This document shows positions 1-64,000 of a stretch of 64,000 nt of DNA, in pieces. The stretch covers positions 5,128 to 69,127 of the forward strand of contig JAJYPH010000001.1 of the NCBI GenBank assembly GCA_021795575.1. The letters are read 5' to 3'. The translations under genes and the position numbers were made by a program. Positions within the stretch are counted from its first letter, which is position 1. Each line of letters begins with the position of its first letter. Under the pieces are notes generated by a model. It was not told where the DNA came from and made no database searches. It saw only the letters and a list, made by a program, of their open reading frames with translations. This stretch comes from Bacillota bacterium. Its GTDB lineage: Bacteria; Bacillota; Sulfobacillia; Sulfobacillales; JAIMBI01.

Positions 1-1546
1 TGTGGGTCAGCGCGAGCGCGCTGGCTTCTGGCGGCACCGTGCTCACCACGATGCCCACCGCCCCCGGCGGCACCCGGGACGGCGGGCCCGAATTGGCGTT
101 CTGCACCACAAACGCGTCGCGACCCGCCGTGAGGTCCTCCAGGCCGAACTGAATGCCCCACGCCGCATGAAACGTGCTCTCAATGTGGTTGCCAAAGTAA
201 TAATCCCAGGGCACCCACGTGAAGGGCCCCACGTACGACACCAGCGGGCCGCCGTGAATACCCTCCTGATGCAGGGCCGCGAGCGTGGTGAGCATCAGCG
301 AGGCGTCGAGACGACCGCTTTGCTGGTACGCCTGAACATCCTGGGCGCGGAGGCTCGCTCCCAGAAGCAGCATGACCGCCACCAGCGCGCCCGCCGCGGC
401 GCGCCCGGCCGTGGGGTGGACCTGTGCGGCCAGCAACACGACCGCCTCAGCTAAAAACGCCACGCCCACCACCGTGGTGGTGGCCGCCCGCGCCGACACG
501 AACCCGTAGGTGGTGAGATACCAAGGCACCACCGACAGCCCCCACCACGCCGCGCCCAAGGCGGCAAAGGCGAGCGCGGTGGGGGCTCGGGGTGCACGGT
601 CCTCGGGCCGCGGTCGCGCGACCGCCGCCATGAGGACCAGCAAGGTGCCTCCGGCGACGGCGAGCCACCACCCCCCGGCCACCGCCAGGCCCGGGCGACC
701 GGTGAGGCCCAGCCACGCCTGGCCAAACGCCTGCCACACCGTGTGCAGCCACAGCGTGGCCAGCTGGGGATTCACCACCGCCACCTCATGGCGGAACTGG
801 GCGAACGTGCGCACGCCGTGTTTGCCGTTGGCATGCAGCGCCGCACTCTGCAGGAGGTACCAGGCACCGGTGATGCCCAAAGCCGCGACGCCAGGGAGCA
901 CACTGCGCAGCCAGGGCGCCCGGTAGCGCCACGCCAGGGCGGCCAGCACCGCGAGTGACGGCAGCCACACCTGTTCGTAGGACATATCGGCCAGCAGCAG
1001 CGCGACGCCGGACGCGAGCCACCAGCCGGACGCCGACCGCAGGGCGGCTGTGCGAAGCGCCAGGTAGGCGGCCCACGCCCCCAGGACGAGGAACCAGAGA
1101 CTCAGCACAATGCCTGACGACGCGGCGATCCAGTACTGCCCCTCGACAACCGCCGGAAACAGCAGGACGATGGCGGAGCCCAGCCAAAAGCCATGACCGG
1201 TCACCCGCTCCACGAGGCGCCGGCCCATGAGCACCGCCACCAGCATCAGCGCCATGATGATGGCCCAGGGAATCGTGGCGTCGGGCCAGAAGCGGGCCCA
1301 CAGCTCGACGTCCGCCGCGAACGACAGGGGACGGTAGCCGTAGAAGGCGTGCGCCAGGAGAAACTGCCAGGGACTGCCGTGCGGCCAGGTGGCGGCCCGG
1401 CCCAGCAGCACCCAGTCATCCCGATACGGTCGGTAGTAAAACCCCGCCGAGAGGCTGGTGGCCACCCACACCGCCGCCAGACCCACCTCGGCCCAATTGA
1501 GCCGGACGCGCCAGCCTGATCGCCGGGACCGTCGGTGCCTTCGCAT
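1..1546 (-). CDS. polytopic integral membrane protein, 3' end cut by window edge (possible GT-C-type glycosyltransferase)
   Basis: Absent from the ORF track because no stop lies inside the window. My reverse-strand translation from ATG (complement of 1544-1546) stays open to nt 1: [41 protein letters not shown]... It has more than 10 hydrophobic W/L/A-rich segments. The functional label rests on general resemblance only. Confidence 0.6.
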
Positions 1547-1809
1547 GCCACCCCTCCATACCGTGTCCACATCCATGCAAGTTTGGGCCGTGCCCTTCGC
1601 AACCAGCGACGGGCCTCGCCCACGCGACCCACCGCCTGGACGAATTCTGTCGGATGGTGGGCTCCGGATCAACCAAAAGGGCGCACGCGCTATGCTGGGC
1701 GCCCGGTTCAGCACGACACGCCGGCCCCACCGCCCGACCATCGGCGCCGCCGCCCTTTTTGGTAAACTCGGGCGTGGCCGGTCGCCGGCCGGGCACCAGG
1801 AGGGATGGC

Positions 1810-2664
1810 ATGCTGAGACTGCTGACAGTGGCCGGGTCGGACTCGGGTGGGGGCGCTGGCATCCAGGCCGACCTCAAAACCTTTACGGCCCTGGGCACCT
1901 TTGGCATGAGCGCCGTCACCGCCGTCACCGCGCAGAACACCCAGGGGGTGTCGGGCGTGTGGGAACTGCCTCCCGAGGCGGTGAGTCAACAAATTCGCGT
2001 GGTGGCCCAGGACTTGGGCATCGACGCCGTGAAGGTGGGCATGCTGGCCAGCGCCCCTCTGGTGGCCGCGGTGGCCGAGGCGCTCGACAGGTACCTGCCC
2101 GGCTGTCCGCTGGTCGTGGACCCCGTGATGCAGGCCAAGGGCGGTCACGCGTTGTTGGCCACGGATGCGGTGGCTGAGCTGCGGCGGAACCTCTTGCCAC
2201 TAGCCACCGTCGTCACCCCCAACTTGCCGGAAGCCGCCGCGCTGGTGGGATTCGCCGTGGAGACGACCGCGGACCAGGTGCGCGCCGGGCAGCAGATCTT
2301 GGCGGGCGGTCCCCGGTGGGTCTTGGTGAAGGGCGGCCACGGCGCGGGAGCCGAAATTGTGGACTACCTGGCCGGACCCGATCCCCAGGACTACCGCCAC
2401 GCCCGCATCGCCACGCCCCATACCCACGGCACCGGGTGTACGCTCTCCAGTGCCATCGCCGTGGGATTGGCCCGGGGCTTGACCGTCCCCCAGGCCGTGG
2501 ACTTGGCCGAGCGCTATGTGGCCGGGGCGATTCGCCACGCGCCCGGTCTGGGTCGCGGACACGGTCCGCTAAACCACCTGTGGGCGTTGGGTCCCGTCCA
2601 AGACCCGGAAGACCACGAGGCTCGGGCACTCCGAAAGGATCTCACGCCATGGCACCAGCACTGA
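1810..2664 (+). CDS. thiD: hydroxymethylpyrimidine/phosphomethylpyrimidine kinase
   Basis: Track ORF 1654..2664. The family-typical N-terminus [25 protein letters not shown] begins at ATG 1810, preceded by GGAGGG at 1798-1803. It overlaps thiE by 16 nt. Confidence 0.9.
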
Positions 2665-3320
2665 GCGTCCGCGGCCTTCATGTCCTGATTGATCCGGGAC
2701 GGGTCCCGACAAGCCGCCTCGACCGCTTTTTGGGCGACATTGCCGAAGCCGGGGCCCGGGTCGTGCAGGTGCGGGTCAAGGGCGACACCGATGCGGACGG
2801 CCTAGCTTACACGGAGCGCGCGGTCGTGCGGGTCCGCGCGCTCGGATTGGTGAGCATTGTCAACGACCGCGTGGATTGGGCGCTGACGGCGGGCGCCGAC
2901 GGTGTGCACCTTGGCCAAGACGACACCCCGCTGGCCGAGGCCCGTCGTGGCGCTCCGGACTTGATCCTGGGTGCATCGGCCGGCACGCGCGCGGAACTGG
3001 ACGCCGTCTTGCGGGGTGGCGCGGACTACGTGGGCATCGGCCCCGTGTATGCCACGCCGTCCAAAGCGGACGCCGGGCCTCGTCTCACCCCGGCGGGTCT
3101 CCGCACCCTGGTGGCATGGCTCGAGGACCAGCCCAATCCCCCACCCGCCATTGCCATTGGAGGGATCCTCCCGACCAACGCGGCCGCGGTGTGGCGCACG
3201 GGGGTCGCTGGCTTGGCGGTTATCCAGGCGGTGAGCGGCGCCCCCGACCCCAAAGCCGCGGTCCGCGCCTTGTTGGAGTCGCGGTCTGACGTGGGAGCGG
3301 GCTCCGACGGCCGCTATTGA
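2649..3320 (+). CDS. thiE: thiamine-phosphate synthase
   Basis: Track ORF 2316..3320. The conserved part starts at ATG 2649 ([19 protein letters not shown]..) and includes YVGIGPVYATPSK and AIGGI motifs. The upstream 111 codons are Arg/Pro filler overlapping thiD. Confidence 0.9.
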   Translation: MAPALSVRGLHVLIDPGRVPTSRLDRFLGDIAEAGARVVQVRVKGDTDADGLAYTERAVVRVRALGLVSIVNDRVDWALTAGADGVHLGQDDTPLAEARRGAPDLILGASAGTRAELDAVLRGGADYVGIGPVYATPSKADAGPRLTPAGLRTLVAWLEDQPNPPPAIAIGGILPTNAAAVWRTGVAGLAVIQAVSGAPDPKAAVRALLESRSDVGAGSDGRY

Positions 3321-3343
3321 TCTAGAACGGGGAGGCTTGGCCC

Positions 3344-4072
3344 TTGACACTGTCACATGGTACGCCCGGCTGGTGGACGGAGCAATTGATTCAACACGCC
3401 GCTCGGCCTTGGGCGGCGGCGCATCAGCATCCCTTCGTGCAGGCGCTGGGGAACCACACCTTGCCGCGCGACCGTTTTACGTACTTTATTGGGCAGGACG
3501 CCGTGTATCTCCTGGACTTTTCCCGGGTGCTGGCCATGGGGGCGGCGCAGAGCGCAGTGCGGAGCGATGAGCGACTGTTCCTGCGCCATGCGGACACGGT
3601 ACACGCGGTGGAGGCGGCGCTGCATCAAGATTTGGGGCCGCGGCTGGGCCTCTCCGCGGCGACCCTCGCCGCCATGGTGCCGGGGCCGGTGACCGTAGCG
3701 TACCAGGACCACCTGGTCCGCATCGCCTGGACTGAACCGCTGGCCGTCCTCGTGGCGGCGCTCTTGCCCTGCTACGTGCTGTATCAGGACGTCGCTCGCA
3801 GCATGGTACCGAATGTCCCCGTACCCGGTGTCCCCGAATACCGGGAATGGATCGACACGTATGCGGGCGACGAGTACGGCCAAGCCGTCGCCGAGATGAC
3901 CTCGCTCGCCAATCGGCTGGGGACCACACTGGATCCGGCGGTCGCGGCGCGCGCCGCGCGGGCGCACTGGCGCAGCGTACGCTATGAGTGGCTGTTTTGG
4001 GAGCAGGCGTGGACCAAGGGCGCCGACTTCGCGGCGTCTCGCCTGGGTCCCGAGCCGAGCCTGTCCAGGTGA
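3344..4072 (+). CDS. tenA: TenA-family aminopyrimidine aminohydrolase (thiaminase II)
   Basis: 242 aa with HPFVQALGNHTLPRDRFTYFIGQDAVYL, typical of TenA. TTG start at 3344 with GGGGAGG 8 nt upstream. Sits directly after thiD-thiE. Confidence 0.85.
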   Translation: MTLSHGTPGWWTEQLIQHAARPWAAAHQHPFVQALGNHTLPRDRFTYFIGQDAVYLLDFSRVLAMGAAQSAVRSDERLFLRHADTVHAVEAALHQDLGPRLGLSAATLAAMVPGPVTVAYQDHLVRIAWTEPLAVLVAALLPCYVLYQDVARSMVPNVPVPGVPEYREWIDTYAGDEYGQAVAEMTSLANRLGTTLDPAVAARAARAHWRSVRYEWLFWEQAWTKGADFAASRLGPEPSLSR

Positions 4073-4340
4073 CGAGCGGGGTTCCCAGGCGAGCTCGTGC
4101 GGCGGTTGCCCCGGTATCCTCGCATCCCTGTGGCTCTTATTCATCGGATGGCAGCGGACGTGCGCTACCGGGGACAAAGCTTAGGCGCGCACCGGCTGGT
4201 CGACGCTCTGTCCCGCTCCGGCGCGAGTAGCGAACACAGCATCGCCTGGCCACTGTCGTTGTCGCCGCGAAAACGGAGCACGTCGCGTCGTTCTACGAAC
4301 GCTTCGGGTTCATCCGGTTTGCGGACGCCACGCCCACACG
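4073..4340 (+). pseudogene. remnant of a GNAT acetyltransferase of the TacT/KacT toxin type, N-terminally deleted and frameshifted
   Basis: The frame of 4097 reads LPRYPRIPVALIHRMAADVRYRGQSLGAHRLVDALSR (acetyl-CoA motif A). After about 4240 the homologous continuation RLATVVVAAKTEHVASFYERFGFIRFAD lies in another frame, which has a TAG at 4228-4230. The remnant starts immediately after the tenA stop, and no antitoxin ORF is present. Confidence 0.6.
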
Positions 4341-4371
4341 CGGCCACCCTGCGCGCTATGGGGGCTCGCCC

Positions 4372-4794
4372 TCAGCCGTACGCCACGAGGCCGACAATCG
4401 TCAGCACGGCGGTCGTCAGCGCGAAGAACACATGCCCGAGAATCACTTTCGGCGTGCGGCGGCGGGTGGGGCGGGTGTGGCGCAGCACTAAGCCCAAGGC
4501 GCTGCCGGCGGCCAGCGACCACAGCGCCAGGTCCAACAGGAGGGCTGAATCAGGGCGCGACAGCCGAGGATGACGCCCCACATAGTACCGGGCGCCCATC
4601 ACCACCAGCCACAACAGCAGCACGGGGGTGGCGTGCAGGTACCGGCCCAAGCGCTCGCGCCCCCCGTGCAGCAGCTGGGTGGCGGCGTACACGCCCGCCA
4701 CCAAGGTGAGCGGCACCAAAAACCAGCTGGCGTGCGCCAGCGCGGCCATTTCGGCGCGAAACAGCGCGGCGGGGTTGGTGTAGAGGCCGGGCAT
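4372..4794 (-). CDS. small integral membrane protein, unknown function
   Basis: 140 aa with four hydrophobic segments. Its start ATG overlaps the galU stop (ATGA at 4792-4796), implying translational coupling. Confidence 0.65.
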   Translation of the reverse strand: MPGLYTNPAALFRAEMAALAHASWFLVPLTLVAGVYAATQLLHGGRERLGRYLHATPVLLLWLVVMGARYYVGRHPRLSRPDSALLLDLALWSLAAGSALGLVLRHTRPTRRRTPKVILGHVFFALTTAVLTIVGLVAYG

Positions 4795-5693
4795 CAGAAG
4801 GTGCCCTGCTGGGCCAGCTCCGCCAGGTAGCGCTTTAGGTCCGGGGCGAAGTCCGGACGATACAGCCCATACGAGATGACGGCCTTTAAATAACCCAGCC
4901 GGTCGCCCACGTCGAACCGCTCCCCCTCATAGGCCACGGCCGTGAGTCGACCGGTCTTGGCCATGGCTCTAAGGCCGTCGGTCAGCTGAATCTCGCCGCC
5001 GGCGCCGGGACTCACGTGCTCCAGGATGTCAAACACATCAGGGTCCAGCAGATAACGGCCCATGACCGCCCAGGCCACGTCGTCGGACACGTGCGACACG
5101 GCCGGCTTCTCCACAATGTCGGCCACCGTGAAGGCCGAACCCGTCTTCTCCCCCGCGGGCGTCACGATGCCATAGCGAAACGCCTCGGCGCGCGGGACCG
5201 GCATCACCGCCACGACCGACTGGCCCGGCACCCAGTGGTCCTCGAGCTGGGCCAGAATGGGCCGCGGTCCCAGCATGACGTCGTCGGGCAGCATCACGGC
5301 AAAAGGGTCCGTCCCCACATGGTGACGGGCCATGAGCACCGCGTGTCCCAATCCCTTGGGGTCGGGCTGGCGGGTGTAGTGCAGCGTCGCCCCCGCGCCG
5401 GTCGATCGCACGGCCTCGAGTGCGTCCGTCTTGCCCCGGGCCGCCAGCAAGGCCTCCAACTCGGGCTGGCGGTCGAAGTGGTCGGCTAAAAGCTCCTTGC
5501 CGCGCCTCACAATCACCAGCACATCATTTATGCCGCTCTGTACCGCATCGTCCACGGCAAGCTGAATCACCGGCACGTCGATGAGCGGCAGCAGCTCTTT
5601 CGGCAGCGCCTTGGTGGCGGGCAAAAGCCGCGTGCCCATCCCAGCCGCCGGAATCACGGCTTTCCGAATGCGCTGCCCATCAGGTCTTGTCAT
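4794..5693 (-). CDS. galU: UTP--glucose-1-phosphate uridylyltransferase
   Basis: Conserved start MTRPDGQRIRKAVIPAAGMGTRLLPATKALPKELLP at ATG 5693. The track ORF extends to 5879 through Arg-rich filler. ATGA overlap with the upstream gene. Confidence 0.9.
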   Translation of the reverse strand: MTRPDGQRIRKAVIPAAGMGTRLLPATKALPKELLPLIDVPVIQLAVDDAVQSGINDVLVIVRRGKELLADHFDRQPELEALLAARGKTDALEAVRSTGAGATLHYTRQPDPKGLGHAVLMARHHVGTDPFAVMLPDDVMLGPRPILAQLEDHWVPGQSVVAVMPVPRAEAFRYGIVTPAGEKTGSAFTVADIVEKPAVSHVSDDVAWAVMGRYLLDPDVFDILEHVSPGAGGEIQLTDGLRAMAKTGRLTAVAYEGERFDVGDRLGYLKAVISYGLYRPDFAPDLKRYLAELAQQGTF

Positions 5694-6718
5694 ATTAGTC
5701 GCGTCCCTTCTTCGGTCTCCTGGAGCTGATGCACCAACGCACGCACCGCCTGGGACTCCTCGGGCGGCAAAATCAGGACGGCGTCGGGGGTGCGCACCAC
5801 CACCAGGTGCGACAGCCCAATGCCCGCGATCCAGGGCCCCTCGTCGCCAATCACGGTGACGTCGTGCACGCGGTCCCACACCACCCGCGCGGGGTCACGG
5901 CCCATCAACAGCCGCGCCACCGCCTCAAAGCTTCCCACATCGTCCCAGCCCACGTCCAAGGGCAGCATGTCCACCGCCGTGGCCCGCTCCATGATGCCCA
6001 CGTCAAACGACACGGGACTGAGCGCGGCAAACCGCCAGGCAAATTCTTCGGATGTGCCGCTGACCGCCGCCAGCGTGTCAGGCAGCCACCGACTGAACGC
6101 GGCCCACACCTCCGACAGCGGCAGAATGAACATGCCGGCATTCCAGTAGAAGCGCCCCGACGCGACCATGGCCTCCGCCCGCTCGCGGCTCGGCTTTTCC
6201 ACAAAGGCGGCCACCGCCACACCGTCCGCCCGAGCAGCGCGCGCGGTGGCCGTCTCGGCCTCGATATACCCAAATCCCGTTTCGGGCCGCGTCGGCCGCA
6301 CGCCCAGCAGCGTCATGCGCTGCCGACGCTGGGCGGACGCCATGGCCGCCGACAGCACCTCCTGAAATCCGGCCGAATCTCCCACCGCGTGGTCAGACGG
6401 CAGCACGACCAAGAGCGCCTCGGGGTCGCGCGAGCGAATGGCCGCCGCCGCCCACGCGATGGAGGCCGCCGTGTTGCGGCCGACGGGCTCGGCCAGCACC
6501 CAGCTGCCCGGCAGCTGTTCCTCCACCAGCGCCGCATACGCCTCGCCCGTCACCACCACCGTGTGCGCCCGATCAATGAGCGGTGCCACGCGGTCGGCGG
6601 TCTCCTGCAGCAGCGATCGCGGCCCTAAGAGCCGCAGGAACTGCTTGGGTCGCGCCGCACGCGAGAGGGGCCAGAACCGCTCCCCCCGTCCGCCCGCCAA
6701 AATAACCAGCCAGTTCAT
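5690..6718 (-). CDS. mannose-1-phosphate guanylyltransferase-type NTP transferase (no PMI/cupin domain)
   Basis: MNWLVILAGGRGERFWPLSRAARPKQFL at ATG 6718, plus FVEKP and YWNAGMF motifs. 343 aa. The track ORF 5690..6937 has a non-homologous 73-codon extension. Confidence 0.85.
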   Translation of the reverse strand: MNWLVILAGGRGERFWPLSRAARPKQFLRLLGPRSLLQETADRVAPLIDRAHTVVVTGEAYAALVEEQLPGSWVLAEPVGRNTAASIAWAAAAIRSRDPEALLVVLPSDHAVGDSAGFQEVLSAAMASAQRRQRMTLLGVRPTRPETGFGYIEAETATARAARADGVAVAAFVEKPSRERAEAMVASGRFYWNAGMFILPLSEVWAAFSRWLPDTLAAVSGTSEEFAWRFAALSPVSFDVGIMERATAVDMLPLDVGWDDVGSFEAVARLLMGRDPARVVWDRVHDVTVIGDEGPWIAGIGLSHLVVVRTPDAVLILPPEESQAVRALVHQLQETEEGTRLI

Positions 6719-6764
6719 GCGGTCGGCGTGTTTGGCTGCTGCACGCCCACCCCCCCTTTGGTAT

Positions 6765-7565
6765 TCATGATTGGCCCGCTCCCTGGGGCGGCGGCATGGG
6801 CCCCTTTCGCCAATAGCCATCAAAGAGCCGCCCACCATGGGGTGCCAGGGCGTTGTCGGCGAGTCCAACGAGCGGCACGACGTCGCCCTCTCGGGCCTGA
6901 GCCGCCGCGGCCATGAGACGGCGGGCGCCCTCAGCATCCCAATCCAAAAGCCGGCGATAGAGCCACTTCCCGGCGCCGGTCCATCGTTGCGCGGCCCGGA
7001 GCTGGAACTCGGCCACCAAGCGGACCAGGGCGTCCACCGCGCACGCGCGCTCCCCGTCCGGTCCCCCCACGGCCGCCAAGCCCTCCAGGTCCTCCACCCG
7101 GTCCGTCAGGAAGTACCGAAAGTCGTCCACCTGTTCGGCCGTGAGGGCGGCGGGCCCGGCCGCGATGAGCGCGCGGGCCTCCGCACAGAGCGCCGGAAGC
7201 TCCCCACGCTGGTCGAACAGCACCATCCCCTCTGCGCAGATGGTGGGGAGTATGGGCGTGCCACTCGCGCAGTCGGCGTCGGCATAGGCCCGATAGGATG
7301 CGACCGTGTGCACGAACGCCTCCACAGGAAGCCCCTCAAACACCAGCGAACTGCGATACGGCGCACCGGGATCGTCGGTGAAGACCAGCACATCCGCATC
7401 CGACGTGGGCGTCCCCGCCCCGCGCATGAGGCTCCCCCCGACGACCACAGCCCAAGCACCAGGAAACACGGACGGGGCAAGGCGCCCCATCTTGGATGCC
7501 ACCTCGGCCGCACTGGGAATCGGTGGCGGTGCCGGGTCCCACTGATTCCCCTGGATGTTGTTCAT
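6765..7565 (-). CDS. Pol-beta-superfamily nucleotidyltransferase domain protein (aminoglycoside-NTase-like fold)
   Basis: 266 aa with the GSLMRGAGTPTSDADVLVF signature (GS..RG..SDxD) and a helical C-terminal domain. Substrate unknown. Confidence 0.7.
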   Translation of the reverse strand: MNNIQGNQWDPAPPPIPSAAEVASKMGRLAPSVFPGAWAVVVGGSLMRGAGTPTSDADVLVFTDDPGAPYRSSLVFEGLPVEAFVHTVASYRAYADADCASGTPILPTICAEGMVLFDQRGELPALCAEARALIAAGPAALTAEQVDDFRYFLTDRVEDLEGLAAVGGPDGERACAVDALVRLVAEFQLRAAQRWTGAGKWLYRRLLDWDAEGARRLMAAAAQAREGDVVPLVGLADNALAPHGGRLFDGYWRKGPMPPPQGAGQS

Positions 7566-7628
7566 CGCGTTAATTATAAGGCAATCCCGCGTGCCAAGAC
7601 TTGGGATCAGGAACGACGCCGTGGCACC

Positions 7629-8606
7629 CTACTCCACCGGGGCACACCCACTGCGTCCCGGCCAGGCCGCGGGGTTCACCAAGTCCCGCGGGCGCTGTCC
7701 CCTCAGTGCCATCAACAGGTTGTCGACGGCGCACAGAGCCATGGCGGCCCGCGTTTCCACGGTGGCCGACCCGATGTGCGGCGTTGCCAGCACCCGCGGA
7801 TGGGCCGCCAGCGGATGCCGGCCGTCCACGGGTTCCTGGTCAAACACGTCCAGGGCGGCCCCCGCGAGCCGCCCGGTGTTGAGCGCGGCCAGCAGAGCAT
7901 CCTCGTCCACCAATCCCCCACGGGCGGTGTTCACCAAAAATGCGCCTGGCTGCATCCGAGCCAAAAAACTTGCATCCACCATACGGCGCGTGTCTGTCGT
8001 CAGCGGCACGTGCAACGATACGACATCGGCCGTGGCCAGAAATGCCTCGCACTCCAGCCGGGGATACGGGCCCTGGCCCCGGGACCCCCACGCCACGACG
8101 GACATACCGAACCCCGCCGCCTTGGCCGCCACCGCCTGCCCGATGCGGCCCATGCCCACCACCCCCAGCGTCTTCCCGCCGAGCCCGCGGCCCAGGAATC
8201 CCGTGGGCGACCAATAGCGCCACTGCCCGTCCAGCAGCGCCCGGCGTGCGGGCACCACGCCCCGCACCAAGGCCAACAGGACCGCCCAAGTGAGTTCCGC
8301 GGTGGCCTCCGTCAGCACGTCGGGGGTGTTCGTGACCGCGATGCCGAGCCGGGACGCAGCCACCAAGTCGATGTTGTCGTAGCCCACCGCCAGGTTGGCC
8401 ACCACCCGGAGTCGGGGGCTTTGGTCCAGGACGGCAGACGAGATCGGGTCCCCCAGCAGGCAGAGGAGCCCGTCCTGACTGGCCAGCTCCCTCGCGAGGT
8501 CCTCCGCGGGGATGGGGTACGGGCCCGGCCACATCGTCAGGTTGGCCCGTTCCCCAAGCCGCAGGTGTGCCCGCCAGTCTACGGGGTGCGTCAGCAGCAC
8601 GCGCAT
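7629..8606 (-). CDS. D-isomer-specific 2-hydroxyacid dehydrogenase (glyoxylate/hydroxypyruvate reductase-like)
   Basis: GVVGMGRIGQAVA NAD fold, plus NTARGGLVDEDAL and PHIGSAT motifs. I prefer ATG 8606 (MRVLLTHP), but GTG 8645 is possible. No SD precedes either start. Confidence 0.85.
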   Translation of the reverse strand: MRVLLTHPVDWRAHLRLGERANLTMWPGPYPIPAEDLARELASQDGLLCLLGDPISSAVLDQSPRLRVVANLAVGYDNIDLVAASRLGIAVTNTPDVLTEATAELTWAVLLALVRGVVPARRALLDGQWRYWSPTGFLGRGLGGKTLGVVGMGRIGQAVAAKAAGFGMSVVAWGSRGQGPYPRLECEAFLATADVVSLHVPLTTDTRRMVDASFLARMQPGAFLVNTARGGLVDEDALLAALNTGRLAGAALDVFDQEPVDGRHPLAAHPRVLATPHIGSATVETRAAMALCAVDNLLMALRGQRPRDLVNPAAWPGRSGCAPVE

Positions 8607-8689
8607 GCCCGGCGGGCGGCCACGGGTCACGCCAGGCCCCCGCACTCGGACGCGGCCGGACGCTTGCCGGTGCCCCTCGCGGTCTCCCT

Positions 8690-8704
8690 CATGATGCCAT
8701 TATA
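8690..8704 (-). promoter_or_regulatory. perfect TATAAT -10 box followed 6 nt later by an ATG (leaderless-type arrangement)
   Basis: The reverse strand reads TATAAT (8704-8699), ggcatc, ATG (8692-8690). It lies in the glcD/hydroxyacid-dehydrogenase intergenic region. The ATG opens a 21-codon ORF ending at 8627. Confidence 0.4.
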
Positions 8705-8761
8705 CGCACCGGGACGAGTCCCACGAGCCCGGTTGGCCGGGCGGAGTCGGCCGGGACCTCA

Positions 8762-10138
8762 TCACAGTGGGAGAAAAATCTTGCCGGGATTCAACCGCGC
8801 CATCGGGTCAAACGCGTCTTTGACGGCGCGCTGAAATGCCATTTCCGGTGCCGTCAGCTGACGCGCCAAGTCGGCACGCTTTTCCACCCCGATGCCGTGC
8901 TCGCCAGAAACCGTGCCACCCAGCCTCAGGCAGACGTCCAACACCGCGTGGCCCGCTCCCTGGACACGCGCCACCTCGCCCGCGTCGCGCCCGTCGTACA
9001 ACAGCAAGGGATGCAGGTTCCCGTCGCCGGCATGAAAGACGTTGGCAATGCGAATGGTGTGCTGGCGGCCCACCTGCTCAATGGCGCGCAGGGCTTCGGG
9101 GAGGCGGGATCGGGGAATCACCCCGTCCTGGACATAGTAGTTGCGCGAGATGAGGCCCATCGCGCCAAAGGCGGTTTTCCGGTTGGCCCACCAAAGGGTG
9201 CGCTCCGCCTCCGAGGCGGCGCGCTGCAGATGCGCCACCCCATGCCGCGCGGCAATGGCCTGAACCCGGGCCGCATCCTCCTCTACCTGCTCGGTCAGAC
9301 CGTCCACCTCCACCAGCAGCACGGCACCCAGGTCCGGCGGATAGCCCACCCGGTACTGTCCGCGCTCCACCGCGGAGACCGCTAGGTTGTCCATCATTTC
9401 GAGCGCCGCCGGGACGATGCCGCCCGCGATCACCTCCGACACGGTTTCACTGGCCTCGTCCACCGTCCCGAACACCGCCAGCACCGTGGCGGAGGCTTCC
9501 GCCACCGGTTCCAGACGAACCCACGCCCGCGTGATGATCCCCAGGGTCCCCTCGGACCCCACCAGCAAAGACAGCGCGTCCAGCCCCTCGGGGTCGCCGG
9601 CCAGGGTGCCCACTCGGCTCTGACGACCATCGGCCCACACCACGTCGGCCATCAGAATGTGGTTGAGCGTCACGCCGTATCGGAGACAGTGCGGCCCGCC
9701 CGCGTTTTCGGCGATGTTGCCCCCGATGGTGCACGCCTGCTGGGATGAAGGGTCGGGGCGATAGGTCAGGCCGGCGGCGGCCGCGGCCCGGCTCACCCAG
9801 GTGTTCACCACCCCCGGCTCCACCTCGGCCACGCTGGCGAGGGGATCCACCCGAAGGATCCGATTCAGCCGGCTTACGTGCACCACGACGCCACCCGGAA
9901 CCGGCGTCGACCCGCCCGATAGGCTGGTGCCGCCGCCGCGCGCCACCAGCGGCACCCCGTGCCGCGCCAGCACCCGCACCACCCCGGCCACCTCATCGGC
10001 GCTGGCGGGCCACACCACGGCCAGCGGCCGTACCGTCGCCAGCGTGTAGGCATCCTGCGCGTAGGCATCCAACAGGGCCGCGTCGGTCCGCACGGACCCC
10101 GGCCCCACCACTCGGCGCAGATCCTCTACCACTCCCAT
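8762..10138 (-). CDS. glcD: glycolate oxidase FAD-linked subunit
   Basis: 458 aa FAD-binding PCMH oxidase with a C-terminal FAD-oxidase domain (HGEHGIG-type SGEHGIGVEK). Adjacent to the glcF-like and glcE-like genes. Confidence 0.85.
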   Translation of the reverse strand: MGVVEDLRRVVGPGSVRTDAALLDAYAQDAYTLATVRPLAVVWPASADEVAGVVRVLARHGVPLVARGGGTSLSGGSTPVPGGVVVHVSRLNRILRVDPLASVAEVEPGVVNTWVSRAAAAAGLTYRPDPSSQQACTIGGNIAENAGGPHCLRYGVTLNHILMADVVWADGRQSRVGTLAGDPEGLDALSLLVGSEGTLGIITRAWVRLEPVAEASATVLAVFGTVDEASETVSEVIAGGIVPAALEMMDNLAVSAVERGQYRVGYPPDLGAVLLVEVDGLTEQVEEDAARVQAIAARHGVAHLQRAASEAERTLWWANRKTAFGAMGLISRNYYVQDGVIPRSRLPEALRAIEQVGRQHTIRIANVFHAGDGNLHPLLLYDGRDAGEVARVQGAGHAVLDVCLRLGGTVSGEHGIGVEKRADLARQLTAPEMAFQRAVKDAFDPMARLNPGKIFLPL

Positions 10139-10154
10139 GCGATCCCTCCCGCCA

Positions 10155-11402
10155 TTAGACCACCCCGGCGTCGGACGCGGCTTGCCACACGAGGTCTACC
10201 CAGTGGACCGCCGGGGTGGTGCGTCCCGCGCGCCGCAGGCCGGCTTGGATCTGCAGGAGGCAGCCCGGGTTGGACGTAGCCACCACGTCGGCTGCCTCGG
10301 GAATGGTATTCACTTTCCGGCGCTGAAGCGCGGCCGCCATCGCGGGATGGGTAAGGTTGTACAGCCCGGCGGAACCACAACACACGTCGGCGTCCGGCAG
10401 CTCCACCAGCTCGTAGCCCGCCCACCGCAACAGGTCCCGCACCTCCTGACGAATGCCCTGCGCATGGGCTAGGTGACAGGCGTCGTGCACCGTGACCGCC
10501 TGCACCCGTGCGGGCAACGGCGGCCGCCGGCCGAGCGCCACCAGCTCGGCCACGTCACGCACGGTCTGCTGAAACTGCCGGGCCGACTCATGGGCGGGGT
10601 CATCCTCCAGCAGGTGCTCATACTCCTTCAGCGCCGCCCCACAGCCGGCGGCGGTGACGGCCACCCACTCCGCCCCCGCGGCCGCGAAACCCGCCACATT
10701 CTGTCGTGCCCAGGCCTCTGCCTGCCCGGGATCGCCGGCGTGAGTGTGGAGCGCACCACAGCAAACCTGCTGAGGCGCGGAGACCACCCGGTACCCACTG
10801 AGGCGGAGCAGGTCGGCGGCGTGCGCCGCGGTCGCCTGGTAGACACTATCCATCACACACCCATAGAACAGTGCGACGCTGGGGCCCTCGCCTCCAAAGC
10901 GGATCCCTTCTCGCCCCAGCCGTCGACCCACGGGCTCGGGCAGGCCCGTCCCCAGATGCGCTGCGGCGCCAGCGGTCCCCCCGAGCCGCCCCGAGGCCCG
11001 GAGCACCGCGCGACCCGCGGGTCGCTGAGCCCACTGCCCGAGACGCTGAAAGCGACGGAGGCCACGGGCCGTGCCAAAATAGCGGGCGGCCGCTCGTGCG
11101 GCGAGAGGCCGCCGCCGGTGGCCCGCCTGCACGGCCCTGGCTCTAAAGGCTTCCACCGCATGGCCCACCGGGACATGGGCGGGACACACTTCCTCACAGG
11201 CCCGACAGTCGAGGCAGCTGTCGACGGCCCGGGCGGCGCCGGGATCCCCCGAGCCCCCGACAGCCAAGGCACCCCACAGCTGGTTCAGCAGCACCACCCG
11301 GCCGCGGGGCGACTCACTCTCGTCCCCCGTCACCAAATACGTTGGGCAGCTGGGCAGGCACAATCCGCAGTGCACACAGGCGCTGGTATCCACCGGCTCC
11401 AT
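10155..11402 (-). CDS. glcF: glycolate oxidase iron-sulfur subunit
   Basis: Two ferredoxin-type motifs (CVHCGLCLPSCP and CLDCRACEEVCP) followed by two cysteine-rich CCG domains. Confidence 0.85.
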   Translation of the reverse strand: MEPVDTSACVHCGLCLPSCPTYLVTGDESESPRGRVVLLNQLWGALAVGGSGDPGAARAVDSCLDCRACEEVCPAHVPVGHAVEAFRARAVQAGHRRRPLAARAAARYFGTARGLRRFQRLGQWAQRPAGRAVLRASGRLGGTAGAAAHLGTGLPEPVGRRLGREGIRFGGEGPSVALFYGCVMDSVYQATAAHAADLLRLSGYRVVSAPQQVCCGALHTHAGDPGQAEAWARQNVAGFAAAGAEWVAVTAAGCGAALKEYEHLLEDDPAHESARQFQQTVRDVAELVALGRRPPLPARVQAVTVHDACHLAHAQGIRQEVRDLLRWAGYELVELPDADVCCGSAGLYNLTHPAMAAALQRRKVNTIPEAADVVATSNPGCLLQIQAGLRRAGRTTPAVHWVDLVWQAASDAGVV

Positions 11403-11403
11403 C

Positions 11404-12510
11404 CTACGCCTCCGCCTCCGCCCGCCAACCGGGCAGCACTCCCTGTGGATCCACCGCGGTTTTCAGACGCTGCCACATGTCGGCTTCCGCAGGCGGCACC
11501 CCAAGTCCCCGCCATGGGCCATCCCAGTGGCGGAATGTGCCACCGTGCCGCGCCACGAGCGCGGCCATCTCCTGGCTGGCCCCGTCGGGCTGGTGGCCAT
11601 ACCCCCACACCATCCCGCTCTGTAGTTCGGCCCCGGCGCTCGCCCCCGAGCGCGACAGCGCCTCCATCACCAATCGCTGACCCTCACGGGGCAGCCGTGC
11701 CTGCCAGACCACCCCGCCCGGTAAGGTAGCGGGCCGCTCGACGTCCTGCCCGGCGCCGATTTGGGCTCCCAACGAGCGCCGCACGCGGTCCATCGCTGGG
11801 TCACCCCCATGCGCGATGCCCACCAGCTCCCAGCCTGACGGATGGATGGTCAGCAGCAGCGTGGCAAGGGCCGGAACGGTGGGAAGGCTGTCGCCCCACC
11901 GGCGGGCTGCTTCCCAAACCCGCGCTGTCACAGGACCGTCGTCAGCACACGTTATGGTGGCCGTCGCGCGCGGCAGCGCCGCCAGCTTCCAGGTGATGGT
12001 CAGCACGATCCCGAATGTCCCCCGGGTGGCCCAATAGAGGCGCCACAGGTTGTAACCCGCCACGTTTTTGACGACCGGCGCCCCCACCCGGACCACCCCG
12101 AACGCGGGCACCGCCACCGTCATCGACAAAATTCGGTCGCGGATGGGCGAATAGCCCCCGGTCCACACCCCGTTCACACCAGCGGACACGATACCTCCCA
12201 GGGTGTCCGGCGCGCCGTCAGCAACCCCCACCGGCAGCCACTGACCATGCTGAGCGAGCCGCTGATTCAAGTCCCCCCATGAGAGACCGGCGTCGACTTC
12301 CGCCGTCAGGTCGGGAACCGACCAGCGCCGGATCGTCTGAAACCGCGTCGAGGCCCAGGGAACGACCGGCCGGGTGTCCCACGCTTCCAGGGCATGCTGG
12401 CGTATCCCGGCTCCCACGGGCACGAGGCACGCGCCTCGGCGGCCCGCCTCGGCAAGCGCATCGAGCGCCGCCTCACTCGCCTGGTCGGCGTCTGCGGGGT
12501 GCTGTGCCAT
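11404..12510 (-). CDS. glcE: glycolate oxidase FAD-binding subunit
   Basis: 368 aa FAD-binding PCMH domain protein (VKNVAGYNL). Its stop is 1 nt from the glcF start. SD GAAGGGGG upstream of ATG 12510. Confidence 0.75.
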   Translation of the reverse strand: MAQHPADADQASEAALDALAEAGRRGACLVPVGAGIRQHALEAWDTRPVVPWASTRFQTIRRWSVPDLTAEVDAGLSWGDLNQRLAQHGQWLPVGVADGAPDTLGGIVSAGVNGVWTGGYSPIRDRILSMTVAVPAFGVVRVGAPVVKNVAGYNLWRLYWATRGTFGIVLTITWKLAALPRATATITCADDGPVTARVWEAARRWGDSLPTVPALATLLLTIHPSGWELVGIAHGGDPAMDRVRRSLGAQIGAGQDVERPATLPGGVVWQARLPREGQRLVMEALSRSGASAGAELQSGMVWGYGHQPDGASQEMAALVARHGGTFRHWDGPWRGLGVPPAEADMWQRLKTAVDPQGVLPGWRAEAEA

Positions 12511-12715
12511 CGTGCGCCCCCTTCACGGCCGTGTGGACAACCCTCAGGGGAATGAATTCGCCCTCCACGACCATTGTCCTGCCACTCCACCGCATCCCCC
12601 GAGCCCACGGGTGGACTGGGCGATCCAGGACCGGCCCAGGTGGTGGCGTATTCCCAGCAACGACGCGAATCGGCAAAGCACGGGGATCTCGCCGGTCTTA
12701 CCTGTTCGCCCCAGT

Positions 12716-12804
12716 GCCACCCCCCACGTGCGCGGGGACGGCCTCGAATGGGACGGAAGACGTCGGCATCATGCAGGCCACCCCCCACGTGCGTGGGGAC
12801 GGCC
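12716..12804 (+). repeat. two copies of a 28-nt CRISPR-like direct repeat separated by a 33-nt spacer
   Basis: gccaccccccacgtgcgcggggacggcc (12716-12743) and gccaccccccacgtgcgtggggacggcc (12777-12804), 27/28 identical, period 61 nt. The internal palindrome ccccacg..cgtgggg followed by GA resembles type I-E repeats. No third copy and no cas genes in the window. Confidence 0.55.
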
Positions 12805-12915
12805 CCGTAGACATCCGTCGCACTTTGTCCGTTCAGGAGCGGCGACCGTTGTATCCTGCCGCCTGCAGTCTCTACCTTCTATACGTTAGCCGGGGGTGTC
12901 GACACGGCCCTTAAA

Positions 12916-12946
12916 AGCCCAGGGCGGCTCGTGGCCGCCCTGGGCT
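12916..12946 (-). terminator. stem-loop terminator downstream of the S53 peptidase gene
   Basis: Perfect 13-bp stem agcccagggcggc / gccgccctgggct with a 5-nt loop, 22 nt after the stop at 12969. On the minus strand it is followed by TTTAAGGG. Confidence 0.6.
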
Positions 12947-12968
12947 GGTCTCGCTCCGTGGACCTCGG

Positions 12969-14867
12969 TCAGCTGTTGTACTGTTGGATGCTGGTGGCCA
13001 GCTGGGAGACGTTGGGGACCCCCAGGCCCGTCGTGGCGTCCCACCCAGTCCCGGCCTGGTAGTACCAGTTGTTGCCGGCCGTGATGTCGCGGAAGCCCCC
13101 TAAGTTGGCCACCTGGTACAGAGTCGGGGGCAGGAAGCCGAGTGCGCCGCCATTGGCCTGATCCAAGAGCGCCGTGATCCCGGCCCAGTTGGGTGACGCA
13201 AACGATGTGCCACCCCACCCATCCGTCCAGCCGGCACTGGCGGTGGTGTACACCGACGAGGTGTCGTAGATGGAATACCCCGTGAAGGGATCGGCGTTCA
13301 GCGCCACGTCGGGCACCCCCTTGCCGGATGCTCCCGCCAGCGCGCCCCCGTACGCGGACTGCCAGGAGGGTTCCGCGAAGTAGCCGGAGAAGCCGCCACC
13401 GGACCCCACCGGCTCAAACGCCTTCCTCGCTTGCGTCACATTGTGGAACCCGAAGCTTTGGTAGCACGGGAGGAAGTAACTCCATCCCCACGCCTGCTCC
13501 GTGGACGGCATGCAGGCGATCTCCTGCTGAGTGGGAATCCCGCTGATGCCCGCCGTCTGATTCGCGCCCAGCGTGGTGCCTCCCACCGCCGTGGCGTAGG
13601 TCAGGTCGGCGGGGGAATCCACGGCCAGCGTGTGGTTGTAGCCCAGCGCCCCATAGGCATCGTAGGCCCCGGAGTCGCCGGACGCGTCGAACATGGAGAT
13701 GCCCTCGGCCGCCCCCTGCTCGAACTGCTGGTTCATCAGCACGGCGTACCCGTGGGTTTCGAACTGCTCCGCCTCGCCCCACGACACCGACATGACGTTG
13801 GGAACGACGCCGTGGTAGCCATTGACCACCGCGTTGAACAGGTCGATAAACCCATTGTTGGTGTTCGGGGCCACGTACACCTCGATGTTGGCACCCGGCG
13901 CCATGGAACCCGACTGCTCCACATCCAGGGAGCTCTCCGATCCACCCTGGCCCGCGCCGGAAGCACCGCCGGTGGGCATCGTCCGGTCCACACCGATTTC
14001 GCTGAGCGTGCCCGTGCGGTTGACGCCGTAGTACTTCCAGAACTGCGGCGGATCCTTGGTCAGCAGGGGCGCCAGCGTGGCGATCGCAATCGTCATGCCT
14101 TTGCCCGTGATGCCCTTGTTAATGAGCGAGGTCGCCCCATAGATGGTCTGCGTCTGCTGCGGCGACAGGCCGGTGGGCGCCGTGCAGTTGGCAAACCCGC
14201 TCACCGCGCAGGTGTTCAGCTGTACGTTGGGGTTGGCCTGGTGCTGGTTCGCCGTCATGGTGTGGAACCCGGCGTAGGTCATGAGCCCGGAAAGGCCCGA
14301 TACCATGGTGGCCAAGTCGTACCCGTCATACGACGTGGGCAGCACCGGGTTCTTGGGGTTGGCCAGATAGCTCCGGCCGCCCACCGTGTATTGGTTGATG
14401 GGAACCTGGAAGGCGGCTTCCGCCTCGCCGACGGTGCCGTTGACGTAGAGATAGTTGTTCGACTGATACGAGACGCCTCCGGTGGTTTCGGTGCGGCTCG
14501 CGGTCAGGCCAAAGCTCGTCAAGTAGTTCTCCAGCGCATGAATCGCCCCCGTGGGCTGGTCATACTGCGCCTGAAACTGGGCCGGGGTCAGATACTGGTG
14601 AAACAACGGATTGCCCGGGGTCACCGTATCCTGAATGAACGTGGCCAGCGACGGTCCGCCAGCGGGCGTGACGAAATTCAGCCCCACCAGCAGCTGAACG
14701 TGGCGGCCGGGGTTGGCTTTGCCATGGTCGCGGGATTGCTTGATGAGCCCGGTGGCGGTGTTGCCGGCCAGCGCTTGATACGTCGAGGCGCTGGCGACCG
14801 GCGCTGAGGCGGTGACCGCCAGGAGCGCCGCCGCCCCCACTAATCCACCGAATGCCTGTAGTTTCAC
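12969..14867 (-). CDS. secreted S53 peptidase (sedolisin/kumamolisin-like) with pro-domain
   Basis: Signal peptide MKLQAFGGLVGAAALLAVTASAPVASA, a pro-kumamolisin-type activation domain, and a catalytic-Ser motif GGTSFASPNWAG near the C-terminus. SD GAGGAGG before ATG 14867. Confidence 0.85.
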   Translation of the reverse strand: MKLQAFGGLVGAAALLAVTASAPVASASTYQALAGNTATGLIKQSRDHGKANPGRHVQLLVGLNFVTPAGGPSLATFIQDTVTPGNPLFHQYLTPAQFQAQYDQPTGAIHALENYLTSFGLTASRTETTGGVSYQSNNYLYVNGTVGEAEAAFQVPINQYTVGGRSYLANPKNPVLPTSYDGYDLATMVSGLSGLMTYAGFHTMTANQHQANPNVQLNTCAVSGFANCTAPTGLSPQQTQTIYGATSLINKGITGKGMTIAIATLAPLLTKDPPQFWKYYGVNRTGTLSEIGVDRTMPTGGASGAGQGGSESSLDVEQSGSMAPGANIEVYVAPNTNNGFIDLFNAVVNGYHGVVPNVMSVSWGEAEQFETHGYAVLMNQQFEQGAAEGISMFDASGDSGAYDAYGALGYNHTLAVDSPADLTYATAVGGTTLGANQTAGISGIPTQQEIACMPSTEQAWGWSYFLPCYQSFGFHNVTQARKAFEPVGSGGGFSGYFAEPSWQSAYGGALAGASGKGVPDVALNADPFTGYSIYDTSSVYTTASAGWTDGWGGTSFASPNWAGITALLDQANGGALGFLPPTLYQVANLGGFRDITAGNNWYYQAGTGWDATTGLGVPNVSQLATSIQQYNS

Positions 14868-15441
14868 ATGGAAGCCTCCTCGCTACTGTCCCTTGGGTGC
14901 CGACAGAGAGGCCGTGGACAACGCCCCCTTCTCTAGCGCGGGCTAGCCCACTGCTTCGCCTAATACTTCGCACTCGCGCCCCCAGATCCTGCAGGGGGAG
15001 TCAGCTTTTTTCCATGTGTTCCCCAGGGAGCGAGGAGCCGGGACCTTTCCCAGGCGGAGAGGGAGCCCCGCCCAGCATAGTGGCGAAGCCACAGATGCTC
15101 GCACCCCGAAGGGGAAGCCGCCAGCGCCGTCGTCCTTTTCTGCATGTAATCCTGGCCGCCCGTTCGGCGCCCGGGCCGCCCTCCCTGGGCACCGGGGTGG
15201 CCGGCCCAGGATTGTCCCCAGTCCGAGCCCCGGCGAGGTGCCGCAGCGCCCCGCGCCCGCGCCGCTCGGCGTCCCTCCGAATACGCCGCATCAGAGAGGG
15301 GGTATGTTCAGCGGCTCGTACTCGCCCCCGTGGACGCGATTCTCAGACCCTGTCGCACGTAGCGGGCGGCCCGGCGGCGGTGTGTTCCACTACATCCCGC
15401 GTGCCGACCGCATGGGCGTGGCTCCCCTCGGGCGGCACGCG

Positions 15442-16572
15442 TCACGACCCGACCCCTCCGCGCAGATACTCCGCCAGCATCGGTTCCACAAACTCATAGC
15501 GGCGGGGCCGTGGGCGTTCCAGAATGCCCTGCGTCACCAGTCCCTGGGCGGTTTCGTGGATTTGACTGGAGCTGGCCTCGGAAACGTACAGGGGCTGTTG
15601 ATTGGCCAAACGAACCAGCATGGCGCGACCCAACTTGAAGCCCAGGGCCTGAATTTCGGTTTCAAAGTATCGGCCCAGGTCGCGCGCCGCATCGGCGTAC
15701 CCAAGCCAGGCCACGTCTCTCGTGACCGCCGCGCCCTCACGCGGCAGGCGCCGCGCGACGGCTTGCAGCACCTTCATGGTGTCGAACGCGTGGCCCCCGG
15801 TACGCTGCACCAGCTCCTCGGCCACGCCGGGACTCACGGGACACTGGGCCGCGTCGAACTTGTCCGTGATGTAGCCGACCCAGTCATCCGCAGGAATGCG
15901 CGGCAGCGGCACGAGGTCCGCGAACCGGTAGAGCGGCATGCGCGACTGGGTAAACAGGCTCCGAACGAGGGACCCCTGGCTGCCCAGGAACAGATACGCG
16001 CCACGCGTGCGCTGCCAGTGGGCCCGCATGCGCTTGAATACCCCCAGCGACGGATCCAGGGCGGCCAGCTCCTGGAACTCATCAAACACCATCACGGTCG
16101 GGCGTCGGAGCCGCTCGGACACCGCTGCCGGCAGGTCGAGCGCCCGGTCCAGCAGCTCGCCGGTATCGAGGCGCTCCACCCGATAAATCCAGCGCACGAC
16201 GTCCAGCCCCAGCACCGAAACCGCCACCTCGGAATTGCGGAGCCCCTCAGCCATGGCCCGATCCGTCTTCCACTGCAGACGCCGCCATCGGGGATCCACC
16301 CCCGCCAAGGTGGCCGCCGCCATCTTGCGTGCCAGCTCGCGCACGTCGCCGCACTCAAACAGGTCTACGCTGGCCGTGAGGGCGTTGGCCGAATCGGCAA
16401 CCCGCCGCAACAGTTCGAACGCCACCGCACTTTTTCCCACCCGGCGCGGACCGGGGATCAGGACGCTTTGTCCCTGCAGCACCCGGCGCTCCAAATCGCT
16501 CAGGATTCCCTCGCGCCCCACCAAGTCTTCAGACGGCAAGGGGAGAACATCCACGGGAAATATGGGCACCAT
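15442..16572 (-). CDS. stand-alone Arch_ATPase-type AAA+ ATP-binding protein with C-terminal winged-helix
   Basis: Walker A GPRRVGKS, Walker B VMVFDEFQ, and the N-terminal LVGRE motif typical of this family. 376 aa. SD GAAGGGGGA before ATG 16572. Confidence 0.75.
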   Translation of the reverse strand: MVPIFPVDVLPLPSEDLVGREGILSDLERRVLQGQSVLIPGPRRVGKSAVAFELLRRVADSANALTASVDLFECGDVRELARKMAAATLAGVDPRWRRLQWKTDRAMAEGLRNSEVAVSVLGLDVVRWIYRVERLDTGELLDRALDLPAAVSERLRRPTVMVFDEFQELAALDPSLGVFKRMRAHWQRTRGAYLFLGSQGSLVRSLFTQSRMPLYRFADLVPLPRIPADDWVGYITDKFDAAQCPVSPGVAEELVQRTGGHAFDTMKVLQAVARRLPREGAAVTRDVAWLGYADAARDLGRYFETEIQALGFKLGRAMLVRLANQQPLYVSEASSSQIHETAQGLVTQGILERPRPRRYEFVEPMLAEYLRGGVGS

Positions 16573-16584
16573 GCTAAATCCCCC

Positions 16585-16619
16585 TTCTAGATCGAGAGTA
16601 ACACCTTCTCGATTTAGAA
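16585..16619. promoter_or_regulatory. AT-rich 13-bp inverted repeat between the hisIE stop and the ATPase start
   Basis: ttctagatcgaga (16585-16597), 9-nt spacer, tctcgatttagaa (16607-16619), with one mismatch. It abuts the ATPase SD. Either an operator or the his-operon terminator hairpin. Confidence 0.4.
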
Positions 16620-16655
16620 TAAAGAGACGGGTACGACGCGGGGAAGCATGGCCGG

Positions 16656-17267
16656 CTACGGCTCATACTCAGACCGGGATGCATGGTGGCGGCGCGACAA
16701 CTCCGTGGCGACGTCGTCCAGGCTCACCCCGGCCACGTGCAGCGCGAGCCACAGGTGGTAGATGAGGTCGGCGGCCTCGGCGCAGATGGGTCCTGGGTCG
16801 CCGTTTTTAGCCGCGAGCAGAAACTCCCCCGATTCCTCGCCCACCTTTCTGAGGACGCGGTCCAAGCCCTGGGTGGCCAGACGGCGCGTGTAGGACGCCT
16901 CGTCGCTCGCGCTGGCGAGCCGCTCCCGCTGTACGGCAAACAGCCGACTTAGCATGGCGGCAGGCAGATCGACGTCGCCAAAGCAGCTGGTCTGGCCCGT
17001 GTGACAGGCCCCTCGAGGTGCATGCACCTGGTACAGCAGCGCATCCTGGTCGCAGTCCCACACCATCTTTGCCAACTCGAGCCGCTGGCCGGAGGTAGCC
17101 CCCTTGTCCCACAGGGTGTGGCGGGACCGGCTCCAAAAGTGGGCCCGTCCGGTGGCCCGGGTGGCGGCGATGGCCTCCTGGTTGGTCCAGGCCAGCATGA
17201 GCACGGCCCCGGTATCGACGTCCTGGACCACTACCGGCAGCAGCGCTTCGGTCGCTGTCTCAGACAC
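16656..17267 (-). CDS. hisI: bifunctional phosphoribosyl-AMP cyclohydrolase / phosphoribosyl-ATP pyrophosphatase
   Basis: 203 aa. The HisI part has WSRSRHTLWDKGATSGQ and CHTGQTSCF. The HisE part has KVGEESGEFLLAAK and EAADLIYHL. Confidence 0.9.
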   Translation of the reverse strand: MSETATEALLPVVVQDVDTGAVLMLAWTNQEAIAATRATGRAHFWSRSRHTLWDKGATSGQRLELAKMVWDCDQDALLYQVHAPRGACHTGQTSCFGDVDLPAAMLSRLFAVQRERLASASDEASYTRRLATQGLDRVLRKVGEESGEFLLAAKNGDPGPICAEAADLIYHLWLALHVAGVSLDDVATELSRRHHASRSEYEP

Positions 17268-18012
17268 GCACGGCCACCCCCTGCTCAGTCAATTGCTGCT
17301 TTAACGCGGTGAGCGTGGTTTCGCCGCGGTGAAGCACCCCCGCCACCAGCGCTCCGGTCACGCCCGGCACCGCGAGGGCCGCCGCGAGATGTAGGGCGGT
17401 CCGGCCGCCCCCCGAGGCAATCACGGGCAGGTGGACCCCCGCCGCCGTGGCCAGCGCCTCGAGGTCATAGCCTTCCCCAGTGCCATCCCGGTCGATGGAC
17501 GTCAGCAACACTTCGCCCGCCCCTAGGGCGGCCACGTGGGCCACCCAGTCCCGAAGGGTCCAAGAGGTGCGGGTACGGCCCCCATCCGCGTACACGCGGT
17601 GCGTGTCCGCTGCGCGTCGGACGTCTATCGCCACCACCACCGCCTGGCTGCCGGCCTCGTCGGCTATCTGGCTCACCAGGTCAGGCGTGGCCAGCGCGGC
17701 CGAGTTGACCGACACCTTGTCCGCGCCGGCGGCGAGTACCGACAGCGCCCCGGCCCGGTCGCGAATGCCGCCCCCCACCGTGAGCGGAATCGCCAGCCGC
17801 CGGGCCGTGCGTTCCACCACGGCCAGGCTGGGGCCTCGGTGCTCTGCGCCGGCGGTAATGTCCAGCAGCACCAGCTCATCCGCCCCCTGGTCTTCATAGC
17901 GACGCGCCAGATCCTCGGGTCGGCCCAGCGAAATCAGTTCCTGGAACTGCACTCCCTTCACCACGCGGTCGGCCGCTACGTCCAAACACGCGATGAGCCG
18001 CGGCCTCAGCAC
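17260..18012 (-). CDS. hisF: imidazole glycerol phosphate synthase cyclase subunit
   Basis: MLRPRLIACLDV..VVKGVQF.., 250 aa TIM barrel. Overlaps hisA and hisIE. Confidence 0.9.
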   Translation of the reverse strand: MLRPRLIACLDVAADRVVKGVQFQELISLGRPEDLARRYEDQGADELVLLDITAGAEHRGPSLAVVERTARRLAIPLTVGGGIRDRAGALSVLAAGADKVSVNSAALATPDLVSQIADEAGSQAVVVAIDVRRAADTHRVYADGGRTRTSWTLRDWVAHVAALGAGEVLLTSIDRDGTGEGYDLEALATAAGVHLPVIASGGGRTALHLAAALAVPGVTGALVAGVLHRGETTLTALKQQLTEQGVAVRV

Positions 18013-18719
18013 CGGAGCACCGCCGCCACCGCCTCGGCCCCAAGCGACCCGTCGTACAGGGCGCGGCCCACGATCACGCCCGTCGCCCCAAGCCGCCGGA
18101 GGGCGTCGATGTCCTCCGCCCCGCGAATGCCCCCGGCCGCCGTCACGTGAAACCCTTCAGCGATCCACGCGGTTACAAGGTCCAGATCTGGACCGCGACC
18201 GGTGCCGTCTCGGTCCACCGCGGTGACGATGACCGCGCGCCACCCCAGGGCGCGAAGCCGGGAGGCCACCTGTTCCTTCGTAAGGGCGGCGTCAGCCCGC
18301 CATCCGTGGGTGGCCAGGGTCCCGCCCCGCCAATCGAGGCTCACCGCCACCTGCTCCGGTCCCATCTCGTGGGCAAACGCCGCCAGGAGGTCCGGGTGGG
18401 CCACCGCCGACCCCACCACCACCCGGCGTGCGCCCGCATCCAGCCAGCGCCGTGCCGCGTCGAGGCTCTGCACCCCGCCGCCCACCTGCACCGGCACGCC
18501 CAGAGCTGTGAGCCGCTGAACCTGACCCACCGATAGTCCCGTGCGTCCAAACGCGGCGGACAGATCCACGACGTGCAGCAACCGAGCGCCTGCCTTCACA
18601 AACGTGCGCGCCTGCGCGACGGGGTCATCGTGGTAAACCGTCACCCGGTGGGCATCGCCCTCCGTGAGGCGCACCACCCGTCCATCCAGCACGTCAATCG
18701 CCGGGATTACGCTGAACAT
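18006..18719 (-). CDS. hisA: ProFAR isomerase
   Basis: Conserved start MFSVIPAIDVLDGRVVRL at ATG 18719. The track ORF runs to 18968 through Gly/Arg filler inside hisH. Confidence 0.88.
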   Translation of the reverse strand: MFSVIPAIDVLDGRVVRLTEGDAHRVTVYHDDPVAQARTFVKAGARLLHVVDLSAAFGRTGLSVGQVQRLTALGVPVQVGGGVQSLDAARRWLDAGARRVVVGSAVAHPDLLAAFAHEMGPEQVAVSLDWRGGTLATHGWRADAALTKEQVASRLRALGWRAVIVTAVDRDGTGRGPDLDLVTAWIAEGFHVTAAGGIRGAEDIDALRRLGATGVIVGRALYDGSLGAEAVAAVLRC

Positions 18720-19318
18720 CGCATCCCCTGCTGGGCAAATGCGGTCAGCACGCGCCGTCCGTAGGCCCCGCTCCGCTCGGGGTGGAACTGCACGCCGGCC
18801 ACCAGCCCCCGCTGCACCGCACTCACAAATCCCCCGTGATAGTCGGTGACCGCCGTCGCCACCAGCTGATCCTGCGGCTTCACGGCAAACGCGTGGCAGA
18901 AGTATGCGTCGCCCGCCCCGGCCTCCCGCATCCATCCCGCGGCCGCGGTCGGGTGGACCTGGTTCCACCCCACGTGCGGGAGGGGGGCGGAGCCCACCTG
19001 CAGGCGGGTCACGGTCCCCGGCAGCACCCCGAGGCCCCGGCCCCCCTCTTCCGACGACTCAAACAACAGCTGCATGCCGAGACAGATGCCGAGCAGCGGC
19101 ACCGCGCCCACTCGGTTCCAGATCGCCTGGTCCATCCCGGTTGCGCTGAGCGCGCGCGCCGCGGCCGCAAAGTGGCCGACGCCCGGCAGCACCACGCCGC
19201 CGGCCTGCGCCACCACCTCCGGATCTTCCGTGACCACCACGTCGAGACCCAGCCGCTCCAGCGCCCACACCACGGACTGCAGATTGCCCCGCTTCAGGTT
19301 CACCACCGCCACCGTCAT
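18707..19318 (-). CDS. hisH: imidazole glycerol phosphate synthase glutamine amidotransferase subunit
   Basis: 203 aa with the GVGHF and LGICLGMQLL catalytic-Cys motif and the HPE triad element. Confidence 0.9.
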   Translation of the reverse strand: MTVAVVNLKRGNLQSVVWALERLGLDVVVTEDPEVVAQAGGVVLPGVGHFAAAARALSATGMDQAIWNRVGAVPLLGICLGMQLLFESSEEGGRGLGVLPGTVTRLQVGSAPLPHVGWNQVHPTAAAGWMREAGAGDAYFCHAFAVKPQDQLVATAVTDYHGGFVSAVQRGLVAGVQFHPERSGAYGRRVLTAFAQQGMRCSA

Positions 19319-19324
19319 GACGCA

Positions 19325-19963
19325 TCACTCCTCGATCGGTCCCGCGGTCTCTGACGCTGCCTCCGACAATTTATCTGGGACGTCCAACACTCCCTTGGTA
19401 CTCAGCAGGCCGGGACGCACGGCGGTGGCCATCCGGAGCGCCAGCCCCAGCGCCTTGAAGCCCGCCTCCCACTGGTGGTGGCGGTTCCTGCCCGCCCGCA
19501 TCTGCACGTGCACCGTGAGCTGTCCGCCGCGCGCCAGCCCAGTCCAAAATTCCTCCAGCACCTCGCCCTCCAGCCCCCCCACGGCGCCCGAGGGCATGTC
19601 GGCAAGCCAGCTGCCGGTGCGACCCGACAGGTCCACGGCCACCTCCACCCGAGCCTCGTCCATGGGCACGATGGCCCAGCCGTAGCGCGCGACGTCCCGA
19701 TAGCCGGGCCAGCGGCCCAGGATCGCGCGGCCCAGCACCAGGCCGGTGTCTTCCACCAGGTGGTGGGGATCGACCGCGACGTCGCCCGACGCCTCCACCA
19801 TCACGGGAACGCCCCAGGTGGTGGCGCAGGCCTGCAGCAGGTGGCCGAAGAACGGCACCGGCACCGTGATGCCCATGGCACCGCCCAACTCCATGGCCAC
19901 GCGGGTTTCCCGGGTGGTACGCGTCACCCGGCTGAGAAGCGGCGGCTCTGCAGGCTCCGTCAT
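19325..19963 (-). CDS. hisB: imidazoleglycerol-phosphate dehydratase
   Basis: RVTRTTRETRVAMEL.. with HHLVED and HHQWEA metal motifs. ATG 19963 overlaps the hisD stop (ATGA). Confidence 0.88.
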   Translation of the reverse strand: MTEPAEPPLLSRVTRTTRETRVAMELGGAMGITVPVPFFGHLLQACATTWGVPVMVEASGDVAVDPHHLVEDTGLVLGRAILGRWPGYRDVARYGWAIVPMDEARVEVAVDLSGRTGSWLADMPSGAVGGLEGEVLEEFWTGLARGGQLTVHVQMRAGRNRHHQWEAGFKALGLALRMATAVRPGLLSTKGVLDVPDKLSEAASETAGPIEE

Positions 19964-21237
19964 CGGGCCACCCCCTTGTCGGCGTTCAGAGATCTTGGTG
20001 GCCATTCGCCCGCCTTGAAGGCGGCAAACGCGGCGAGCGCCTCACGATGCCGTTCCAACCCTTCGGCGGCAGCCAGCAGGGCGGCCGCCTCGGCCAAGTG
20101 ACTGGAGTTTCCCACCTGGCGCGTCTCGGTGCGTCGGCGCAGGAAATCTTCCACACCCAGGACCGACTGCCACCGGGCTCGACCCCCGGTGGGCAGCACG
20201 TGGTTGGGCCCGGCCACGTAGTCGCCCAAGGGGCTGGGGCAGTCAATAAACGTGGCCCCCGCGTGGGTGAGCTCGCCGGCATAGACGGCTGCCGGGCCCC
20301 AAAGCTCCAGATGCTCGGGTGCCATGGCATTGATGAAACGCACGGCCTCGGCAGCCGTCTCCACGAGCACGCCCCCCAGCCGCGGGCGGGAGGCCAACTC
20401 AGGGGACAGGGCGGACGCAAGGCGCCCCACCTCGTCCAGCCACGCCGCATCCCGGCTCACGACCAGCGCCACACTCGCGGGGTCGTGCTCCGCCTGGGCC
20501 AGCAGATCTTGCGCGACCTGGGCCGCAGGCGCCGGCGGCTCTCCCCACACCACCACCTCCGACGGCCCATTCAACCCGTCGATCCGAATGCGGTCGGCGA
20601 CCTGGCGCTTGGCCTCGGTGACGTACACGTTGCCCGGCCCCACCAGGGCGTCCACCCGCCGTACGCTCTCGGTGCCGAAGGCGGCGGCCCCCACCGCCTG
20701 GGCCCCTCCGATGGCGTGCACCTCCTGGATGCCCAGCCAGGCGGCGGCCGCCAGCGTCACGCGGTCGGGCTCGCCGTCCGCCCGCGGCGGTGTCAGCACG
20801 ACAATGTCCCGGACGCCCGCCACCTGGGCCGGAATCACGCCCATCAGGAGGGTGGACGCCAGAGGAAATCGGCCGGCGGGCACATACACCGCCACGCGCT
20901 CCAGCGGTTCCCACACGGTGCGCACCGCCAGCCCCCCGTCCGTGAGCCCATCCCGAGCGGCGGGTGGCCGGGACCACGTGGCGAACGCCCGGATGCGTTC
21001 GCCTGCCAGCGCCAACGCGTCGGCCAGCGCGGGCGGCAGGGCCGGCGCGTCGAGCCACGCCACGCGCGACGTTGGACGGTCCACCCCGTCCAGACGACCC
21101 GTCCACCCTCTCACCGCCGCATCGCCGCCGGTGGCCACGTCAGCGAGAATCTGGGCCACGGCGGCGGTCACCGCGGGTGTGTCGCCACCCCGCACGCGCG
21201 TCAGCCACTCGTCCGTACTACGACACACCCAGGGCAC
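19960..21237 (-). CDS. hisD: histidinol dehydrogenase
   Basis: The conserved body includes IDGLNGPSEVVV and QAEHDP. There is no in-frame ATG near the expected N-terminus. GTG 21237 (SD GAGAGGGGG about 10 nt upstream) or GTG 21228 gives about 422-425 aa, overlapping the hisG stop. Confidence 0.85.
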   Translation of the reverse strand: MPWVCRSTDEWLTRVRGGDTPAVTAAVAQILADVATGGDAAVRGWTGRLDGVDRPTSRVAWLDAPALPPALADALALAGERIRAFATWSRPPAARDGLTDGGLAVRTVWEPLERVAVYVPAGRFPLASTLLMGVIPAQVAGVRDIVVLTPPRADGEPDRVTLAAAAWLGIQEVHAIGGAQAVGAAAFGTESVRRVDALVGPGNVYVTEAKRQVADRIRIDGLNGPSEVVVWGEPPAPAAQVAQDLLAQAEHDPASVALVVSRDAAWLDEVGRLASALSPELASRPRLGGVLVETAAEAVRFINAMAPEHLELWGPAAVYAGELTHAGATFIDCPSPLGDYVAGPNHVLPTGGRARWQSVLGVEDFLRRRTETRQVGNSSHLAEAAALLAAAEGLERHREALAAFAAFKAGEWPPRSLNADKGVAR

Positions 21238-21838
21238 GTGGATCCATCCCCCTCTCGGGCAAGGCGTCCTGAACCCAGCGCTCAACCGCGCGGGCATTTT
21301 TGGGCGACGCCGACAGCGTGGCGATCGACCGCATGACGGTCTCAAGCGCCACGAGCCCGTTGGCGGCAAGGGTGGCGCCCGTTTCGACCATATCCACGAC
21401 CGCGTCGGCCAAGCCGAGCCAGGGCGCGGCTTCCACCGCCCCACTCATGGTCACCACGTCGCCCATGAGGCCGCGGGCGTCCATCCACCGACGCGTGATG
21501 CGGGGATAGCGGGTGGCCACCCGCCACGCCCGGCCGGACGCGAGCCGCGTGTCGGGCGGTGCCGCCGCCACCAGACGGCAGGCACCAAAATCCAGTGACC
21601 GTACCACCACCAGGGCCAGCCCCGCTTCGTCCAGCACGTCGCGCCCCACGATGGCTGCGTCCACCACACCGGCCATGAGCAGGGACGGCATGTCGCGGCC
21701 ACGCACTTCCACGGCGTCCACACTGCCCGCTTGCGTCCACAGCTGCCGACCCGCCGGTTGGGCCAGGTCCAACCCCGCCTGCTGCAGCCAGGTCCAAGTG
21801 GGACCGTTCAGCCGTCCGCGCGGCACCGCGATTCTCAT
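21218..21838 (-). CDS. hisG: ATP phosphoribosyltransferase, short form
   Basis: 206 aa (MRIAVPRGRLNGPT..) with no C-terminal regulatory domain, so it is the HisZ-dependent short class. First gene of the operon. Confidence 0.9.
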   Translation of the reverse strand: MRIAVPRGRLNGPTWTWLQQAGLDLAQPAGRQLWTQAGSVDAVEVRGRDMPSLLMAGVVDAAIVGRDVLDEAGLALVVVRSLDFGACRLVAAAPPDTRLASGRAWRVATRYPRITRRWMDARGLMGDVVTMSGAVEAAPWLGLADAVVDMVETGATLAANGLVALETVMRSIATLSASPKNARAVERWVQDALPERGMDPRALGVS

Positions 21839-21860
21839 GGCGCACTCCCCTTCTGCATCA

Positions 21861-21901
21861 CTCTACTGCAGTAGAGTACCAGGACAAGAGTCCGCCGTCA
21901 A
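21861..21901 (-). promoter_or_regulatory. his operon promoter with an overlapping 16-bp perfect palindrome (candidate operator)
   Basis: The reverse strand has -35 TTGACG (21901-21896), a 17-nt spacer, and -10 TACTCT (21878-21873). The palindrome CTCTACTGCAGTAGAG (21861-21876) covers the -10 edge and the predicted TSS, 23 nt before the hisG ATG. Confidence 0.5.
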
Positions 21902-21909
21902 GGGGGTCG

Positions 21910-23604
21910 GTGAACACGGACTCGCTGGCGCCCTGTCAACCGCAACCACGCCGCCACCGCGGTCGTTGTTCTCTCGAGCGGGGTGAACGACCGTTGCTTG
22001 GGCGCGGAATCACGGCAGGAACCGAGCCCCGTCGGAAGGCGGGGGGCGCATCCCGCTGGCTGGCCGCCGGCCTGGTCGTGACGGGGACGGCCGGGCTGGT
22101 CGCCTGTGCCGGGGCCACGGCTCGCTCCCCCCAGCAGTCCCGGGCGTCGACGTCCTCGGTCCCCGCGCTGCCCCAGGGCGTGCCGAATCCCGACTTTTGG
22201 TGGGCACTGCCCACGCTTGTGCGCACGGGACTGCCGGTGGTGCTGCCCGCCTGGCTTCCCACCACCGGCGTCTGGGGCCAGACGTTCAACCCAACTGCGG
22301 TGGGCGGAATCCCGCCCATCACGGTTAGCCGCTGGAATGGTCAGGAATCCATCGACGGCACCCGCATGGGCCCGGGTTACTCGATCGGGGTGGGCTCCGT
22401 GGCGACGAGTGGCGCCGTGCCCGTCACGGCTGGCCTGGCCCGGCCCTGGAAGCCCGCGGCGGTGCCCGCCACCCTGCAGTCTCAGCAGACCGAATCGACC
22501 GATGGGCGCAATTCGCCCCCCATCGGCATCACGGTGGCGTATGTGCCCCATCCGATCCGACTCGTGGGCCGGCCCGTTCGGCTGGGGCCGCTGGTGGTAT
22601 ACCTGACGGCGTACGTGTCCGAGGGGACCATGGGCAGTTGGCTCCGGCTGACCTTCCGGTACGGCCGCTACCTCGTCATGGTGCATGACCCCAACCCAAA
22701 TCCCCGCGTGGCGCTTCAGATTGCCGCCAGCTTTGTCCGGGTGCAGGTGCCGCAGCACCTCACGCTCGCTTATGGGCACACGGCCGAGCAGCTAACGGCG
22801 CTGGGTGGCACCGCATCGCTCGCCGGCCCCACCCAGCATCCGGGCACCGCGTGGGGTTATGACTACCGCATCACGCCCGTGCCGACCGGCACCACCGTGA
22901 AGACCAGCCCCACACCGCCCCCCGTACCCACTCACCTCCCGACGGCGCGCCCGCTGCTGCCGCCGATGCTCGCGAACCTGCTCAGCGAGCCTCCGCTCCT
23001 GCCGCTCGGGACCGCTGAGCCGGCGTCCGTCCGCTACAATCTATTCAACGCGGCGGCACCGGTTCTCGTGCCGACGGTCCTGCCAGCGGGCCTGGACTCC
23101 ATGCCCGATGCCACGCCGCTGGAGTGGAAAACCCCGCACGGGTACTACCTGGGCTTTCTGCCGCAAGGCACCCGCGCCGGGGGAATCTTCTGGGATTGGG
23201 GTGCGGCGGGTCCCCCTCTGACGCGCCCCACACGTCAAACCCTGGATGGGCACCAGGTCCGGCTTGGCCGGAACCGCACAGCGTTCGCGGTAGCGGTCGG
23301 GCCGGGGGCCACGGCGTACGGGTTCTTCTCCGCCCCAATCTCGCGCCCCGCGCTGCTCCGGGACATCCAAATCGTGTTCCACCCGCCCGTGGTGGTGGAA
23401 AGTGGCCCGGTGGTGCCCACCCCCAGCGGCCAGCGGGTCGCGCTGGGGCGCTGGGGGTGGGGGCGCCTCGCGGTGCAGGGGAACACCGCCCGCGTCACGT
23501 TTGAATACGCCCGGCAAACCTACACGGTCACGGTTCGGGGAGCCCGCCATGCAGGACCCGAGGCCCTCGTCATCGCCGAAAGCCTGATCGAACTCCAAGC
23601 GTAG
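21910..23604 (+). CDS. putative lipoprotein with two tandem homologous domains, unknown function
   Basis: Lipobox in RWLAAGLVVTGTAGLVAC. The two halves end in similar segments: LRLTFRYGRYLVMVHD..ALQIAASFVRVQ and ARVTFEYARQTYTVTVRG..ALVIAESLIELQ. GTG start at 21910; the start is uncertain. Confidence 0.65.
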   Translation: MNTDSLAPCQPQPRRHRGRCSLERGERPLLGRGITAGTEPRRKAGGASRWLAAGLVVTGTAGLVACAGATARSPQQSRASTSSVPALPQGVPNPDFWWALPTLVRTGLPVVLPAWLPTTGVWGQTFNPTAVGGIPPITVSRWNGQESIDGTRMGPGYSIGVGSVATSGAVPVTAGLARPWKPAAVPATLQSQQTESTDGRNSPPIGITVAYVPHPIRLVGRPVRLGPLVVYLTAYVSEGTMGSWLRLTFRYGRYLVMVHDPNPNPRVALQIAASFVRVQVPQHLTLAYGHTAEQLTALGGTASLAGPTQHPGTAWGYDYRITPVPTGTTVKTSPTPPPVPTHLPTARPLLPPMLANLLSEPPLLPLGTAEPASVRYNLFNAAAPVLVPTVLPAGLDSMPDATPLEWKTPHGYYLGFLPQGTRAGGIFWDWGAAGPPLTRPTRQTLDGHQVRLGRNRTAFAVAVGPGATAYGFFSAPISRPALLRDIQIVFHPPVVVESGPVVPTPSGQRVALGRWGWGRLAVQGNTARVTFEYARQTYTVTVRGARHAGPEALVIAESLIELQA

Positions 23605-23675
23605 GCTTCACGCGCGCCCTGGGGAATCTCCGCGTTCTACGGCGGGGCGTCTTCCCCAGACGGCCTCGCGACCAG

Positions 23676-23966
23676 TCACGGCGTGTCCGGAGGGAGCGCC
23701 GCCATGCGGTCCAGCACCAATCGGTAGCCGCCGGCCCCCCGATACAGGCAGCGGCGCACCCGGCTCACGGTCGTCGACGACGCGCCGGTTTCCACCTGAA
23801 TCGCCTCGTAGGTTTGGCCGCGGTCCAAGCGTCGGGCAATGTCGAGCCGCAACACCAGCTCGTCCTGTTCGTGCGGCGTCAGCCAGTCCTCCAACAGCTG
23901 CCCCAGCTCCACCGGACTCTGGACCGTAGACAGCGCCGTGTACAGCAGGCCCAAACTATCGGCCAC
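23676..23966 (-). CDS. TrpR-like YerC/YecD-family DNA-binding protein (candidate histidine-regulon repressor)
   Basis: Conserved core LLYTAL..ELGQLLEDWLTPHEQDELVLRLDIARRL..GQTYEAIQVETGASSTTVSRV. GTG 23966 with SD AGGGAGGG 7 nt upstream. Overlaps the hisC stop by 11 nt. Confidence 0.75.
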   Translation of the reverse strand: MADSLGLLYTALSTVQSPVELGQLLEDWLTPHEQDELVLRLDIARRLDRGQTYEAIQVETGASSTTVSRVRRCLYRGAGGYRLVLDRMAALPPDTP

Positions 23967-25077
23967 CCGCCAACCCTCCCTCTCGGTCCCCGGGGAACGA
24001 CGCCTGGCGCCGTTCCGCAATGTCGTCCAGCGCCGCGAGCAACCGACCCTCCTGCACGGGCGTCCCCACGGTGATGCGCAGATGGTCGGCCACCCCGAAG
24101 CTCCCACCCCACCGCACCAGGATGCCCCGGGCGGACAGCTGGGCCTGCCACGCCTCGGCGTCGCCGCTCGGGGGCGCGGCCCAGACGAAGTTGGCCTGGC
24201 TGGGATTGACGGACCAGCCGCGCGCGGCGAGCGCCCATTCCAGGCGCCGACGCCCGACCTGCACCGCCGCCACCACCTGGCGGCGGTAAGGTTCGTCCAG
24301 CACGGCGGCCCGGCCCATCAGGAGGGCCGGAGCCGACACCGGAAACGGCTCACGCACGCGGCCCACGGCGTCGACCACGGCGGGTGCCGCCAGCAGGGCC
24401 CCCACCCGGAGTCCCGCGAGCCCGTAGGCTTTGGAAAGCGTGCGCAGAAGAACCACGTTGGCGTGGACCGCCAAGAGACGGGTCGTGTCGGGCTCCGGGA
24501 GCGAAAAGTCGCGGTAAGCCTCGTCCAGCACCAGAAGCCCATCATCCCCCAACGCCGCCAGCAGCCCCTGGATCACGGCAGCGGGCGCCACATCGCCGGT
24601 GGGATTGTTGGGGGTGCAGAGAAACACCAGCCGCGGATGGTGGTCGGCTACCCAGTCGGGCAGCGCGGCCCAGCTGACCTGGTGGCCGGTGCCTGGCAGC
24701 GCGGCCACCTGGGCTCCCATCAGGGACGCGCCCTGCGCGTACAGCGAAAAGGTGGGGTGCACAGCGGCCACCCGGTCGTTGGGCCGGAGATACGTCTCCG
24801 CCAAGCACTTGATGAGATGACCACTGCCTGTACCCAGCAGCATCGCCGACGACGGCACGCTCCACTGGGCTTCCAGCGCCTCTTTGAGGATCTGACCCCC
24901 CATGTCGGGGTAGGTGGCACCGCCATCCCACCGCCGCCACGCCTCCACGGCCGCTGGCGACGGCCCCCAGGCGTTCTCGTTGGCCGCCAGGTTCAGCATG
25001 GCGTCGGCGGATACATTCCCGGGACGGCCCGGGCGATAGATGGGGAGTCCCTGCACCTCGGGACGCGGCTCAATCAC
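23956..25077 (-). CDS. hisC: histidinol-phosphate aminotransferase
   Basis: Class-II aminotransferase with LSKAYGLAGLRVG carrying the PLP lysine. I prefer GTG 25077 (VIEPRPEVQGLPIY), with GAGGAGGAG 6 nt upstream, over ATG 25107. Confidence 0.88.
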   Translation of the reverse strand: MIEPRPEVQGLPIYRPGRPGNVSADAMLNLAANENAWGPSPAAVEAWRRWDGGATYPDMGGQILKEALEAQWSVPSSAMLLGTGSGHLIKCLAETYLRPNDRVAAVHPTFSLYAQGASLMGAQVAALPGTGHQVSWAALPDWVADHHPRLVFLCTPNNPTGDVAPAAVIQGLLAALGDDGLLVLDEAYRDFSLPEPDTTRLLAVHANVVLLRTLSKAYGLAGLRVGALLAAPAVVDAVGRVREPFPVSAPALLMGRAAVLDEPYRRQVVAAVQVGRRRLEWALAARGWSVNPSQANFVWAAPPSGDAEAWQAQLSARGILVRWGGSFGVADHLRITVGTPVQEGRLLAALDDIAERRQASFPGDREGGLAGGR

Positions 25078-25218
25078 ATGGGACTCCTCCTCGCTATGGC
25101 CGCGCATCGCGACACATCACCCAGTATCCCATCCGACACAGGCGCCGCCAAGTCAGTGCACGGGATGGCGCCGGGCCACCGCGCCGAGGGTCCGATGGCC
25201 GGGATCCTTTGGTGGGCG

Positions 25219-25247
25219 CCGCCAGGCGGTCAGCGTGCGCCTGGCGG
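25219..25247 (-). terminator. GC-rich stem-loop downstream of the YcaQ-like gene
   Basis: ccgccaggcg / cgcctggcgg 10-bp stem with a 9-nt loop, about 100 nt after the stop at 25349. There is no U-tract, so function is uncertain. Confidence 0.35.
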
Positions 25248-25348
25248 ACCGTTTGGGACCCACACCGATTCGGGGGCCCAGCTTTGGCGGCCCGCGGCTG
25301 GACGATCGCTGCGCCCATTCGTATGCGAAGCGATGGGGTCCACCCGGG

Positions 25349-26668
25349 TTACGGAGCTAAAGACCCCATCACCTCACGCGCATCGTGGAACCGGGCGAAG
25401 CGTTCGATGCCGTTCTGCCATGCCCGCCGAAATGCGGGATCTCTTTGAAGGCCTTCCTCCTCGATCCACAGTCCCTGGATCTTCAGGACGTTCGTTGAGC
25501 GGTCCAGTTTTGGATCCATGCGGCCCACCAGCCGGTCTTGATAGAGAATGGGCATGGTGTACGCACCCCACCGACGCGTCTCCGCTGGCTTGTAAATCTC
25601 CCACACGCATTCGAACCCAAAGAGCTCCCGCAGCCGCTCCCGTGGCGCCACCACGTTGTCGAGCGGTGACAGGAAGGTGACTTCCACGTCCGTCCCCGTC
25701 GCCGTGGCCCACTCATGGGGCACGGCTCCCCGAGAGAGCGTGTCCAGAAGCGCCAAGTACTCCGCGTGCACGAACCGCGCGGCGTGTGCCCCCGCGACGG
25801 TGACTGGGACGGCGATCCCGGCCGCAATCAGGTCCGTCATCCAGGCCGCGGCCTCCTTGGGACCGACGGGCTCGAACAGCCTATAGCCGACGCCCCCGGA
25901 CCATTCCCGGAGAGTGGGTAGTGCCGAACGGCGGAGCACCTCCTGGGCGGCGTGGGTGCGAACCGCTGGTTCAGCGACCGGGTCGCCCGTCGGGGGAGCG
26001 ATGCGTTCCGTAAGGTCGTAGATGCGCTCGAATCCTTCCCGGTGATGGGTCATGAGCTCACCGGTGAGCCAGAGGTGGTAGAGGGCCAGTCCGGCGGCGC
26101 TGCTTGCCCGGCCCGACCTCACCGGCGTTTGGTCGGGCAGGTTGCGGGCCGACACGGGTCCCCGGTCCCGGACTACAACCCGAACCTCGTCCACCAACGC
26201 CGCATGGTCGGTGAGAAAGGTCCGCACGCGCGGCTCGTCGCGGCGGCGCGCCTTATGACGTTCCCAGTACGGATATTCTTCGATGGGGTATACGTCGAGA
26301 TGGCCGCCATACTCAAAGAACCGCCGGTCCTGGTACACCAGGGTGCCGAGGTCATCCCGCCGGTATCCTGACACCCGGCTGCTCAGTACGAGGTCGTGGC
26401 TGCGGGACACGAGGGAGACCGGGTCGAGCTGGAGGTGACCCAGGGCATGAATCGCACGGGCCGTCCCCTCCTTGTCCGCCCACCGGCGTCCCGGCCACAA
26501 GCCTTGCACCCCAAGAAGAAAGCGCCGGGCGACATCCCCGGTTATCTCTATGGATTCGATGGCACCCCAACCTCTCGCCGAGTCGTAGCGCGGGCGCCGC
26601 CGCGGGGCCGGCGTCCAGGCGGCGCCTGAACAGCACGCGCCTCCGACCGCGGGGCAACCAATCCGCAC
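25349..26668 (-). CDS. YcaQ/AlkZ-like winged-helix DNA glycosylase family protein
   Basis: ARRFLLGVQGLW..LGHLQLDPVSLVSRSHDLVL..RRFFEYGGH..YPYW is typical of the family. The start is unresolved: the nearest in-frame starts are GTG 26668 and ATG 26746, and the track maximum is 26941. Confidence 0.75.
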   Translation of the reverse strand: MRIGCPAVGGACCSGAAWTPAPRRRPRYDSARGWGAIESIEITGDVARRFLLGVQGLWPGRRWADKEGTARAIHALGHLQLDPVSLVSRSHDLVLSSRVSGYRRDDLGTLVYQDRRFFEYGGHLDVYPIEEYPYWERHKARRRDEPRVRTFLTDHAALVDEVRVVVRDRGPVSARNLPDQTPVRSGRASSAAGLALYHLWLTGELMTHHREGFERIYDLTERIAPPTGDPVAEPAVRTHAAQEVLRRSALPTLREWSGGVGYRLFEPVGPKEAAAWMTDLIAAGIAVPVTVAGAHAARFVHAEYLALLDTLSRGAVPHEWATATGTDVEVTFLSPLDNVVAPRERLRELFGFECVWEIYKPAETRRWGAYTMPILYQDRLVGRMDPKLDRSTNVLKIQGLWIEEEGLQRDPAFRRAWQNGIERFARFHDAREVMGSLAP

Positions 26669-27139
26669 GGGCCGTGGGTCCGGCGACCGCCGCCACGGGA
26701 CCACTATAGCCCGTGGCTGACCAGCATTCGTGGCGTGGTGGGCCATGTCCTGCACGAGGCTGGGGGGAGAACGCCGGAGCTGTGGCCGGGCGCGCGCCAC
26801 GCGATCCGAGCGTGACTCAGTAGCCCGCGGCACCACACGCCCCGGCCGGAAACCCAAGGGGGAGTCATCGGGGCCTGATGGCCCACTCTCTCCGAGCACG
26901 TCCGTCGGGCAGACGTCGTTTCCCGCGGATCCGTGCCGCAATCCCCGCCCCTTCGGTAAACCAGCGTGTTGACTCCCTAATGCTTACCCGGCACGGCCAA
27001 GGAGCGTGATATCGACGACCAGTTCGCCGCTCGGTGTCACGGACCGCCAGGCGCTCGGCGCTCCGTGGGGTCCCAGCGGAAGCACTCCCACGGCCACGCC
27101 AGCCGGCGCGCGCCCCGCTGACGCGCGGCAACCCGAGGA

Positions 27140-28147
27140 TTAGGTCTCGGACGGGGGGGCTGCTTCAGATCGCGCCTGCCACGCCTGCATCACCCGGTGG
27201 GCTTCCACGACGTTCCCGGTGAGCAGCACCGCGGTCGACGCGCCCACGGTCACCCGACCGCTGAGCAGTGCGGCCACGCCCACGGCCGCCGCCCCTTCCA
27301 CGATCAGGCGATGGTGATCCAACAAGAAGCACAACGCCTCGACAATTTCCTCTTCGCTCACCTCAACGAGGTCATCCACCCAGTGGCGTACCAGCGCCAG
27401 CGTGAATTGGTTGTCCGCGCCGACACCCCCCAGCAGGCTGTCGGCCCACGTGGGGGCCTCGGGCGCATCGACGGGACGGCCGGCCCGCACGCTCGCCGCC
27501 ATGCTGCCCGCATGCCGGGCGCCCACCCCAATGACCCGGGCCGCAGGATGGACGGCCTTCACGGCAAGCGCCACACCGGACAGCAAGCCTCCTCCCGATA
27601 CGGGAACCAGGACGGTGTCGACGTCGGGGCAGCGGTTCATCAAATCCCACCCGGCCGTCCCCTGCCCCGCAATGACGTCAGGATCGTCAAACGGGGGCAC
27701 CAGCAGGAGGCCCTCGGCGCCCGCCGCTTCCTGGCACCGGCGGGCGGCATCCTCCTGGGTCTGCCCGCTTACCGTCACCTGGGCCCCCCACTGCTGCAGC
27801 TGGGCGACTTTCACCGCGGGCACGGTGGTGGGAAGAAACACGCGCGCGGGCACGCCCAAACGCTGGGCCATATACGCCACGGCGGTGCCGTGATTGCCTG
27901 TGGAGAACGTGGCGACGCCTGGGAGCTCCCCACCAAGCTGTCGGGCCACCAAGGCGTGGGCCGCGCCCCTAATCTTGAACGAACCGACGGGATTGAGAAA
28001 CTCCAGCTGCAGGGCGACGCGTCCGCCGGCCACGCGGCCCAGCGGGAGGGACGGCACGAGCGGCACCGGCCACACCCATGGCCGGATCCGCTGGTGCGCC
28101 CGCCACACATCCTGAGCCGTGGGAACCCGGTACTCCCCCGGGTTCAC
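27140..28147 (-). CDS. PLP-dependent threonine/serine dehydratase-fold enzyme, EutB-like
   Basis: SFKIRGA carries the PLP lysine, with GNHG and GGGLLSG motifs and no ACT domain. ADSLLGGVGADNQFTLAL matches my recollection of the hydroxyectoine-dehydratase EutB signature. ATGA overlap with the M24 gene. Confidence 0.8.
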   Translation of the reverse strand: MNPGEYRVPTAQDVWRAHQRIRPWVWPVPLVPSLPLGRVAGGRVALQLEFLNPVGSFKIRGAAHALVARQLGGELPGVATFSTGNHGTAVAYMAQRLGVPARVFLPTTVPAVKVAQLQQWGAQVTVSGQTQEDAARRCQEAAGAEGLLLVPPFDDPDVIAGQGTAGWDLMNRCPDVDTVLVPVSGGGLLSGVALAVKAVHPAARVIGVGARHAGSMAASVRAGRPVDAPEAPTWADSLLGGVGADNQFTLALVRHWVDDLVEVSEEEIVEALCFLLDHHRLIVEGAAAVGVAALLSGRVTVGASTAVLLTGNVVEAHRVMQAWQARSEAAPPSET

Positions 28148-29343
28148 GCCGACCGGCCCGTGGGAAATTCCGTCTTGGTCAGCAGGTCGCGCGTGAAGTG
28201 GGTCAACAATTCAACGCCGGTGTCGGTCACAGCCAGCGTCTCACTGATTTCCAGCCCGCGCGGTTCGACCCACATCCCCGCAATGAGATGAAAGGTCATA
28301 CCCGGCCGCAGCAGCGTGCGGTCCCCCGCCCGCAGGCTGGCCGTGTGCTCACCCCAATCGGGCGGGTAGCCGACGCCCACCGCATACCCCAGCCGCGACG
28401 CCTTTTCGTATCCGCTGGCGGCGAGGCAGCGGCGCCACGCCGCCTCTACCTCCTCACACACCGCGCCCGGCCGCGCCGCCTCCAGCGCGGCGTCCACGCC
28501 TGCCAGCACCACGTCGGCCAGGCGCCGATAGTCGTCGGGGGGCGTGCCCAGATACAGCGTGCGGGCCAGCGGGGCATGGTACCGGTGGCGGCAGCCCGCC
28601 AGCTCCAGGTTCACCACGTCCCCCACCTGGTAGCTGCGGTCCACCCAAGTGAGATGCGACGCCGTCGTGCGCTCCATGGAAGGCATGAGCGGCACAATCG
28701 CGGGATAGTCGCCGGGGAGACCCTCCAGGCCCTCGATTTCGGCGCGAAAAATCTGGGCCGCCGCGTCGGCCTCGCGCACCCCAGGCTCAATCACGGCCAG
28801 CGCCGTCTCCATCGCATACTGGGCAATGGCCGCCGCCTCCCGCATCAGGGCCAGTTCCGCCGGGGACTTCACGCTCCGGACCCAATTCACCAGGAGGCTC
28901 GCATCCAGCCAGGTGGCGGCTGGCAGGAGCCGCTGCAGGGCCAGGTAGGACTGCGCGGTGAAGTAGTACGCGTCCAATTCCAGGCCGACGCGGCGCTGGT
29001 CGAGATGGAGCTCGCGCAGCAGCGCCGCGACGGTCTCCATGGGGTGATGATCCGTGGACTGAATGTAGGTCTCGGGATAGGCGCGAATGTGGTCCGCCGA
29101 CAGCCACGTCGTCAGGCGCGCACCGTTCGCGTCCTGAGGCCGGCCGATCCAGTACGGTTCGGGGTCCCAGCCCACCACCACCACCATTTGCGGGACGTAG
29201 AACGACCAGCCGTCATATCCGACCAGGTAGTTCATGTTGGCCGGGTCCGCGACCAGCAGCACCTCGATGCCAGCACGACCCATGCTCTGCTGGACGTTGT
29301 GGATCCGAGCCTGGTATTCCCCCACGCTGAACGGCCTCTCCAC
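28144..29343 (-). CDS. M24 creatinase/prolidase-fold hydrolase, DoeA/EutD (ectoine hydrolase)-like
   Basis: Has a creatinase_N domain plus an M24 domain. Motifs include GYDGWSFYV, GDYPAIVP, HLTW, RYHAPLARTLYLG, YPPDWGE and PGMTFH. GTG 29343 with AGGAGG 8 nt upstream gives 400 aa; the track ORF to 29628 is filler. Confidence 0.8.
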   Translation of the reverse strand: MERPFSVGEYQARIHNVQQSMGRAGIEVLLVADPANMNYLVGYDGWSFYVPQMVVVVGWDPEPYWIGRPQDANGARLTTWLSADHIRAYPETYIQSTDHHPMETVAALLRELHLDQRRVGLELDAYYFTAQSYLALQRLLPAATWLDASLLVNWVRSVKSPAELALMREAAAIAQYAMETALAVIEPGVREADAAAQIFRAEIEGLEGLPGDYPAIVPLMPSMERTTASHLTWVDRSYQVGDVVNLELAGCRHRYHAPLARTLYLGTPPDDYRRLADVVLAGVDAALEAARPGAVCEEVEAAWRRCLAASGYEKASRLGYAVGVGYPPDWGEHTASLRAGDRTLLRPGMTFHLIAGMWVEPRGLEISETLAVTDTGVELLTHFTRDLLTKTEFPTGRSA

Positions 29344-29393
29344 CGCCACCGCCTCCTGCTTCTTCCTGTCGCTCGAGTTGGGTTGCCGACCGG

Positions 29394-30038
29394 TCAGCGG
29401 TACAGCGCCTGCCGCCGCTCCAGGGTGCTGCCGATGCGCGACAGCGTCAGATTGATAATGAGATACGCGATGGCGGCCATGCCGTACATGATGGCCGGCT
29501 GCTCGGTGGCCGACGTGCCCAGCCGCGCCTGGTACATGATGTCGGCAATCCCCACCAGATACAGCAAGGTCGTGTTTTTGACCTGGAGCACCAAAAAGGT
29601 CATCAGCGAGGGCAGCATGACCATCCACGCCTGCGGCAGAATGATTCTTCGCAGCGCCTGCACCCGCGTGAGCCCCAAGGCATCGGCGGCCTCGCGCTGT
29701 CCCACGGACACCGCTTCAATTCCGGCGCGGAAAATCTCCACCGCATAGCCCACGCCATACAACACCAGCCACAAGAGGCCGGCACTGAAGGACGACAGGT
29801 TGATTTGGAACTGGCTTAGTCCAAAATAGATGATAAACAGCTGCAGAATCGGGGGCAGTCCGCGGATAATCTCCACGTACACCGTGATGGCGCCCCCCAA
29901 AAGCTTGCCGCCGTAAATCCGCCCGACGGCGGCCAGTATGCCCACCACCACCGAGACAGCCACCGCGATCGCCGTCAGCTCCAAGTCGACGCCGCCGCCA
30001 TCGACGATGGCTTGCCAGTACAAGGCCACCACATGCAT
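29394..30038 (-). CDS. polar amino acid ABC transporter permease
   Basis: 214 aa His/Glu/Gln/Arg/opine-family permease containing an EAA-loop-like segment (GQREAADALGLTRVQALRRIILPQA). ATGA overlap with the ATPase gene. Confidence 0.88.
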   Translation of the reverse strand: MHVVALYWQAIVDGGGVDLELTAIAVAVSVVVGILAAVGRIYGGKLLGGAITVYVEIIRGLPPILQLFIIYFGLSQFQINLSSFSAGLLWLVLYGVGYAVEIFRAGIEAVSVGQREAADALGLTRVQALRRIILPQAWMVMLPSLMTFLVLQVKNTTLLYLVGIADIMYQARLGTSATEQPAIMYGMAAIAYLIINLTLSRIGSTLERRQALYR

Positions 30039-30865
30039 CAGGGATGGTCACCTCCCAGTGCGGTCGTGGCTCCGGGGCCACTTGCTTGACCATCCCCCGC
30101 GGCCTCCAGGGGCTTTAAGACACGGGTGAGAAATGTTCGGGACCGCTCGCTGGTGGGATGCTCCAGCACGTCGCGGGCCGGCCCGGTTTCCACCACGCGG
30201 CCGTCCGCCATCACCACCACGGTGTCAGCCACTTCTTTGGCAAACTGCATCTCGTGGGTCACCAGAATGAGCGTCATCCCCTGCGCCGCCAGTCCCCGGA
30301 TGGTTCCCAGCACCTCTCCGACCATCTCGGGGTCCAACATAGACGTCGGCTCGTCAAACAGCATCACCTCAGGGTCCATGGCGAGTGCACGGCAGATGGC
30401 CACGCGCTGCTGCTCGCCCCCCGACAGGCGACGCGGGTACGCCTCGGCTCGGTCCGCCAGCCCCACCGAGGTTAAGAGCGCCATCGCCTTGTCTCGAGCC
30501 TCGCTCGCCGGCACCCGCTTGGTTTCCATGGGACCCAGCATGACGTTGCCCAGCGCGGTCAGGTGGGGAAACAGGTTGAACGTCTGAAACGCCATGCCCA
30601 CCTGCATGCGAATCTGCCGCAACGTCGCCTTGCTGGGCGGTCCCCCACCGCCGACCAGCTCATGGTCCAGCACCCGGATGCGGCCAGCCTCGAACGGGTG
30701 CAGGTAGTTGATGCACCGAATGAACGTACTTTTCCCCGCCCCGCTGGGCCCGATGACGGCCACCACCTCGCTCCGGTGCACCTGGAACGAAATGTCCTCA
30801 AACACCGTGCGCGGCCCGAACCGCTTCGTCAGTCCTTGAATGTCAACTACGACGTCGCTGGACAT
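30038..30865 (-). CDS. amino acid ABC transporter ATP-binding protein
   Basis: Walker A GPSGAGKST, signature LSGGEQQRVAI, Walker B MLFDEPTS. ATG 30865 (MSSDVVVDIQGL) with SD GGTGGGAG. About 35-aa C-terminal tail. Confidence 0.9.
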   Translation of the reverse strand: MSSDVVVDIQGLTKRFGPRTVFEDISFQVHRSEVVAVIGPSGAGKSTFIRCINYLHPFEAGRIRVLDHELVGGGGPPSKATLRQIRMQVGMAFQTFNLFPHLTALGNVMLGPMETKRVPASEARDKAMALLTSVGLADRAEAYPRRLSGGEQQRVAICRALAMDPEVMLFDEPTSMLDPEMVGEVLGTIRGLAAQGMTLILVTHEMQFAKEVADTVVVMADGRVVETGPARDVLEHPTSERSRTFLTRVLKPLEAAGDGQASGPGATTALGGDHP

Positions 30866-31502
30866 TAAGCTCCCACCTCGCCAGGATGCGTGATAGTAAG
30901 ATGTAGAACGCAAAGTACACTAGGCCCGCCAGCAGGAACATGTCCATGGGCTGAAACGTGGCGGCCGCGGCCGCATTGGCCTGAAACATCAAGTCGGTCA
31001 CGCCGATCGTCAGCACCAGCGACGTGTCCTTGATGAGGTTGCTCAGCTCGTTGGTCCCCGGCGGCAAAAACGCCAGAAACGCCTGCGGCAGCACAACCCG
31101 GCGCATCACCGCGCCGTTCGACAAGCCCAACGCGACCGCGGCCTCGCGCTGCCCCGGGTCGACCGACTGCAGACCGCTCCGCATGTCCTCGCCATAGAGC
31201 GTCCCGTAAAAGGCCCCCAGCGCCACGACGCCGGCCCAAAACCCGGGCAGACGCAGTCCCAGCTGGGCGAGACTGTAGTACGCCGTAAACAACAGCACTA
31301 GGACCGGCACCGCCCGAAACACTTCCACGTATCCGGTGGCGATGGCCGCCAGGATGCGGATCCGTCCCGTGCGGGCCAACACCAACAGCGTGCCCAGCGC
31401 CAGGGCCAGCACGAGCGCGGCCCCGGTCAGCTGCAGCGACACCACCAATCCCGCCAGAAACTGGGGTAGGTATTGGCCCCACAACTGCAGCGTGCTCATC
31501 AC
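30843..31502 (-). CDS. polar amino acid ABC transporter permease
   Basis: 219 aa. This second permease of the same family (GQREAAVALGLSNGAVMRRVVLPQA) gives an Ehu-like two-permease layout. Confidence 0.88.
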   Translation of the reverse strand: MMSTLQLWGQYLPQFLAGLVVSLQLTGAALVLALALGTLLVLARTGRIRILAAIATGYVEVFRAVPVLVLLFTAYYSLAQLGLRLPGFWAGVVALGAFYGTLYGEDMRSGLQSVDPGQREAAVALGLSNGAVMRRVVLPQAFLAFLPPGTNELSNLIKDTSLVLTIGVTDLMFQANAAAAATFQPMDMFLLAGLVYFAFYILLSRILARWELNVQRRRS

Positions 31503-31577
31503 CCCCCTGTTGTCCTAACCTGTAGCCGCCTGGCGAGCCGGCTGCCGTGCCTCCGCTTCGCCCCCTCCCCGTGCGCA

Positions 31578-32444
31578 CTAGCCTCCCTGATAGCTGTTCG
31601 GCGCCTGACAGATGCCGTTCAAAAACACGGGGCTTTTCATCCCGTACTGGTCCAGCATCTTTTGCTCCTGGCCGTTGCACGCAATCTTTTTCAGGTAGGC
31701 GTTCAACTTGGCGAGGAAGCTGGCGCTGTACTTGCCCTTAGGAATCCCGTAGTAGCCGCGCAGGCTGGCCAGCGGTGGCGCAATCGACGACGGCATCGCG
31801 CCGAGGATCTTGATGTTCAGCGACGGGTTTTGGTGGATGGCCCACGCCACGTCCGTGTCGGGCTGAAAGTCGGCCGCGACGCGGCCCGTGGACAGCGCCT
31901 GGAACGAGTCGGCGATGTTGCCGTACTGTTTCACCACGGCGTGGGGCACCTTTTGGGCCTCCGTCACTTCCTCCGAGCCTACCACCACCGCAATTTTCTT
32001 GCCAGTCATGGCGGATACGGTCGGCCGCGTGATTTGGGGATGCGTCGCGCTGACCGCCACCACATCGTTGTAGTTCAGCATGGGTCGGCTGAAGCTGATG
32101 ACCTTCGCCCGCGCCGACGTGTAGTAGATGTCAATCGTGATGTCGGCTCGCTTGGACGCCACCGCCTCGATCGACGCGGAGAACGGCAGCGAATCGACCA
32201 CCAGCTTGGCTCCCAGCGTTTTCGCGAATCCCTGGAGAATGTTCACGTCGTAGCCGGTCCACTGGTGCGTGGTGGGATTCTGGAAGTCCTCGGGGGCGTA
32301 GGCCGATTCTGCAATGATCAGCTTGTGCGTCTGCTGCACTTGGGCCAGCAGGGTCGCCGGGGCACTGGCGCTGCTGCCGCAGGCGGCCAGCGTGGTCAGC
32401 ATCGCGCCGGCCATGAAGCCATACCAGATCTTTTTCCAGGTCAT
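31578..32444 (-). CDS. family-3 solute-binding lipoprotein of the ABC importer
   Basis: Lipobox in MLTTLAACGSS. Type-3 SBP fold features are present. SD AAAGGGAGGG before ATG 32444. Confidence 0.85.
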   Translation of the reverse strand: MTWKKIWYGFMAGAMLTTLAACGSSASAPATLLAQVQQTHKLIIAESAYAPEDFQNPTTHQWTGYDVNILQGFAKTLGAKLVVDSLPFSASIEAVASKRADITIDIYYTSARAKVISFSRPMLNYNDVVAVSATHPQITRPTVSAMTGKKIAVVVGSEEVTEAQKVPHAVVKQYGNIADSFQALSTGRVAADFQPDTDVAWAIHQNPSLNIKILGAMPSSIAPPLASLRGYYGIPKGKYSASFLAKLNAYLKKIACNGQEQKMLDQYGMKSPVFLNGICQAPNSYQGG

Positions 32445-32507
32445 GATGCCCTCCCTTTCGTGAACAGCGCTCTCAAGGCGCTCGCTTTCGACGTCCGGAC
32501 CGGGTCC

Positions 32508-33962
32508 TCACCGGGATATCGCGTCTGACAGGTTGAAACACACCACCTTCGTCTCGGTCATGGCTTCGGCGGCATACCGGACGCCCTCCCGCCCCAGTCC
32601 ACTGCCCTTGAAGCCGCCGAACGGCATGTGGTCGACACGGAAATCACTGCTGTCGTTGACCATCACCCCCCCCACGTGGAGCTCCCGAATGCACCGATGG
32701 GCCAGATCCAGGCTTCGGGTGAACACCCCCGCCTGCAGCCCGTAGGGCACGTCATTGGCGCGGGCGATGGCCTCATCGACACTCGATACGGGGAAGACGC
32801 TCACCACCGGCCCGTACACTTCTTCGCGATAGAGGCGGCTGGTTCGCGGCACATGAGCCATGACCGTGGGGGCGTAGAAGGCGCCCTGCCGCGTGCCCCC
32901 CACCAGCACCTCCGCCCCGCCGGCCACGGCTTCGGCCACCCACTCCCCGATCCGAATGGCTTCGCGCTCGTGGATCATGGGACCCATGTCCGTGTCCTCC
33001 GCCAACTTGGACCCCATGCGCCGGGCGCGCGTCCGGCCCACCAATTGGTCCATGAACCGGTCAGTGACGCTGTCGGCAACAAACACCCGCTGCACGCCCA
33101 GGCAGTTTTGTCCCGCGTTGCTAAAGGCGCCCGACGCGATGGCGTCGGCCGCCCGATCCACATCGGCGTCCGCCAGCACCAGCACGGGCGAATTAGCCCC
33201 CAACTCCATGGCCAGCTTCTTTAAGCCCGCCTGGCGCGCGATGGCCTCGCCGGTCGCCAGCCCGCCGGTGAACGACACCATGGCCACGGCGGGATGGCTG
33301 ACCAGCACGCCGCCAAGGCGCGCGCCGCTGCCCGTGACGACGGCCAGCACTTCGGGGGGCACGCCCGCCTCGAGCAGGGTTTCCACGAGCAGCAGCGCCG
33401 ACAGGGGCGTCGCGCTGGCGGGCTTGAGCACGACGGCATTGCCGGCGGCTAAGGCCGGGCCCACCTTGTGGACGACCAGATTCAGGGGGTCGTTGAACGG
33501 TGTGATGGCCGCCACCACGCCCAACGGCACGCGTTCGTAATATCCGCGGCGCCCCTCGGCGCCCGGCCGCCGGTCGAAGGCAATCGTCTCCCCCGCGAGG
33601 CGCGCGCTTTCTTCAGACGCCAGACGCAGGGTGTCCACCGCGCGGCGCACCTCAGCGCGCCCCTCGCGGATCGTTTTGCTGCTCTCGCAGGCAATCGTGT
33701 AGGCAAACGTCTCCGCACGGCTTTCCACCAAGTCCGCCGCATGCCGCAGCATGCTCTGGCGCTCGTGGACCGCCAGCCGCCGCGCGATGTCCGCCCCCGC
33801 CGCCGCGCCCGCGATCGCGTCGGCCATCATGGTATCGGTGCCATCGGGCACCCGCCCAATGACCGATCCATCTTCCGGGTCATGGACCGCCAACGTCGCG
33901 TCCGTGGCTACCCACTGCCCCTGAATCAGGTTCTGCGGAGAGGTCCGCTGCAGGTTCGTCAT
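32508..33962 (-). CDS. NAD(P)-dependent aldehyde dehydrogenase
   Basis: 484 aa ALDH with ELGANSP (catalytic Glu), FSNAGQNC (catalytic Cys) and the EEVYGPV motif. 4-nt overlap with the upstream gene. Confidence 0.88.
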   Translation of the reverse strand: MTNLQRTSPQNLIQGQWVATDATLAVHDPEDGSVIGRVPDGTDTMMADAIAGAAAGADIARRLAVHERQSMLRHAADLVESRAETFAYTIACESSKTIREGRAEVRRAVDTLRLASEESARLAGETIAFDRRPGAEGRRGYYERVPLGVVAAITPFNDPLNLVVHKVGPALAAGNAVVLKPASATPLSALLLVETLLEAGVPPEVLAVVTGSGARLGGVLVSHPAVAMVSFTGGLATGEAIARQAGLKKLAMELGANSPVLVLADADVDRAADAIASGAFSNAGQNCLGVQRVFVADSVTDRFMDQLVGRTRARRMGSKLAEDTDMGPMIHEREAIRIGEWVAEAVAGGAEVLVGGTRQGAFYAPTVMAHVPRTSRLYREEVYGPVVSVFPVSSVDEAIARANDVPYGLQAGVFTRSLDLAHRCIRELHVGGVMVNDSSDFRVDHMPFGGFKGSGLGREGVRYAAEAMTETKVVCFNLSDAISR

Positions 33963-35020
33963 GACGCACCACCTTCCGCGGCCCGCGGGTGCGGGCCACG
34001 CACCACGTCCAACAGGTCGCGCAGCAGGGCATAGCCGGTCTCGCGGCGCCCGGCGCCGGGACCCATCAAGGTGACATGACCCAACAAGTCCGTCTGGTAG
34101 GTGATGGCATTCATGACGCCGGGGACTGCCGCCAGCGGGTCATCCCCTGCCAGTAGCTCCGGCTGCACCGTGGCTCGCAGCGGGCCCTCCCGAGCGTCCA
34201 GCGCCGCCACCAGCCGCCAGTGCCGACCGCGAGCGCGAGCGTCGGCCAGCTCGGCATTGCCCACCCCCGTGATGCCGGTGCGCTCGACACCCTCCACTGA
34301 CAGGGGCCGCCCCAGCACGTGGCGAGCGAGGATGACCAGCTTGTACGCCGCGTCGAAGCCTTCCACATCCCCGCGGGGATCGGCTTCGGCATAGCCCGCC
34401 GCCTGCGCCTCCGCCAAGGCGCCCGCATACGACGCGCCGTCTTCCATGCGGCTCAGCATGAAGTTGGTGGTGCCGTTCAGAATCCCACGCACGCTGCGCA
34501 CCGTGTCCCCGGCCAGGGTCTCGCGGGCCAGCCGCAGCGCGGGCGTGCCGCTCATCACGGTGCCCTCCACGCCCAGCCGCACGCCGCGCGCCGCCGCCAG
34601 GTGAAACAGCTCGTCATACGCATGCACCAGCGGCCCCTTGTTCGAGGTCACCACATGTTGGCCCCGGTCCAGCGCCATCCGGCAGTGCGTCGTGGCCGGC
34701 TCGCCCGATGGCGTCGTCGGCGTGGCCTCCACCATCACATCGGCGTCGGCGCCGACAATGGTGTCGAGGCTGTCCCATCCGCGGCCCAGCCCGTCCTGGT
34801 CGGGGTAGGTCCGAATCCCCTGGGGCGCCTTGAGCGCCGTCAGCAGCGCCGCGACATCGAGGCCCCGCGCCCGGGCGGCCGCGCCCCGCACCGGGTCCGA
34901 TACGGCCACCACCGCGACGTTCAAGCCATAATGCGCCGCAAGGTGGGGACCGCGATCCCTCAGCAGCTCGAGGAAGGCTCGGCCCACCCCTCCGCATCCA
35001 ATCAAGGCCACCCTCACCAT
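33959..35020 (-). CDS. homoserine dehydrogenase-family oxidoreductase (no ACT domain)
   Basis: MVRVALIGCGGVGRAF Rossmann start at ATG 35020, with GGAGGAGGG 9 nt upstream. Catalytic-domain motifs GILNGTTNF and EADP. Confidence 0.8.
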   Translation of the reverse strand: MVRVALIGCGGVGRAFLELLRDRGPHLAAHYGLNVAVVAVSDPVRGAAARARGLDVAALLTALKAPQGIRTYPDQDGLGRGWDSLDTIVGADADVMVEATPTTPSGEPATTHCRMALDRGQHVVTSNKGPLVHAYDELFHLAAARGVRLGVEGTVMSGTPALRLARETLAGDTVRSVRGILNGTTNFMLSRMEDGASYAGALAEAQAAGYAEADPRGDVEGFDAAYKLVILARHVLGRPLSVEGVERTGITGVGNAELADARARGRHWRLVAALDAREGPLRATVQPELLAGDDPLAAVPGVMNAITYQTDLLGHVTLMGPGAGRRETGYALLRDLLDVVRGPHPRAAEGGAS

Positions 35021-36273
35021 ACGGGTCGTCCCTCCTCCCCATCCGCCTCGTCCGTCACGACCCCTGTGCGCAGGCGGGCGAGCGCGGTCCGCGCCGTCTC
35101 CGCCAACCAGGCGGCCCCCAGCGGCAGGACTCGTTCGTCCAGGGCAAACGCGGGCGAGTGCAGCGTGGTGGCCTGCCCCTCGACTCCGCACCCGACGAAG
35201 GCCAGGGCGGCGGGCACCTGCTCCGCGACGTACGCAAAGTCTTCGGCGCCCATCCCAAACGGCTGGCGACGCACCCGCACGTGAGGAGACAGCGCGGCCA
35301 GCGCATCCGCCAGGACCTGGTTGGCCCGCCCATCGTTGCGCAGGGGGGGTTCGCCGCGACGAATGTGCAGGCGATAATCGCCGCCCAGCGCCCGGGCCAC
35401 CTGAAAGGCCCGCTCCAGCTCCTCGGCCAGCTGCTGGCGGAGCACGGGAGAATAAGTCCGGAGCGTGCCGTCCAGCGTCACTTCAGTGGGTGTCACATTG
35501 GGGGCGGTTCCGCCTGCCACGCGTCCCACCGTGATCACCGCACTGTCCAGCGGCGACACCCGCCGCGACACGATCGAGTGCAGCACCGTCAAGACCGGCC
35601 CCAGCAGCCACACCGGATCCAGGGCCCGGTCCGGATAGCCGGCATGGCCGCCCCGTCCCATGACGGTGCCTTCGAACACATCACAGCTGGCCATGGCGTA
35701 TCCGGTCCAGAGATCCACCGTGCCCGGTGGCGCCTCGGGGTTCATGTGCAGCGCAAACGCCATGGCCACCTCTTCCAGGATGCCAGCTTGGATGAGGTGG
35801 TACGCGCCCGTACGTCCCTCGTCGTCCGGCGACTCCTCCGCCGGCTGAAACACCAGCCGCACGCGGCCCCCGAGCGCCCCCGCACGCTGCCACGCATCCA
35901 ACTGCGCCGCCGCACCCAGCAGCATCGCGACGTGGCCGTCGTGTCCGCACGCATGCATGCGGCCCGGAATCTTGGAAACGAACTCCGCGCCAGCCGGCTC
36001 ATCGATGGGCAGGGCATCCATGTCGGCGCGCAGGAGCACCACCGGACCCGATCCTTCGCCCACGTCGGCCACCACGCCGGTACCGCCCACCTCGGTGCGG
36101 ACGCGAACGCTGGACCACTGATGGAGACGCTCGGCAATGTAGGCCGCGGTCTCGAACTCGTGAAACGCCAACTCGGGATGGGCGTGCAGATGGCGGCGGT
36201 CGCGCACCAGCGCCTCGCGCGCCCCCGGCGTCATCCGGCTCCCCCAGGAGGGCCCGTCACCGTCCGTCGCCAT
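35014..36273 (-). CDS. M20/M25/M40 amidohydrolase (N-acyl-L-amino acid amidohydrolase/hippuricase type)
   Basis: LHAHPELAFHEFETAAYI, RADMDALP and MHACGHDGH motifs. ATG 36273 with SD AAGGGTGG. Confidence 0.82.
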   Translation of the reverse strand: MATDGDGPSWGSRMTPGAREALVRDRRHLHAHPELAFHEFETAAYIAERLHQWSSVRVRTEVGGTGVVADVGEGSGPVVLLRADMDALPIDEPAGAEFVSKIPGRMHACGHDGHVAMLLGAAAQLDAWQRAGALGGRVRLVFQPAEESPDDEGRTGAYHLIQAGILEEVAMAFALHMNPEAPPGTVDLWTGYAMASCDVFEGTVMGRGGHAGYPDRALDPVWLLGPVLTVLHSIVSRRVSPLDSAVITVGRVAGGTAPNVTPTEVTLDGTLRTYSPVLRQQLAEELERAFQVARALGGDYRLHIRRGEPPLRNDGRANQVLADALAALSPHVRVRRQPFGMGAEDFAYVAEQVPAALAFVGCGVEGQATTLHSPAFALDERVLPLGAAWLAETARTALARLRTGVVTDEADGEEGRPVW

Positions 36274-36307
36274 CACCACCCTTTCGGCGCGTTCTGTGGC
36301 GCACGGC

Positions 36308-37525
36308 TCAGCGGGCCGCCGCGGCCTGACCCGTGGCCGCGAGCGCTCCGTCCAAGTCCGCCAGCAGGTCGTCCACGTCCTCAATGCCGACGGAATACCG
36401 GATCAGGGCTTCCGGGATGCCCAGGGCCTCGCGTTCGTCTGAAGACAGTTCCACGTGGCTGGTGGTGCGCGGCGGCCCGGCGACGGTTTCCACCGCACCC
36501 AGATTGGCCGCCAAATGGGCATACCGCAGACGCGGGAGCATCGTCCGCACGGCTTCAAACCCGCCCTGGATGGCAAACGACACCACACCGCCAAATCCCC
36601 GCATCTGTCGTTTCGCGATGGCATGGCCGGGATGGCTCGGGAGCCCCGGGTAGTAAACCTGCGCGACCGCGGCATGCTGCTCAAGAAACTGGGCGATCGC
36701 GAGTGCGCTGGCGTTTTGCCGCTGAATCCTGAGGTCCAGCGTCTTCATGCCTCGGAGCAGCAGATAAGCCGCCTCGGGATGCAACGTGGCGCCGTTCACC
36801 TCGCGGAAGTGAAACAACTGGTCAATCAGAGATTTGGACCCGCACGCGACGCCTCCGAGGGCGTCGGCGTGCCCCCCTAAAAATTTCGTGGCACTGTGAA
36901 TCACCAGGTCGGCTCCGAGTGCCAACGGTGACTGGTTGATGGGGGTGGCGAACGTGTTGTCCACCACCACCAGCGCCCCATGGCGATGGGCTGTCGTGAT
37001 GAGGCGCTCGAGGTCCAGCACCTTGAGGGTGGGGTTGGTGGGGGATTCGAGGTACAGCAGCTGGCAGCCGCGGGCAATCTCCGCCTCGATGGCTTCGTGG
37101 TCGGTGGTTTCGCACAGCGCCACCTCGATATTAAATCGCGGGAGAAATTCCAGGAACAGCAAACTGGTCCCGCCGTACGAGTCCTTGATGGACACGACCC
37201 GGTCCCCCGGGCGGAGGAGGGTAAAGAGCGTGTTGCTAATCGCGGCCATCCCGGTGGAAAAGCTGGTGGCCGCCTCTGCCCCTTCCAGCAGACGCACCTT
37301 TTCTTCGAAAGCTTCCACGGTGGGATTGGTGTTCCGCCCATAGATATGTCCGGGCGCTCGGCCCATCGCCACGTCAAACCACGTGTCGACATCCTCGTAG
37401 CCAAACGACACACTGTGCACCACCGGCACCTGCGTGGCGCGTCCCGGCCACTCGCCGGCGTCTCCCCCCCATACGGCCACCGTACCGGGCCGTGCGGGCA
37501 TCCTGCTGCCGCTGTTCATGTCCAT
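36308..37525 (-). CDS. Cys/Met-metabolism PLP enzyme (cystathionine gamma-synthase / gamma-lyase family)
   Basis: 405 aa. YGRNTNPT and HSATKFLGGH (PLP lysine) are typical of gamma-family transsulfuration enzymes. The start may be the third codon, ATG 37519, which has better SD spacing. Confidence 0.85.
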   Translation of the reverse strand: MDMNSGSRMPARPGTVAVWGGDAGEWPGRATQVPVVHSVSFGYEDVDTWFDVAMGRAPGHIYGRNTNPTVEAFEEKVRLLEGAEAATSFSTGMAAISNTLFTLLRPGDRVVSIKDSYGGTSLLFLEFLPRFNIEVALCETTDHEAIEAEIARGCQLLYLESPTNPTLKVLDLERLITTAHRHGALVVVDNTFATPINQSPLALGADLVIHSATKFLGGHADALGGVACGSKSLIDQLFHFREVNGATLHPEAAYLLLRGMKTLDLRIQRQNASALAIAQFLEQHAAVAQVYYPGLPSHPGHAIAKRQMRGFGGVVSFAIQGGFEAVRTMLPRLRYAHLAANLGAVETVAGPPRTTSHVELSSDEREALGIPEALIRYSVGIEDVDDLLADLDGALAATGQAAAAR

Positions 37526-37568
37526 ACCCCCTACGCTCGTTGCTGCTTTAAGACTCGGTGCGACGCCC

Positions 37569-38549
37569 TCACGGGCGCAGTTCCTGCCCCACCTCCTCCG
37601 CGAGCGCCCGTTGATACGCCAGGCGGGCCACGGCCGTATCCTGGATGCCGGTCCCCGTCAGGTCGCACACCGTGACTTGGTCCGACGCCGTCCGGCCCGG
37701 ACGCCGCCCGGCCACCACCGCGCCCAGCTCCCACAGGCGACCGGGATCCAGACTCCCCGCCTCCACGGCGTGGCGGCTGTCGCCGAGGGTGAGCGCCTGC
37801 GCGCGCACATCGCACACGGCGACGTCCGCCCGGCGCCACACGTCCCCCGCCAGCTCCTGCTTGTCGGGGGCATCCGCCCCCATCGCCGTAATGTGCTGAC
37901 CCGCATGCAGCCACTTCCCCTCGACGAGCGGCGCACGTGACGGCGTGGCCGTCACCACCACGTCACTGGTGCGCACCAGCCGCTCGAGATCGGGCGTGGG
38001 CTCGGCCTCCCGGTGCAAGTCCCGCGTGGCCCGCTCGGCCAGCTGACGCGCATGGTCCGACGTCGGGCTCCACACCAGCACCCGCCGGTACGGCCGCACC
38101 AGCAGCAGGGCGCACAGTTGAAACCACGCCTGCACGCCGCTGCCCACCAGCCCCACCGTGTCCACGCGCGGGGGTGCCAGCCACTGGGCGGCCACCGCGC
38201 CGGCCGCGGCCGTCCGCACCGTGGTCAGGTATCCGCCATCCAGCAGCAGGGCCACCGGCGTGCCGGTGGCCGCGCTGAACAGCACCATCAGCCCGTCGCC
38301 GCTCGGCAGGCCGCGCGCCGGGTTGTCGAAAAATCCGGTGGACATCTTGACGGCAAACGAGTCCCAGCCGCGCGCGTGGGCGGTTTTGACATCAATTTCC
38401 CCGCGCGATTCCGGCAGGTCCAGTCGCAGGATGGGCGGCGTGGCCACGCTGCCCTCCCCCAGCGCCCGAAACCCGTCCGCCACGGCCGCGACGACGTCGA
38501 GCGACAGCGGCACCAGGCGACGGATGTCGGACTCCGCCAATACTCGCAC
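37569..38549 (-). CDS. ornithine cyclodeaminase/mu-crystallin family protein, EutC-like
   Basis: OCD-family body with the GSGVQA Rossmann motif. GTG 38549 (VRVLAESDIRRL) with AGGAGG 6 nt upstream. First gene of the 11-gene operon. Confidence 0.8.
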   Translation of the reverse strand: MRVLAESDIRRLVPLSLDVVAAVADGFRALGEGSVATPPILRLDLPESRGEIDVKTAHARGWDSFAVKMSTGFFDNPARGLPSGDGLMVLFSAATGTPVALLLDGGYLTTVRTAAAGAVAAQWLAPPRVDTVGLVGSGVQAWFQLCALLLVRPYRRVLVWSPTSDHARQLAERATRDLHREAEPTPDLERLVRTSDVVVTATPSRAPLVEGKWLHAGQHITAMGADAPDKQELAGDVWRRADVAVCDVRAQALTLGDSRHAVEAGSLDPGRLWELGAVVAGRRPGRTASDQVTVCDLTGTGIQDTAVARLAYQRALAEEVGQELRP

Positions 38550-38763
38550 GACGCACCTCCTGCCGCGAATCTCATCCCCCTGAGCTTGAGGGCAGCGGTT
38601 CGCCCCCACAACCGCGACGGTGTACAAAAATCAGGACAGCGCATGCGGCACATTGCCGGAACAGTGCGAATCGACAGCCGTCCCATGAGCAGGATCCGCC
38701 AGCGGCGGCGACGAAGAAGGCATCACGAGCCCGCTGCGCTGCGGGAAAGAGGGGGCGGATCCC

Positions 38764-40293
38764 ATGACGTTCACCGTGGCCGACCTGATGGGCCTGCCCA
38801 TCATGCGGGGGGCCCACGAACTGACGGGGGTGGGTGGCCCGCGACCCATTCGCTCGGTTTCGGTCATCGAGGCGCCGGTGGAAGAGTTCGTGCGCGAGGG
38901 CGAGTTGGTGCTGACCACCGGCATGGGATGCACGGAGCCGGAACCGCTGCTGGCGCTGGTGGCCGACATTGCCCGCGCCAAAGCGTCGGCGGTCGGGATT
39001 GCCACCGGCTACTACGTCGCCGCCATTCCGTCCGCCGTGGTCGATCTGGCGCAGTCCTGGCACCTCGCCCTGGTGGACATCCCGTGGGAGGTGCGCTTCT
39101 CGGAAATTACGGAGGCGGTGTCCGAGGTGCTGCTGGCCGAGCGCCGCCAGCTACTGGATCAGGCCAAAGAGATGCAGTCGGATGTGTGGCGCGTGATCCT
39201 GCGGCACGGCAGCGCCTCGGACGTGCTGGCGGCCCTGGCGGCCCGCATCGCGGCGCCGCTGTGGATCGCCGACGCCGATGGCGGCCTGCTCGCGGGAGAT
39301 CCGACCGCCGCACCCGGCGAGGCGCTCACGGTCCCCATCCGTTCGACCACCCGCTTGGAGGGGTACCTGCACGTCGTCGCGGCATCCCCGGGGTCCGTCG
39401 ACCCGGACTTGGCGTCCGAGGCGGCCAGTGCCCTGGCCACGTGGTTTCTCTATCAGGAGGCCGAGCGCCAACGCCGCTTTCAGTCGCGTGACGCCCTGTT
39501 GTGGAGCCTGGCGTACGGGGAGGTGGACCCGAGCGACGTCGCGGACCGGGCCCAGATTTTCGGCTATCATCCGACCCGCCCCTATCTGGGTCTATTGGGC
39601 CGCGTGGACCACGTGGACCCCACGGAAGGATCCGAGGCCGGCGTGCTCAGTACGGTGCACGCGTTGGTGGTGAAATCCCTGGCGCGGTGGTCGCCGGCTC
39701 CCCTCGCGGCACGGCGCGGCGACAGCTTTTTGGTGTATCTCGAAATCCGACCGGGGGATCCCGTGCAGGTAGCCCGCCGCTTTCTGGACGACCTGGATCG
39801 GCGGCTCCGGGATTTGAGCCCTCGCGTGGTGATGTCCTGGGGCATTGGCTTGGCCGACCAACCCGGGGATCGGTTCCATCACGCGTACCGCCAAGCGCAC
39901 GAGGCGCTGAACATCGGCTATGGGTTGGCGGGGCCGGGCCACCGCACCTACTTCAGCGATGTGCGGATCTATCAGATGTTGCTGCACCTGGCCCAGGAGC
40001 CCGTGGCCCAGGAGCTGCTGGCGGCCACGCTGAGCCCGCTTGACGCGTACGACGACAAGCGCCATGGGGAGTTGGTCCCCACCCTCGACGCCTTCATTCG
40101 CACGCGCGGCCAAATCAGTGAAACGGCCCGCCTCCTGAACCTGCACCGCCAGTCCCTCACATACCGGCTTTCGCAGATTGAACGGCTGACGGGCCGGACC
40201 CTGGACGACCCGGAAACCTGGTTTCTGTTTTCGTTCGCGCTGCACATTCGGAAGCTGCAGACGGCGACGCTGCATCTCCATCCCGAGGCCTGA
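38764..40293 (+). CDS. PucR-family transcriptional regulator
   Basis: 509 aa with an N-terminal PurC-like sensor domain (LMGLPIM..VSVIEAP..GELVLTTG) and a C-terminal PucR HTH (ISETARLLNLHRQSLTYRL). Divergent from the catabolic operon. Confidence 0.88.
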   Translation: MTFTVADLMGLPIMRGAHELTGVGGPRPIRSVSVIEAPVEEFVREGELVLTTGMGCTEPEPLLALVADIARAKASAVGIATGYYVAAIPSAVVDLAQSWHLALVDIPWEVRFSEITEAVSEVLLAERRQLLDQAKEMQSDVWRVILRHGSASDVLAALAARIAAPLWIADADGGLLAGDPTAAPGEALTVPIRSTTRLEGYLHVVAASPGSVDPDLASEAASALATWFLYQEAERQRRFQSRDALLWSLAYGEVDPSDVADRAQIFGYHPTRPYLGLLGRVDHVDPTEGSEAGVLSTVHALVVKSLARWSPAPLAARRGDSFLVYLEIRPGDPVQVARRFLDDLDRRLRDLSPRVVMSWGIGLADQPGDRFHHAYRQAHEALNIGYGLAGPGHRTYFSDVRIYQMLLHLAQEPVAQELLAATLSPLDAYDDKRHGELVPTLDAFIRTRGQISETARLLNLHRQSLTYRLSQIERLTGRTLDDPETWFLFSFALHIRKLQTATLHLHPEA

Positions 40294-40304
40294 CCACCAT
40301 GCGT

Positions 40305-40331
40305 GCAGGGTGGGCATCCTGCCCACCCTGC
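40305..40331. terminator. bidirectional stem-loop between the convergent pucR-like and monooxygenase genes
   Basis: gcagggtgggca tcc tgcccaccctgc: perfect 12-bp arms, 12 nt after the pucR stop and 16 nt after the stop at 40347. No U-tract. Confidence 0.5.
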
Positions 40332-40346
40332 GGCCGCACGCGACCC

Positions 40347-40643
40347 TCAGTCCGCCAGCACCGTGTGCATCTCGAACTGATTGGGCTGGGCAAACATGTC
40401 GGCCGGTGCGCGCTGGCCGTGCGCCTCGCGGAATGCCTCGCTGGCCGTCCAGGCCCGGAAGCTGGCTTCATCCTGCCAGTGGGTCATGACCACGTAGGGA
40501 GCGCCCTCCGTGACCGGACAGAGCACCTCGTTGCGCACGAACCCCGGAGCCCGGTCCACCAAGTGCGCACGCCCGCGAAAGCGGGCCTCAAAGTCCGCCT
40601 CGCGGCCGGCCGCCACAAAAATGCGATTGGCCACCACCACCAT
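40347..40643 (-). CDS. ABM-domain monooxygenase (IsdG/HmoA-like heme-degrading type)
   Basis: 98 aa: NRI.V..G..FE.RF..R...V...PGF....VL. and W.DE.SF..W. Strong SD AAGGAGGAAGCAC before ATG 40643. Confidence 0.75.
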   Translation of the reverse strand: MVVVANRIFVAAGREADFEARFRGRAHLVDRAPGFVRNEVLCPVTEGAPYVVMTHWQDEASFRAWTASEAFREAHGQRAPADMFAQPNQFEMHTVLAD

Positions 40644-40734
40644 GTGCTTCCTCCTTATCTAGATAGGCACCCGCGTCGACCGCCCAAAACCTGACCTCGG
40701 ACCACCCCGGTCGTCCTTCACCCTAGCAGGATGG

Positions 40735-40752
40735 TGCTATACTGTCATCATG
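40735..40752 (+). promoter_or_regulatory. extended -10 promoter (TGcTATACT) giving a leaderless mRNA for the ArsR-like gene
   Basis: TG at 40735-40736, TATACT at 40738-40743, 6 nt, then ATG 40750. No SD is possible in this spacing. Confidence 0.5.
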
Positions 40753-41862
40753 GAATACGTGCAGCATGTGCACGCAAGCGAGTGGCCCGCGGCGTCGCGC
40801 GTGGAGACCCTGTCCCTGGCCGACCCGTGTGCGGTGTGGCTTCGGCCCTCTTGGCCCCTGATGGTGGTCGGGGGGCTCGTGGTGGCGGATGCCGCGCCGC
40901 GCGCGGATACGGTCTCGGTGATGGACATTCCGGGATGGCCCACCCTGCGCGCCCTGCTGCTGCACGGCGTCGTTCTGCGCGACCAATTGGCCCTCTTGCC
41001 CAGCGCTGAGCTGGATCGGGCCCATACCGCCCGCGAACTGCTGGACGTGATCCGCGGCCAAGGGGAACGTTGGTGGCACCGCCTGTTGATGACCGCGGCC
41101 GAGCAGGGCTGGCGGCATCATCAGGCGCACGCCCCGGCCGCGGACGGCGAGGCTTTGCGTGCCGCTTGGGATGCGGCCACCGGCTGGCGTGACCAGGTGC
41201 TTCTGCAGGCCACCCTGTGGCCGGCCGCAAGCCCAGGCGTGGCCGCGCTGCTGGACGACCCCTCGCCGTGCTGGGACGTGCTGCAGGCGGTGGTCATCCG
41301 CGTGGGTCAGTTTGTGGACGAGCACGCTCCGCGCCTGCCGCGCGCGGAACGCCGCACCTATGCTGACGCCGACCACGCCTTTCGGCACTTGCTCGGCCGC
41401 TCTCTGGGACCGGGCATAGAGGGCCGCGCGGTGCATGAGGTTACGGCGGTGCCCACGCCGGGTCTTGGGGACACCGTGCCGATTGCCCGCCACGGCACAC
41501 GCTGGACCGTATGGATTTCTCTGGCGCTTCCCGACGCGGGCAAGCCTCCAGACGTCCATCGGACGCTCGCGCTCCTGGGCGATCCCCTAAACCAGCAGGT
41601 GGTGGAGCAACTGGCCAACCATCCGTCGTACGCGCAGGCTCTGGCACCGACGCTCAACACGCACGCGTCCACGCTGTCCCGCCATCTCACCGCGCTCGGG
41701 GACGCGGGCATTGTGCGCGTCCGTCCGGAGGGCCACCGCGTGTGGTACCATCTCCACGCGCCCGCGCTCGAGGCCGTGGAGCATTGGGCCGCTTCGGTTC
41801 GCGCCGAGGCCATGGCCTCGGTCCCGGCAGGTGATGGGCGAACCCGATCCGACCGTACGTAA
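40750..41862 (+). CDS. ArsR-family winged-helix regulator with a large (about 270 aa) uncharacterised N-terminal domain
   Basis: The C-terminal LLGDPLNQQVVEQLANHPSYAQALAPTLNTHASTLSRHLTALGDAGIVRVRPEGHRVWYHL is an ArsR/SmtB HTH. I recognise no motif in the N-terminal part. Confidence 0.7.
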   Translation: MEYVQHVHASEWPAASRVETLSLADPCAVWLRPSWPLMVVGGLVVADAAPRADTVSVMDIPGWPTLRALLLHGVVLRDQLALLPSAELDRAHTARELLDVIRGQGERWWHRLLMTAAEQGWRHHQAHAPAADGEALRAAWDAATGWRDQVLLQATLWPAASPGVAALLDDPSPCWDVLQAVVIRVGQFVDEHAPRLPRAERRTYADADHAFRHLLGRSLGPGIEGRAVHEVTAVPTPGLGDTVPIARHGTRWTVWISLALPDAGKPPDVHRTLALLGDPLNQQVVEQLANHPSYAQALAPTLNTHASTLSRHLTALGDAGIVRVRPEGHRVWYHLHAPALEAVEHWAASVRAEAMASVPAGDGRTRSDRT

Positions 41863-41982
41863 GGCCGCCGGCGCGGCCCAGGGAACCGCGCCACCCGCCG
41901 CCAGGCGGTGGGTGACCGCAGCGGTCCGCCTCGGCCCCCGAAGCTCCCGGCGCGCCGTACGCCATGAGAGGGGAGTCTGCTG

Positions 41983-42861
41983 GTGACCCCAAGCGTCCGT
42001 GAGGATGCGCCGCTGCGCGCGGTGGTGCTCGGAACGGCCCAGGATGGAGGGCGCCCCCAGGTGGGCTGCCACTGTGGGCATTGTCAGGCGGCGCGCCGCG
42101 ACCCGGCCCTGGTCGAGGGACCCAGCGCGCTGGCCGTCATCGACGACGTCCAGCACACAATTTGGCTGGTGGACGTGACCCCCGCCTTCCCCCAGCAGTT
42201 CGACTGGCTGGAGACGCATTTGGGCTCCCCCTATGCGCTGGCCGGGGTCCTCGTGACGCATGCCCACATCGGCCATTATCTGGGCCTGGCGCACTTGGGC
42301 CGGGAAGTCATGGGTGCACACGGCGTGCCCGTCTACGTGAGTCCGCCCATGGCCCGTTTCCTCACGGCGCATGCGCCCTGGTCGCAGCTCGTGCAGGTGG
42401 GCAACATCCGACTGGAGCCGCTGGCTCCCGATGTCCCGCATTCCCTGGCACCTGGCCTGTCCGCCACCCTGATCCCGGTCCCCCACCGCAATGAACACGC
42501 CGACACCATGGCCATCGTGCTGGAGGGGCCCATGCGCCGCCTCTTGTATCTGCCCGATATTGACCGGTGGGAGCCATGGGCCGACACGCTGGCCCGGGTC
42601 CTGCCGTCCGTGGACATTGCGCTCCTGGACGGAACGTTTTATGACGCCGACGAACTTCCGGGCCGGAGCCGCCATGAGATTCCCCACCCCCCGGTGGTGG
42701 ACACGCTGGAGCGGCTGGCTCGCCTTCCCCCCTTGCCGCAGACCACGGTCTACGTCACCCACTTAAACCACTCCAACCGGTTGTGGGACCCTGTCCATGC
42801 CGACGCGCTGGCGGCGCATGGCCTCCGTGTGGCGCGGCGGGGGGATCAGCACGTTCTATAG
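41983..42861 (+). CDS. PqqB-like metallo-beta-lactamase-fold protein
   Basis: VVLGTAQDGGRPQVGCHCGHCQAARRD plus VTHAHIGHYLGL resemble PqqB. GTG start with SD GAGAGGGGAG. No pqqA, C, D or E genes nearby. Confidence 0.7.
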   Translation: MTPSVREDAPLRAVVLGTAQDGGRPQVGCHCGHCQAARRDPALVEGPSALAVIDDVQHTIWLVDVTPAFPQQFDWLETHLGSPYALAGVLVTHAHIGHYLGLAHLGREVMGAHGVPVYVSPPMARFLTAHAPWSQLVQVGNIRLEPLAPDVPHSLAPGLSATLIPVPHRNEHADTMAIVLEGPMRRLLYLPDIDRWEPWADTLARVLPSVDIALLDGTFYDADELPGRSRHEIPHPPVVDTLERLARLPPLPQTTVYVTHLNHSNRLWDPVHADALAAHGLRVARRGDQHVL

Positions 42862-42931
42862 CGGCCGCCGGACGGCGCTGGCCAGTTGGCTATAATCGGC
42901 CGAGAGACGAGCCGAGAAAGGAAGTGGCCCG

Positions 42932-43723
42932 GTGGCGTTTGTTGATGCCTATGCGGACGCGATACGCCGACTGGATGAGCAAGCCACCACCATGGGGCAG
43001 GCCGCCTCCGGCATGCTGAGCCAGGCGCTCACGGCGCTGGCCCAGCGCAACCCAGAGTTGGCGCGCCAGGTGCTGGCGGCGGACGATGACATCGATGCCA
43101 AGGACGCCACCATGGAGCGCGACGTGCTGGAACTCATCAGCCTCCTGCCGCCGCGCCAGGGCGACCTGCGCCGGCTCGCCTCCCTGCTGCGCGTGGCCCG
43201 GGACTTGGAGCGGGTGGCCGACTACGCGTGCGACATCGCGGAAGTGGTGCTGGAACTGGGGCCCGCCCAGGAGGGCGTCAACCTCCGCGACGTGAGCGCC
43301 CTGGGCGCCCAGGTGCTGGCCATGTTGGCCGATGCCTTGACCGCGCTCGACACCCGCGACACGACGTTGGCCCGCGCCGTCAACCGCGCCGATGACGGGG
43401 TGGATGCCGGCTACGCGCGCACCCACCAGGATTTGGTGGCCCTGATGGAGCAGCACCCGCATCAGATTCGGGAGGCCAACCAACTCGTCCTGGTGGCCCG
43501 CTATCTGGAGCGCGTGGCGGACCATGCCGTGAACGTGGCGGAAATGACCGTATTCACCGTCGAGGGGCGCCGCCGTCCGTTTCATCACGGCGGCGACCCG
43601 GCGTCCCCCCGCGCCCCCGCCAACCCCATGGGCCCTCCGGTGGAGCCTGCGTCACCGCCCGACAGTGCCGTGAACTTGGAAAGGGAAAGGACGGTGCCCC
43701 ATGACTCCGCTCACACGCCGTGA
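42932..43723 (+). CDS. phoU: PhoU-family phosphate signalling protein with a Pro-rich C-terminal tail
   Basis: Two PhoU repeats (DDDIDAKDATMERDVLELI and RDLERVADYACDIAE; ERVADHAVNVAE). GTG 42932. The 45-aa tail overlaps the deoC start. Confidence 0.85.
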   Translation: MAFVDAYADAIRRLDEQATTMGQAASGMLSQALTALAQRNPELARQVLAADDDIDAKDATMERDVLELISLLPPRQGDLRRLASLLRVARDLERVADYACDIAEVVLELGPAQEGVNLRDVSALGAQVLAMLADALTALDTRDTTLARAVNRADDGVDAGYARTHQDLVALMEQHPHQIREANQLVLVARYLERVADHAVNVAEMTVFTVEGRRRPFHHGGDPASPRAPANPMGPPVEPASPPDSAVNLERERTVPHDSAHTP

Positions 43724-44369
43724 GGCCGCGCAGCTCATCGATCACACGCTGTTGGATCCCCGTGCCCGGCCGGACGACATTCGGGCCTTGGTGGCCGAGG
43801 CGAAAGACCTGGGCGTGTACGCGGTCTGCGTCAACAGCACCATGACCCCCACTGCCCGCAAAGCGTTGGGGCCCGACCATCCGGTGCGGCTCGCCGTCAC
43901 CGTCGGCTTCCCCCTGGGTGCCATGGATCCGGCCGCCAAGGCGGACGAGGCGCGCCGCGCCCGGGACGCCGGGGCCGACGAGCTGGACATGGTCATGGCA
44001 CAGGGGTGGTTCCGGGCCGGCGACGACGCCTACGTGCTGGACGACATGCGCGCGGTGATTGCCGCCGCCGGGGGCCTCCCCGTCAAAGTCATCCTGGAAA
44101 CGGGCTGGCTCACCCAGACGGAGGCTACCCGCGCGGCCGAGCTCGCGCGCACCGCCGGAGCCGCCATGGTGAAAACTTCGACAGGCTTCAACGCACCCGG
44201 TGCCACGCCCGAAGCCGTCGGCTGGCTGGCAGCGGCGGTGGCGCCACCGCTGGGGGTCAAGGCGGCCGGGGGCATTCGCACGCCCGAGGCCATGCGGGCC
44301 ATGGTGGCCGCGGGCGCTACGCGCATCGGGATGAGCGCCACCCGCGCGGTGCTGCAAGCCTGGTCCTGA
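43701..44369 (+). CDS. deoC: deoxyribose-phosphate aldolase
   Basis: LIDHTLLDP, VCVN, ELDMV and VKTSTGF (Schiff-base Lys) motifs. 222 aa. Confidence 0.9.
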   Translation: MTPLTRREAAQLIDHTLLDPRARPDDIRALVAEAKDLGVYAVCVNSTMTPTARKALGPDHPVRLAVTVGFPLGAMDPAAKADEARRARDAGADELDMVMAQGWFRAGDDAYVLDDMRAVIAAAGGLPVKVILETGWLTQTEATRAAELARTAGAAMVKTSTGFNAPGATPEAVGWLAAAVAPPLGVKAAGGIRTPEAMRAMVAAGATRIGMSATRAVLQAWS

Positions 44370-44372
44370 TTG

Positions 44373-45956
44373 ATGACCATCTGGCTCGCACTGGTGGGCG
44401 GCGTGGCGCTGTTTGCCTACGGGCTCTCGCTGACCGCCAGTGGCCTGGCGTCCCTCACGCGCGGTCCGCTGGTGGAGGCCATGCTGGCCCGCACCCGACG
44501 CCGTGGGGCGGCCGCGGCGCTGGGCGCCGGCGCCACGCTGCTGGCCGGATCCTCCAGCGCCATCACGGTGCTGTCGGTCGGGCTGGTGGGCGCCGGCCTG
44601 ATGGAGCTGCCCCAGGCGCTCGGGGTCATGCTGGGGGCGGCCGTGGGCACCACGCTCACCATCCAGCTGGTGTCGCTGGACGTGGTGCGCTTTGCCCCCC
44701 TGCTGCTGGTGTTGGGCGTCGCGCTGACCCTGTGGGAGCGCCGCCGTCGGGTCAGTGGTTCGGGTTCCCTGGTGCTGGGGTTCGGGCTCTTGTTCTACGC
44801 GGTCTCGGTCATGACCAGCACCGCCCAGCGGATTGTGCTGATCCCGGGCGCTCTGCCGTTCCTGGAGCACTGGGCCGCGATCCCGGTCGTGCCCCTGGCC
44901 GCGGCTTTTGTGCTGACCGCTCTGGTGCAAAATTCGGCGACGACCATTGCGCTGGCGCTCTCGTTTTCGCTGCATGGCGCCATTTCGCCCGAAGCCGCCC
45001 TTTTGATGGTACTGGGCGCCAACCTGGGATCCCCGGCCGCGTCCGTGTACGCGGCGCTGGCGGGTGGCGGCTCCGCGCGGCGGGCGGCGGCCGGGTACGT
45101 CATCATGAAAGCTGTGGCGGTGGGCGTGGCGCTCCTGCTGCTCCATCCGCTGTTGGACCTGCTGGCCACCATCGACCCGAGTCCGGGGCGGCTGGTGGCC
45201 AATGCGCACACGCTGTTCAACCTCGGAATGGCGCTCGGGTTTCTCCCTCTTACGGGTCCCGTCGCGGAACTGGTAGGACGCCTGATCCCCCCGCCCGCCT
45301 CGGCATCCGGTCCGTCCGCGCCCGCCCTGGATCCGGGTCGTCTGCAGCGCCCAGCCGAGGCACTGGCGGCCAGCGCCGGTGAAGTGGCCCGGATGGCCGA
45401 GGTGGCGGCTCAGATGGTGCGCACCCTGCCTGTCCTGTTGGCGACCCTGGAGGCCCCGCCGCGGGAATTTCTCGACCAGGAAGAGACCGTGGACCTGCTG
45501 CACCAGGCGGTGCACAGCTATCTGTCCCGCGTATCCGACGCCCGGCTGACCGATGAGGAGCGGGATCGCAAACTGCGCATCCTGGCGGTGGCCAATCAGT
45601 TGGAGCACGTCGGCGATACGGTCGAAAAGCTGGCGGGCACGGCGGAAAAGCTTGGACACCGGGGATACGAGTGGCCTCCCGGCCTTCGGCGCGCGGTCGA
45701 CGCCTACGTGGCGCACGGCGTGGCCTGGTTTGACGAAGCCGCGCGGGCGGTGGCGGCCACCAGCGACGAGGTGGCACGGCGGGTCGTGTTTTACTATCCC
45801 GAGCTGGCGCACGAAGAATCTGCGCTCAGGCGCCAGGCATTCCAGGTCACCGGCGACGTGCCGGGGCGCAGCACACTGTTGGAGCTGTTGGACGACCTGG
45901 CGGTGCTGTCGCAGCGCACCGCCGCCTTGGGACGCGCGCTGCTGGGATTCCAGTAG
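44373..45956 (+). CDS. Na/Pi cotransporter family protein with C-terminal PhoU-like domain
   Basis: Two Na_Pi_cotrans repeats (GSSSAITVL and QNSATTIAL) plus a cytosolic helical domain. ATG 44373; the track starts at TTG 44370. Confidence 0.85.
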   Translation: MTIWLALVGGVALFAYGLSLTASGLASLTRGPLVEAMLARTRRRGAAAALGAGATLLAGSSSAITVLSVGLVGAGLMELPQALGVMLGAAVGTTLTIQLVSLDVVRFAPLLLVLGVALTLWERRRRVSGSGSLVLGFGLLFYAVSVMTSTAQRIVLIPGALPFLEHWAAIPVVPLAAAFVLTALVQNSATTIALALSFSLHGAISPEAALLMVLGANLGSPAASVYAALAGGGSARRAAAGYVIMKAVAVGVALLLLHPLLDLLATIDPSPGRLVANAHTLFNLGMALGFLPLTGPVAELVGRLIPPPASASGPSAPALDPGRLQRPAEALAASAGEVARMAEVAAQMVRTLPVLLATLEAPPREFLDQEETVDLLHQAVHSYLSRVSDARLTDEERDRKLRILAVANQLEHVGDTVEKLAGTAEKLGHRGYEWPPGLRRAVDAYVAHGVAWFDEAARAVAATSDEVARRVVFYYPELAHEESALRRQAFQVTGDVPGRSTLLELLDDLAVLSQRTAALGRALLGFQ

Positions 45957-45972
45957 CGCCCACCGCTGCCGC

Positions 45973-46001
45973 TTGATGACCCCACACGTCCACAATAGAA
46001 T
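45973..46001 (+). promoter_or_regulatory. sigma-A-type promoter of the low-GC cassette
   Basis: -35 TTGATG (45973-45978), 17-nt spacer, -10 TAGAAT (45996-46001). An ATG follows 6 nt later at 46008, the same leaderless geometry as at 40750. Confidence 0.5.
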
Positions 46002-46007
46002 GGCTTT

Positions 46008-46214
46008 ATGGTAGTCCCGGTAGTCCGCGTAGTCTGTCGGCTCTTGGCGAGTCCGAACATGAGTTGTACCGCTCCAGGCCGACCGACTCTGAGTGAATTG
46101 GCGAAGGATCGGCGGAGGGGAGAACCTTCGATATCCGCACATCAAGGAGCGACTGACCAATCCAGTCCAGGTGGTGGGCGCAGAGATGGACGAAATGCAC
46201 CGGCACATAATTAG
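46008..46214 (+). CDS. hypothetical 68-aa leaderless ORF (possible degenerate HTH)
   Basis: MVVPVVRVVCRLLASPN..GRPTLSELAKDRRRGEPSISAHQG. It starts at the position expected for a leaderless transcript, but GC3 is low and it overlaps another open frame (46093..46272). Which frame is real is unresolved. Confidence 0.3.
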   Translation: MVVPVVRVVCRLLASPNMSCTAPGRPTLSELAKDRRRGEPSISAHQGATDQSSPGGGRRDGRNAPAHN

Positions 46215-46272
46215 TGGATTTCTAGGCTTGACACCCGAGGAACTGCAGCAGGATTGGGGGCGTCATCGATGA
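46093..46272 (+). CDS. hypothetical 59-aa ORF overlapping the start of the next gene
   Basis: Not in the track (below 60 aa). VNWRRIGGGENLRYPHIKERLTNPVQVVGAEMDEMHRHIISGFLGLTPEELQQDWGRHR. GC3 is higher than in the alternative frame. Its TGA (46270-46272) overlaps ATG 46269 of the next ORF (ATGA). No SD before the GTG. Confidence 0.3.
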   Translation: MNWRRIGGGENLRYPHIKERLTNPVQVVGAEMDEMHRHIISGFLGLTPEELQQDWGRHR

Positions 46273-46883
46273 CTCAATCAGCGACTCAACTGAAAACGAT
46301 GGATTTTCCCACGGGAACTTTGTGTGGCGCAACCACCCTTAACCCTGTGGCCCCCCAGGGGGAAGGTGGCCGCCCTTACAGGCGCCCCACCACACTTACC
46401 ACACTCATTGCATCGACCACAGGCGTCCAGGCGGGGATGGCTCTCAGCATCGTGGCGCGCCCGGTGCTGGGTATGAGAGTAGACGGCTGGCTGCCCGATC
46501 GGCTCCGAGATGCAGCCTGGATTTTAGATGCGGTCACGGCGCTGCTTGGCCCGGCCGAGGGCTGGGACGGTCGGCGGGCACACCCGGTCACTCAGGAGGC
46601 CGCTATGGCCGCGCTCGAGATTGCCGGCCGGCTCGTGGCTGGCCATCACCTGTTGCCGGAGATTTTTCCCCTTCCCGATGGCGGTCTGCAGCTGGAGTGG
46701 CATGTGTTTGGCGCTGGCGTCGAGATTGAGGTGGACGGAGCCGGGGCCCCGTTCGGCGTCGCGACCGATGCGGCCGGGCAGGCGCTTTGGGAGCGAGACT
46801 TTAGTGTGGCCGAGGTATCTGCTCTTGACGACCTCAGAAGGTTTGTGGCCAAGATGGCCCACAATCTGGAGTCGGCGCGGTGA
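46269..46883 (+). CDS. hypothetical protein, conserved-looking C-terminal about 130 aa
   Basis: GGGGG lies 7 nt before ATG 46269. The C-terminal part GWDGRRAHPVTQEAAMAALEIAGRLV..LLPEIFPLPDGGLQLEWHVFGAGVEIEVDGAG looks like a folded domain. The N-terminal 55 aa are low-complexity, so the start could be ATG 46438. Confidence 0.5.
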   Translation: MTQSATQLKTMDFPTGTLCGATTLNPVAPQGEGGRPYRRPTTLTTLIASTTGVQAGMALSIVARPVLGMRVDGWLPDRLRDAAWILDAVTALLGPAEGWDGRRAHPVTQEAAMAALEIAGRLVAGHHLLPEIFPLPDGGLQLEWHVFGAGVEIEVDGAGAPFGVATDAAGQALWERDFSVAEVSALDDLRRFVAKMAHNLESAR

Positions 46884-47098
46884 ATGATTGGCGCCTGAAG
46901 GACGATGGGCCGAACATGATGACCGTGGATGGGGGTGCCGGGAGGCGACGTCCTTCGCGCGGCGCCTTCCACCCCGACTCCGATGGGGTGTCCGTGTGTC
47001 GGGTGGGTGTGTTGTCGGGTCATGGGTTGGGCCCTGAAGCCCTTGTGACCGCTCCCTGCCATCTGGTGTACGCCTGGGACGTTCGGCGCACGGATTGA
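46880..47098 (+). CDS. hypothetical 72-aa protein, possibly a truncated larger gene
   Basis: GTG 46880 overlaps the upstream stop (GTGA), with GGAG 9 nt upstream. ..RRRPSRGAFHPDSDGVSVCRVGVLSGHGLGPEALV.. No recognisable family. Confidence 0.4.
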   Translation: MNDWRLKDDGPNMMTVDGGAGRRRPSRGAFHPDSDGVSVCRVGVLSGHGLGPEALVTAPCHLVYAWDVRRTD

Positions 47099-47207
47099 TC
47101 GTAGGCGGGTCTGGCTTGTCCCGGAATGCAAGAGGTCTTGGCGAGCGGCGGTCCGGAAGCGCTGCGAGGATGCTCCGGGTTCTATGGTGCCGCCGGCGGC
47201 CTATCCC

Positions 47208-47236
47208 TTGACACCCCCCGGTCTCGATGGTATTGT
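47208..47236 (+). promoter_or_regulatory. consensus-like promoter of the MFS gene
   Basis: -35 TTGACA (47208-47213), 17-nt spacer ending in TGg, -10 TATTGT (47231-47236). SD GAGGAGGAG (47275-47283) before GTG 47288. Confidence 0.6.
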
Positions 47237-47287
47237 GCAAATGCAACTTTATTGCGGTTATGTCGACCACCTGCGAGGAGGAGTGGC

Positions 47288-48508
47288 GTGCGCCCCACGC
47301 TGTTGAGACGTCCGCCCTACTCCGGCTTCTACGGCGCCACCGGCGTGATTTATGCGGCCGCCGGCATGTTCCGCATCGAGCTCGTCTGGATCCTGCTCCA
47401 AGCCACGGGGTCGGCCGTGGGTGTGGCCCTGGGACTGGTGGCCATGGAACTGCCGGTGCTCGTGGTGGGTATCCTGGGCCCCGAGCGGCTGGGGCAGGGC
47501 CACCGCCGCGTGGCGGCGCTGCCGCTCTATATGGGGGCCGCTCTGCTGCTGGCGGCTCTGGGGTTGCACCTGACCACTGGCGTGGTGCCGCTGCTCATCG
47601 CGCTCGGGCTACTGCAGGGCTGGTGGGACGGCATCCTGATCCCCGTCCTGCAGTCACGTCTCATGAGCTATCCCGATGACGCGCCGCGCACCCATCGGTC
47701 GGCCGGGTTTGAGGTGGCGTCCCGCGTCGGCACGATCGCCGGGCCGGTGCTGGCCGGGGTGCTGCTGGCCGGCCCCGGCCGCGCCGTGGCGCTCGCGGCC
47801 GCTGGCCTCCTCATGGCGACGGCCGCCGGGCTGTTGGTCAGCAATCGCCTGGTGAACGCGCCGGCCCCACCCCACCCCGAGGGGTCGCCCGCCGCGACCG
47901 ATCTGGCGGGCAGCATCGCCGCAGTCCGCGCCCGGCCCTGGCTCTCTCTGGCGCTGGGGGTGCGCGGGGTGTCAAACTTTCTCTGGCCCGCCTTTACCAT
48001 TGGGATTCCGCTGCTGGTCGTGAGCCCGTGGCACGCCGGTGCCGCCGGCTACGGCCTACTGCGGGCGCTGTGGGGCATCTCCACGGTGGGCGCCACCCTG
48101 GTGCTCACGACGCCCGCGATCCTGGCGCGCCTGCGGTCTATGTACTTTGTGTCCTGGGCCGTATCAGGCCTCGGGTTCCTCCTGCTGGCCGCCTCGCCCG
48201 CCTATGCCTGGGCCATCGGGGCGACGCTATTAGGTGGGACGGGCAGTCCGCTGGTGCATGTCGCGCTGGACAGCGAGATTGGCGAACACATCCCCCCCGC
48301 CCAGCAGGGACATGTCTTCGCCCTGCAGCGCCTCGTCATGTCCGCCCTGCTCCTGATCGGGCTCGGGGTGCTGGGGCCGGTGACGGCGGCGCTGGGGGCG
48401 GCCCACGTGCTGCTCGGCGCGGGCCTCGTCATGGTCGCGGCGGCCGCCATGGGCTTGGCCTGGCACCGCCGCCCGCGCACGTCCCGCGAGGCGGCGGGCG
48501 CGGCCTAA
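47288..48508 (+). CDS. MFS transporter
   Basis: About 12 hydrophobic segments. GTG 47288 is chosen from the SD and promoter positions; the track ORF starts at 47126, upstream of the promoter. Confidence 0.8.
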   Translation: MRPTLLRRPPYSGFYGATGVIYAAAGMFRIELVWILLQATGSAVGVALGLVAMELPVLVVGILGPERLGQGHRRVAALPLYMGAALLLAALGLHLTTGVVPLLIALGLLQGWWDGILIPVLQSRLMSYPDDAPRTHRSAGFEVASRVGTIAGPVLAGVLLAGPGRAVALAAAGLLMATAAGLLVSNRLVNAPAPPHPEGSPAATDLAGSIAAVRARPWLSLALGVRGVSNFLWPAFTIGIPLLVVSPWHAGAAGYGLLRALWGISTVGATLVLTTPAILARLRSMYFVSWAVSGLGFLLLAASPAYAWAIGATLLGGTGSPLVHVALDSEIGEHIPPAQQGHVFALQRLVMSALLLIGLGVLGPVTAALGAAHVLLGAGLVMVAAAAMGLAWHRRPRTSREAAGAA

Positions 48509-48521
48509 CCGACGTTGGCGA

Positions 48522-50240
48522 TCAGCCGGCGGTGCGTTGCAGGCGCACCGTCACGGTACGGGGCACGACGGCCGGTGAGGGAGCGTAGTCCAGGGTCAGC
48601 ACCAGTGTCCGCGTACCGGGTTGCCATCCCGCTTGGATCCCCTCCCACTGGACCTGAGACACCCGGTCCACCGGGGACAAGGCCGTTGTCAGGCGGGAAC
48701 CGACCGCCGCCGAGGCGGGACCGACCCGGAATGGCGGCCCCCAGCCTGTGTTCAGCATGCCCGCGGCGTCAGTCGCGAACGCGTACTGCAACTCTGCGGG
48801 CGTCTCGCCCGCGGGTGCCCCCACGATGTGAAGCTCGGCCCCCAGCGGCTGAAAAGGCCCATCCCAAATCGGGTTCACGAAATGAAATCCCAGTGGTTGG
48901 TAGAGGATGGGACTGGGCGGCTCGGTGACCCTTGCCCCTTGTGTGGCCCCGTGCACGCGCACGGTGACGGTGCCGCCGGGAAAGCTTCCGCGCCACACCA
49001 CGGCCCGGGTGATCGCCGCCGGGGTGGGGAACGGACCCAGCTGCACCAGACCGCGACGCGTGGCGAGATAGGAGAAGTGTCCCCCCACTTGGCGTGCGGT
49101 CACGCGCCCCACCGCCGCGCGCGCCAGCATGGATCCATCCCAGCTCACGGCCTCCACCTGGCCGCGCGCGATCCCCAGCACGGCGCCCGCCTGACTCATG
49201 AATCCCATGGGGGCCAGGTGGACCCCCGCAAACGCCCAACGGGCGGAGAGTGCCTCGCCCCAAGGCAGGAGCGCGAGCCCCGCTCGCGCGTCGCTCACCA
49301 GTCCCGCTGGTGTGACCAGGCCGGACAGGGTAGTCCGCGACGTTCCCGGAAACCAGGCGGACACTGGCATGGTGGGGCCGCTCTGGCCTCCGGACGTGAT
49401 GACAAACCCCACTCCGCCCACGGTAGGCGCGAGCTGTCCGCCAAAGTGTAGGAGGCGTCCCGCTGCCGGATCCGCCACGCTGACCACCAGACGCCCCCCT
49501 CGCGTGTAGAGGTTGAGGTGCGCCGTCGTGGGGCTCCAAGCGGCCACGTTCCAGGGGTCCCCCTGGGCCCCGGACGCGAGCGCCAGAGCACCACTTCCCC
49601 CGGCGAGCGGCCCCACGATACCCGACGTGCCCGCCCTGGCATCGTTGACGATCCAGGTGCTGGCCCGGTCGCTGGCCACCCACCAGCCGGCGGCCGCCGC
49701 GCGCAGAGTCACCGCCCGCGGCGCGGAAGCCGGCACCCGCGTTTTCTGCAGCGGCGGCCACAGGCGATGCTGCCCGACGATGCGGCCCCGCGCATTGACC
49801 ACCAGCAAGTTTACGTCCCCCGGCTGCTGAACCACCACGGCGGCGCCGCCGTACGCGCCGGCGGCGGCCGTCAGCACGCGGGTGTTTTGTGGCAGCCCCA
49901 GGGCCCAGGCCAACTGTCCCAAGCGACCGGCCACGTAGGATCGCACGCGGCGTCCGGAAAACATGACCAGCCGCCCCTGGCCCAACGAGAGACCACTGGC
50001 GGCCGTGAATCCCGTGGGCCAGGCCAGTCGCTCGACGCGGGGCGCGAGGGTGGTGACGGCCGCCGGCTTCAGGATGGAGGGCACAAGCATCAGCAGAGCC
50101 GCCACGGCCAGCGCGGCGGGCAGCAGCCACGGTCCCCGGACCCGCGGCCGGCGGCGGGGTTCAAGGATCCGCACCGGATCCTGCCAGGCCGGAAACTGAT
50201 GAAGCAGTTCGTCCCGCATCGTCTGCTGCAGCGGGGTCAT
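48522..50240 (-). CDS. single-pass membrane protein coupled to the ECF sigma factor (putative anti-sigma/sensor), large extracytoplasmic domain
   Basis: ATGA overlap with the sigma gene. About 45 cytoplasmic residues, a TM segment PWLLPAALAVAALLMLVPSIL, then about 500 residues with no motif I recognise. Confidence 0.65.
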   Translation of the reverse strand: MTPLQQTMRDELLHQFPAWQDPVRILEPRRRPRVRGPWLLPAALAVAALLMLVPSILKPAAVTTLAPRVERLAWPTGFTAASGLSLGQGRLVMFSGRRVRSYVAGRLGQLAWALGLPQNTRVLTAAAGAYGGAAVVVQQPGDVNLLVVNARGRIVGQHRLWPPLQKTRVPASAPRAVTLRAAAAGWWVASDRASTWIVNDARAGTSGIVGPLAGGSGALALASGAQGDPWNVAAWSPTTAHLNLYTRGGRLVVSVADPAAGRLLHFGGQLAPTVGGVGFVITSGGQSGPTMPVSAWFPGTSRTTLSGLVTPAGLVSDARAGLALLPWGEALSARWAFAGVHLAPMGFMSQAGAVLGIARGQVEAVSWDGSMLARAAVGRVTARQVGGHFSYLATRRGLVQLGPFPTPAAITRAVVWRGSFPGGTVTVRVHGATQGARVTEPPSPILYQPLGFHFVNPIWDGPFQPLGAELHIVGAPAGETPAELQYAFATDAAGMLNTGWGPPFRVGPASAAVGSRLTTALSPVDRVSQVQWEGIQAGWQPGTRTLVLTLDYAPSPAVVPRTVTVRLQRTAG

Positions 50241-50806
50241 GATTGACCTCCTTCATGTCCCTCATGTCCTTCAGGCGGCGGATCCGCGTCGGGCAGCGCG
50301 CCCGCACCGTCCTCCAGCAGTGCCTCACTCAACGCTTCCCGCAATAGGTGCCGCGCCCGATAGAGGCGCCTTTTCACCGTCCCGGTCGGGATGTGCAGCA
50401 TCTGGTGCACCTCGTCCACACTGAACCCCGCCCAGTAGTGCAGCAGCGCGACTTCGGCGAGCGGCTTGGGCAGCTGTCGCATGGCTACCACCACCGACCC
50501 CTCAGGCACCTCTTGTGGGGGCTGCGGAACGTCCCGGGTGGGCACGACCCGCCGCCACCAGGCTTGGCGCCGGGTGGCCCGAGCACCCCAGACCACGGCC
50601 TGCGACAGCCACGCCCGCGTCACCGGGTGCCCCCGCCGGATGTGCTGGTACGCCTGGTACAGGACGTCCTGCACGATTTCTTCGGCCGCCTGCCGATCCC
50701 CCACGAGCGACACGGCCAGCCCTAAGAACGCCAGGCCATGTTCATCCGCCAGTTGCTCGACGCGCTCGGCCGCCGGGTCGGGACGGTGGCCCTCCGATTT
50801 ATCCAC
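50237..50806 (-). CDS. ECF-subfamily RNA polymerase sigma factor
   Basis: Region 2 (AEEIVQDVLYQAYQHI) and region 4 HTH (SVDEVHQMLHIPTGTVKRRLYRARHLL). GTG start at 50806. Confidence 0.85.
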   Translation of the reverse strand: MDKSEGHRPDPAAERVEQLADEHGLAFLGLAVSLVGDRQAAEEIVQDVLYQAYQHIRRGHPVTRAWLSQAVVWGARATRRQAWWRRVVPTRDVPQPPQEVPEGSVVVAMRQLPKPLAEVALLHYWAGFSVDEVHQMLHIPTGTVKRRLYRARHLLREALSEALLEDGAGALPDADPPPEGHEGHEGGQS

Positions 50807-50952
50807 TTGCCACCTCTCATACGGATCAAAGGCGACTCGGGCCCCAAAGGTTCAGTCGCGCCCCTAGTTCTTGCACCGGCTCGTCCGCAGAGCGGGCGGC
50901 AAAAAGCCCACCCACGCGTTCTCCGACTCGCTTGACTATACTAAGGATCATG
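50719..50952. repeat. copy A of a 234-nt duplicated segment (sigma 5' end plus divergent promoter plus ATG)
   Basis: Aligns with 51640-51873 at a constant offset of 921 nt. Identity is roughly 75% by my manual alignment, with two compensating indels of about 10 nt. Includes cttgacTATACT, 7 nt, then ATG. Confidence 0.8.
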
Positions 50953-50997
50953 CGCGTCGGCCCCGACGTGTTGGCTTTCCTGCGTAACGAAGGCGCC

Positions 50998-51528
50998 TCA
51001 CCGCTGGGCGCCGCCGTTGCCGCGGGTGAGGCCCGTGTCTTCGAACAACCGCAGGAACAGCCCATGGGTCCCCAGGACGGCGAATCCCCGTGCGCCACAG
51101 GCCGGGAATCGCGGTGCTGTAGAGGCCACGCGGCTGAGGCCGACGGCCAGGGTGCCACCAGCCACCAAGGCCGCCGCGATCAGGGCCACCAGGTGCGGGC
51201 CACCCACGCGGTCGTGAGCGGCACGGGCGCCGGCCAGCGCGCCCGGAGCCGCCACACCCGGGGGTGGTTGCCCAACAGAGCGATGGCTCCGGCGAGGATC
51301 ACCTTGCGGAGCGAAGGCACAGACCCCGGGTTGGGATCCGTGAAGCGGGTCACGTGGCGAAACATCGCGCCAGGCGCCAGGCGCAACCCCCAGAGGTTCT
51401 GCGCCGTCGCCACGTAATGGGCTTCGTCGGACAGGGGGGGGTTGCCCGCGCCCACGAGGCACGTGGATCATCCGCCCGTGGGCGGTGGCGACCCGTTGGA
51501 GCCCGGTGACTTCGTGCACGAGGGCCAC
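50998..51528 (-). pseudogene. possible frameshifted remnant of a membrane-associated protein
   Basis: Protein-like text is split between two minus frames. One reads GNPPLSDEAHYVATAQNLWGLRLAPGAMFRHVTRFTDPNPG..ILAGAIALLGN (51180..51455). The other reads GPHLVALIAAALVAGGTLAVGL..GFAVLGTHGLFLRLFEDTG (frame of 50998..51528). Switch points lie near a C8 run (comp. 51434-51441) and about 51255. Confidence 0.3.
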
Positions 51529-51639
51529 CCCACCCCGGCGAATCGTCCGGGACTCCGCGGCGGCCGCCTACCGTCGCATCCGCTCGTTCAGCTGGGGAAG
51601 AGCGCCGTCCACCGCTCCGTCTGAGGTATGGAAGGGCGG

Positions 51640-51724
51640 GCCCTAAGAGCGCCAGGTCATGTTCATCCGCCAGCCGCTCGACGCGCTCGGCAGCCGGATT
51701 CGGACGGTGTCCCCTGATGGCCAC
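51640..51724 (-). pseudogene. truncated paralogue of the ECF sigma gene (first about 28 codons only)
   Basis: MAIRGHRPNPAAERVERLADEHDLALLG versus MDKSEGHRPDPAAERVEQLADEHGLAFLG in the intact gene. Homology stops at 51640 and the rest of the ORF is Arg/Gly/Pro filler. Confidence 0.7.
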
Positions 51725-51873
51725 CTTCCCTACGGGCTAAAGGGGATTCGGGCCGGACCCGTTCAGTCGCTCCACGATTTCTTGCACCGGTCCATCCCCC
51801 ACTCAGCGACGCGGGCCGCAAAGCCTCCCGGGAGACGCGTTCTGGGACTTTCTTGACTATACTGAGGACCATG
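51640..51873. repeat. copy B of the 234-nt duplicated segment
   Basis: See copy A. Here the promoter TATACT (51858-51863) and ATG 51871 serve the P-loop kinase gene. Confidence 0.8.
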
Positions 51874-52464
51874 AGCATTGGCCACGACTGGTCCCCATCC
51901 CTCGAGGAGATCGCCGGCCAGCTTCAGAGCCGCCCGGACGTCCTCACGGTGGTCGGCATCTCGGGCTACGGCGGCGCCGGCAAGTCCACCCTGGCGCAGC
52001 AACTGGGGATGCGCCTGGCCGCGCCCGTGGTGTCGATTGACGAGTTCGGCACGGCGGCGGTGTTCCAGCGGTCCACGGCATGGGACGGCTTTGACCGAGC
52101 TCGGCTCGTCCGGCAGGTGCTGGCGCCCCTTCGCGCGGGGGACCGCCAAGTACGCTACGACCGCTGTGATGACTGGGAGACATGGCTGACGGTGTCGACA
52201 CCGATCTCAGTCGATCGCTTCTTGGTGGTCGAAGGTGTCGGCGTGTTCCATCCCGATCTGCTGCCGTATTTGGACTATCGCCTGTGGATCGACATCCCGC
52301 TGGCCGAGGCCACCCGCCGCGGCATCGCGCGCGAGGCGGCGTTGGGCCGGGCCGTCCGCCCTCTCTGGGAAGCCACGTGGGAGCCCAATGAACGGGACTT
52401 TGCGGCCCGCTTTCATCCCCGCTCCACCGCCGATGCGATCGTTTACCCAGGGCGGCGCCCGTAG
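51871..52464 (+). CDS. P-loop kinase of the uridine kinase/PRK family
   Basis: Walker A GISGYGGAGKSTLAQQLG; 197 aa. The ATG sits 7 nt after TATACT, so the mRNA is probably leaderless. Confidence 0.75.
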   Translation: MSIGHDWSPSLEEIAGQLQSRPDVLTVVGISGYGGAGKSTLAQQLGMRLAAPVVSIDEFGTAAVFQRSTAWDGFDRARLVRQVLAPLRAGDRQVRYDRCDDWETWLTVSTPISVDRFLVVEGVGVFHPDLLPYLDYRLWIDIPLAEATRRGIAREAALGRAVRPLWEATWEPNERDFAARFHPRSTADAIVYPGRRP

Positions 52465-52610
52465 GACGCTCTTCGGTTTTCCGGTCGCGGGCGTCGGGCG
52501 TGGTCGTTGTGCTACCCTGGGTTGTTGCTTCGGATGTTCGGATGCTCGCCCCCATTCGCCCCCCAGGGTTCTTGTCGTGCCGTGGCCCTGCGAAACACGG
52601 GAGGTGCCGC

Positions 52611-53864
52611 GTGCCGGTGACCGCCGACCCCGCTGTGCGCCGGGTGCTGGCCCTCATGGCCGCCACGGCCGTAACGGGCATGGGGACCGGGCTGTTTTTG
52701 CTGACCGGCCCGTGGCTCATGTACAACCTTACCCATTCCGCCTTTTGGGTGGCGGCGCTGTCCGCCGTGGCCGGCCTCATGTTTTGGGCCGGTCCGCCGC
52801 TCGCGCATCTTGTGGACCGCTACGACCGGCGCCATGTGCAGGTCCTGGCGCTGGTGGTGCAGGCGCTGACGGCCCTCGGACTCGGCCTGGTTGTGGCGCG
52901 TCACGCCGCCACGGTCCCGATCGTGCTGACCGCCGAAGTGCTGCTGGGGGCCGGGTCCAATCTGGGGATGCTGTCCAACGCGTCCATCCGCAGCACCCTC
53001 ATCCCGCCTCATGCCCGCCTGACCTTGAACAGCTGGTGGTCGGTGGCCACGCTGCTGGTGCGCTATGGGGCCCCCGGCCTGGCCGGATTTCTCCTGGCGG
53101 CCGGCGGTGTGACGCTGGCCCTGGATCTGCAGGCGTTGGCCGCCGTGCCCCTCTTGGCCGCCACGCTGCTGTTGCCCCGCCAGGTCATCCGCCACGCCCC
53201 CGACCAGACCCCAGGCACCCTGCGCCAGGCGTTGGCCACGCTGCGCGCTGCCCGCGGGCTTTGGCTCTCGACCTGGGCGATGGCGTACTGGAACTGGACC
53301 TTTGCGGGGCTCATGGCGCTCCTGGTGTACTTCTACCGCAGCGACCTGCACTTCACTGCGGCCCAGGCGGGTCTGGCGGGGCTGGCGGCGGGCGTGCCGC
53401 CCGTGGGCTTTGCGCTCGCGGGGCCGTGGCTGCACCGGCGCTGGGGGCCGGGCCGGGTGCTGCTGGGCAGCATCGCGCTGTCCGGCGTCGCCATGGCGAG
53501 CCTGCCGGCGCTTTCTGGCCCCGAGTGGGTGGGAAGCGTCGTGGGCCTGGCCGACGGCCCCATCGGGCCGGTCCTGGCCAGCCTCGCCACCATGATGCAG
53601 CAGCGCATCCCCACCCACCAGTACGCCCGCGTCACCGCGCTGCGCCGCATGGTGTCGATGGGTGCCACCCCGACGGCCAGTGTGCTGGCGGGATGGGCGG
53701 CCGGCCAACTCGGGGCGCCGCCGGTGCTGGCGGGCTTTGGCGTGCTGACCGTGCTGGGGGCCGGCTGGGCAGCGTGGCAGGGACAGCTCTCCCGCGTGAC
53801 CCTCACGGGCGATATCGCCCCCCGGCTCCCGTCGCCATCCGCGACCGGGGTGGGCGAGGGATAG
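52611..53864 (+). CDS. MFS transporter
   Basis: 12 hydrophobic segments. GTG 52611 with GGAGG 6-7 nt upstream. The track ORF starts at 52500. Confidence 0.8.
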   Translation: MPVTADPAVRRVLALMAATAVTGMGTGLFLLTGPWLMYNLTHSAFWVAALSAVAGLMFWAGPPLAHLVDRYDRRHVQVLALVVQALTALGLGLVVARHAATVPIVLTAEVLLGAGSNLGMLSNASIRSTLIPPHARLTLNSWWSVATLLVRYGAPGLAGFLLAAGGVTLALDLQALAAVPLLAATLLLPRQVIRHAPDQTPGTLRQALATLRAARGLWLSTWAMAYWNWTFAGLMALLVYFYRSDLHFTAAQAGLAGLAAGVPPVGFALAGPWLHRRWGPGRVLLGSIALSGVAMASLPALSGPEWVGSVVGLADGPIGPVLASLATMMQQRIPTHQYARVTALRRMVSMGATPTASVLAGWAAGQLGAPPVLAGFGVLTVLGAGWAAWQGQLSRVTLTGDIAPRLPSPSATGVGEG

Positions 53865-53898
53865 CCGAGTGGCCAGCCGTTTGGCTCGGGTGTGAGTC

Positions 53899-54414
53899 AT
53901 GGGCTATCGTGAACGGAGAGGCGGCGCCGGCGGCCGCCCAAAGGAGCGTGACGACATCGACGACTCGCAGTTCCCCCATCGGCTCCGCCTGCGGGTGCGG
54001 TTTGCCGAGACCGATGCCAACCGGCATGTGAGCCAGGTGAGCTACCTGATTTACTTCGAGGAAGCGCGCACCGCGCTCATGGCCGAGCACGTGCCGACGT
54101 TTGACTGGTTCACCGGCGACCACACGCTGGTGCTGGTGCGCCAGTGGATCGACTATCTGGCGCCGGCGCACTTTCCCGACCGCCTCGACGTGTGGTCCTG
54201 CGCGGTGACGCTGGGCACCAGCTCCATTCGCCTCGCGCATGCCATCACCCGGGACGACGCCGGCGGGACCACCCGGATTGCTCAGGGAGAATCCACCATG
54301 GTGCTGGTGGATGCGGCGCGGGGCACCAGCAAGCCTTGGCCCGAGCTGGTCCGCGCCGACTGGACCCGCCTGCTGCGGCCGAAGTTGGCGCCGGCCTTTG
54401 ACCGGGTGCGCTAG
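53899..54414 (+). CDS. 4HBT/YbgC-type acyl-CoA thioesterase
   Basis: Hot-dog fold signature RVRFAETDANRHVSQVSYLIYFEEAR; 171 aa. The stop overlaps the convergent downstream gene by 4 nt. Confidence 0.8.
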   Translation: MGYRERRGGAGGRPKERDDIDDSQFPHRLRLRVRFAETDANRHVSQVSYLIYFEEARTALMAEHVPTFDWFTGDHTLVLVRQWIDYLAPAHFPDRLDVWSCAVTLGTSSIRLAHAITRDDAGGTTRIAQGESTMVLVDAARGTSKPWPELVRADWTRLLRPKLAPAFDRVR

Positions 54415-54764
54415 GCCGGCCGCCACAGGAGCCACACCCCCAGCACAATCACGACACTGCCGGCCACGCGCGTCCAGCTCCACGGTTCGCGCAGCACGAG
54501 CACGCCGACGAGGACGATGAGCACGTAGGACAGGCTGAGCGTGGGGTACGCCACCGCCAGCGGCAGTCGCTTTAAGAGCAGCAGCCAGGTCACGAGACTG
54601 ACCACGTACGCGGCCAGCCCCAACAAAATCTCCGGGTTGGTGATGATGGCCACCCACTGGGACAGCGCCAGCGTCACCCGGCCGGTGCCCGCCTTCAGCA
54701 GGTACTGGCCCACGACGTTCAGGGCAATGGTAATGGCGAACAGGACCGGAATGGAGCTGGTCAC
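54411..54764 (-). CDS. small 4-TM DMT/SMR-superfamily protein, ArnE/ArnF-like (undecaprenyl-phosphate-sugar flippase subunit type)
   Basis: 117 aa. NVVGQYLLKAG in TM1 has no SMR Glu. LPLAVAYPTLSLSYVLIVLVGVLVLREPWS resembles ArnE. GTG start at 54764. Confidence 0.65.
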   Translation of the reverse strand: MTSSIPVLFAITIALNVVGQYLLKAGTGRVTLALSQWVAIITNPEILLGLAAYVVSLVTWLLLLKRLPLAVAYPTLSLSYVLIVLVGVLVLREPWSWTRVAGSVVIVLGVWLLWRPA

Positions 54765-55196
54765 GTGGGGCTCATCCCGGTCGCCCCAGGCCCCGGGGGC
54801 CTTTTGGGTTCAGCGTTTCGTCGTGTTGCATCCGTCGCCAGACACCTCCTGCATTCCGCGGGCCGCGCTGCTGGCCCGTCTGTCGTTCATGCGCCTGCCC
54901 TGCGACGCAAGAGTCCGTCAAGACCAAACGCCATTCGCACGTCGTCCGTTGCACGACACCCATTCGCCGTGCGCGGTTGACCTCCTGCTGCACGGGCGTG
55001 CGCCCGCTCCCCCTCATCCTGGCTGTCGGGAGACGCCAGCGCTCCTGCTCATCCGACCGGGGGATTGGGGGCCATCCGGTCCCCGCGAAATGGGAACGAG
55101 CGGCGACTGTTCCGTGGGTCGCCCCGTTGCTAGCGTGAGTTTGTGCGCCCGGCACGGCCGGCCGCGACGAGAGTTGGAGAAGGGGCGGGGGGCGGA

Positions 55197-56372
55197 GTGG
55201 CGCTGAGAACCCAGACAATCCAGGCGGTCGTCATCGCGGACTACGACCAGACCCCCCAGGTGGAGTGGGTCGAGCTCGAGGAGCCTGGCCCCGGTGAGGT
55301 GGGCGTCCGTATTCAGGCCGCCGGGATCTGCCACAGTGACTGGCATGCGGTGACCGGCACCCTGCCGCTGCCCATGCCCATGGTGTTGGGCCACGAGGCG
55401 AGCGGCACGGTGACCCAGGTCGGCGCGGACGTCAAACGTGTAGTGGTGGGGGATCGGGTGGTCGTCACGTGGGTTCCCGTCTGCGGGCACTGCTTCTGGT
55501 GCCTGAACGGCGCCCCCGAGCTGTGTGAGGCCGCCAACCGAGGCGCGGTGGATGGCACGGGAGCGGACGGGCACACGCCGCTCCGCTGGCGTGGGCAGCC
55601 TCTGCACCGATTTTCCTGGAGCGGCACGCTGGCCACCGCCGCCGTGGTTCCGGAGTCCGCGGTGGTGCGCATCGGGTCCGACATGCCCTGGAGCGACGCG
55701 GCGCTTTTGGGTTGCGCGGTGCAAACCGGAGTCGGGGCGGCGCTGCGCGCCCCGATCGTCCCCGGCGACACGGTCGCGGTGCTCGGCCTGGGGGGAGTGG
55801 GACAGAACGTGGTTCAGGGGGCCCGCATCGCCGGCGCCGCGCGGATCATCGGGGTGGACCCCATCGGCTGGAAGCGCGACTTGGCCCGCGAGCTGGGGGC
55901 GACCGACACCGTGGACGCCTCCGAAGACGTTCTGACCGCCCTGCTGGATCTGACCCACGGGCGGGGCGTGGATGTGGCCTTCGAGGCCGTCGGCCACGTA
56001 CCCCTGATGGCGCTGGCGTTCAACGCCGTCCGCCGCGGCGGCACCGCCGTCATGGTGGGCGTCCCCGAACCCAATGCCGAGGTGTCGTTGAACGCGTTTG
56101 CGTTGCCCTCCCAGGAGAAAACGCTGACCGGGTCCTGGCTGGGCGGGTCCCACCCCGCGCGCGACATCCCGCGGCTCGAGGCGCTGTGGCGGTCTGGGCT
56201 GCTGAAGCTCGCGCCGCTCACCTCGCACACGTATGCGCTCCACGAGGTTCCCGAAGCCCTGAACGACCTCCTGACCGGTCGCGTCGCGCGGCCCGTGGTG
56301 GTGTTCGGGGATGCCGAGGCGCCGGCCACCCGTGGGCCGGCCAGTTTTCCAGCGCAAGTGGGGGAAGAATGA
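55197..56372 (+). CDS. zinc-dependent alcohol dehydrogenase (class III-like MDR)
   Basis: GICHSDWH, GHEASG and CGHCFWC structural-zinc motifs, plus the GLGGVG Rossmann motif. I prefer GTG 55197; the track starts at 55143. Confidence 0.85.
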   Translation: MALRTQTIQAVVIADYDQTPQVEWVELEEPGPGEVGVRIQAAGICHSDWHAVTGTLPLPMPMVLGHEASGTVTQVGADVKRVVVGDRVVVTWVPVCGHCFWCLNGAPELCEAANRGAVDGTGADGHTPLRWRGQPLHRFSWSGTLATAAVVPESAVVRIGSDMPWSDAALLGCAVQTGVGAALRAPIVPGDTVAVLGLGGVGQNVVQGARIAGAARIIGVDPIGWKRDLARELGATDTVDASEDVLTALLDLTHGRGVDVAFEAVGHVPLMALAFNAVRRGGTAVMVGVPEPNAEVSLNAFALPSQEKTLTGSWLGGSHPARDIPRLEALWRSGLLKLAPLTSHTYALHEVPEALNDLLTGRVARPVVVFGDAEAPATRGPASFPAQVGEE

Positions 56373-56373
56373 C

Positions 56374-56844
56374 ATGACGGTGTTTGCTGATGCCGATGTT
56401 CTTTATGAGATTCTCGGAGGATTCTTTGCGGACCGCGTCCGCTGGACGGACGAGGCGCACCTGATTCATCAGGTAGGCGGACCCATCGCGTTTATCTTCG
56501 AGCGGCCGGCCGCACAAATCTCCTGGGTGCCGGAGACCGCGTCCGTCCAGTCTCCAAAGACGCCTGGGTCGGTGCATGCTCCCTTTCGCCTGGTGTTCGG
56601 CCCGACCGGGCCCACGCCGCTTCTGACCTTTCGCCAGGACGGCGACACGGCGCACCGCTTCTGGCTCGGCCTCCTCGACCTCCAACAGGCGTTGGCCCGG
56701 CAGCAGGTGCGCGCTCAGGGGCCCTTGTCGCGCGCGATGAAACTGCTGCCGCATCTCGACGCCATCTACCCTCTGTACGCCGAATACCTGACCAGCCAGG
56801 GCCACGGGGATTTGCTCCCGCCGGCGGCGGGCCCCCGCCGGTGA
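56374..56844 (+). CDS. SCP2 sterol-carrier-like domain protein
   Basis: MTVFADADVLYEILGGFF.. ..RFWLGLLDLQQALARQQVRAQGPLSRAMKLLP is typical of SCP2-type lipid-binding proteins. ATG 56374 is 1 nt after the ADH stop, and the stop overlaps the next gene (GTGA). Confidence 0.7.
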   Translation: MTVFADADVLYEILGGFFADRVRWTDEAHLIHQVGGPIAFIFERPAAQISWVPETASVQSPKTPGSVHAPFRLVFGPTGPTPLLTFRQDGDTAHRFWLGLLDLQQALARQQVRAQGPLSRAMKLLPHLDAIYPLYAEYLTSQGHGDLLPPAAGPRR

Positions 56845-58316
56845 TCCCCGTGTGGGTGCCCGATGGGCCGTGGACCGACGGGGTACGGCACGCGGGCGCC
56901 GTGCCGCTCGACGTCGTGTCGCCGTCCGACGGATCGGTGTTTGCCACCGTCGGCGCGGCCGGCCCTGCCGACGTGCACCGTGCCGTCACCGCCGCCGAGA
57001 CCGCGTTTCAAGATCGGCGGTGGCGCGGCATCCCCGTGCTGGAGCGCCAGCGTGTGTTGGGACGCGCCGCACAAGCCCTCCGGGCGCACGACGGCGAACT
57101 GGCCCGCCTCATCGCGCACGAGATGGGGATGCCCGAGACGGCGGCGCGCTACGTCGAGGTGCCGTACGCCGCGGGCGTGCTGGACTACTATGCCGGGCTC
57201 GTGGCCAGTGTGGGCGGAGAAACCCTGCCCGTCGACATCCCGGGCGTGGACCCGGCGTTTCATGTGTTCACCACCCGTCGTCCCGTGGAGGTGGCCGCCC
57301 TCATCACCCCGTGGAACTTTCCGCTGCTGCTTCCCGTGTGGAAGGTGGCCGCGGCGCTGGCCGCCGGCACGGCGGTGGTGTTGAAGCCCGCCCCCGAGGC
57401 GCCGCTGACGGCGCTCGCGCTGGTGGCCCTACTGGAGTCGGCCGGGGTGCCTCCGGGGGTGGTCAACGTGCTGCCGGGCGGGGACGACGTGGGCGCGGCA
57501 CTCTGTGCCCACCCGGGGGTGCGGCACATTTCGTTCACCGGATCCACCGCCGTGGGGCGCGCGGTGGCGGCCCAGGCGGGCCAGGGGTTGAAGCGGGTGC
57601 AGCTGGAGCTGGGCGGCAAATCACCCGCCCTGGTGTTTGCCGATGCCGACTTGGACAACGCCGTCAGCCAGTGCCTGTTTGGCGTCTACTTCAACAGCGG
57701 GCAGGTGTGCCAGGCGGCCAGCCGGATTCTCGTCCACCAAAGCCAGTACGACGCGTTTCTGGAGCAGTTCACCGCACGGGCGCAGGCCCTTCGGGTGGGC
57801 GCGGCCACGGACCCCGACGCCGACTTGGGCCCGCTGGTGCGCGCGAACCAGCTGACCGTGATTCAGGACCATGTGGACCGTGCGCGGGCGGGAGGGGCGC
57901 GGTGCCTCTTGGGGGGCCACCCGTTGCCCGGTCCGGGATACTTTTACGCGCCCACCGTGCTGGCGGACGTCTCGCCGGAGCTCTCGGCGTTCCAAGCAGA
58001 GCTGTTTGGCCCCGTGGCGGTCGTGACCCCGTTCGCCACGGACCCGGAGGGGGTGGCGCTGGCCAACGCCACCCCCTATGGATTGGCGGCCGCCGTCTTC
58101 ACCCGCCACCTGCGCCGAGCCCTCAGCATCAGTGGCGAGCTCGCGGCCGGCACCGTGTGGATCAACACATCGCAGATGCAGAGCCCCACGGTGCCGTTCG
58201 GAGGCATGAAGGCGAGCGGGTGGGGCCGCGAGTTGGGCCGGGCGGGGTTGGAGGAGTTCCTCGACACCCAGGCGACGTGGATCGACCTCCACGAGGCGCC
58301 GCCGACGTACTTCTGA
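56841..58316 (+). CDS. NAD-dependent aldehyde dehydrogenase
   Basis: 491 aa with ELGGKSP (Glu), FNSGQVC (Cys) and ELFGPV motifs. Confidence 0.88.
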   Translation: MIPVWVPDGPWTDGVRHAGAVPLDVVSPSDGSVFATVGAAGPADVHRAVTAAETAFQDRRWRGIPVLERQRVLGRAAQALRAHDGELARLIAHEMGMPETAARYVEVPYAAGVLDYYAGLVASVGGETLPVDIPGVDPAFHVFTTRRPVEVAALITPWNFPLLLPVWKVAAALAAGTAVVLKPAPEAPLTALALVALLESAGVPPGVVNVLPGGDDVGAALCAHPGVRHISFTGSTAVGRAVAAQAGQGLKRVQLELGGKSPALVFADADLDNAVSQCLFGVYFNSGQVCQAASRILVHQSQYDAFLEQFTARAQALRVGAATDPDADLGPLVRANQLTVIQDHVDRARAGGARCLLGGHPLPGPGYFYAPTVLADVSPELSAFQAELFGPVAVVTPFATDPEGVALANATPYGLAAAVFTRHLRRALSISGELAAGTVWINTSQMQSPTVPFGGMKASGWGRELGRAGLEEFLDTQATWIDLHEAPPTYF

Positions 58317-58397
58317 CACGCGTGGCCGACTTCTCGCGAACATCTCGACGAACCACGGACCGATCGGGCCGCACCGCGGCAGGGAGGGCGATGACGA

Positions 58398-59117
58398 GTG
58401 CTGAGAGCCTTGCTCTTGGATTTGGACGGCACGCTGTTGGATCTGGACGGCGACGCCTTTTTGGAAGCGTACCTGGCGGCCGTCACCCAGTGGATGGCAC
58501 CGATGGTGGAGCCGCCTCGCTTCAGCGAAGCTCTGTGGTCGGCGGCCGTCCCCGTGATGGTGAACCGCACCGGTCATCCCGGCCGCTCCAACAGCGACAT
58601 GCTGTGGGCGGCACTGGGCGACGCACTCCAGATGCCGGCGGCCGCCCTGCGGCAGCGATTCGAGGAATTTGTCCAGGGAGACCTCACCGGCATCTATCCA
58701 GGCGGATCGCCGATGCCCGGGGCGCACGACCTGGTCGCCGTCGGGCGGGCGCACGGGATGAAGCTGGCCGTGGCCACCATGCCCATCTACCCACGGCCGG
58801 TCATTGACGAGCGACTCCGGCGGGCGGGTCTGTTGGACGTGCCGTGGGACCTGGTGGCCACCGATGCCATGGAGTCCGTGAAGCCGCAGCCGGCCTACTA
58901 CCAAGAGCTCGCCGACCGGCTTGAGGTGGCGCCGGCCGACTGCCTGATGGTGGGCGACGACTACTTCCGCGACGTGGCCGCTCGCAAGGTGGGCATGGCG
59001 ACCGCCTACGTGGGCCCGCCCATGGCCGGCGTGGACACGGGTCCCTCGGGGACGCTCGGCGATTGGGTCCGAGCGCTGGAAAAGCCCGAGGGTCCGCTCG
59101 TACGGAGGACACCATGA
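58398..59117 (+). CDS. HAD-superfamily hydrolase
   Basis: Motif I LLLDLDGTLLD and a C-terminal MVGDDYFRD motif. GTG 58398 with GGAGGG upstream. Confidence 0.8.
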   Translation: MLRALLLDLDGTLLDLDGDAFLEAYLAAVTQWMAPMVEPPRFSEALWSAAVPVMVNRTGHPGRSNSDMLWAALGDALQMPAAALRQRFEEFVQGDLTGIYPGGSPMPGAHDLVAVGRAHGMKLAVATMPIYPRPVIDERLRRAGLLDVPWDLVATDAMESVKPQPAYYQELADRLEVAPADCLMVGDDYFRDVAARKVGMATAYVGPPMAGVDTGPSGTLGDWVRALEKPEGPLVRRTP

Positions 59118-60286
59118 ACAGCGACGCGATGGCGGCCGCTACGACCGCCAGGACGGGCGATGCGTCCAAAACGACCGGCAGATTACAAGGAGGCAGTGCG
59201 ATGCGTTTTGGCTTTGACTGGGGCGAGGACGCCTCGGAGTGGATGACGGCGATGCGCGCGGGCCTGGCGCGGACGCTGACCCGGCACGGGCACACGTTGT
59301 CGCCCACGCTCGTGGGGGCGGACCTGGTGTTTCACCAGGTAGATCCGGATCGCCCCCGCCCGTTTCGGCGCCAGTACCAGGCCACGTTTGTCGTGGCCAT
59401 GGTGGAGGGGACGCCCCTGCCGACGACCGAGCGCCTGAAAGCGCTCTACCCGATGCTGATCCGGTCCATCTCCAACCTGCTCATGTATGGCGGGGACGCC
59501 CCGGCCGGACAGGCCCGGGTGGCGTTGGTCACCCCGGAGCTGGGCAACTACACGGTCGACGGGCTGGCCGGCGACGCGTGGTTCGAGTCGGTGTACGAGC
59601 GGGTGGCGCCGCTGGCCGAGTCTCATCTGGTCATCAACAACGTGTTTGACGAGGACCTGCCCGACGAACTCGCGGACGGCACGGAGGTGACGCGGCAGCT
59701 GGCCGACGCGGCCCGCACGCTGGACCAGTGGCACCTGTTTCCCACGCCCTTTCCCATGTCGGAATTTCTGCCGCCCGAGGACATGCGGCAGATGCGGCAC
59801 CTGTTTGGCATCGGCGGGCTCTCCTACGGCAACCTGAGCGCCCGCTTGGATGCCGAGCGGTTCTGGATGTCCGCCAGCGGCGTGGACAAAGGCAAAGTGG
59901 GCACCGTGGGCCGGGACATTCTCCTGGTGAAAACGTACGACCCCGTGGCCAACGCCATGCGCATTTCGGTGCGCCCCGATTCCGACCCTCTCAGAGTGTC
60001 GGTGGATGCCGTCGAACACTGGGGCATTTACCGGCGACACCCGGGCATCGGGGCTCTGATTCACATCCACGCGTGGGTGGAGGGCGTCGTCAGCACGAGT
60101 GTCAACTATCCCTGCGGCACGATTGAGATGGGCCAGGCCATGTCCGACCTCTTGGACCAGGACCCCCATCCCGAGTCGACGATCATCGGACTGAAGAACC
60201 ACGGCATCACGGCCACCGGTCCCAATTTTCCCGACATCCTGGCCCGATTGGCTGACCGGGTGCGCCCCACCGTTCCCATGCAGTAG
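59114..60286 (+). CDS. fusion protein: unknown about 200-aa N-terminal domain plus class II aldolase/adducin domain
   Basis: The C-terminal half (GNLSARL..FWMSASGVDKG..HIHAW..KNHGITATG) is class II aldolase-like. ATG 59114 overlaps the HAD stop (ATGA), with GGAGG 5 nt upstream. Confidence 0.75.
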   Translation: MNSDAMAAATTARTGDASKTTGRLQGGSAMRFGFDWGEDASEWMTAMRAGLARTLTRHGHTLSPTLVGADLVFHQVDPDRPRPFRRQYQATFVVAMVEGTPLPTTERLKALYPMLIRSISNLLMYGGDAPAGQARVALVTPELGNYTVDGLAGDAWFESVYERVAPLAESHLVINNVFDEDLPDELADGTEVTRQLADAARTLDQWHLFPTPFPMSEFLPPEDMRQMRHLFGIGGLSYGNLSARLDAERFWMSASGVDKGKVGTVGRDILLVKTYDPVANAMRISVRPDSDPLRVSVDAVEHWGIYRRHPGIGALIHIHAWVEGVVSTSVNYPCGTIEMGQAMSDLLDQDPHPESTIIGLKNHGITATGPNFPDILARLADRVRPTVPMQ

Positions 60287-60353
60287 CGTGCGTAGCACCG
60301 ACGTCCGCCGTGCCTCCCGGTCATGGCGAGGGGCGACTAACGGGGGGAGTGGG

Positions 60354-61397
60354 ATGACCTCGGGGCCGATGGCGCCGTTGCAGCGGGTGGTGTGGGACGT
60401 AGGCGCGGGTCCGCCGGTCCGGTCCACGCCCCCCGCGGTCCCGCTGACGCTCCGCGAGGCGCGGCGCGTGGTTCGCCGCATGGCGCGCGCGGCCGAGCGC
60501 CCCACGGTGGTGCTGGCTGGTGTGGACCCGCTGGCGCCGTCGGACCGGGGCCTCCCCCTGTCGGGCTTGGTGGATGCGCTCACGTCCCACGGCTTCCCCA
60601 CCGGCTTGGCACTGCATCCCATGGCCCCCTGCACCACCCGGTCCCTGCGGGCTTGGGCCGCGATGGGGGTGCAGCACATCGTGCTGCACGTCGATACCGC
60701 GCTGGACAGCCCGCTTGCGGGCATCCCGGGGATGCGCCACACGGACGGCGCGACGCTGGTGTACGCCCGCGCCGTGGTGGCGGCGGGCATGCGGCTTTAT
60801 GCCACCACCCGCGTGACGGCGCTCACCGCGCCCGACCTGATGGGCATTGCCGCTCTGCTCCCCAGCCTCCAGGTGTCCCGGTGGGACGTGTCCTTCGTGG
60901 TGCCCACGGCCGCCGTCCCCCGGTCGGAGCCGCTCCGGGCGGTACGGCTGGAGCGGGTGCTGGCTTGGCTCGGCCGCTATGCCGCCAGCGCGCCGTTTCC
61001 GGTCACGACGGAGGGGGCGCCGCATTTCATCCGCCACCTGCATCCCCAGCCGGACGGACGGACGCTTGAACCGATGGTCCGGGACGCCCAGGGCATGCTG
61101 TACATCACGGCGGGCGGCGAGGTGTGGCCGGGACCGGACCTGCCGCTCAGTGCAGGCAATGTCCGCCAACACTCCCCGCAGGCGCTCTACCGGTCGGCGC
61201 CCCTGTTCAAAAGTCTGCGCAACGCCGCCGAGTTGGGGGGGCGCTGCGGGTGGTGTGCCTGGAGTCAGGTGTGCGGGGGATCCCGGGCTCGCGCCTATGC
61301 CCTCACCGGCGACGCCCTGGCACAGGATCCCCACTGCGCCCCGGTCATCGTGCCGGTGGCGCCTGGGCATCGGGGGCCACCGCAAACGCCACCTTGA
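60354..61397 (+). CDS. radical-SAM/SPASM-fold homologue lacking the CxxxCxxC cluster motif
   Basis: C-terminal GNVRQHSPQALYRSAPLFKSLRN..GGRCGWCAWSQVCGGSRARAYALTGDALAQDPHC is SPASM-like. The TIM-barrel core elements AGVDPL, SFVVPTA and TTEGAPHFIRH are present. The first 90 residues contain no Cys: WDVGAGPPVRSTPP sits where the SAM-cluster motif belongs. Confidence 0.7.
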   Translation: MTSGPMAPLQRVVWDVGAGPPVRSTPPAVPLTLREARRVVRRMARAAERPTVVLAGVDPLAPSDRGLPLSGLVDALTSHGFPTGLALHPMAPCTTRSLRAWAAMGVQHIVLHVDTALDSPLAGIPGMRHTDGATLVYARAVVAAGMRLYATTRVTALTAPDLMGIAALLPSLQVSRWDVSFVVPTAAVPRSEPLRAVRLERVLAWLGRYAASAPFPVTTEGAPHFIRHLHPQPDGRTLEPMVRDAQGMLYITAGGEVWPGPDLPLSAGNVRQHSPQALYRSAPLFKSLRNAAELGGRCGWCAWSQVCGGSRARAYALTGDALAQDPHCAPVIVPVAPGHRGPPQTPP

Positions 61398-62556
61398 TGG
61401 CGCCGTCCCGATGATGCGGCAAAGAGCGCAGAGCCGTGCGATACTCGTCCAGCGGGTACGCATGGGTTACCAGGGCGTCCAGCACGGGCGCGTCGGCCAG
61501 CCGGGTCACGGCCACTGGCAGCTGGTTGACGCCACCTGCGTAGTAGCCATAGGTTCCCACCACCGTGAGATTGCGGGTCCACAGCGGCGAGACGTCCGCC
61601 GGCGGGCGGGCCAGCGCCCCCAGCACCAGCACCTGACCCCCGGGTCGGCACAGCGCCAGCGCCTCCGCCATGGTCTGGGGACTCCCCACCGTATCCACCA
61701 CGACGTCGGACCCCCATGGATGCAGGGCGGGCGCTCCCCACATGGGGGGCGCCAGCGGGTGGCCCGCCAGCACCGCCCGCTCGCGGACGCCCCCGCCCAC
61801 CAGACGGTGCGCCCCCAGCACCCGCGCCATGCTTCCCTGGTGGCGGTGGCGCACCTGTACCACCACCTCCGCCTCGTCGAAGCCCGCTAGGGCCCAGGTG
61901 GCCAGCAGGCCCAACGTCCCGGCCCCCAGCACCAGCACGCTCTCCACCTTCTCCCAGCGCAGGCGGGCCAACCCGGCCAGCACAATCGCCAGGGGCTCGG
62001 CCAGCACCGCGCGCCGGAGCGGCAGGCGATCCGGCACTGGGATCAGCTGGGCCGCCGGCGCCCACAGGCGCGTCGCCCAGCCCCCGGGCAGCTGACCGTG
62101 GAAGCCCAGCAGGAGGCCCGGTCCCAGCCCCTGATCCGCTCGCCGTTCACAGCCGTCGTCCGCGTGTGCGGCACAGGCCCGGCACAGCGGCAAGCCGCGC
62201 GCGCGGCATCCCAGCGACGGGTCCACCACCACCGCCGCGCGGGTGTCCAAGCGCCGCGCCACCACCTCATGCCCCAGAACGGCCGGGAACTGCGTCAACG
62301 GGGCCAAATAAGGGGAGGACCGCCCCGTGATGATGCCCAGATCCGACCCGCAGATGCCACTCCAGACGGGCTCCAGAGCCACCCAATCCCCATCGGAGGG
62401 GAGATGCGGGGGCGGCAGCGCTTCCAGACGCATGGCGCCCAAACCCAGGGCCAGCGCCGACCCGGGTGCCAGTCGCTGCGCCGCCACGCGGGCGGGGTTC
62501 AGGTGGTACCTGAGCCCTTGGTACGACTCGTCGGACCCGTCGGGTCTCACGACCAT
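61345..62556 (-). CDS. zinc-binding MDR-family dehydrogenase
   Basis: GICGSDL, LGHEVV and a GAGTLGLL Rossmann motif. ATG 62556 with GGGAGGGGGG upstream. The 3' end overlaps the convergent SPASM gene by 53 nt. Confidence 0.8.
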   Translation of the reverse strand: MVVRPDGSDESYQGLRYHLNPARVAAQRLAPGSALALGLGAMRLEALPPPHLPSDGDWVALEPVWSGICGSDLGIITGRSSPYLAPLTQFPAVLGHEVVARRLDTRAAVVVDPSLGCRARGLPLCRACAAHADDGCERRADQGLGPGLLLGFHGQLPGGWATRLWAPAAQLIPVPDRLPLRRAVLAEPLAIVLAGLARLRWEKVESVLVLGAGTLGLLATWALAGFDEAEVVVQVRHRHQGSMARVLGAHRLVGGGVRERAVLAGHPLAPPMWGAPALHPWGSDVVVDTVGSPQTMAEALALCRPGGQVLVLGALARPPADVSPLWTRNLTVVGTYGYYAGGVNQLPVAVTRLADAPVLDALVTHAYPLDEYRTALRSLPHHRDGAIKVAFAVAPDAQAPPAR

Positions 62557-63422
62557 CCCCCCTCCCGGGCGGTCCGGCCGGCCGGGCGGTAGAGGCCCGC
62601 GCCGTCCATCCAGGCCAGCAGCTGTTCGGCGAGGCTCGTCGACAGGTCGGCCACCAGGCTGTGCTGGGGCGCGGCCAGCGTCCTGAGCGTGATCCCGGGC
62701 CGGCCGCCCAGCCGCTGCTGGGCCACCCGGTTGTCACAAACACTGTCGCCGGCGGACAGCAGCGCCAGCATCGGGGAGGCCGGGGGCAAGGGCGCGGCGG
62801 CGGCCTGGTCGACGGCCGCCAGCAGGCACGTGAGAAACCCCAGCGTGTAGTGGCGGCTGGCCTGCCGGTCCTGTTCGATAAGGTGCCCGATATAGGGATC
62901 CGCCGAAATGCCGGCGTAGCCGAGCGGCTTTAACGGACGAATCCACGAGAACGCATGCCCGGTGTGACCCAACCACCAACGCACGGTGGGTCCCACGGTA
63001 AAGGTGAGTCCCAGCGCCGGAGACAGCAGGATCGACCCCGCGGGCGCCACCCCCCGCCCCTGGAGGGCCAAATATGCCACCAACCCCCCGTAGCTTTCGC
63101 CACCCAGGAGCAGCGGCGTGCCGGCGTGCGCCTCGCGCTGCATCACCTGGTAGGCGTCAGACAAATCCCTCACGTGATCCCGCCAATCCATCAGATGGCC
63201 GGGCACGCCGCCCGACCGACCGTGGCCGCGGAGGTCCGGAAGCCACACGGCCACGCCGCCGCTGGCAAGGTCCGCGGCCAGCGGCAGGTAGTACTCGGAG
63301 TGCACCATGGAGGCGTGCACCAGCAGGAGGTGCGCCCGCACCGCACCCGGTTCGGGGCTGACCCGCCGGATGAAGAGGCGGGGAGCGCCGGCCCGGTCAA
63401 GAAAGAGCCCACCTATTTGCAT
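62547..63422 (-). CDS. alpha/beta hydrolase (lysophospholipase/monoglyceride lipase-like)
   Basis: HLLLVHA, RGHGRS and the nucleophile elbow GGESYGG. ATG 63422 (MQIGGLFLD) gives 291 aa; the track ORF to 63989 is antisense filler across the leuS start. Confidence 0.8.
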   Translation of the reverse strand: MQIGGLFLDRAGAPRLFIRRVSPEPGAVRAHLLLVHASMVHSEYYLPLAADLASGGVAVWLPDLRGHGRSGGVPGHLMDWRDHVRDLSDAYQVMQREAHAGTPLLLGGESYGGLVAYLALQGRGVAPAGSILLSPALGLTFTVGPTVRWWLGHTGHAFSWIRPLKPLGYAGISADPYIGHLIEQDRQASRHYTLGFLTCLLAAVDQAAAAPLPPASPMLALLSAGDSVCDNRVAQQRLGGRPGITLRTLAAPQHSLVADLSTSLAEQLLAWMDGAGLYRPAGRTAREGGWS

Positions 63423-63773
63423 CGCCGTCCGCCGTGCCGACTTTGTCGCCGCACCCCTATCCCCCCTCGCGCGCCGTGTGTGCCGGCGACACTCCTGCGC
63501 CTCAGTGTGACGGATTACGCCGGTGCACAATAGGTCCAAACGCCCATCGGGTTTGGTCCCTTGGACCGCCCCGCAGAGCTGCGCGGGGCCCTTCGTCCCG
63601 AAGAGGACCGCGAGAGTTTCGCCAGAGCACCCGGGGATGATATACTCGCGGTCAACCCGGATGACACGACGCGTTTGTCCTGCGGCTAGCCGCGGGTCGT
63701 TCGGCGTTACGCCATCCCGACCAGCGCCAGCGGCCCCGAGAATGCGAAGGGGATGCAGAGGAGGATGCAGACG

Positions 63774-64000
63774 ATGCGCGTGCGGTACAACCCTATGGCC
63801 GTCGAGGCCAAGTGGCGGGAGCGCTGGGAGCAGGCGGGGGTCGGTGAGGTGGACCTGGACCAGGCACCGCGCCCGTTCTACAACCTGGTCATGTTCCCCT
63901 ATCCGTCGGCGGAAGGCCTGCACATTGGCAATGTGTTCGCCTACACGGGGGGCGACACGTACGGCCGCTACATGGCGCTTTTGGGGCACGACGTCTTTGA
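63774..64000 (+). CDS. leuS: leucine--tRNA ligase, 5' part (runs off the window)
   Basis: My translation: MRVRYNPMAVEAKWRERWEQAG..FYNLVMFPYPSAEGLHIGNVFAYTGGDTYGRYMALLGHDVF (HIGH-type motif). AGAGGAGG lies 9 nt before ATG 63774. Two further in-frame ATGs lie upstream. Confidence 0.85.
   Translation, partial: MRVRYNPMAVEAKWRERWEQAGVGEVDLDQAPRPFYNLVMFPYPSAEGLHIGNVFAYTGGDTYGRYMALLGHDVF

Follow-up and report, generated by a model that had tools for sequence, protein, structure and literature searches.

The stretch of DNA analysed here (64 kb, hereafter the window) contains an operon of 11 genes which, judging from its gene content, probably mediates the substrate-inducible uptake and catabolism of ectoine and/or 5-hydroxyectoine, both of them stress protectants, and would represent a Gram-positive, PucR-associated type of this system. 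A cluster type comprising pucR, eutBCD, 'atf' and abgB-thrA-adh was predicted in Gram-positives in April 2026 (Boas Lichty et al. 2026; PMC13188858), and the operon in the window belongs to this already predicted type. The novelty that an earlier note on this DNA had implied for the Gram-positive host and the PucR regulator has thus been pre-empted by that publication.

Operon architecture and gene models

All of the 11 ORFs on the minus strand (38549 to 27140) and the regulator gene on the plus strand were found and are uninterrupted. The features are as follows.

37569–38549, minus strand: EutC-like ornithine-cyclodeaminase/mu-crystallin family protein, 326 aa (PRK08291, 408.8 bits)
36308–37525, minus strand: cystathionine-gamma-synthase (CGS)-family PLP enzyme, NCBIfam PRK08249, 405 aa (NF006097, 685 bits)
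35014–36273, minus strand: M20D amidohydrolase, 419 aa (TIGR01891, 334.8 bits)
33959–35020, minus strand: homoserine dehydrogenase (HSD) without an ACT domain, 353 aa (NF004912, 375.6 bits)
32508–33962, minus strand: NAD(P)-dependent aldehyde dehydrogenase (ALDH), 484 aa (generic ALDH matches)
31578–32444, minus strand: lipoprotein substrate-binding protein (SBP), SBP_bac_3, 288 aa, LAAC lipobox (not an EhuB orthologue)
30843–31502, minus strand: polar-amino-acid-type ABC permease (EhuC 147.5 bits, cut-off 196.95; cystine permease 133)
30038–30865, minus strand: ABC ATPase (TcyN 297.8, GlnQ 277.1 and EhuA 272.2 bits, all below cut-offs)
29394–30038, minus strand: second ABC permease (EhuC 133.2 and EhuD 118.4 bits, both below cut-offs)
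28144–29349, minus strand: DoeA/EutD-like M24 (creatinase-fold) hydrolase (TIGR02993, 447 bits; full-length match to 6TWK)
27140–28147, minus strand: EutB-like PLP-dependent (fold type II) dehydratase, 335 aa (NF005680, 343.2 bits)
38764–40293, plus strand: PucR-family transcriptional regulator, divergent from the operon (Pfam PucR, GGDEF_2 and HTH_30)
38654–38672, minus strand: conserved 19-nt element, GATTCGCACTGTTCCG(G/T)CA, within the 214-nt pucR–eutC intergenic region

Measured from RBS-supported starts, the junctions consist of gaps of 43 nt (eutC/cgs) and 34 nt (cgs/m20), a 7-nt overlap (m20/hsd), a 4-nt ATGA overlap (hsd/aldh), gaps of 63 nt (aldh/sbp) and 75 nt (GTG start) or 78 nt (ATG start; sbp/permease), overlaps of 23 nt (permease/ATPase) and 1 nt (ATPase/permease), a gap of 44–50 nt (permease/eutD) and a 4-nt GTGA overlap (eutD/eutB). 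The earlier description of 11 linked genes therefore holds, with all genes intact and no gap exceeding 75–78 nt. For the eight genes that it covers (HSD to EutB), a public gene call made independently on identical metagenome contigs agrees with these models, and GC3 is 0.79–0.88 in all 12 genes (operon plus regulator), as expected for genuine coding frames at a genomic GC content of 69%. The host is an uncultured, very GC-rich, Thermaerobacter-like Bacillota. The operon is flanked downstream by an AlkZ-like glycosylase gene (25349–26941) unrelated to it, and pucR is followed by an unassigned 131-aa ORF and then by an ORF with weak, sub-threshold matches to ArsR-type HTH domains. Because these flanking genes are unrelated, the limits previously assigned to the operon (38549–27140) also stand. 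In three related MAGs, the gene order from eutC to eutB is collinear (protein identity 65–100%) and pucR is likewise divergent upstream.

The CGS-family, HSD, threonine-dehydratase-fold and Xaa-Pro-peptidase-fold proteins are each readable as housekeeping, so that the region might be regarded as a chance neighbourhood of Met/Thr biosynthesis genes (CGS, homoserine dehydrogenase and threonine dehydratase), peptidases and an amino-acid importer rather than as a catabolic unit. We consider this very unlikely, given the tight translational coupling, the co-occurrence of the same genes in several phyla with EhuB and/or EutE, the absence of the regulatory ACT domain from the HSD, the far higher score of the M24 protein on DoeA than on PepQ (447 versus 78 bits) and the presence of a dedicated PucR regulator.

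EutD-, EutB- and EutC-like proteins

The M24 protein scores best on DoeA (TIGR02993; cut-off 613), followed by DoeA_2 (203 bits), PepQ being the next non-ectoine family, and it matches the DoeA structure 6TWK over its full length (E=5.6e-109). The motifs highlighted in the earlier note (GYDGWSFYV, GDYPAIVP, YPPDWGE and ADSLLGGVGADNQFTLAL) are all present in the translations, and the three M24 motifs align with identical segments of the crystallised Halomonas elongata DoeA. Identity of ∼50% to DoeA is not diagnostic on its own, because equally similar homologues adjoin 5-oxoprolinase genes (pxpABC) in a non-ectoine context. The protein nevertheless retains 94 of the 109 positions conserved in canonical-context EutDs and all eight positions by which ectoine-context EutDs differ from the pxp-linked group, and it clusters with the EhuB-linked EutD of Salinithrix.

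The EutB-like protein, which carries the PLP-lysine motif SFKIRG, scores 343.2 bits on NF005680 (cut-off 413) versus 263 bits on the next family; its scores on TIGR02991 and BhcB are 300.8 and 209.9 bits, respectively. It is 46–52% identical to the EutB copies of related clusters; copies above the cut-off are found in Salinithrix (424.8 bits) and locus L086 (425 bits). The EutC-like protein, whose GTG start is preceded by an AGGAGG ribosome-binding site, lies barely above the cut-off of PRK08291 (408) and scores 369.5 bits on TIGR02992 EutC (cut-off 471.65), 193.9 on BhcD and 283 on the next family; we propose that it is an NAD(P)H-dependent imine reductase. Profile searches detected no EutA within the operon. 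The earlier note had taken the M24, threonine-dehydratase-fold and OCD proteins as an ectoine signature and suggested HMM searches as a check: EutB, EutD and TIGR02992 EutC fall below the trusted cut-offs (413, 613 and 471.65), but the ectoine families remain the best matches for all three.

Transporter

The Ehu-like importer proposed previously did not withstand analysis in the respects that matter most. On EhuB (TIGR02995; cut-off 190.9), the SBP reaches 33.8 bits; it is 17–21% identical to four EhuBs and retains 15 of the 45 EhuB-invariant positions. A search of the PDB returned GlnPQ binding domains as the closest matches and did not recover the EhuB structure 2Q88. Its identification as EhuB was therefore rejected. 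The SBP belongs to a family of ∼100 members, many from acidophiles, and the order SBP–permease–ATPase–permease matches a stand-alone cassette that occurs without ectoine genes in Alicyclobacillus and Amycolatopsis.

These features, together with the sub-cut-off scores of the three signature proteins and the occurrence of ∼50%-identical DoeA-like M24 proteins in other contexts, would suit a system of the same chemistry acting on another substrate, i.e. another cyclic amidine or N-acyl diamino/hydroxy amino acid yielding a gamma-substituted 2-aminobutyrate (such as a homoectoine-like solute, N-acetyl-DABA itself or an acidophile-specific osmolyte) imported by the non-Ehu cassette. We regard this as somewhat unlikely, since the EutD groups with that of Salinithrix and has all eight discriminating positions, and since the enzyme set is tied by synteny to threshold-passing EhuBs in Salinithrix, a Chloroflexota MAG and one metagenome contig. 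Moreover, exchange of transporters around a constant catabolic core is common, and the transporter beside the core varies among the loci found here (EhuB-type, LIV-type or none).

CGS-family enzyme, amidohydrolase and dehydrogenases

Three core genes that the earlier note had listed only as part of the operon, without reading them, encode the PRK08249 CGS-family, M20D and ACT-less HSD proteins, and it is these genes that define the cluster variant. The CGS-family gene is the most conserved of the cluster: its product exceeds the NF006097 cut-off (600), is 71–77% identical across phyla and is 69–73% identical to the copies of Salinithrix, Sulfobacillus and related Bacillota MAGs. It is also found on its own in other genomes. 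The M20D protein exceeds the TIGR01891 cut-off (153.75) and scores 235 bits on DoeB2 (NF038260; cut-off 550). At eight other loci, assigned to Bacillota, Peptococcia/Peptococcaceae, Dysosmobacter, Solirubrobacteraceae and Pseudoclavibacter, an M20 gene is the immediate neighbour of an EutD homologue, and in L015, L017 and L088 M20 genes lie near EutD. The HSD (NF004912 cut-off, 373; NAD_binding_3 and Homoserine_dh domains in the public gene call) invariably follows a CGS-family or M20 gene in related clusters. The ALDH was expected to be Ssd/DoeC-like, but it matches Ssd at the superfamily level only; all its matches are below equivalog cut-offs (top, lactaldehyde dehydrogenase, 487 bits), and it is 55–61% identical to the ALDHs following HSD in Bacillota, Chloroflexota and Acidobacteriota clusters.

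A similarity search across the whole window detected no EutE, class-III aminotransferase (Atf) or EhuB. We therefore propose that the M20D protein and the CGS–HSD–ALDH triad fill the resulting enzymatic gaps. The lipoprotein-SBP ABC system, of putative specificity, would import the solute (step 1). On the basis of homology and conserved gene context, the M24 hydrolase would then open the tetrahydropyrimidine ring to give N-alpha-acetyl-2,4-diaminobutyrate or its 3-hydroxy form (step 2), and the M20D protein, a proposed N-alpha-acetyl-DABA deacetylase in place of the missing EutE/DoeB, would remove the acetyl group (step 3). For hydroxyectoine, EutB would dehydrate 3-hydroxy-DABA to an imine that EutC reduces to DABA (step 4). 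The CGS-family enzyme, a proposed gamma-lyase/hydratase acting on DABA, would exchange the gamma-amino group for water, yielding homoserine and ammonium (step 5), which HSD and then ALDH, proposed to oxidise aspartate semialdehyde, would convert via that aldehyde to aspartate (step 6). We infer from steps 5 and 6 that the triad may replace the proteobacterial Atf and Ssd. To our knowledge, no characterised CGS-family enzyme eliminates a gamma-amino group, and a literature search found none.

An ectoine system with a different lower pathway is unlikely but deserves consideration: the CGS-family protein could be a plain gamma-lyase (DABA/homoserine to 2-oxobutyrate and ammonia), or a transaminase encoded elsewhere could produce aspartate semialdehyde, which HSD and ALDH would distribute to homoserine and aspartate. 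The nearest PDB structures of the CGS-family protein are methionine gamma-lyases and CGS, the canavanine gamma-lyase also leaks some 2-oxobutyrate, the CGS-family gene of L088 accompanies M24 and M20 genes without HSD or ALDH, and the gene for a class I/II aminotransferase is located 2 kb downstream of the operon (23956–25107). However, this gene is separated from the operon by the unrelated AlkZ-like gene, and its product has no significant similarity to a class-III DABA transaminase probe. The CGS-family protein, with its PLP lysine within SATKFLGGH, has YGG where methionine gamma-lyases carry YGC. Furthermore, CGS, HSD and ALDH genes lie side by side on the same strand in Bacillota, Chloroflexota, Acidobacteriota and one metagenome contig, which is most simply explained by the linear three-step route.

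Related clusters and regulation

Salinithrix, Sulfobacillus and related MAGs share the core eutD-eutC-cgs-m20-hsd-aldh together with eutB. The Salinithrix cluster abuts an EhuB (291 bits; 2Q88 match, E=3.4e-53). An independent search that started from the CGS-family protein placed the triad in three further loci (a Chloroflexota MAG, a metagenome contig and an Acidobacteriota MAG), each time beside EutC, an SBP gene and a DoeA_2-type hydrolase. The SBPs of the two loci tested, the Chloroflexota MAG and the metagenome contig, score 277.6 and 294.2 bits on EhuB, and both loci carry EutB; an EutE-type deacetylase is present in two of the three (Chloroflexota and Acidobacteriota).

The regulator was correctly assigned to the PucR rather than the MocR type, as its Pfam domains show (PucR, 91 bits; GGDEF_2, 50.6; HTH_30, 69.6); it has no equivalog-level match in NCBIfam. 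pucR was detected in four of the six Bacillota loci carrying the core set, including the homologous clusters of Salinithrix and Sulfobacillus, and PucR genes also accompany Gram-positive clusters of the same type (PMC13188858). It presumably switches the operon on upon sensing a pathway intermediate. The 19-nt element, a candidate operator or promoter element, is the longest intergenic block kept in all four related loci, two single-base differences aside, even where the flanking genes are only 62–65% identical at the protein level; the window and each of L001–L003 contain a single copy.

Taken together, the ectoine reading is favoured by DoeA, EutB and EutC being well ahead of generic paralogues, by the EutD position counts, by the Bacillota synteny, the Salinithrix EhuB and the triad context in other lineages, and by the canavanine precedent (PMC9533460) and the predicted cluster type (PMC13188858). 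It is weakened by the sub-cut-off scores of EutB, EutD and TIGR02992 EutC, the unrelatedness of the operon's own SBP to EhuB and the occurrence of the cassette elsewhere without ectoine genes, the pxpABC-linked EutD homologues of equal identity, the solitary CGS-family proteins, the absence of EutA from the operon and the fact that no characterised CGS-family enzyme is known to eliminate a gamma-amino group.

Comparison with known systems

Hydroxy-DABA is apparently turned into DABA rapidly, and the activities of EutABC have not been established (PMC8739950); the proposed dehydration by EutB and imine reduction by EutC parallel the BhcB/BhcD pair. The proteobacterial route uses the transaminase Atf and Ssd, whereas the operon described here has CGS-family, HSD and ALDH genes instead. 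A comparable trio operates in canavanine catabolism: a cystathionine-gamma-lyase-family enzyme, homoserine dehydrogenase and ALDH have been shown experimentally to form aspartate from canavanine, with homoserine and then aspartate semialdehyde as intermediates (PMC9533460).

Organization of the operon

All 12 genes of the locus, namely the 11 minus-strand genes and the divergent plus-strand pucR, are intact, and neighbouring genes of the operon either overlap by 1-23 nt or lie 34-78 nt apart when starts supported by ribosome-binding sites (RBS) are used. The 11-gene minus-strand operon with a divergent PucR gene described in the earlier note is thus borne out, and the locus is real and intact.

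Genes of the operon and the divergent regulator gene (positions in the window)
37569-38549, minus strand, EutC-like protein, RBS-supported start
36308-37525, minus strand, cystathionine gamma-synthase (CGS)-family PLP enzyme, RBS-supported start
35014-36273, minus strand, M20D amidohydrolase, RBS-supported start
33959-35020, minus strand, homoserine dehydrogenase (HSD), RBS-supported start
32508-33962, minus strand, aldehyde dehydrogenase (ALDH), RBS-supported start
31578-32444, minus strand, lipoprotein substrate-binding protein (SBP), RBS-supported start
30843-31502, minus strand, first permease, RBS-supported start
30038-30865, minus strand, ATPase, RBS-supported start
29394-30038, minus strand, second permease, RBS-supported start
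28144-29349, minus strand, DoeA/EutD-like M24 hydrolase, RBS-supported start
27140-28147, minus strand, EutB-like protein, RBS-supported start
38764-40293, plus strand, PucR regulator, divergent from the operon

For eight genes, from that for homoserine dehydrogenase to that for EutB, the same models were obtained in a separate public gene call made on metagenome contigs of identical sequence (ENA ERZ27237159; GCA_027346115.1). The many long antisense ORFs also listed are an artefact that commonly arises at 69% GC. The GC content of the ABC cassette (0.62-0.65) is lower than that of its surroundings. However, GC3 is uniformly 0.79-0.88 across all 12 genes, and the dip therefore reflects protein composition and was rejected as evidence for horizontal acquisition of the cassette.

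Both flanks are unrelated to the operon. A gene for an AlkZ-like glycosylase lies downstream (25349-26941, minus strand), and pucR is followed by an ORF without a family and then by an ORF with weak, sub-threshold matches to ArsR-type HTH domains. A second AlkZ-like glycosylase gene was observed a few kilobases from an EutD-M20 gene pair in Pseudoclavibacter (L056, 14968-16077), which is probably a coincidence. Downstream of the AlkZ-like gene and outside the operon are a class I/II aminotransferase gene (23956-25107, minus strand) and then a Trp-repressor-family gene; this aminotransferase is the sole one identified near the operon among the annotated flanking ORFs (~23.8 to 42.9 kb; cf. L081, 9995-11426). 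A consensus-based scan of positions 26800-40500 yielded no promoter-like sites and a chance-level number of terminator-like sites (7 versus 5.8±2.3), and is uninformative on the operon boundaries.

Three proteins related to ectoine-catabolic enzymes

Judged from the sequence, the fold assignments are unambiguous. The M24 protein matches the DoeA model TIGR02993 (EC 3.5.4.44) with 447 bits, which is under the equivalog cut-off of 613 but leads the runners-up, DoeA_2 (203 bits) and PepQ (78 bits), by a wide margin. It aligns over its full length (residues 3-386) to the DoeA structure 6TWK (E=5.6e-109) and is 45% identical over the aligned length to Halomonas elongata DoeA. The motifs quoted in the earlier note were found, and each of the three in the M24 protein aligns to an identical stretch of the crystallised H. 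elongata enzyme. The protein also keeps 94 of the 109 positions conserved in EutDs of canonical context, and a neighbour-joining tree places it with Sulfobacillus and Salinithrix proteins in a clade made up mainly of Bacillota.

Most of the EutD homologues recovered at 45-55% identity lack any further ectoine gene within 10 kb, and in six Thalassobaculaceae-like loci, where ectoine genes are absent nearby, the EutD homologue adjoins the pxpABC 5-oxoprolinase genes. The DoeA-like M24 proteins beside pxpA/pxpB/pxpC in L021, L027, L029, L030, L032 and L038 (about 7.3-11.2 kb each) are ~50% identical to the M24 protein of the window, and their context suggests that this subgroup acts on a different lactam or amidine substrate. 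Therefore, identity to DoeA is not diagnostic alone, and ~50% identity is insufficient for annotating an ectoine hydrolase. Eight positions distinguish the pxp-linked group from six ectoine-context EutDs, among which they do not vary; the M24 protein carries the ectoine-context residue at every one of them, in a test that is small and partly confounded by lineage.

The EutB-like protein scores 343.2 bits on NF005680 (cut-off 413) and 300.8 bits on TIGR02991, and the next family is threonine/serine dehydratase (263 bits); the EutB copies of related clusters in Salinithrix (424.8 bits) and L086 (425 bits) are above the cut-off of 413. The EutC-like protein scores 408.8 bits on PRK08291 (cut-off 408) and 369.5 bits on TIGR02992, under the cut-off of 471.65; the next OCD family protein reaches 283 bits. 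Weak matches to BhcB and BhcD were also detected (209.9 bits for EutB and 193.9 bits for EutC; cut-offs, 550 and 500). Therefore, the EutB/EutC/EutD signature proposed in the earlier note stands insofar as the best matches of all three proteins are ectoine families, apart from generic IlvA, OCD or prolidase, but the equivalog thresholds are failed with the exception of PRK08291, which is passed by 0.8 bits. No match to the EutA model was found among the 11 operon proteins.

The CGS-family, M20D, homoserine dehydrogenase and ALDH genes

The genes for the CGS-family enzyme, the M20D amidohydrolase and the homoserine dehydrogenase, the last followed by the ALDH gene, lie between eutC and the ABC genes and were left uninterpreted in the earlier note. 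The first product, a Cys/Met-metabolism PLP enzyme, passes the NCBIfam model PRK08249 (NF006097, 'cystathionine gamma-synthase family') with 685.3 bits (cut-off 600). Its motifs YGR..NPT, DSYGG, DNTF, SATKFLGGH and RYSVG are intact, and their roles, including those of the gamma-chemistry residues, we take to be the ones known for the Cys/Met family. The protein is 71-77% identical across phyla. PRK08249 proteins with >70% identity were observed across Verrucomicrobiota, Chloroflexota, Acidobacteriota and Bacillota, an unusual degree of conservation for a catabolic enzyme of accessory function. PRK08249 genes also occur without M24, HSD or ALDH genes (L084, 8001-9179; L089, 9001-10197).

The M20D protein passes the generic model TIGR01891 (334.8 bits; cut-off 153.75) and scores 235.3 bits on the model for DoeB2, the N(2)-acetyl-L-2,4-diaminobutanoate deacetylase (NF038260), under the cut-off of 550, which was reached by none of the six other M20 proteins tested from EutD-containing loci. 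The homoserine dehydrogenase consists of 353 aa, contains no ACT domain and scores 375.6 bits (cut-off 373). In tblastn searches of the 64-kb window, neither an EutE-type deacetylase (EutE queries from two phyla) nor a class-III 2,4-diaminobutyrate (DABA) transaminase (EctB query) was found.

The importer

The SBP scores 33.8 bits on the EhuB model TIGR02995 (cut-off 190.9) and has no match to the EhuB structure 2Q88 at E<=0.001; among solved structures, it is closest to the GlnPQ binding domains. Its identity to four EhuBs is 17-21%, with 15 of the 45 EhuB-invariant positions retained, and a tblastn search with the Salinithrix EhuB detected no EhuB in the 64-kb window. The permeases match EhuC/EhuD best yet remain sub-threshold (EhuC scores of 147.5 and 133.2 bits, against a cut-off of 196.95), and the EhuA score of the ATPase, 272.2 bits (cut-off 345.4), is exceeded by its TcyN and GlnQ scores. 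The Ehu-like importer of the earlier note was consequently not upheld: the term fits the general subunit composition only.

The SBP family has ~100 members, many of which are from acidophiles, including Thermaerobacter MAGs, Alicyclobacillus, Sulfobacillus harzensis and Ferrimicrobium; the acidophiles (Alicyclobacillus, Sulfobacillus, Ferrimicrobium and Acidimicrobiaceae) span two phyla. The four-gene cassette SBP-permease-ATPase-permease stands alone, in the same order, in Alicyclobacillus ferrooxydans and Amycolatopsis. This unusual order marks the cassette as a portable four-gene unit (window, 29394-32444; L090, 10001-13102; L091, 10001-13021). Deducing the SBP ligand from homologue contexts was given up, as the neighbours of the stand-alone cassettes are uninformative.

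Regulation

The regulator contains PucR, GGDEF-like and HTH_30 domains and is the only regulator of the cluster; no match to a GntR/MocR-type family was detected among the 12 proteins. The domains agree with the earlier note, which had placed the operon under a PucR-type rather than an EnuR/MocR-type regulator.

The pucR-eutC spacer is 214 nt long and contains a 19-nt block, GATTCGCACTGTTCCG(G/T)CA (38654-38672, minus strand), which all four related loci share except for two single-base differences, amid spacer sequence that has diverged. The block occurs once in the 64-kb window and is a candidate PucR operator or promoter element. It was not found with <=4 mismatches in the more distant PucR-linked loci, outside the three close relatives, and a general PucR box is therefore not claimed. 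Palindromes and repeats in the spacer are limited to short, chance-level pairs. A Rfam scan of the whole window gave no family match, which argues against riboswitch control.

Related loci in other genomes

Synteny was assessed using two independent anchors, EutD and the CGS-family protein. Three Bacillota MAGs, whose proteins are labelled 'Thermaerobacter sp.' in the sources, share the gene order of the operon throughout eutC to eutB, at 65-100% identity, and likewise carry a divergent pucR upstream. The arrangement eutD-eutC-cgs-m20-hsd-aldh, together with eutB, is present in Salinithrix halophila, Sulfobacillus and further MAGs, and pucR is found in four of these six loci. The cluster proteins are 43-73% identical (PucR, 29-31%) to their counterparts in Salinithrix, Sulfobacillus and related Bacillota MAGs. 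In the halophile Salinithrix, the core abuts a gene for EhuB (291 bits; cut-off 190.9) that matches 2Q88 at E=3.4e-53. An ectB gene (L005, 1184-2626, minus strand; 681 bits, cut-off 552) adjoins the Salinithrix ehu/eut cluster (3928-17210), so that synthesis and degradation genes are neighbours in this genome.

In a Chloroflexota MAG, the triad of CGS, HSD and ALDH genes lies between the genes for EhuB (277.6 bits) and permeases, and is adjoined by genes for a DoeA_2-type hydrolase, an EutE-type deacetylase (370 bits; cut-off 402.7), EutC (473 bits; cut-off 408) and EutB; the regulator is of the GntR/FCD type. The same arrangement is present in an Acidobacteriota MAG and a metagenome contig. 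Other loci with the CGS gene vary in content: one contains M24 and M20 genes and a LIV-type ABC system without HSD or ALDH, and another has an M20 gene ~1.4 kb away, with a dienelactone-hydrolase-family gene between the two, without M24, HSD or ALDH. A further CGS-gene locus has no related neighbours. The gene content across loci indicates that the enzyme set is modular, with either DoeA or DoeA_2 as the ring hydrolase and either EutE or M20 as the deacetylase, and the triad recurs wherever the transaminase is missing.

Two additional features were observed in these clusters. In the Chloroflexota MAG, a MenC/N-acylamino-acid-racemase-like gene of the enolase superfamily (L085, 2340-3524, minus strand) adjoins those for EutE and DoeA_2 and might take the epimerase role ascribed to EutA. 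In the Acidobacteriota MAG, genes for an FAD-dependent oxidoreductase (DAO family) and a second M24 protein are located between the ALDH and permease genes (L087, 9539-12214); two M24 copies per cluster have been described in Thermodesulfobacteriota and Bacillaceae (PMC13188858).

Proposed pathway

Ectoine and/or hydroxyectoine catabolism is the best-supported function of the locus, and we regard it as probable. The main alternative is that a related substrate enters through the non-Ehu importer.

The route proposed for ectoines is modelled on the proteobacterial order EutD, EutE, Atf and Ssd, from which its steps are inferred. The M24 enzyme would open the ring, and the M20D enzyme would deacetylate N-alpha-acetyl-DABA. 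EutB would dehydrate 3-hydroxy-DABA and EutC would reduce the resulting imine, as a dehydratase/imine-reductase pair resembling BhcB/BhcD. The CGS-family enzyme would then convert DABA to homoserine by gamma-elimination followed by the addition of water, and homoserine would be oxidized to aspartate semialdehyde by HSD and to aspartate by ALDH. We tentatively propose, as a possibility held with less confidence than the ectoine assignment itself, that the triad constitutes a lower branch of ectoine catabolism that requires no transaminase and has not been recognised before; in it, L-2,4-DABA would be hydrolytically deaminated at C-gamma to homoserine. Such a branch would be modular, pairing with DoeA and M20 in Bacillota or with DoeA_2 and EutE in Chloroflexota and Acidobacteriota.

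By analogy, the canavanine operon of Pseudomonas canavaninivorans would offer an exact precedent, shown by experiment, for the CGS step and the HSD/ALDH steps (PMC9533460). That operon encodes a canavanine gamma-lyase, a homoserine dehydrogenase, an aldehyde dehydrogenase and an ABC importer; the lyase, a cystathionine-gamma-lyase-family enzyme, yields homoserine, from which the HSD and ALDH encoded alongside give aspartate (PMC9533460). Judged by families and gene set, the window may follow the same three-enzyme logic, likewise with an ABC importer alongside. The leaving group is hydroxyguanidine for canavanine, whereas it would be ammonia in the window. On account of the triad, canavanine was also considered as the substrate but was rejected, because M24, M20, EutB and EutC would have no role in its degradation; these upstream enzymes point to ectoine-derived DABA.

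Significance

Ectoines are abundant nitrogen-rich osmolytes, and, to our knowledge, experiments on their consumers have so far been confined to Proteobacteria. With this locus, the range of the predicted Gram-positive route widens to include an uncultured, GC-rich Thermaerobacter-like lineage. The more novel and testable point is the modular lower branch: in the comparison across phyla, a portable CGS-like/HSD/ALDH module appears to stand in for the Atf/Ssd steps. If this is true, it would provide the first function for PRK08249, a widespread and highly conserved PLP family, and a new PLP reaction, the gamma-deamination of DABA to homoserine. In addition, the locus provides testable hypotheses for the long-unresolved activities of EutB and EutC and for PucR-type control of osmolyte catabolism. 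Our literature search yielded nothing under the names DoeA2/DoeB2/EutD2, no description of a Cys/Met-family member that deaminates at the gamma position, and no paper in which ectoine catabolism is tied to DABA, gamma-elimination and homoserine.

Comparison with known systems

The proteobacterial reference systems are DoeABCD of H. elongata, EhuABCD-EutABCDE of Sinorhizobium meliloti and UehABC-EutABCDE-Atf-Ssd-EnuR of Ruegeria pomeroyi. The window shares with them the DoeA/EutD-type hydrolase, EutB and EutC, an ALDH for the last oxidation and, encoded in the same operon, an importer that depends on a binding protein. In contrast, it contains M20D in place of EutE/DoeB, the CGS-family enzyme and homoserine dehydrogenase in place of the Atf/DoeD transaminase, and PucR in place of EnuR/MocR or AsnC; the operon is without EutA, and its SBP, which was compared with EhuB, is unrelated to that protein.

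BhcB and BhcD of the beta-hydroxyaspartate cycle resemble EutB and EutC in that a fold-type-II PLP dehydratase and an OCD-family imine reductase together remove the beta-hydroxyl from an alpha-amino acid. Their substrate is beta-hydroxyaspartate, whereas that of the window pair is likely 3-hydroxy-2,4-diaminobutyrate, and the analogy would concern mechanism rather than membership. Hydroxyectoine is known from acid-mine biofilms, and the same study pointed out incomplete eut/doe sets in Sulfobacillus and other Firmicutes (Mosier et al. 2013; PMC3604775).

The closest counterparts are the putative Gram-positive ectoine clusters described by Boas Lichty et al. (Appl Environ Microbiol 2026; PMC13188858), which consist of pucR-eutBCD-'atf' plus abgB-thrA-adh, contain PucR instead of EnuR and lack eutE. 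In that report, abgB, thrA and adh were said to be of unknown function and the assignment as a whole to be tentative, and no mechanism was given for the three genes. All eight components of this type, PucR, EutB, EutC, EutD, the PLP enzyme, M20 ('abgB'), homoserine dehydrogenase ('thrA') and ALDH ('adh'), are present and intact in the window; EutE and EnuR are missing from the operon as from the published clusters, and the transporter varies between clusters of the type. Judged by its cluster position, 'atf' appears to be the PF01053 PRK08249 CGS-family enzyme rather than a class-III Atf/DoeD aminotransferase. Seven of our comparison loci (L005-L011) reproduce the published layout. The window differs from it in the order eutC-cgs-m20-hsd-aldh-ABC-eutD-eutB with a divergent pucR, in its host, an uncultured Thermaerobacter-like lineage, and in its ABC cassette, which is not of the Ehu, BCCT, MFS or TRAP type. 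The window is thus another member of this predicted type, set apart by its gene order, host lineage and transporter.

Follow-up and report, generated by a model that had tools for sequence, protein, structure and literature searches.

How might a bacterium that carries genes resembling those for ectoine hydrolysis take 2,4-diaminobutyrate (DABA) to aspartate when the usual deacetylase and transaminase genes are not among them? The question is raised by an 11-gene operon on the minus strand (27140..38549) of the 64-kb stretch of DNA analysed here (hereafter, the window), which is accompanied by a divergent gene for a PucR-family protein, its presumed regulator (Table 1). Every gene of the operon was accounted for. 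A trio encoding a homoserine dehydrogenase (Hom), an M20 amidohydrolase and a Cys/Met-metabolism PLP enzyme (33959-37525, minus strand) lies together with genes for EutC-, EutD/DoeA- and EutB-like enzymes, an aldehyde dehydrogenase (ALDH) and an ABC importer. Profile matches confirmed the M20 protein, the gamma-family PLP enzyme and the ACT-less Hom where an earlier note on this DNA had placed them, as well as the adjoining ALDH, and the E-values of the family matches (1e-37 to 1e-157) mean that the assignments are not due to chance. The EutC-like gene, as called on the publicly deposited contig, has a GTG start at 38549 with a GGAGG ribosome-binding site ahead of it. Reading frames overlap between M20 and hom (7 nt), between hom and the ALDH gene (4 nt), and between the M24 stop and the start of the EutB-like gene (4 nt).

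Table 1. Genes of the operon and its divergent neighbour, with the profile evidence for each.
Feature	Coordinates	Strand	Evidence
PucR-family transcriptional regulator, divergent	38764..40293	+	Pfam PucR, GGDEF_2, HTH_30
EutC-like ornithine cyclodeaminase/mu-crystallin family enzyme, operon gene 1	37569..38549	-	PF02423, 214 bits
Cys/Met-metabolism PLP enzyme, "cystathionine gamma-synthase family protein" subfamily	36308..37525	-	PF01053, 428 bits; NF006097
M20 amidohydrolase, N-acyl-L-amino-acid deacylase type	35014..36273	-	PF01546 + PF07687 (M20_dimer); TIGR01891
ACT-less homoserine dehydrogenase, 353 aa	33959..35020	-	PF03447 (NAD_binding_3), PF00742 (Homoserine_dh); NF004912
NAD(P)-dependent aldehyde dehydrogenase (ALDH)	32508..33962	-	PF00171, 523 bits
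Lipoprotein-type solute-binding protein (SBP_bac_3), polar-amino-acid ABC importer	31578..32444	-	PF00497
ABC permease subunit	30843..31499	-	ORF + gene call, BPD_transp_1
ABC ATPase subunit	30038..30865	-	PF00005; EhuA model 272, below cutoff 345
ABC permease subunit	29394..30038	-	PF00528; EhuC model 133, below cutoff 197
M24 (Creatinase_N + Peptidase_M24) ectoine-hydrolase-like enzyme, EutD/DoeA type	28144..29343	-	TIGR02993, 448 bits
EutB-like PLP (fold II) threonine-dehydratase-family enzyme, last operon gene	27140..28147	-	PF00291, 240 bits

The canonical systems, DoeABCD of Halomonas elongata and EutABCDE-Ssd-Atf of Ruegeria pomeroyi and Sinorhizobium meliloti, share M24, EutB- and EutC-like genes and a co-located ABC importer with the window, and they would also share a last ALDH step and aspartate as end product with the pathway proposed below. 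In contrast, the window has an M20 protein instead of the AstE-family EutE/DoeB, a Cys/Met gamma-PLP enzyme plus Hom instead of the class-III transaminase Atf/DoeD, and PucR instead of the EnuR and AsnC regulators; EutA is absent. Its ALDH is not orthologous to Ssd/DoeC, and its binding protein is not EhuB. When the whole 64-kb window was searched by tblastn with a class-III aminotransferase, Atf and EutA of S. meliloti, the DoeB/EutE-like protein of relative L006 and a PGAP-named Klebsiella DoeB, no match was obtained at E<=0.04. These searches and the gene tally of the operon upheld, within 64 kb, the claimed absence of EutA, EutE/DoeB and a class-III aminotransferase. The window's single other aminotransferase (23959-25116) is HisC-like and located beside a his operon. 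Such a transaminase may be encoded elsewhere in the genome; the presence of EctB next to the cluster in Marinithermofilum abyssi bears on this possibility.

We propose that the operon, which belongs to a Thermaerobacter-like Bacillota genome, serves a non-canonical catabolism of the osmoprotectant ectoine and of hydroxyectoine, in which DABA is converted to homoserine and then to aspartate. This reading has, in our judgement, about even chances of being right, and all its substrates and products are predicted from sequence comparison. The M24 enzyme would open the ectoine ring to give N-alpha-acetyl-L-2,4-diaminobutyrate, and the M20 aminoacylase, replacing AstE-family EutE/DoeB, would take off the acetyl group to leave DABA. 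The PLP enzyme would grip DABA by its alpha-amine and expel the gamma-ammonium, and water would join the resulting vinylglycine-ketimine intermediate to give L-homoserine and NH4+, so that no class-III Atf/DoeD would be needed. The ACT-less Hom would then produce aspartate semialdehyde and the ALDH aspartate, drawing the unfavourable Hom step forward. Furthermore, EutB and EutC might convert 3-hydroxy-DABA from hydroxyectoine to DABA, with PucR regulating the operon and the ABC system taking up the substrate.

The last three proposed steps parallel the way in which Pseudomonas canavaninivorans and Rhizobiales degrade canavanine through a gamma-lyase, where the route from gamma-lyase through homoserine to aspartate has been reconstituted (PMC9533460). 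There, a PLP gamma-lyase cuts a gamma-substituted 2-aminobutyrate via a vinylglycine ketimine, which with water yields homoserine, and an NAD-dependent homoserine dehydrogenase followed by an ALDH leads on to aspartate; all three genes are clustered, as in the window. In canavanine a C-O bond is broken and hydroxyguanidine leaves, whereas here a C-N bond would be broken and ammonia would leave. The two are likened by pathway logic and not by CanγL sequence, and the aspartate ammonia-lyase of the canavanine comparison has no counterpart in the window cluster. A literature search found no described precedent for gamma-elimination of the amine from DABA.

The proposed link to ectoine comes from the M24 enzyme, the EutB- and EutC-like genes and the relatives of the cluster. 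The M24 enzyme matched the solved ectoine hydrolases 6TWJ/6TWK with 373 bits (E=1.6e-110), against at most 80 bits for prolidases or creatinase, and is 44-49% identical to PGAP-named DoeA proteins, although its TIGR02993 score (E=3e-134) is below the cutoff of 613. For the EutB-like enzyme the top-scoring model was NF005680 EutB (343, below the cutoff of 413), and the EutC-like enzyme reached the cyclodeaminase model NF006141 (408.5 vs cutoff 408) but not TIGR02992 EutC (369, cutoff 472). No window protein reached the cutoff of any ectoine-specific NCBIfam equivalog (DoeA, EutB and EutC models). The binding protein, 69-71% identical in relatives L001 and L012, scored 34 bits on the EhuB model (cutoff 191); among solved structures it comes closest to GlnPQ binding domains, with EhuB absent from the matches. 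The imported substrate is therefore less certain for this operon than for its relatives.

A search of other genomes for the same neighbourhood recovered a conserved cluster in several phyla, with the core found in Bacillota, Acidobacteriota and Chloroflexota and a PucR gene beside it in L002, L008, L012, L016, L017, L023, L027 and L092. In M. abyssi, the block M24-OCD-PLP-M20-Hom-ALDH is followed by EhuB/C/D/A, each above its NCBIfam equivalog cutoff, and the cluster adjoins ectA, ectB and ectD. PLP-Hom-ALDH follows an SBP gene, with a DoeB-like gene near, in L006 (Acidobacteriota), whose SBP is a bona fide EhuB, and in L086. Approximately 28 Klebsiella plasmids carry, in order, an EnuR-like gene, annotated doeA and doeB, and a gene for a CGS-family protein 62% identical to the window's; transaminase, Hom and ALDH are all absent from these islands. 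Priestia megaterium ATCC 14581 has the cluster on plasmid pBMV_1. Overall, the window enzymes share 45-75% identity with their counterparts in clusters that have genuine Ehu transporters, ect genes or doeA/doeB.

These comparisons support the gene content and step order of the route outlined in the earlier note, because the M24 protein matches ectoine hydrolases and relatives are joined to an Ehu transporter and lie beside ectA/B/D, M20 and DoeB/EutE-like deacetylases swap between clusters, the gamma-PLP gene directly follows doeA-doeB on transaminase-free Klebsiella islands, and Hom and ALDH are always paired just downstream. DABA as the substrate, and gamma-replacement as against gamma-elimination, are parts of that route that we infer.

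The M20 protein belongs to the same subfamily as the N-acyl-L-amino-acid amidohydrolases YxeP and plant ILR1-like enzymes (TIGR01891, 334 bits vs cutoff 154). Its closest solved structure is Bacillus subtilis YxeP (1ysj, E=1e-72), an N-acetyl-amino-acid deacetylase. An M20-type N-acetyl-DABA deacetylase has been accepted by NCBI curators in the NCBIfam DoeB2 model (NF038260), on which the window protein scores 235 against a cutoff of 550 and is therefore a paralogue outside that equivalog. M20 was found in the window, L001, L008, L012, L015, L016, L017, L023, L027, L088 and L092, and a DoeB/EutE-like gene replaces it in L004, L006, L086 and the Klebsiella plasmids; among the clusters compared, the two never occurred together. 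We propose that M20 is an N-alpha-acetyl-DABA deacetylase standing in for AstE-family EutE/DoeB.

Within the cluster the PLP enzyme shows the strongest conservation, its cluster-linked orthologues being 62-75% identical across five phyla. It shares fold and catalytic residues with methionine gamma-lyase (MGL), cystathionine gamma-synthase and cystathionine gamma-lyase (PF01053), including the lysine that carries PLP, the Asp located at the pyridine nitrogen, Tyr-Gly-Gly-Thr, a Tyr/Arg pair that clamps the phosphate and an Arg for binding the alpha-carboxylate, at ~40% identity to solved members (estimated by eye from alignments). Alignments with solved relatives showed that Tyr62, Arg64, Tyr117, Asp189, Lys214 and Arg376 are kept, Lys214 lying within the motif HSATKFLGGH (residues 210-219; 36869-36898). 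Unlike the classical enzymes, it belongs to a distinct, tightly conserved subfamily, NF006097 (685 bits vs cutoff 600), which is without a characterised member or sulfur-metabolism neighbours and has a signature of its own (Trp19, Tyr43, Trp49, His60, Arg241/Glu242, Ala340/Asn341, Thr355/Ser356, Val358/Glu359). We infer that it works at the DABA step, since the Klebsiella gene directly follows doeA-doeB on an island with neither transaminase nor ALDH, and propose it as a DABA gamma-lyase/hydratase. About half of the orthologues that are at least 62% identical occur singly, away from any ectoine genes, so the activity of the family may be broader or different.

Hom just exceeded the NF004912 cutoff (376 vs 373), with 3do5 as its best solved match. 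NAD_binding_3 and Homoserine_dh fill the protein, leaving no space for an ACT domain, and we propose that it runs in the oxidative direction. Over ~200 aligned residues, the ALDH is ~39% identical to the product of a partial reading frame for Ssd of S. meliloti; the superfamily is thus common to both, but the ALDH is no Ssd/DoeC orthologue. Its proposed role is to turn aspartate semialdehyde into aspartate. Hom and ALDH are paired, directly downstream, in all 11 clusters having either gene, the window included.

Gram-positive clusters of the form "pucR-eutBCD-atf / abgB-thrA-adh" have been reported as putative ectoine catabolism (PMC13188858, Appl Environ Microbiol, April 2026). Genes and order are as in the window, which is a further member of this cluster type, and the missing eutE and the presence of PucR are remarked there too. 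In that study the PLP gene is called "atf" and abgB/thrA/adh are marked "function unknown"; it offers neither a pathway nor experiments, and the Klebsiella and Priestia plasmid copies and the M20-for-EutE exchange are not mentioned. The supposition that the route is undescribed was therefore half right: the gamma-lyase/Hom/ALDH module is known for canavanine (PMC9533460) and the clusters have been published, albeit without a mechanism (PMC13188858).

Other readings keep the ectoine operon and change the reaction. The PLP enzyme could be an MGL-like DABA gamma-lyase releasing 2-oxobutyrate and two ammonium ions, with Hom and ALDH only clearing homoserine formed as a side product or serving the hydroxyectoine branch. 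We consider this unlikely. In its favour, the enzyme's nearest solved structures are MGLs, its Arg241/Glu242 pair occupies the site of Lys/Asp in MGL, and some 2-oxobutyrate leaks from canavanine gamma-lyase as well (PMC9533460). Moreover, M24 and the PLP enzyme occur without Hom/ALDH in Desmospora L002, in L088 and on the Klebsiella plasmids, and a 2-oxobutyrate product fits these clusters equally well. On the other hand, it leaves Hom and ALDH without an obvious substrate, although they adjoin each other immediately downstream of PLP/M20 wherever they occur and their frames in the window overlap by 4-7 nt. Very unlikely, in our view, is a DABA aminotransferase giving aspartate semialdehyde directly, with ALDH forming aspartate and Hom balancing semialdehyde and homoserine. 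The PLP gene does hold the place of atf in the gene order and is so named in a figure legend (PMC13188858), and new reaction specificities can evolve in fold-type-I PLP enzymes. However, a Hom working in the biosynthetic direction would bring a catabolic operon no gain, and the Klebsiella plasmids have no ALDH to process the semialdehyde. The enzyme also falls clearly within PF01053, a family in which no omega-transaminase is known to us, and has the catalytic set of the gamma family.

A related non-ectoine substrate, such as another cyclic amidine, an N-acyl diamino acid or a hydroxy amino acid, would explain why all ectoine-specific equivalog models were missed and why the binding protein is nearest to glutamine-type domains. 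This is quite unlikely given the M24 scores and the identity to enzymes of ectoine-linked clusters. Finally, on names and family membership, the PLP enzyme and Hom could be ordinary methionine/threonine biosynthesis genes here by chance, which appears extremely improbable: the synteny is kept across Bacillota, Acidobacteriota, Chloroflexota and Enterobacterales plasmids, Hom has no regulatory ACT domain, and the frames overlap those of catabolic genes.

The putative ectoine-type operon consists of 11 closely packed minus-strand genes, several of whose reading frames overlap by 4-7 nt, in a window with a G+C content of ~70%. Genes were assigned by Pfam and NCBIfam scans, and their limits follow the gene calls made for public copies of this contig; close copies are annotated as MAGs of Thermaerobacter sp., which belongs to the Bacillota. 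In order, the operon encodes an EutC-like cyclodeaminase, a Cys/Met-family PLP enzyme, an M20 amidohydrolase, a homoserine dehydrogenase (Hom), an aldehyde dehydrogenase (ALDH), a solute-binding protein, a permease, an ATPase, a further permease, an M24 ectoine-hydrolase-like protein and an EutB-like dehydratase. The M20, gamma-PLP and Hom genes lie where the earlier note had placed them, with the motif HSATKFLGGH spanning PLP-enzyme residues 210-219. Hom was also correctly described as ACT-less, as its 353 aa leave no space for an ACT domain. Scans for promoter and terminator consensus sequences gave no signal above background. Features with coordinates are collected in the table.

Features of the window and of related loci discussed in the text
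Locus	Coordinates	Strand	Feature
Window	16659-21444		Histidine biosynthesis operon (hisIE, hisF, hisH, hisB, hisD)
Window	23959-26941		hisC-like aminotransferase and AlkZ-like DNA glycosylase genes, between the histidine and ectoine-type operons
Window	27140-38549	minus	Putative ectoine-type operon
Window	32508-33962	minus	ALDH
Window	33959-35020	minus	Hom
Window	35014-36273	minus	M20 amidohydrolase
Window	36308-37525	minus	PLP enzyme
Window	38764-40293		PucR-family regulator (Pfam scan), divergent from the operon
L001, sister Thermaerobacter MAG	701-8294		Neighbouring divergent genes: RpiR regulator, S58 (DmpA-like) peptidase, amino-acid permeases, class-III aminotransferase, FmdA/AmdA-type amidase
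L002, Desmospora	13412-14041		LysE-family gene near the M24-PLP pair
L006, Acidobacteriota	9527-12214		FAD oxidase of the DAO family, resembling sarcosine oxidase, plus a second DoeA_2-like M24 gene, between ALDH and permeases
L086, metagenomic	13814-16392		As in L006
L008, Marinithermofilum abyssi	113-745		RhtB/LysE "homoserine/threonine efflux"-like gene
L008, Marinithermofilum abyssi	791-4375		ectA, ectB, ectD (all above NCBIfam cutoffs)
L088, variant cluster	2449-13295		GntR, M24, M20, LIV-type ABC transporter, PLP enzyme, then panB and an aspartate-aminotransferase-like gene
L092, Priestia megaterium pBMV_1	5540-6424		pdxS (PLP synthase subunit), between eutB and the M24 gene
L093/L094, Klebsiella pneumoniae J1 plasmid 2 (NZ_CP013713.1; IncFIB/IncHI1B)	29007-40502		Ectoine island

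Several components of canonical ectoine catabolism are missing from the window. The absence of EutA, EutE/DoeB and a class-III aminotransferase, asserted in the earlier note, was borne out by tblastn of the 64-kb window, in which no match was found to S. meliloti Atf or EutA, to another class-III aminotransferase, or to either of two DoeB-type proteins (the Klebsiella one so named by PGAP and the DoeB-like one of L006). The Klebsiella and L006 proteins were chosen because the eutE and ssd reading frames are disrupted in the S. meliloti record used. Their best E-value was 0.62. The AstE/AspA-family enzyme that deacetylates N-alpha-acetyl-2,4-diaminobutyrate (N-alpha-acetyl-DABA) in the canonical cluster gave no tblastn match here, and neither did the DABA:2-oxoglutarate transaminase Atf/DoeD. 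Pfam scans of candidate ORFs likewise failed to find EutA in the window. The sole further aminotransferase in the window is HisC-like, and Pfam scans assigned the other mid-sized ORFs to the histidine operon, transporters and unrelated enzymes.

Homologues of other Eut/Doe proteins are present, but every ectoine-specific equivalog cutoff is missed by the window proteins. The M24 protein is a clear homologue of EutD/DoeA; it scored 373 bits against the solved ectoine hydrolases 6TWJ/6TWK, versus at most 80 bits against prolidases and creatinase. It reached 448 bits with TIGR02993, under the equivalog cutoff of 613, and is 44-49% identical to named DoeA proteins. EutB and EutC were the top-scoring models for the operon's outer genes (343, cutoff 413, and 369, cutoff 472, respectively), while the EutC-like protein just passed the cyclodeaminase model (408.5, cutoff 408). 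The ALDH, compared with the SSADH-like aspartate-semialdehyde dehydrogenase Ssd/DoeC of the canonical pathway, scored 343 against the SSADH model (cutoff 646); where ~200 of its residues align with the incomplete Ssd reading frame from S. meliloti, identity is ~39%. Instead of the canonical regulators EnuR (MocR) and AsnC, there is the PucR-type regulator. The canonical cluster has an Ehu or Ueh transporter; the ABC system here, which we had expected to be EhuABCD, is not, and its binding protein is not EhuB-like (34, EhuB cutoff 191).

The earlier note had suggested a search for the same neighbourhood in other genomes. Species-representative genomes were scanned with the PLP enzyme as query, and every operon protein was then used in tblastn. 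The block M24-(cyclodeaminase)-PLP-M20-Hom-ALDH was recovered from the second Thermaerobacter MAG, M. abyssi, Halobacillus andaensis, Salimicrobium halophilum, Planococcus, Sulfobacillus and a Bacillota MAG. Gene order in the window is that of the Thermaerobacter MAG and close to that of Halobacillus, Salimicrobium and Priestia; the divergent genes neighbouring the Thermaerobacter cluster did not turn up in the 64 kb of the window. On pBMV_1 of P. megaterium ATCC 14581 the order is PucR, eutB (PGAP name), pdxS, M24, cyclodeaminase, the CGS-family PLP enzyme WP_034656301.1, M20, Hom and ALDH, where pdxS would fit a high PLP demand of two PLP enzymes. In M. abyssi, genes for EhuB, EhuC, EhuD and EhuA, each above its equivalog cutoff, come after the block, and the ect genes directly adjoin PucR and the putative catabolic cluster, which places ectoine synthesis and putative breakdown side by side. 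In L006 and L086, PLP-Hom-ALDH follows a solute-binding protein gene, which in L006 is a bona fide EhuB, and adjoins a DoeB-like gene and DoeA_2-type M24 genes; the extra oxidase and second M24 gene of these two loci may form a branch for another substrate. L088 departs from the block in having, after the PLP enzyme, an authentic panB plus an aspartate-aminotransferase-like gene in place of Hom and ALDH. True Ehu systems are present in L006, M. abyssi and the Klebsiella plasmids, and because related clusters carry the block together with Ehu, ect or Doe-type genes, the window operon is very probably an ectoine-type catabolic operon.

No cluster has both an M20 gene and a DoeB/EutE-like gene, the pattern expected if one had replaced the other non-orthologously as N-acetyl-DABA deacetylase. 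The nearest solved homologue of the M20 protein is B. subtilis YxeP, which we take to be an N-acetyl-amino-acid deacetylase. Judged from this distribution and homology, the M20 protein is probably the N-acetyl-DABA deacetylase of the operon. It differs from the M20-type N-acetyl-DABA deacetylases modelled by NCBIfam as DoeB2 (NF038260, cutoff 550), scoring only 235 bits; the M20 proteins of L015 and L088 also fell below the cutoff (256-294 bits). A literature search found no source for the DoeA_2 and DoeB2 models.

The PLP enzyme matched PF01053 (428 bits, cutoff 27) and NF006097 (685, cutoff 600). The NF006097 subfamily, named "cystathionine gamma-synthase (CGS) family protein", is highly conserved, at 62-75% identity across phyla, and has its own residue signature near the active site in the alignment; the catalytic residues Tyr62, Arg64, Tyr117, Asp189, Lys214 and Arg376 are invariant in 81 aligned relatives. 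Its closest solved relatives are methionine gamma-lyases, at roughly 40% identity, and the subfamily itself holds no solved structure or characterised member. The most telling gene context comes from Klebsiella, in which ~28 large plasmids, many from clinical isolates, bear an ectoine island with the order EutC, EutB-like gene, ehuADCB, EnuR-like regulator, doeA, doeB and finally a CGS-family protein (WP_032413379.1), which shares 62% identity with the window PLP enzyme. The island has no transaminase, ALDH or Hom, and no doeC or doeD. Given the doeA-doeB-CGS order and the lack of an island transaminase, the PLP enzyme occupies Atf's place, just after the two DABA-producing steps. From this gene context we consider it rather likely that the enzyme acts on DABA.

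N-gamma-acetyl-DABA, with acetamide as the leaving group, was weighed as another substrate. It was set aside because ammonium leaves far more readily than an amide does and because the PLP gene is always accompanied by M20 or DoeB, which would make free DABA. As the subfamily is so highly conserved and about half the members are stand-alone genes, its activity may be more general than ectoine catabolism. A dimorphic residue, 353, in the loop GPP[R/A]TTSHVE appeared to separate the two settings: among L001-L095, Arg occurs in 14 sequences linked and 4 unlinked to M24/ectoine clusters, and Ala in 1 linked and 14 unlinked (Fisher p=6e-5, uncorrected for phylogeny). Residue 353 corresponds in the alignment to Ala351 of C. 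freundii MGL, presumably three residues ahead of an active-site Thr. Arg353 was nevertheless rejected as a specificity determinant, since the residue is Cys in the Klebsiella enzyme and Ala in L004, and a neighbour-joining tree does not separate linked from unlinked sequences but intermingles them.

As to the product, Hom (NAD_binding_3 and Homoserine_dh domains; NF004912, 375.8 bits, equivalog cutoff 373) and ALDH are always paired, directly downstream, in 11 clusters including the window, which points to homoserine and aspartate semialdehyde as intermediates. The canavanine pathway offers a parallel: reconstituted with purified enzymes, it uses a PLP gamma-lyase that forms homoserine via a vinylglycine ketimine, and it continues to aspartate through an NAD-dependent homoserine dehydrogenase followed by an ALDH (PMC9533460). 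Like that pathway, the window (in a contiguous four-gene run with M20) and ten related loci cluster PLP, Hom and ALDH. The Desmospora, L088 and Klebsiella clusters are without Hom/ALDH and would be compatible with either homoserine or 2-oxobutyrate as product. By synteny and analogy, we can name homoserine as the product only tentatively, at a little under an even chance.

Taken together, NF006097 could be a homoserine-forming DABA gamma-ammonia-lyase, giving a transaminase-independent, effectively irreversible lower ectoine branch that has spread horizontally through Bacillota, Acidobacteriota, Chloroflexota and Thermodesulfobacteriota and has reached large plasmids of clinical Klebsiella isolates, a joint reading that we favour slightly less than its negation. 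If it holds, the lyase would be a so far undescribed PLP reaction. Synteny speaks well for the putative lower pathway proposed in the earlier note; its novelty is partly pre-empted. A 2018 review restricted ectoine consumers to Proteobacteria (PMC5924519), and in April 2026 putative clusters "pucR-eutBCD-atf, abgB-thrA-adh" lacking eutE were described in Bacillales in a paper that stresses the absence of validation, puts forward no mechanism and mentions neither Klebsiella nor Priestia (PMC13188858). The window carries that full set (pucR, eutB/C/D, the "atf" PLP gene, abgB-like M20, thrA-like Hom and adh, with no eutE) as one operon plus the divergent pucR. Our literature search found no paper tying DABA, gamma-lyase and ectoine together, and none on the Klebsiella ectoine island.

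Ectoines rank with the most abundant osmolytes of microbes, and in the sea and in saline soils they are an important source of carbon and nitrogen. If the lyase reading is true, Gram-positive ectoine clusters would gain a complete mechanism, a function would be assigned to a large, highly conserved PLP subfamily that occurs in many phyla and is so far an orphan, and PLP chemistry would gain a new C-N gamma-elimination. The EctB transaminase of ectoine producers is reversible, and we infer that an irreversible DABA deamination would let producers with EctB break ectoine down while avoiding a futile cycle. In Klebsiella, the use of ectoine appears to be mobile; the doeA-doeB-CGS island was absent from complete E. 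coli genomes. The copies on Klebsiella plasmids and on the plasmid of the P. megaterium type strain hint at a mobile niche trait and make the idea easy to test. Plasmids also supplied haloarchaeal relatives of the window M24 enzyme: its best plasmid matches, in Haloferax, Haloprofundus and Halopiger (H41-H45), are 52-56% identical and hence closer to it than proteobacterial DoeA (44-49%).

Follow-up and report, generated by a model that had tools for sequence, protein, structure and literature searches.

A pseudo-radical-SAM/SPASM gene of uncultured Bacillota that has lost the SAM-cluster cysteines, keeps a C-terminal four-cysteine block, and is maintained by purifying selection

Radical SAM enzymes constitute an enzyme superfamily that ranks among the largest, and in automated annotation any homologue of them is usually labelled a 'radical SAM protein'. 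Judging from the curated profile models, a pseudo-SAM/SPASM kind has already been recognized by NCBI for haloarchaea. This is TIGR04347, a family of Halobacteria which, going by its name rather than its sequences, we take to lack the radical SAM cluster motif. A literature search on TIGR04053, TIGR04347, 'pseudo-SAM', and motif-less radical SAM homologues found nothing relevant. In AhbD, a C-terminal CX2CX5CX20-38C motif binds an auxiliary [4Fe-4S] cluster, and the AhbDs of non-methanogenic archaea are also devoid of the four AuxI cysteines (PMC10452713). The auxiliary cluster of AhbD has been linked to electron transfer (PMC6013774). Reviews propose that in Gram-positive bacteria the anaerobic decarboxylation of coproheme may be carried out by an AhbD-like enzyme (PMC10114771); this is only a lead to the function of the TIGR04053 family.

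In the 64-kb stretch of DNA that was analysed (the window), we found a gene for a 347-aa protein that can be set beside these systems. Like the members of TIGR04053, the protein has a C-terminal CX2CX5CX20C motif with the same flanks and is devoid of AuxI cysteines. However, neither the CX3CX2C motif nor the GGD motif is present in it, about 30 further invariant residues of the core are lost, and its identity to the nearest canonical TIGR04053-type members is only 40-42%. With AhbD it has the C-terminal CX2CX5CX20-38C motif in common, and it shares the absence of the AuxI cysteines with the non-methanogenic archaeal AhbDs. It differs from AhbD in the missing radical SAM cluster motif and in its gene context, where dehydrogenase genes, a HAD phosphatase gene, and a gene for an aldolase-like protein are the neighbours. 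TIGR04347, a radical SAM/SPASM homologue curated as 'pseudo-SAM', is of the same kind, the likeness being by name only. It belongs to another lineage; TIGR04347 scores alongside AhbC/NirJ1-type models, whereas the present protein derives from TIGR04053. The structurally characterized PqqE, SuiB, CteB, and anSME share 13-19% identity with it; all four carry the radical SAM cluster, and most of them also carry two auxiliary clusters. The gene (hereafter the pseudo-rSAM gene) and the features within it are as follows.

60342..60349, + strand: Shine-Dalgarno-like sequence GGGGGGAG, 4 nt before the ATG (direct sequence reading)
60354..61397, + strand: pseudo-radical-SAM/SPASM gene (347 aa), TIGR04053/AhbD-like derived (ORF, profiles, model, dN/dS)
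60393..60434, + strand: remnant of the radical SAM cluster loop, residues 14-27 (WDVGAGPPVRSTPP) (alignments; column test)
60516..60533, + strand: degenerate GGD/GGE SAM-binding motif AGVDPL, residues 55-60 (G57 to V)
61245..61337, + strand: CX2CX5CX20C, residues 298-328 (C298, C301, C307, and C328), putative AuxII-type [4Fe-4S] ligand block (column test)

The intact reading frame lies where the original prediction had placed it, with the ATG at 60354 and the stop codon ending at 61397, and a ribosome-binding site precedes the ATG. The mechanical ORF opens at GTG 60288 and would add 22 residues, none of them cysteine; according to the gene calls, the start codon of all orthologues is the equivalent ATG and not this GTG. 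The G+C content of the region is about 70%, and many overlapping ORFs are present, as is typical of high-G+C DNA. Since the GC3 of the pseudo-rSAM gene (0.87) is the same as that of its neighbours, the + frame was taken as the coding frame despite these ORFs. Cysteine occurs only at residues 93, 298, 301, 307, and 328 of the product, and the claims that its first 90 residues are free of cysteine and that only five cysteines remain in the whole protein thus held. C93 is replaced by F in the orthologue at locus L001; therefore, only four cysteines are conserved in the clade.

Membership of the radical SAM family, on which the original prediction rested, was examined with profile models. The best NCBIfam model for the protein was TIGR04053 (E = 2.9e-52), whose match was collinear over the whole length and reached 178 bits, below the cutoff of 395. 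The second family was AhbD, TIGR04545 (E = 1.6e-31, 110 bits, cutoff 500, residues 47-351). A chance resemblance is thereby out of the question. The Pfam Radical_SAM model PF04055 scored 13.8 bits (E = 0.065), under its gathering threshold of 29.5, and its score was 0-17 bits in all five clade members compared with 62-65 bits in the nearest canonical homologues. The TIGR04085 SPASM domain model gave 16 bits against a cutoff of 27, the Pfam SPASM model PF13186 had no match in the protein, and the TIGR04347 pseudo-SAM/SPASM model gave 36 bits against a cutoff of 525, over the C-terminal 64 residues only. By the thresholds of the models themselves, the protein is outside TIGR04053, AhbD, TIGR04347, and Pfam Radical_SAM, and we place it as a derived offshoot of TIGR04053.

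A PDB search with the single sequence of the protein gave no match, and the family profile matched PqqE, BlsE, SkfB, MoaA, and viperin. The AlphaFold2 model, calculated from an alignment of 98 homologues (pLDDT 88.8, pTM 0.88), shows six beta-alpha units that make up a partial TIM barrel, with a small additional domain at the C-terminal end. Its top Foldseek matches were PqqE (6c8v), SuiB (5v1q), CteB (5why), and anSME (4k37), with E values of 4e-13 to 1e-8 and query-normalised TM-scores of 0.58-0.67 over the barrel and the C-terminal domain; the Foldseek probability was 1.00 for these four as well as for viperin and MoaA. The core strands that had been noticed earlier were recovered in the alignments, in which AGVDPL corresponds to TGGDPL, SFVVPTAA to FFLVPTGR, and TTEGAPHFIRH to TTEAPHYRR. 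With TIGR04053 and AhbD as the best models and a predicted fold resembling that of PqqE and SuiB, both the ancestry and the fold of the protein are radical SAM/SPASM, as far as profiles and the model can tell.

To assess the degeneration of the core, we selected the 93 alignment columns in which 112 canonical homologues show a conservation of at least 85%, and compared the window protein and four database orthologues with them. The pseudo-clade keeps 53 of the 93 columns. In the cluster loop, W14 sits on the invariant Trp of 'WE(V/L)TRAC', and 'GAGPPVR' occupies the place of the canonical 'TRACxLxCxHCRA'. All three cysteines of CX3CX2C, 100% Cys in the 112 homologues, are replaced there, and seven residues are deleted. 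The loss of the SAM-cluster cysteines, the central claim of the original prediction, was thus corroborated and extended, for the GGD motif is gone as well. It reads GVD: where the canonical members have 100% G, each of the five pseudo-clade sequences has V. Further substitutions in the core are R62P, S112H, H121L, D122A/P, R125P, Q149Y/H, N151T, G186A, and R187A/T, all of which except R62P fall in columns with a conservation of 97% or more among the canonical members; P87, S88, G115, G129, and F180 are altered positions too. The altered conserved positions probably include SAM contacts. Since the CX3CX2C loop and most of the SAM-binding residues are lost, formation of the 5'-deoxyadenosyl radical is not expected.

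The C-terminal part is preserved to a different degree. The stretch between residues 263 and 328 keeps every one of its 30 conserved family columns, including the four cysteines (C298, C301, C307, and C328, as had been predicted) and CGGSRARA. The flanks of the block, CGGSRARAYA and DP.C, are identical to those of the canonical family members. The original prediction had also pointed to the lack of cysteine in the upstream SPASM half. The absence is real; however, it is not a loss of this protein, for none of the 112 canonical homologues has a cysteine at the AuxI-type positions either, their consensus being 'DGxGF...PSGF'. As read from these alignments, the missing AuxI-type cysteines are an ancestral family trait and not part of the decay. 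R227, Y279, R311, and R313 are among the residues that are invariant in the 98-sequence alignment and retained here, and R280 and R289 are near-invariant. These six residues might line a site for an anionic ligand.

The genes surrounding the pseudo-rSAM gene were assigned with Pfam and NCBIfam, and the locus reads as follows.

Co-directional string (55143..59117), + strand: opened by a Zn-ADH gene, start uncertain (Pfam, NCBIfam)
56374-56844, + strand: 156-aa protein without family match (Pfam, NCBIfam)
56841-58316, + strand: aldehyde dehydrogenase (Pfam, NCBIfam)
58398-59117, + strand: HAD phosphatase (Pfam, NCBIfam)
59201..60286, + strand: 361-aa protein with a class II aldolase-like domain (PF00596, E = 3e-14)
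61345..61397, both genes: 53-nt 3'-end overlap between the pseudo-rSAM gene and the MDR gene convergent with it (ORF coordinates)
61345..62556, - strand: Zn-dependent medium-chain (polyol-type) dehydrogenase-like (MDR) gene, 403 aa (Pfam ADH_N, ADH_zinc_N)

The pseudo-rSAM gene is the last of the co-directional string and follows the preceding gene after 67 nt. It had been described as the last gene of a tightly coupled operon; its position was correct, but translational coupling was found only among the first three genes, and the other gaps measure 67-83 nt. No convincing terminator or promoter was seen in these gaps. In the 361-aa aldolase-like protein, the domain match leaves the N-terminal half without assignment, and the start was adopted from the gene calls of the orthologues. 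The MDR protein had its best PDB matches among Zn-containing alcohol dehydrogenases and polyol (sorbitol and ketose) dehydrogenases, and an alpha/beta hydrolase gene follows it on the opposite strand to the pseudo-rSAM gene. In each of the four orthologous loci that were inspected (L001, L005, L008, and L010), the overlap again measures 53 nt. No heme-biosynthesis genes lie near the pseudo-rSAM gene, and no canonical paralogue is present in the window, in which tblastn with the canonical homologues P0005 and P0008 matched this gene only.

The MDR protein is 46% identical to an MDR encoded immediately downstream of the canonical homologue P0008 (locus L014). By this one extra locus, the comparison hints that the radical SAM homologue and the MDR dehydrogenase are an old pairing, with the MDR protein as a possible partner. 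The neighbours of the canonical homologues are heterogeneous, comprising Crp/Fnr, ScdA/hemerythrin, NnrS, HemN-like, molybdenum cofactor (Moco), and Usp genes and cytochromes c. Since only L014 among the canonical-homologue loci examined shares the MDR dehydrogenase, these contexts are too thin for a functional call.

Four close homologues were obtained from metagenome and MAG data (79-92% identity, 343-347 aa, none with a Pfam match), and a fifth, 95% identical, from an uncultured Bacillota MAG. The six orthologous sequences are all full length, contain no stop or frameshift, and share the same loop deletion; their length differences come from two short in-frame indels only. The gene order around the orthologues is conserved (loci L001-L012), but since all of them come from one narrow clade of uncultured Bacillota, the conserved synteny says little about function. 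Two trivial explanations for the missing triad were examined and rejected. Because the same deletion is found in six independently assembled orthologues, neither an error of sequencing nor an upstream exon that was overlooked can account for it; moreover, the upstream stop lies only 67 nt before the gene, and the GTG extension is free of cysteine.

We estimated dN/dS by the Nei-Gojobori method over codons 1-330 of the six sequences, with bootstrap confidence intervals, at a dS around 0.46. The overall value was 0.19 (CI 0.15-0.24), and thus below 1. The degenerate N-terminal core gave 0.24 (CI 0.18-0.31), also below 1, the C-terminal third gave 0.11, and the region around the Cys block gave 0.06. 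When eight genes of the locus were compared, the pseudo-rSAM gene, taken over its whole length, had the highest mean value, 0.22, compared with 0.07-0.21 for the neighbours: 0.21 for the alpha/beta hydrolase and 0.07-0.17 for the others, the 361-aa aldolase-like gene being the lowest at 0.07. Constraint on the pseudo-rSAM gene is therefore relaxed relative to most of its neighbours. On these sequence comparisons, the gene is clearly under purifying selection, though with less constraint than is usual in the locus. In the last 17 codons, dN/dS exceeds 1 and dS is low, because this tail overlaps the 3' end of the convergent gene and the DNA is coding on both strands. The original prediction had preferred a retained, non-catalytic or repurposed protein to a decaying one, and the six intact sequences with their low dN/dS agree with it; in the six independent assemblies we met none of the stops, frameshifts, or sequencing errors that could have overturned it.

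The family was then surveyed with HMMER across 1.84 billion cluster representatives, which were searched exhaustively and yielded 2249 matches; the best 150 were inspected, and 106 of these were full length. The CX3CX2C motif was absent in 37 of the 106 full-length representatives among the best 150 of the 2249 matches, so the same loss with a retained auxiliary site was seen in about a third of the clusters sampled. All 37 kept the four C-terminal AuxII cysteines, although the search ranking leans on the conserved C-terminal block and thus favours sequences that kept them. In the same set from the best 150 of 2249 matches, GGD/E was kept in only 8 of the 37 compared with 68 of the 69 canonical representatives. 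Ten triad-less representatives were tested against the models; all ten matched TIGR04053 best, under its cutoff, and none reached TIGR04347. Furthermore, the single cysteine that some lineages retain from the triad is not the same one in each, which argues for several independent losses. An NJ/Fitch estimate gave about 21 losses, a rough figure that may be inflated by long-branch effects, with fast pseudo-forms placed near slow canonical ones. Cys-less relatives are encoded in MAGs of Sulfobacillus benefaciens (PSR32080.1) and Thermaerobacter (MDA8194021.1), and further Pfam-negative relatives form a small clade with the Sulfobacillus protein. Full length is likewise seen in the deeper Cys-less relatives, which are 49% and 31% identical. 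By these alignments, loss of the triad is recurrent in the TIGR04053-like family.

We consider it probable that the gene encodes a selectively maintained pseudo-radical-SAM protein with a non-radical, Fe-S-based role in ligand binding or redox. Its ancestor would have been a TIGR04053/AhbD-like radical SAM enzyme, of which a partial TIM barrel and the SPASM/twitch-type C-terminal subdomain would have been kept, while the SAM-cleaving [4Fe-4S] loop and most SAM-binding residues disappeared together with the capacity to generate radicals. We infer that the strongly constrained four-Cys block would ligate a single AuxII-type [4Fe-4S] cluster and that the ancestral barrel cavity would still bind a ligand. 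The protein would then act as a redox relay, a sensor, or a carrier, possibly together with the neighbouring dehydrogenases. The main rival to this reading holds that the protein is a putative obligate, non-catalytic (regulatory or scaffold) partner of a canonical TIGR04053-type paralogue, and that the canonical subunit of the hetero-oligomer cleaves SAM. Of the canonical homologues, the nearest is P0005 (42% identity); it was found in the sequencing run (SRR25885123) that also gave the orthologue P0003, which does not imply one genome, and the G+C contents of their contigs are 0.694 and 0.698, respectively. In addition, canonical members exist in related Thermaerobacterales (P0074), and radical SAM genes stand in adjacent pairs in the related loci L016 and L018. 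Nevertheless, neither the 64-kb window nor any adjoining gene in the syntenic loci provides a canonical paralogue, and we regard such a partnership as unlikely.

The remaining explanations are far less probable than the partnership. A structural or ligand-binding domain without any Fe-S cluster, in which the four cysteines bind zinc or form stabilising disulfides, is very improbable, for neither the motif nor its flanks differ from those of the canonical members, and the homologous AhbD motif binds a [4Fe-4S] cluster (PMC10452713). The idea that the protein is still an active radical SAM enzyme of a non-canonical type, binding SAM at the cluster of the C-terminal cysteines or obtaining ligands in trans, seems slightly more improbable again. 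The barrel is predicted to be intact. Non-canonical cluster motifs are known elsewhere in the superfamily, in ThiC, HmdB, and Dph2, and these serve as precedents. However, the only four conserved cysteines form a fully ligated AuxII-type motif, so no open iron site would be left for SAM, and GGD/E and other invariant core positions were lost with the triad, as they also were in 29 of the 37 Cys-less lineages. Least probable of all is a plain pseudogene that was inactivated recently and whose frame is open by chance. It would account for the destroyed catalytic motifs and for a dN/dS somewhat above that of most neighbours, but frames are full length in six lineages at a dS of about 0.46, with just two short in-frame indels, and the confidence interval of dN/dS (0.19) excludes 1 even for the degenerate core, with 0.06 at the Cys block. 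The deeper Cys-less relatives (49% and 31% identity) are full length as well. Moreover, the orthologues are not assembly copies, since they are 79-95% identical with many synonymous differences. A maintained pseudo-radical-SAM protein with a non-radical role therefore stays our preferred reading.

By its motifs, this clade is certainly not a radical SAM enzyme, yet it is kept by selection, and it warns against reading chemistry from family membership. The retained auxiliary site points to a stand-alone function of the SPASM/twitch auxiliary domain, and the proteins are natural candidates for 'AuxII-only' proteins, in which an AuxII cluster could be studied without an interfering radical SAM cluster. 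The practical impact would be modest until a function is found, the clade being narrow and uncultured. More tentatively, and at somewhat less than even chances, we speculate that TIGR04053-like proteins carry a second, radical-free function, based on the barrel cavity and the AuxII domain, which is kept whenever the SAM-cleaving half decays. If this is true, the function has been kept in perhaps at least 12 independent lineages, including Sulfobacillus- and Thermaerobacter-type Bacillota, and rather than isolated relics, the Cys-less forms would make up a hitherto unrecognised family in which a radical SAM scaffold serves Fe-S redox, sensor, or carrier proteins. A metagenome scan with the clade alignment was uninformative; it returned four AhbC/AhbD-like pairs beside hemL and, on contig L024 (2.7 kb), a single short match to the C-terminal part.

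Among the representatives of the 50%-identity clusters nearest to the pseudo-rSAM (the radical SAM/SPASM descendant without the Cys triad), all from outside the window (P0121-P0269), the radical SAM Cys triad was absent in 37 of the 106 full-length proteins, approximately one-third; these 106 were drawn from the best 150 of 2249 HMMER matches. The four AuxII cysteines (C298, C301, C307, and C328 in the pseudo-rSAM) were kept in all 37 triad-less representatives. Since the single cysteine retained from the triad differs between lineages, the sequences imply that the triad was lost repeatedly and independently within the TIGR04053-like family.

The genes that accompany canonical family members, i.e., those with an intact triad, were also considered.

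L016 5200-9124 and L017 4447-7794, canonical TIGR04053 genes adjoining Crp/Fnr-type regulators and ScdA/hemerythrin/NnrS-type genes
L014 2775-5290, co-directional, canonical homologue P0008 followed by an MDR dehydrogenase (404 aa)

Furthermore, P0065, a homologue of 586 aa, is a fusion with a Crp-like cNMP-binding/HTH module. Together with the Crp/Fnr-type and ScdA/hemerythrin/NnrS-type neighbours, this fusion suggests that the parent family TIGR04053 belongs to an anaerobic or nitrosative-stress regulon. The MDR dehydrogenase of L014 shares 46% identity with its counterpart that converges on the pseudo-rSAM gene, and the pairing of a radical SAM-family gene with an MDR dehydrogenase gene may be ancestral. 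In L020 (6472-10105), hemL is directly followed by two neighbouring radical SAM genes of the canonical NirJ/AhbC/AhbD type, with complete sets of SPASM cysteines. Loci of this type entered via the metagenome scan; the arrangement is a standard siroheme-route heme cluster and is unrelated to the window locus.

In the window, the MDR dehydrogenase gene converges on the pseudo-rSAM gene, and the two meet at their 3' ends.

61345-61397, opposite strands, 53-nt overlap of the two 3' ends

The overlap length was identical in all four orthologous loci checked (L001, L005, L008, and L010). The pseudo-rSAM tail within the overlap exhibited a dN/dS above 1 and a low dS, as expected if the opposite strand carries the constraint.

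The window also carries the following genes.

55143-56372, +, Zn-alcohol dehydrogenase, best model TIGR03989
56374-56844, +, 156-aa protein, flanked by the alcohol dehydrogenase gene and the aldehyde dehydrogenase gene
59201-60286, +, 361-aa protein, class II aldolase-like in its C-terminal part

The strongest constraint in the locus was found for the 361-aa protein gene (dN/dS 0.07), whose product has HxH and HG motifs in the aldolase-like part and no Pfam or PDB match for the N-terminal ~200 residues. The 156-aa protein had no match in Pfam or NCBIfam and no meaningful one in the PDB; its gene is conserved (dN/dS 0.17), starts 1 nt after the alcohol dehydrogenase stop, and overlaps the aldehyde dehydrogenase start by 4 nt. 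TIGR03989 (NDMA-dependent alcohol dehydrogenase, Rxyl_3153 type) scored 330 bits on the Zn-alcohol dehydrogenase, below the cutoff of 440. This family is linked to mycofactocin, the maturase of which is a radical SAM/SPASM enzyme.

L001 comes from a relative of the window organism. Close to its syntenic locus, positions 16878-19633 hold yabP and yabQ, both sporulation genes, together with a gene for SoxE (sulfocyanin-like); this gene content fits a spore-forming, high-G+C, Sulfobacillus/Thermaerobacter-like Bacillota host.
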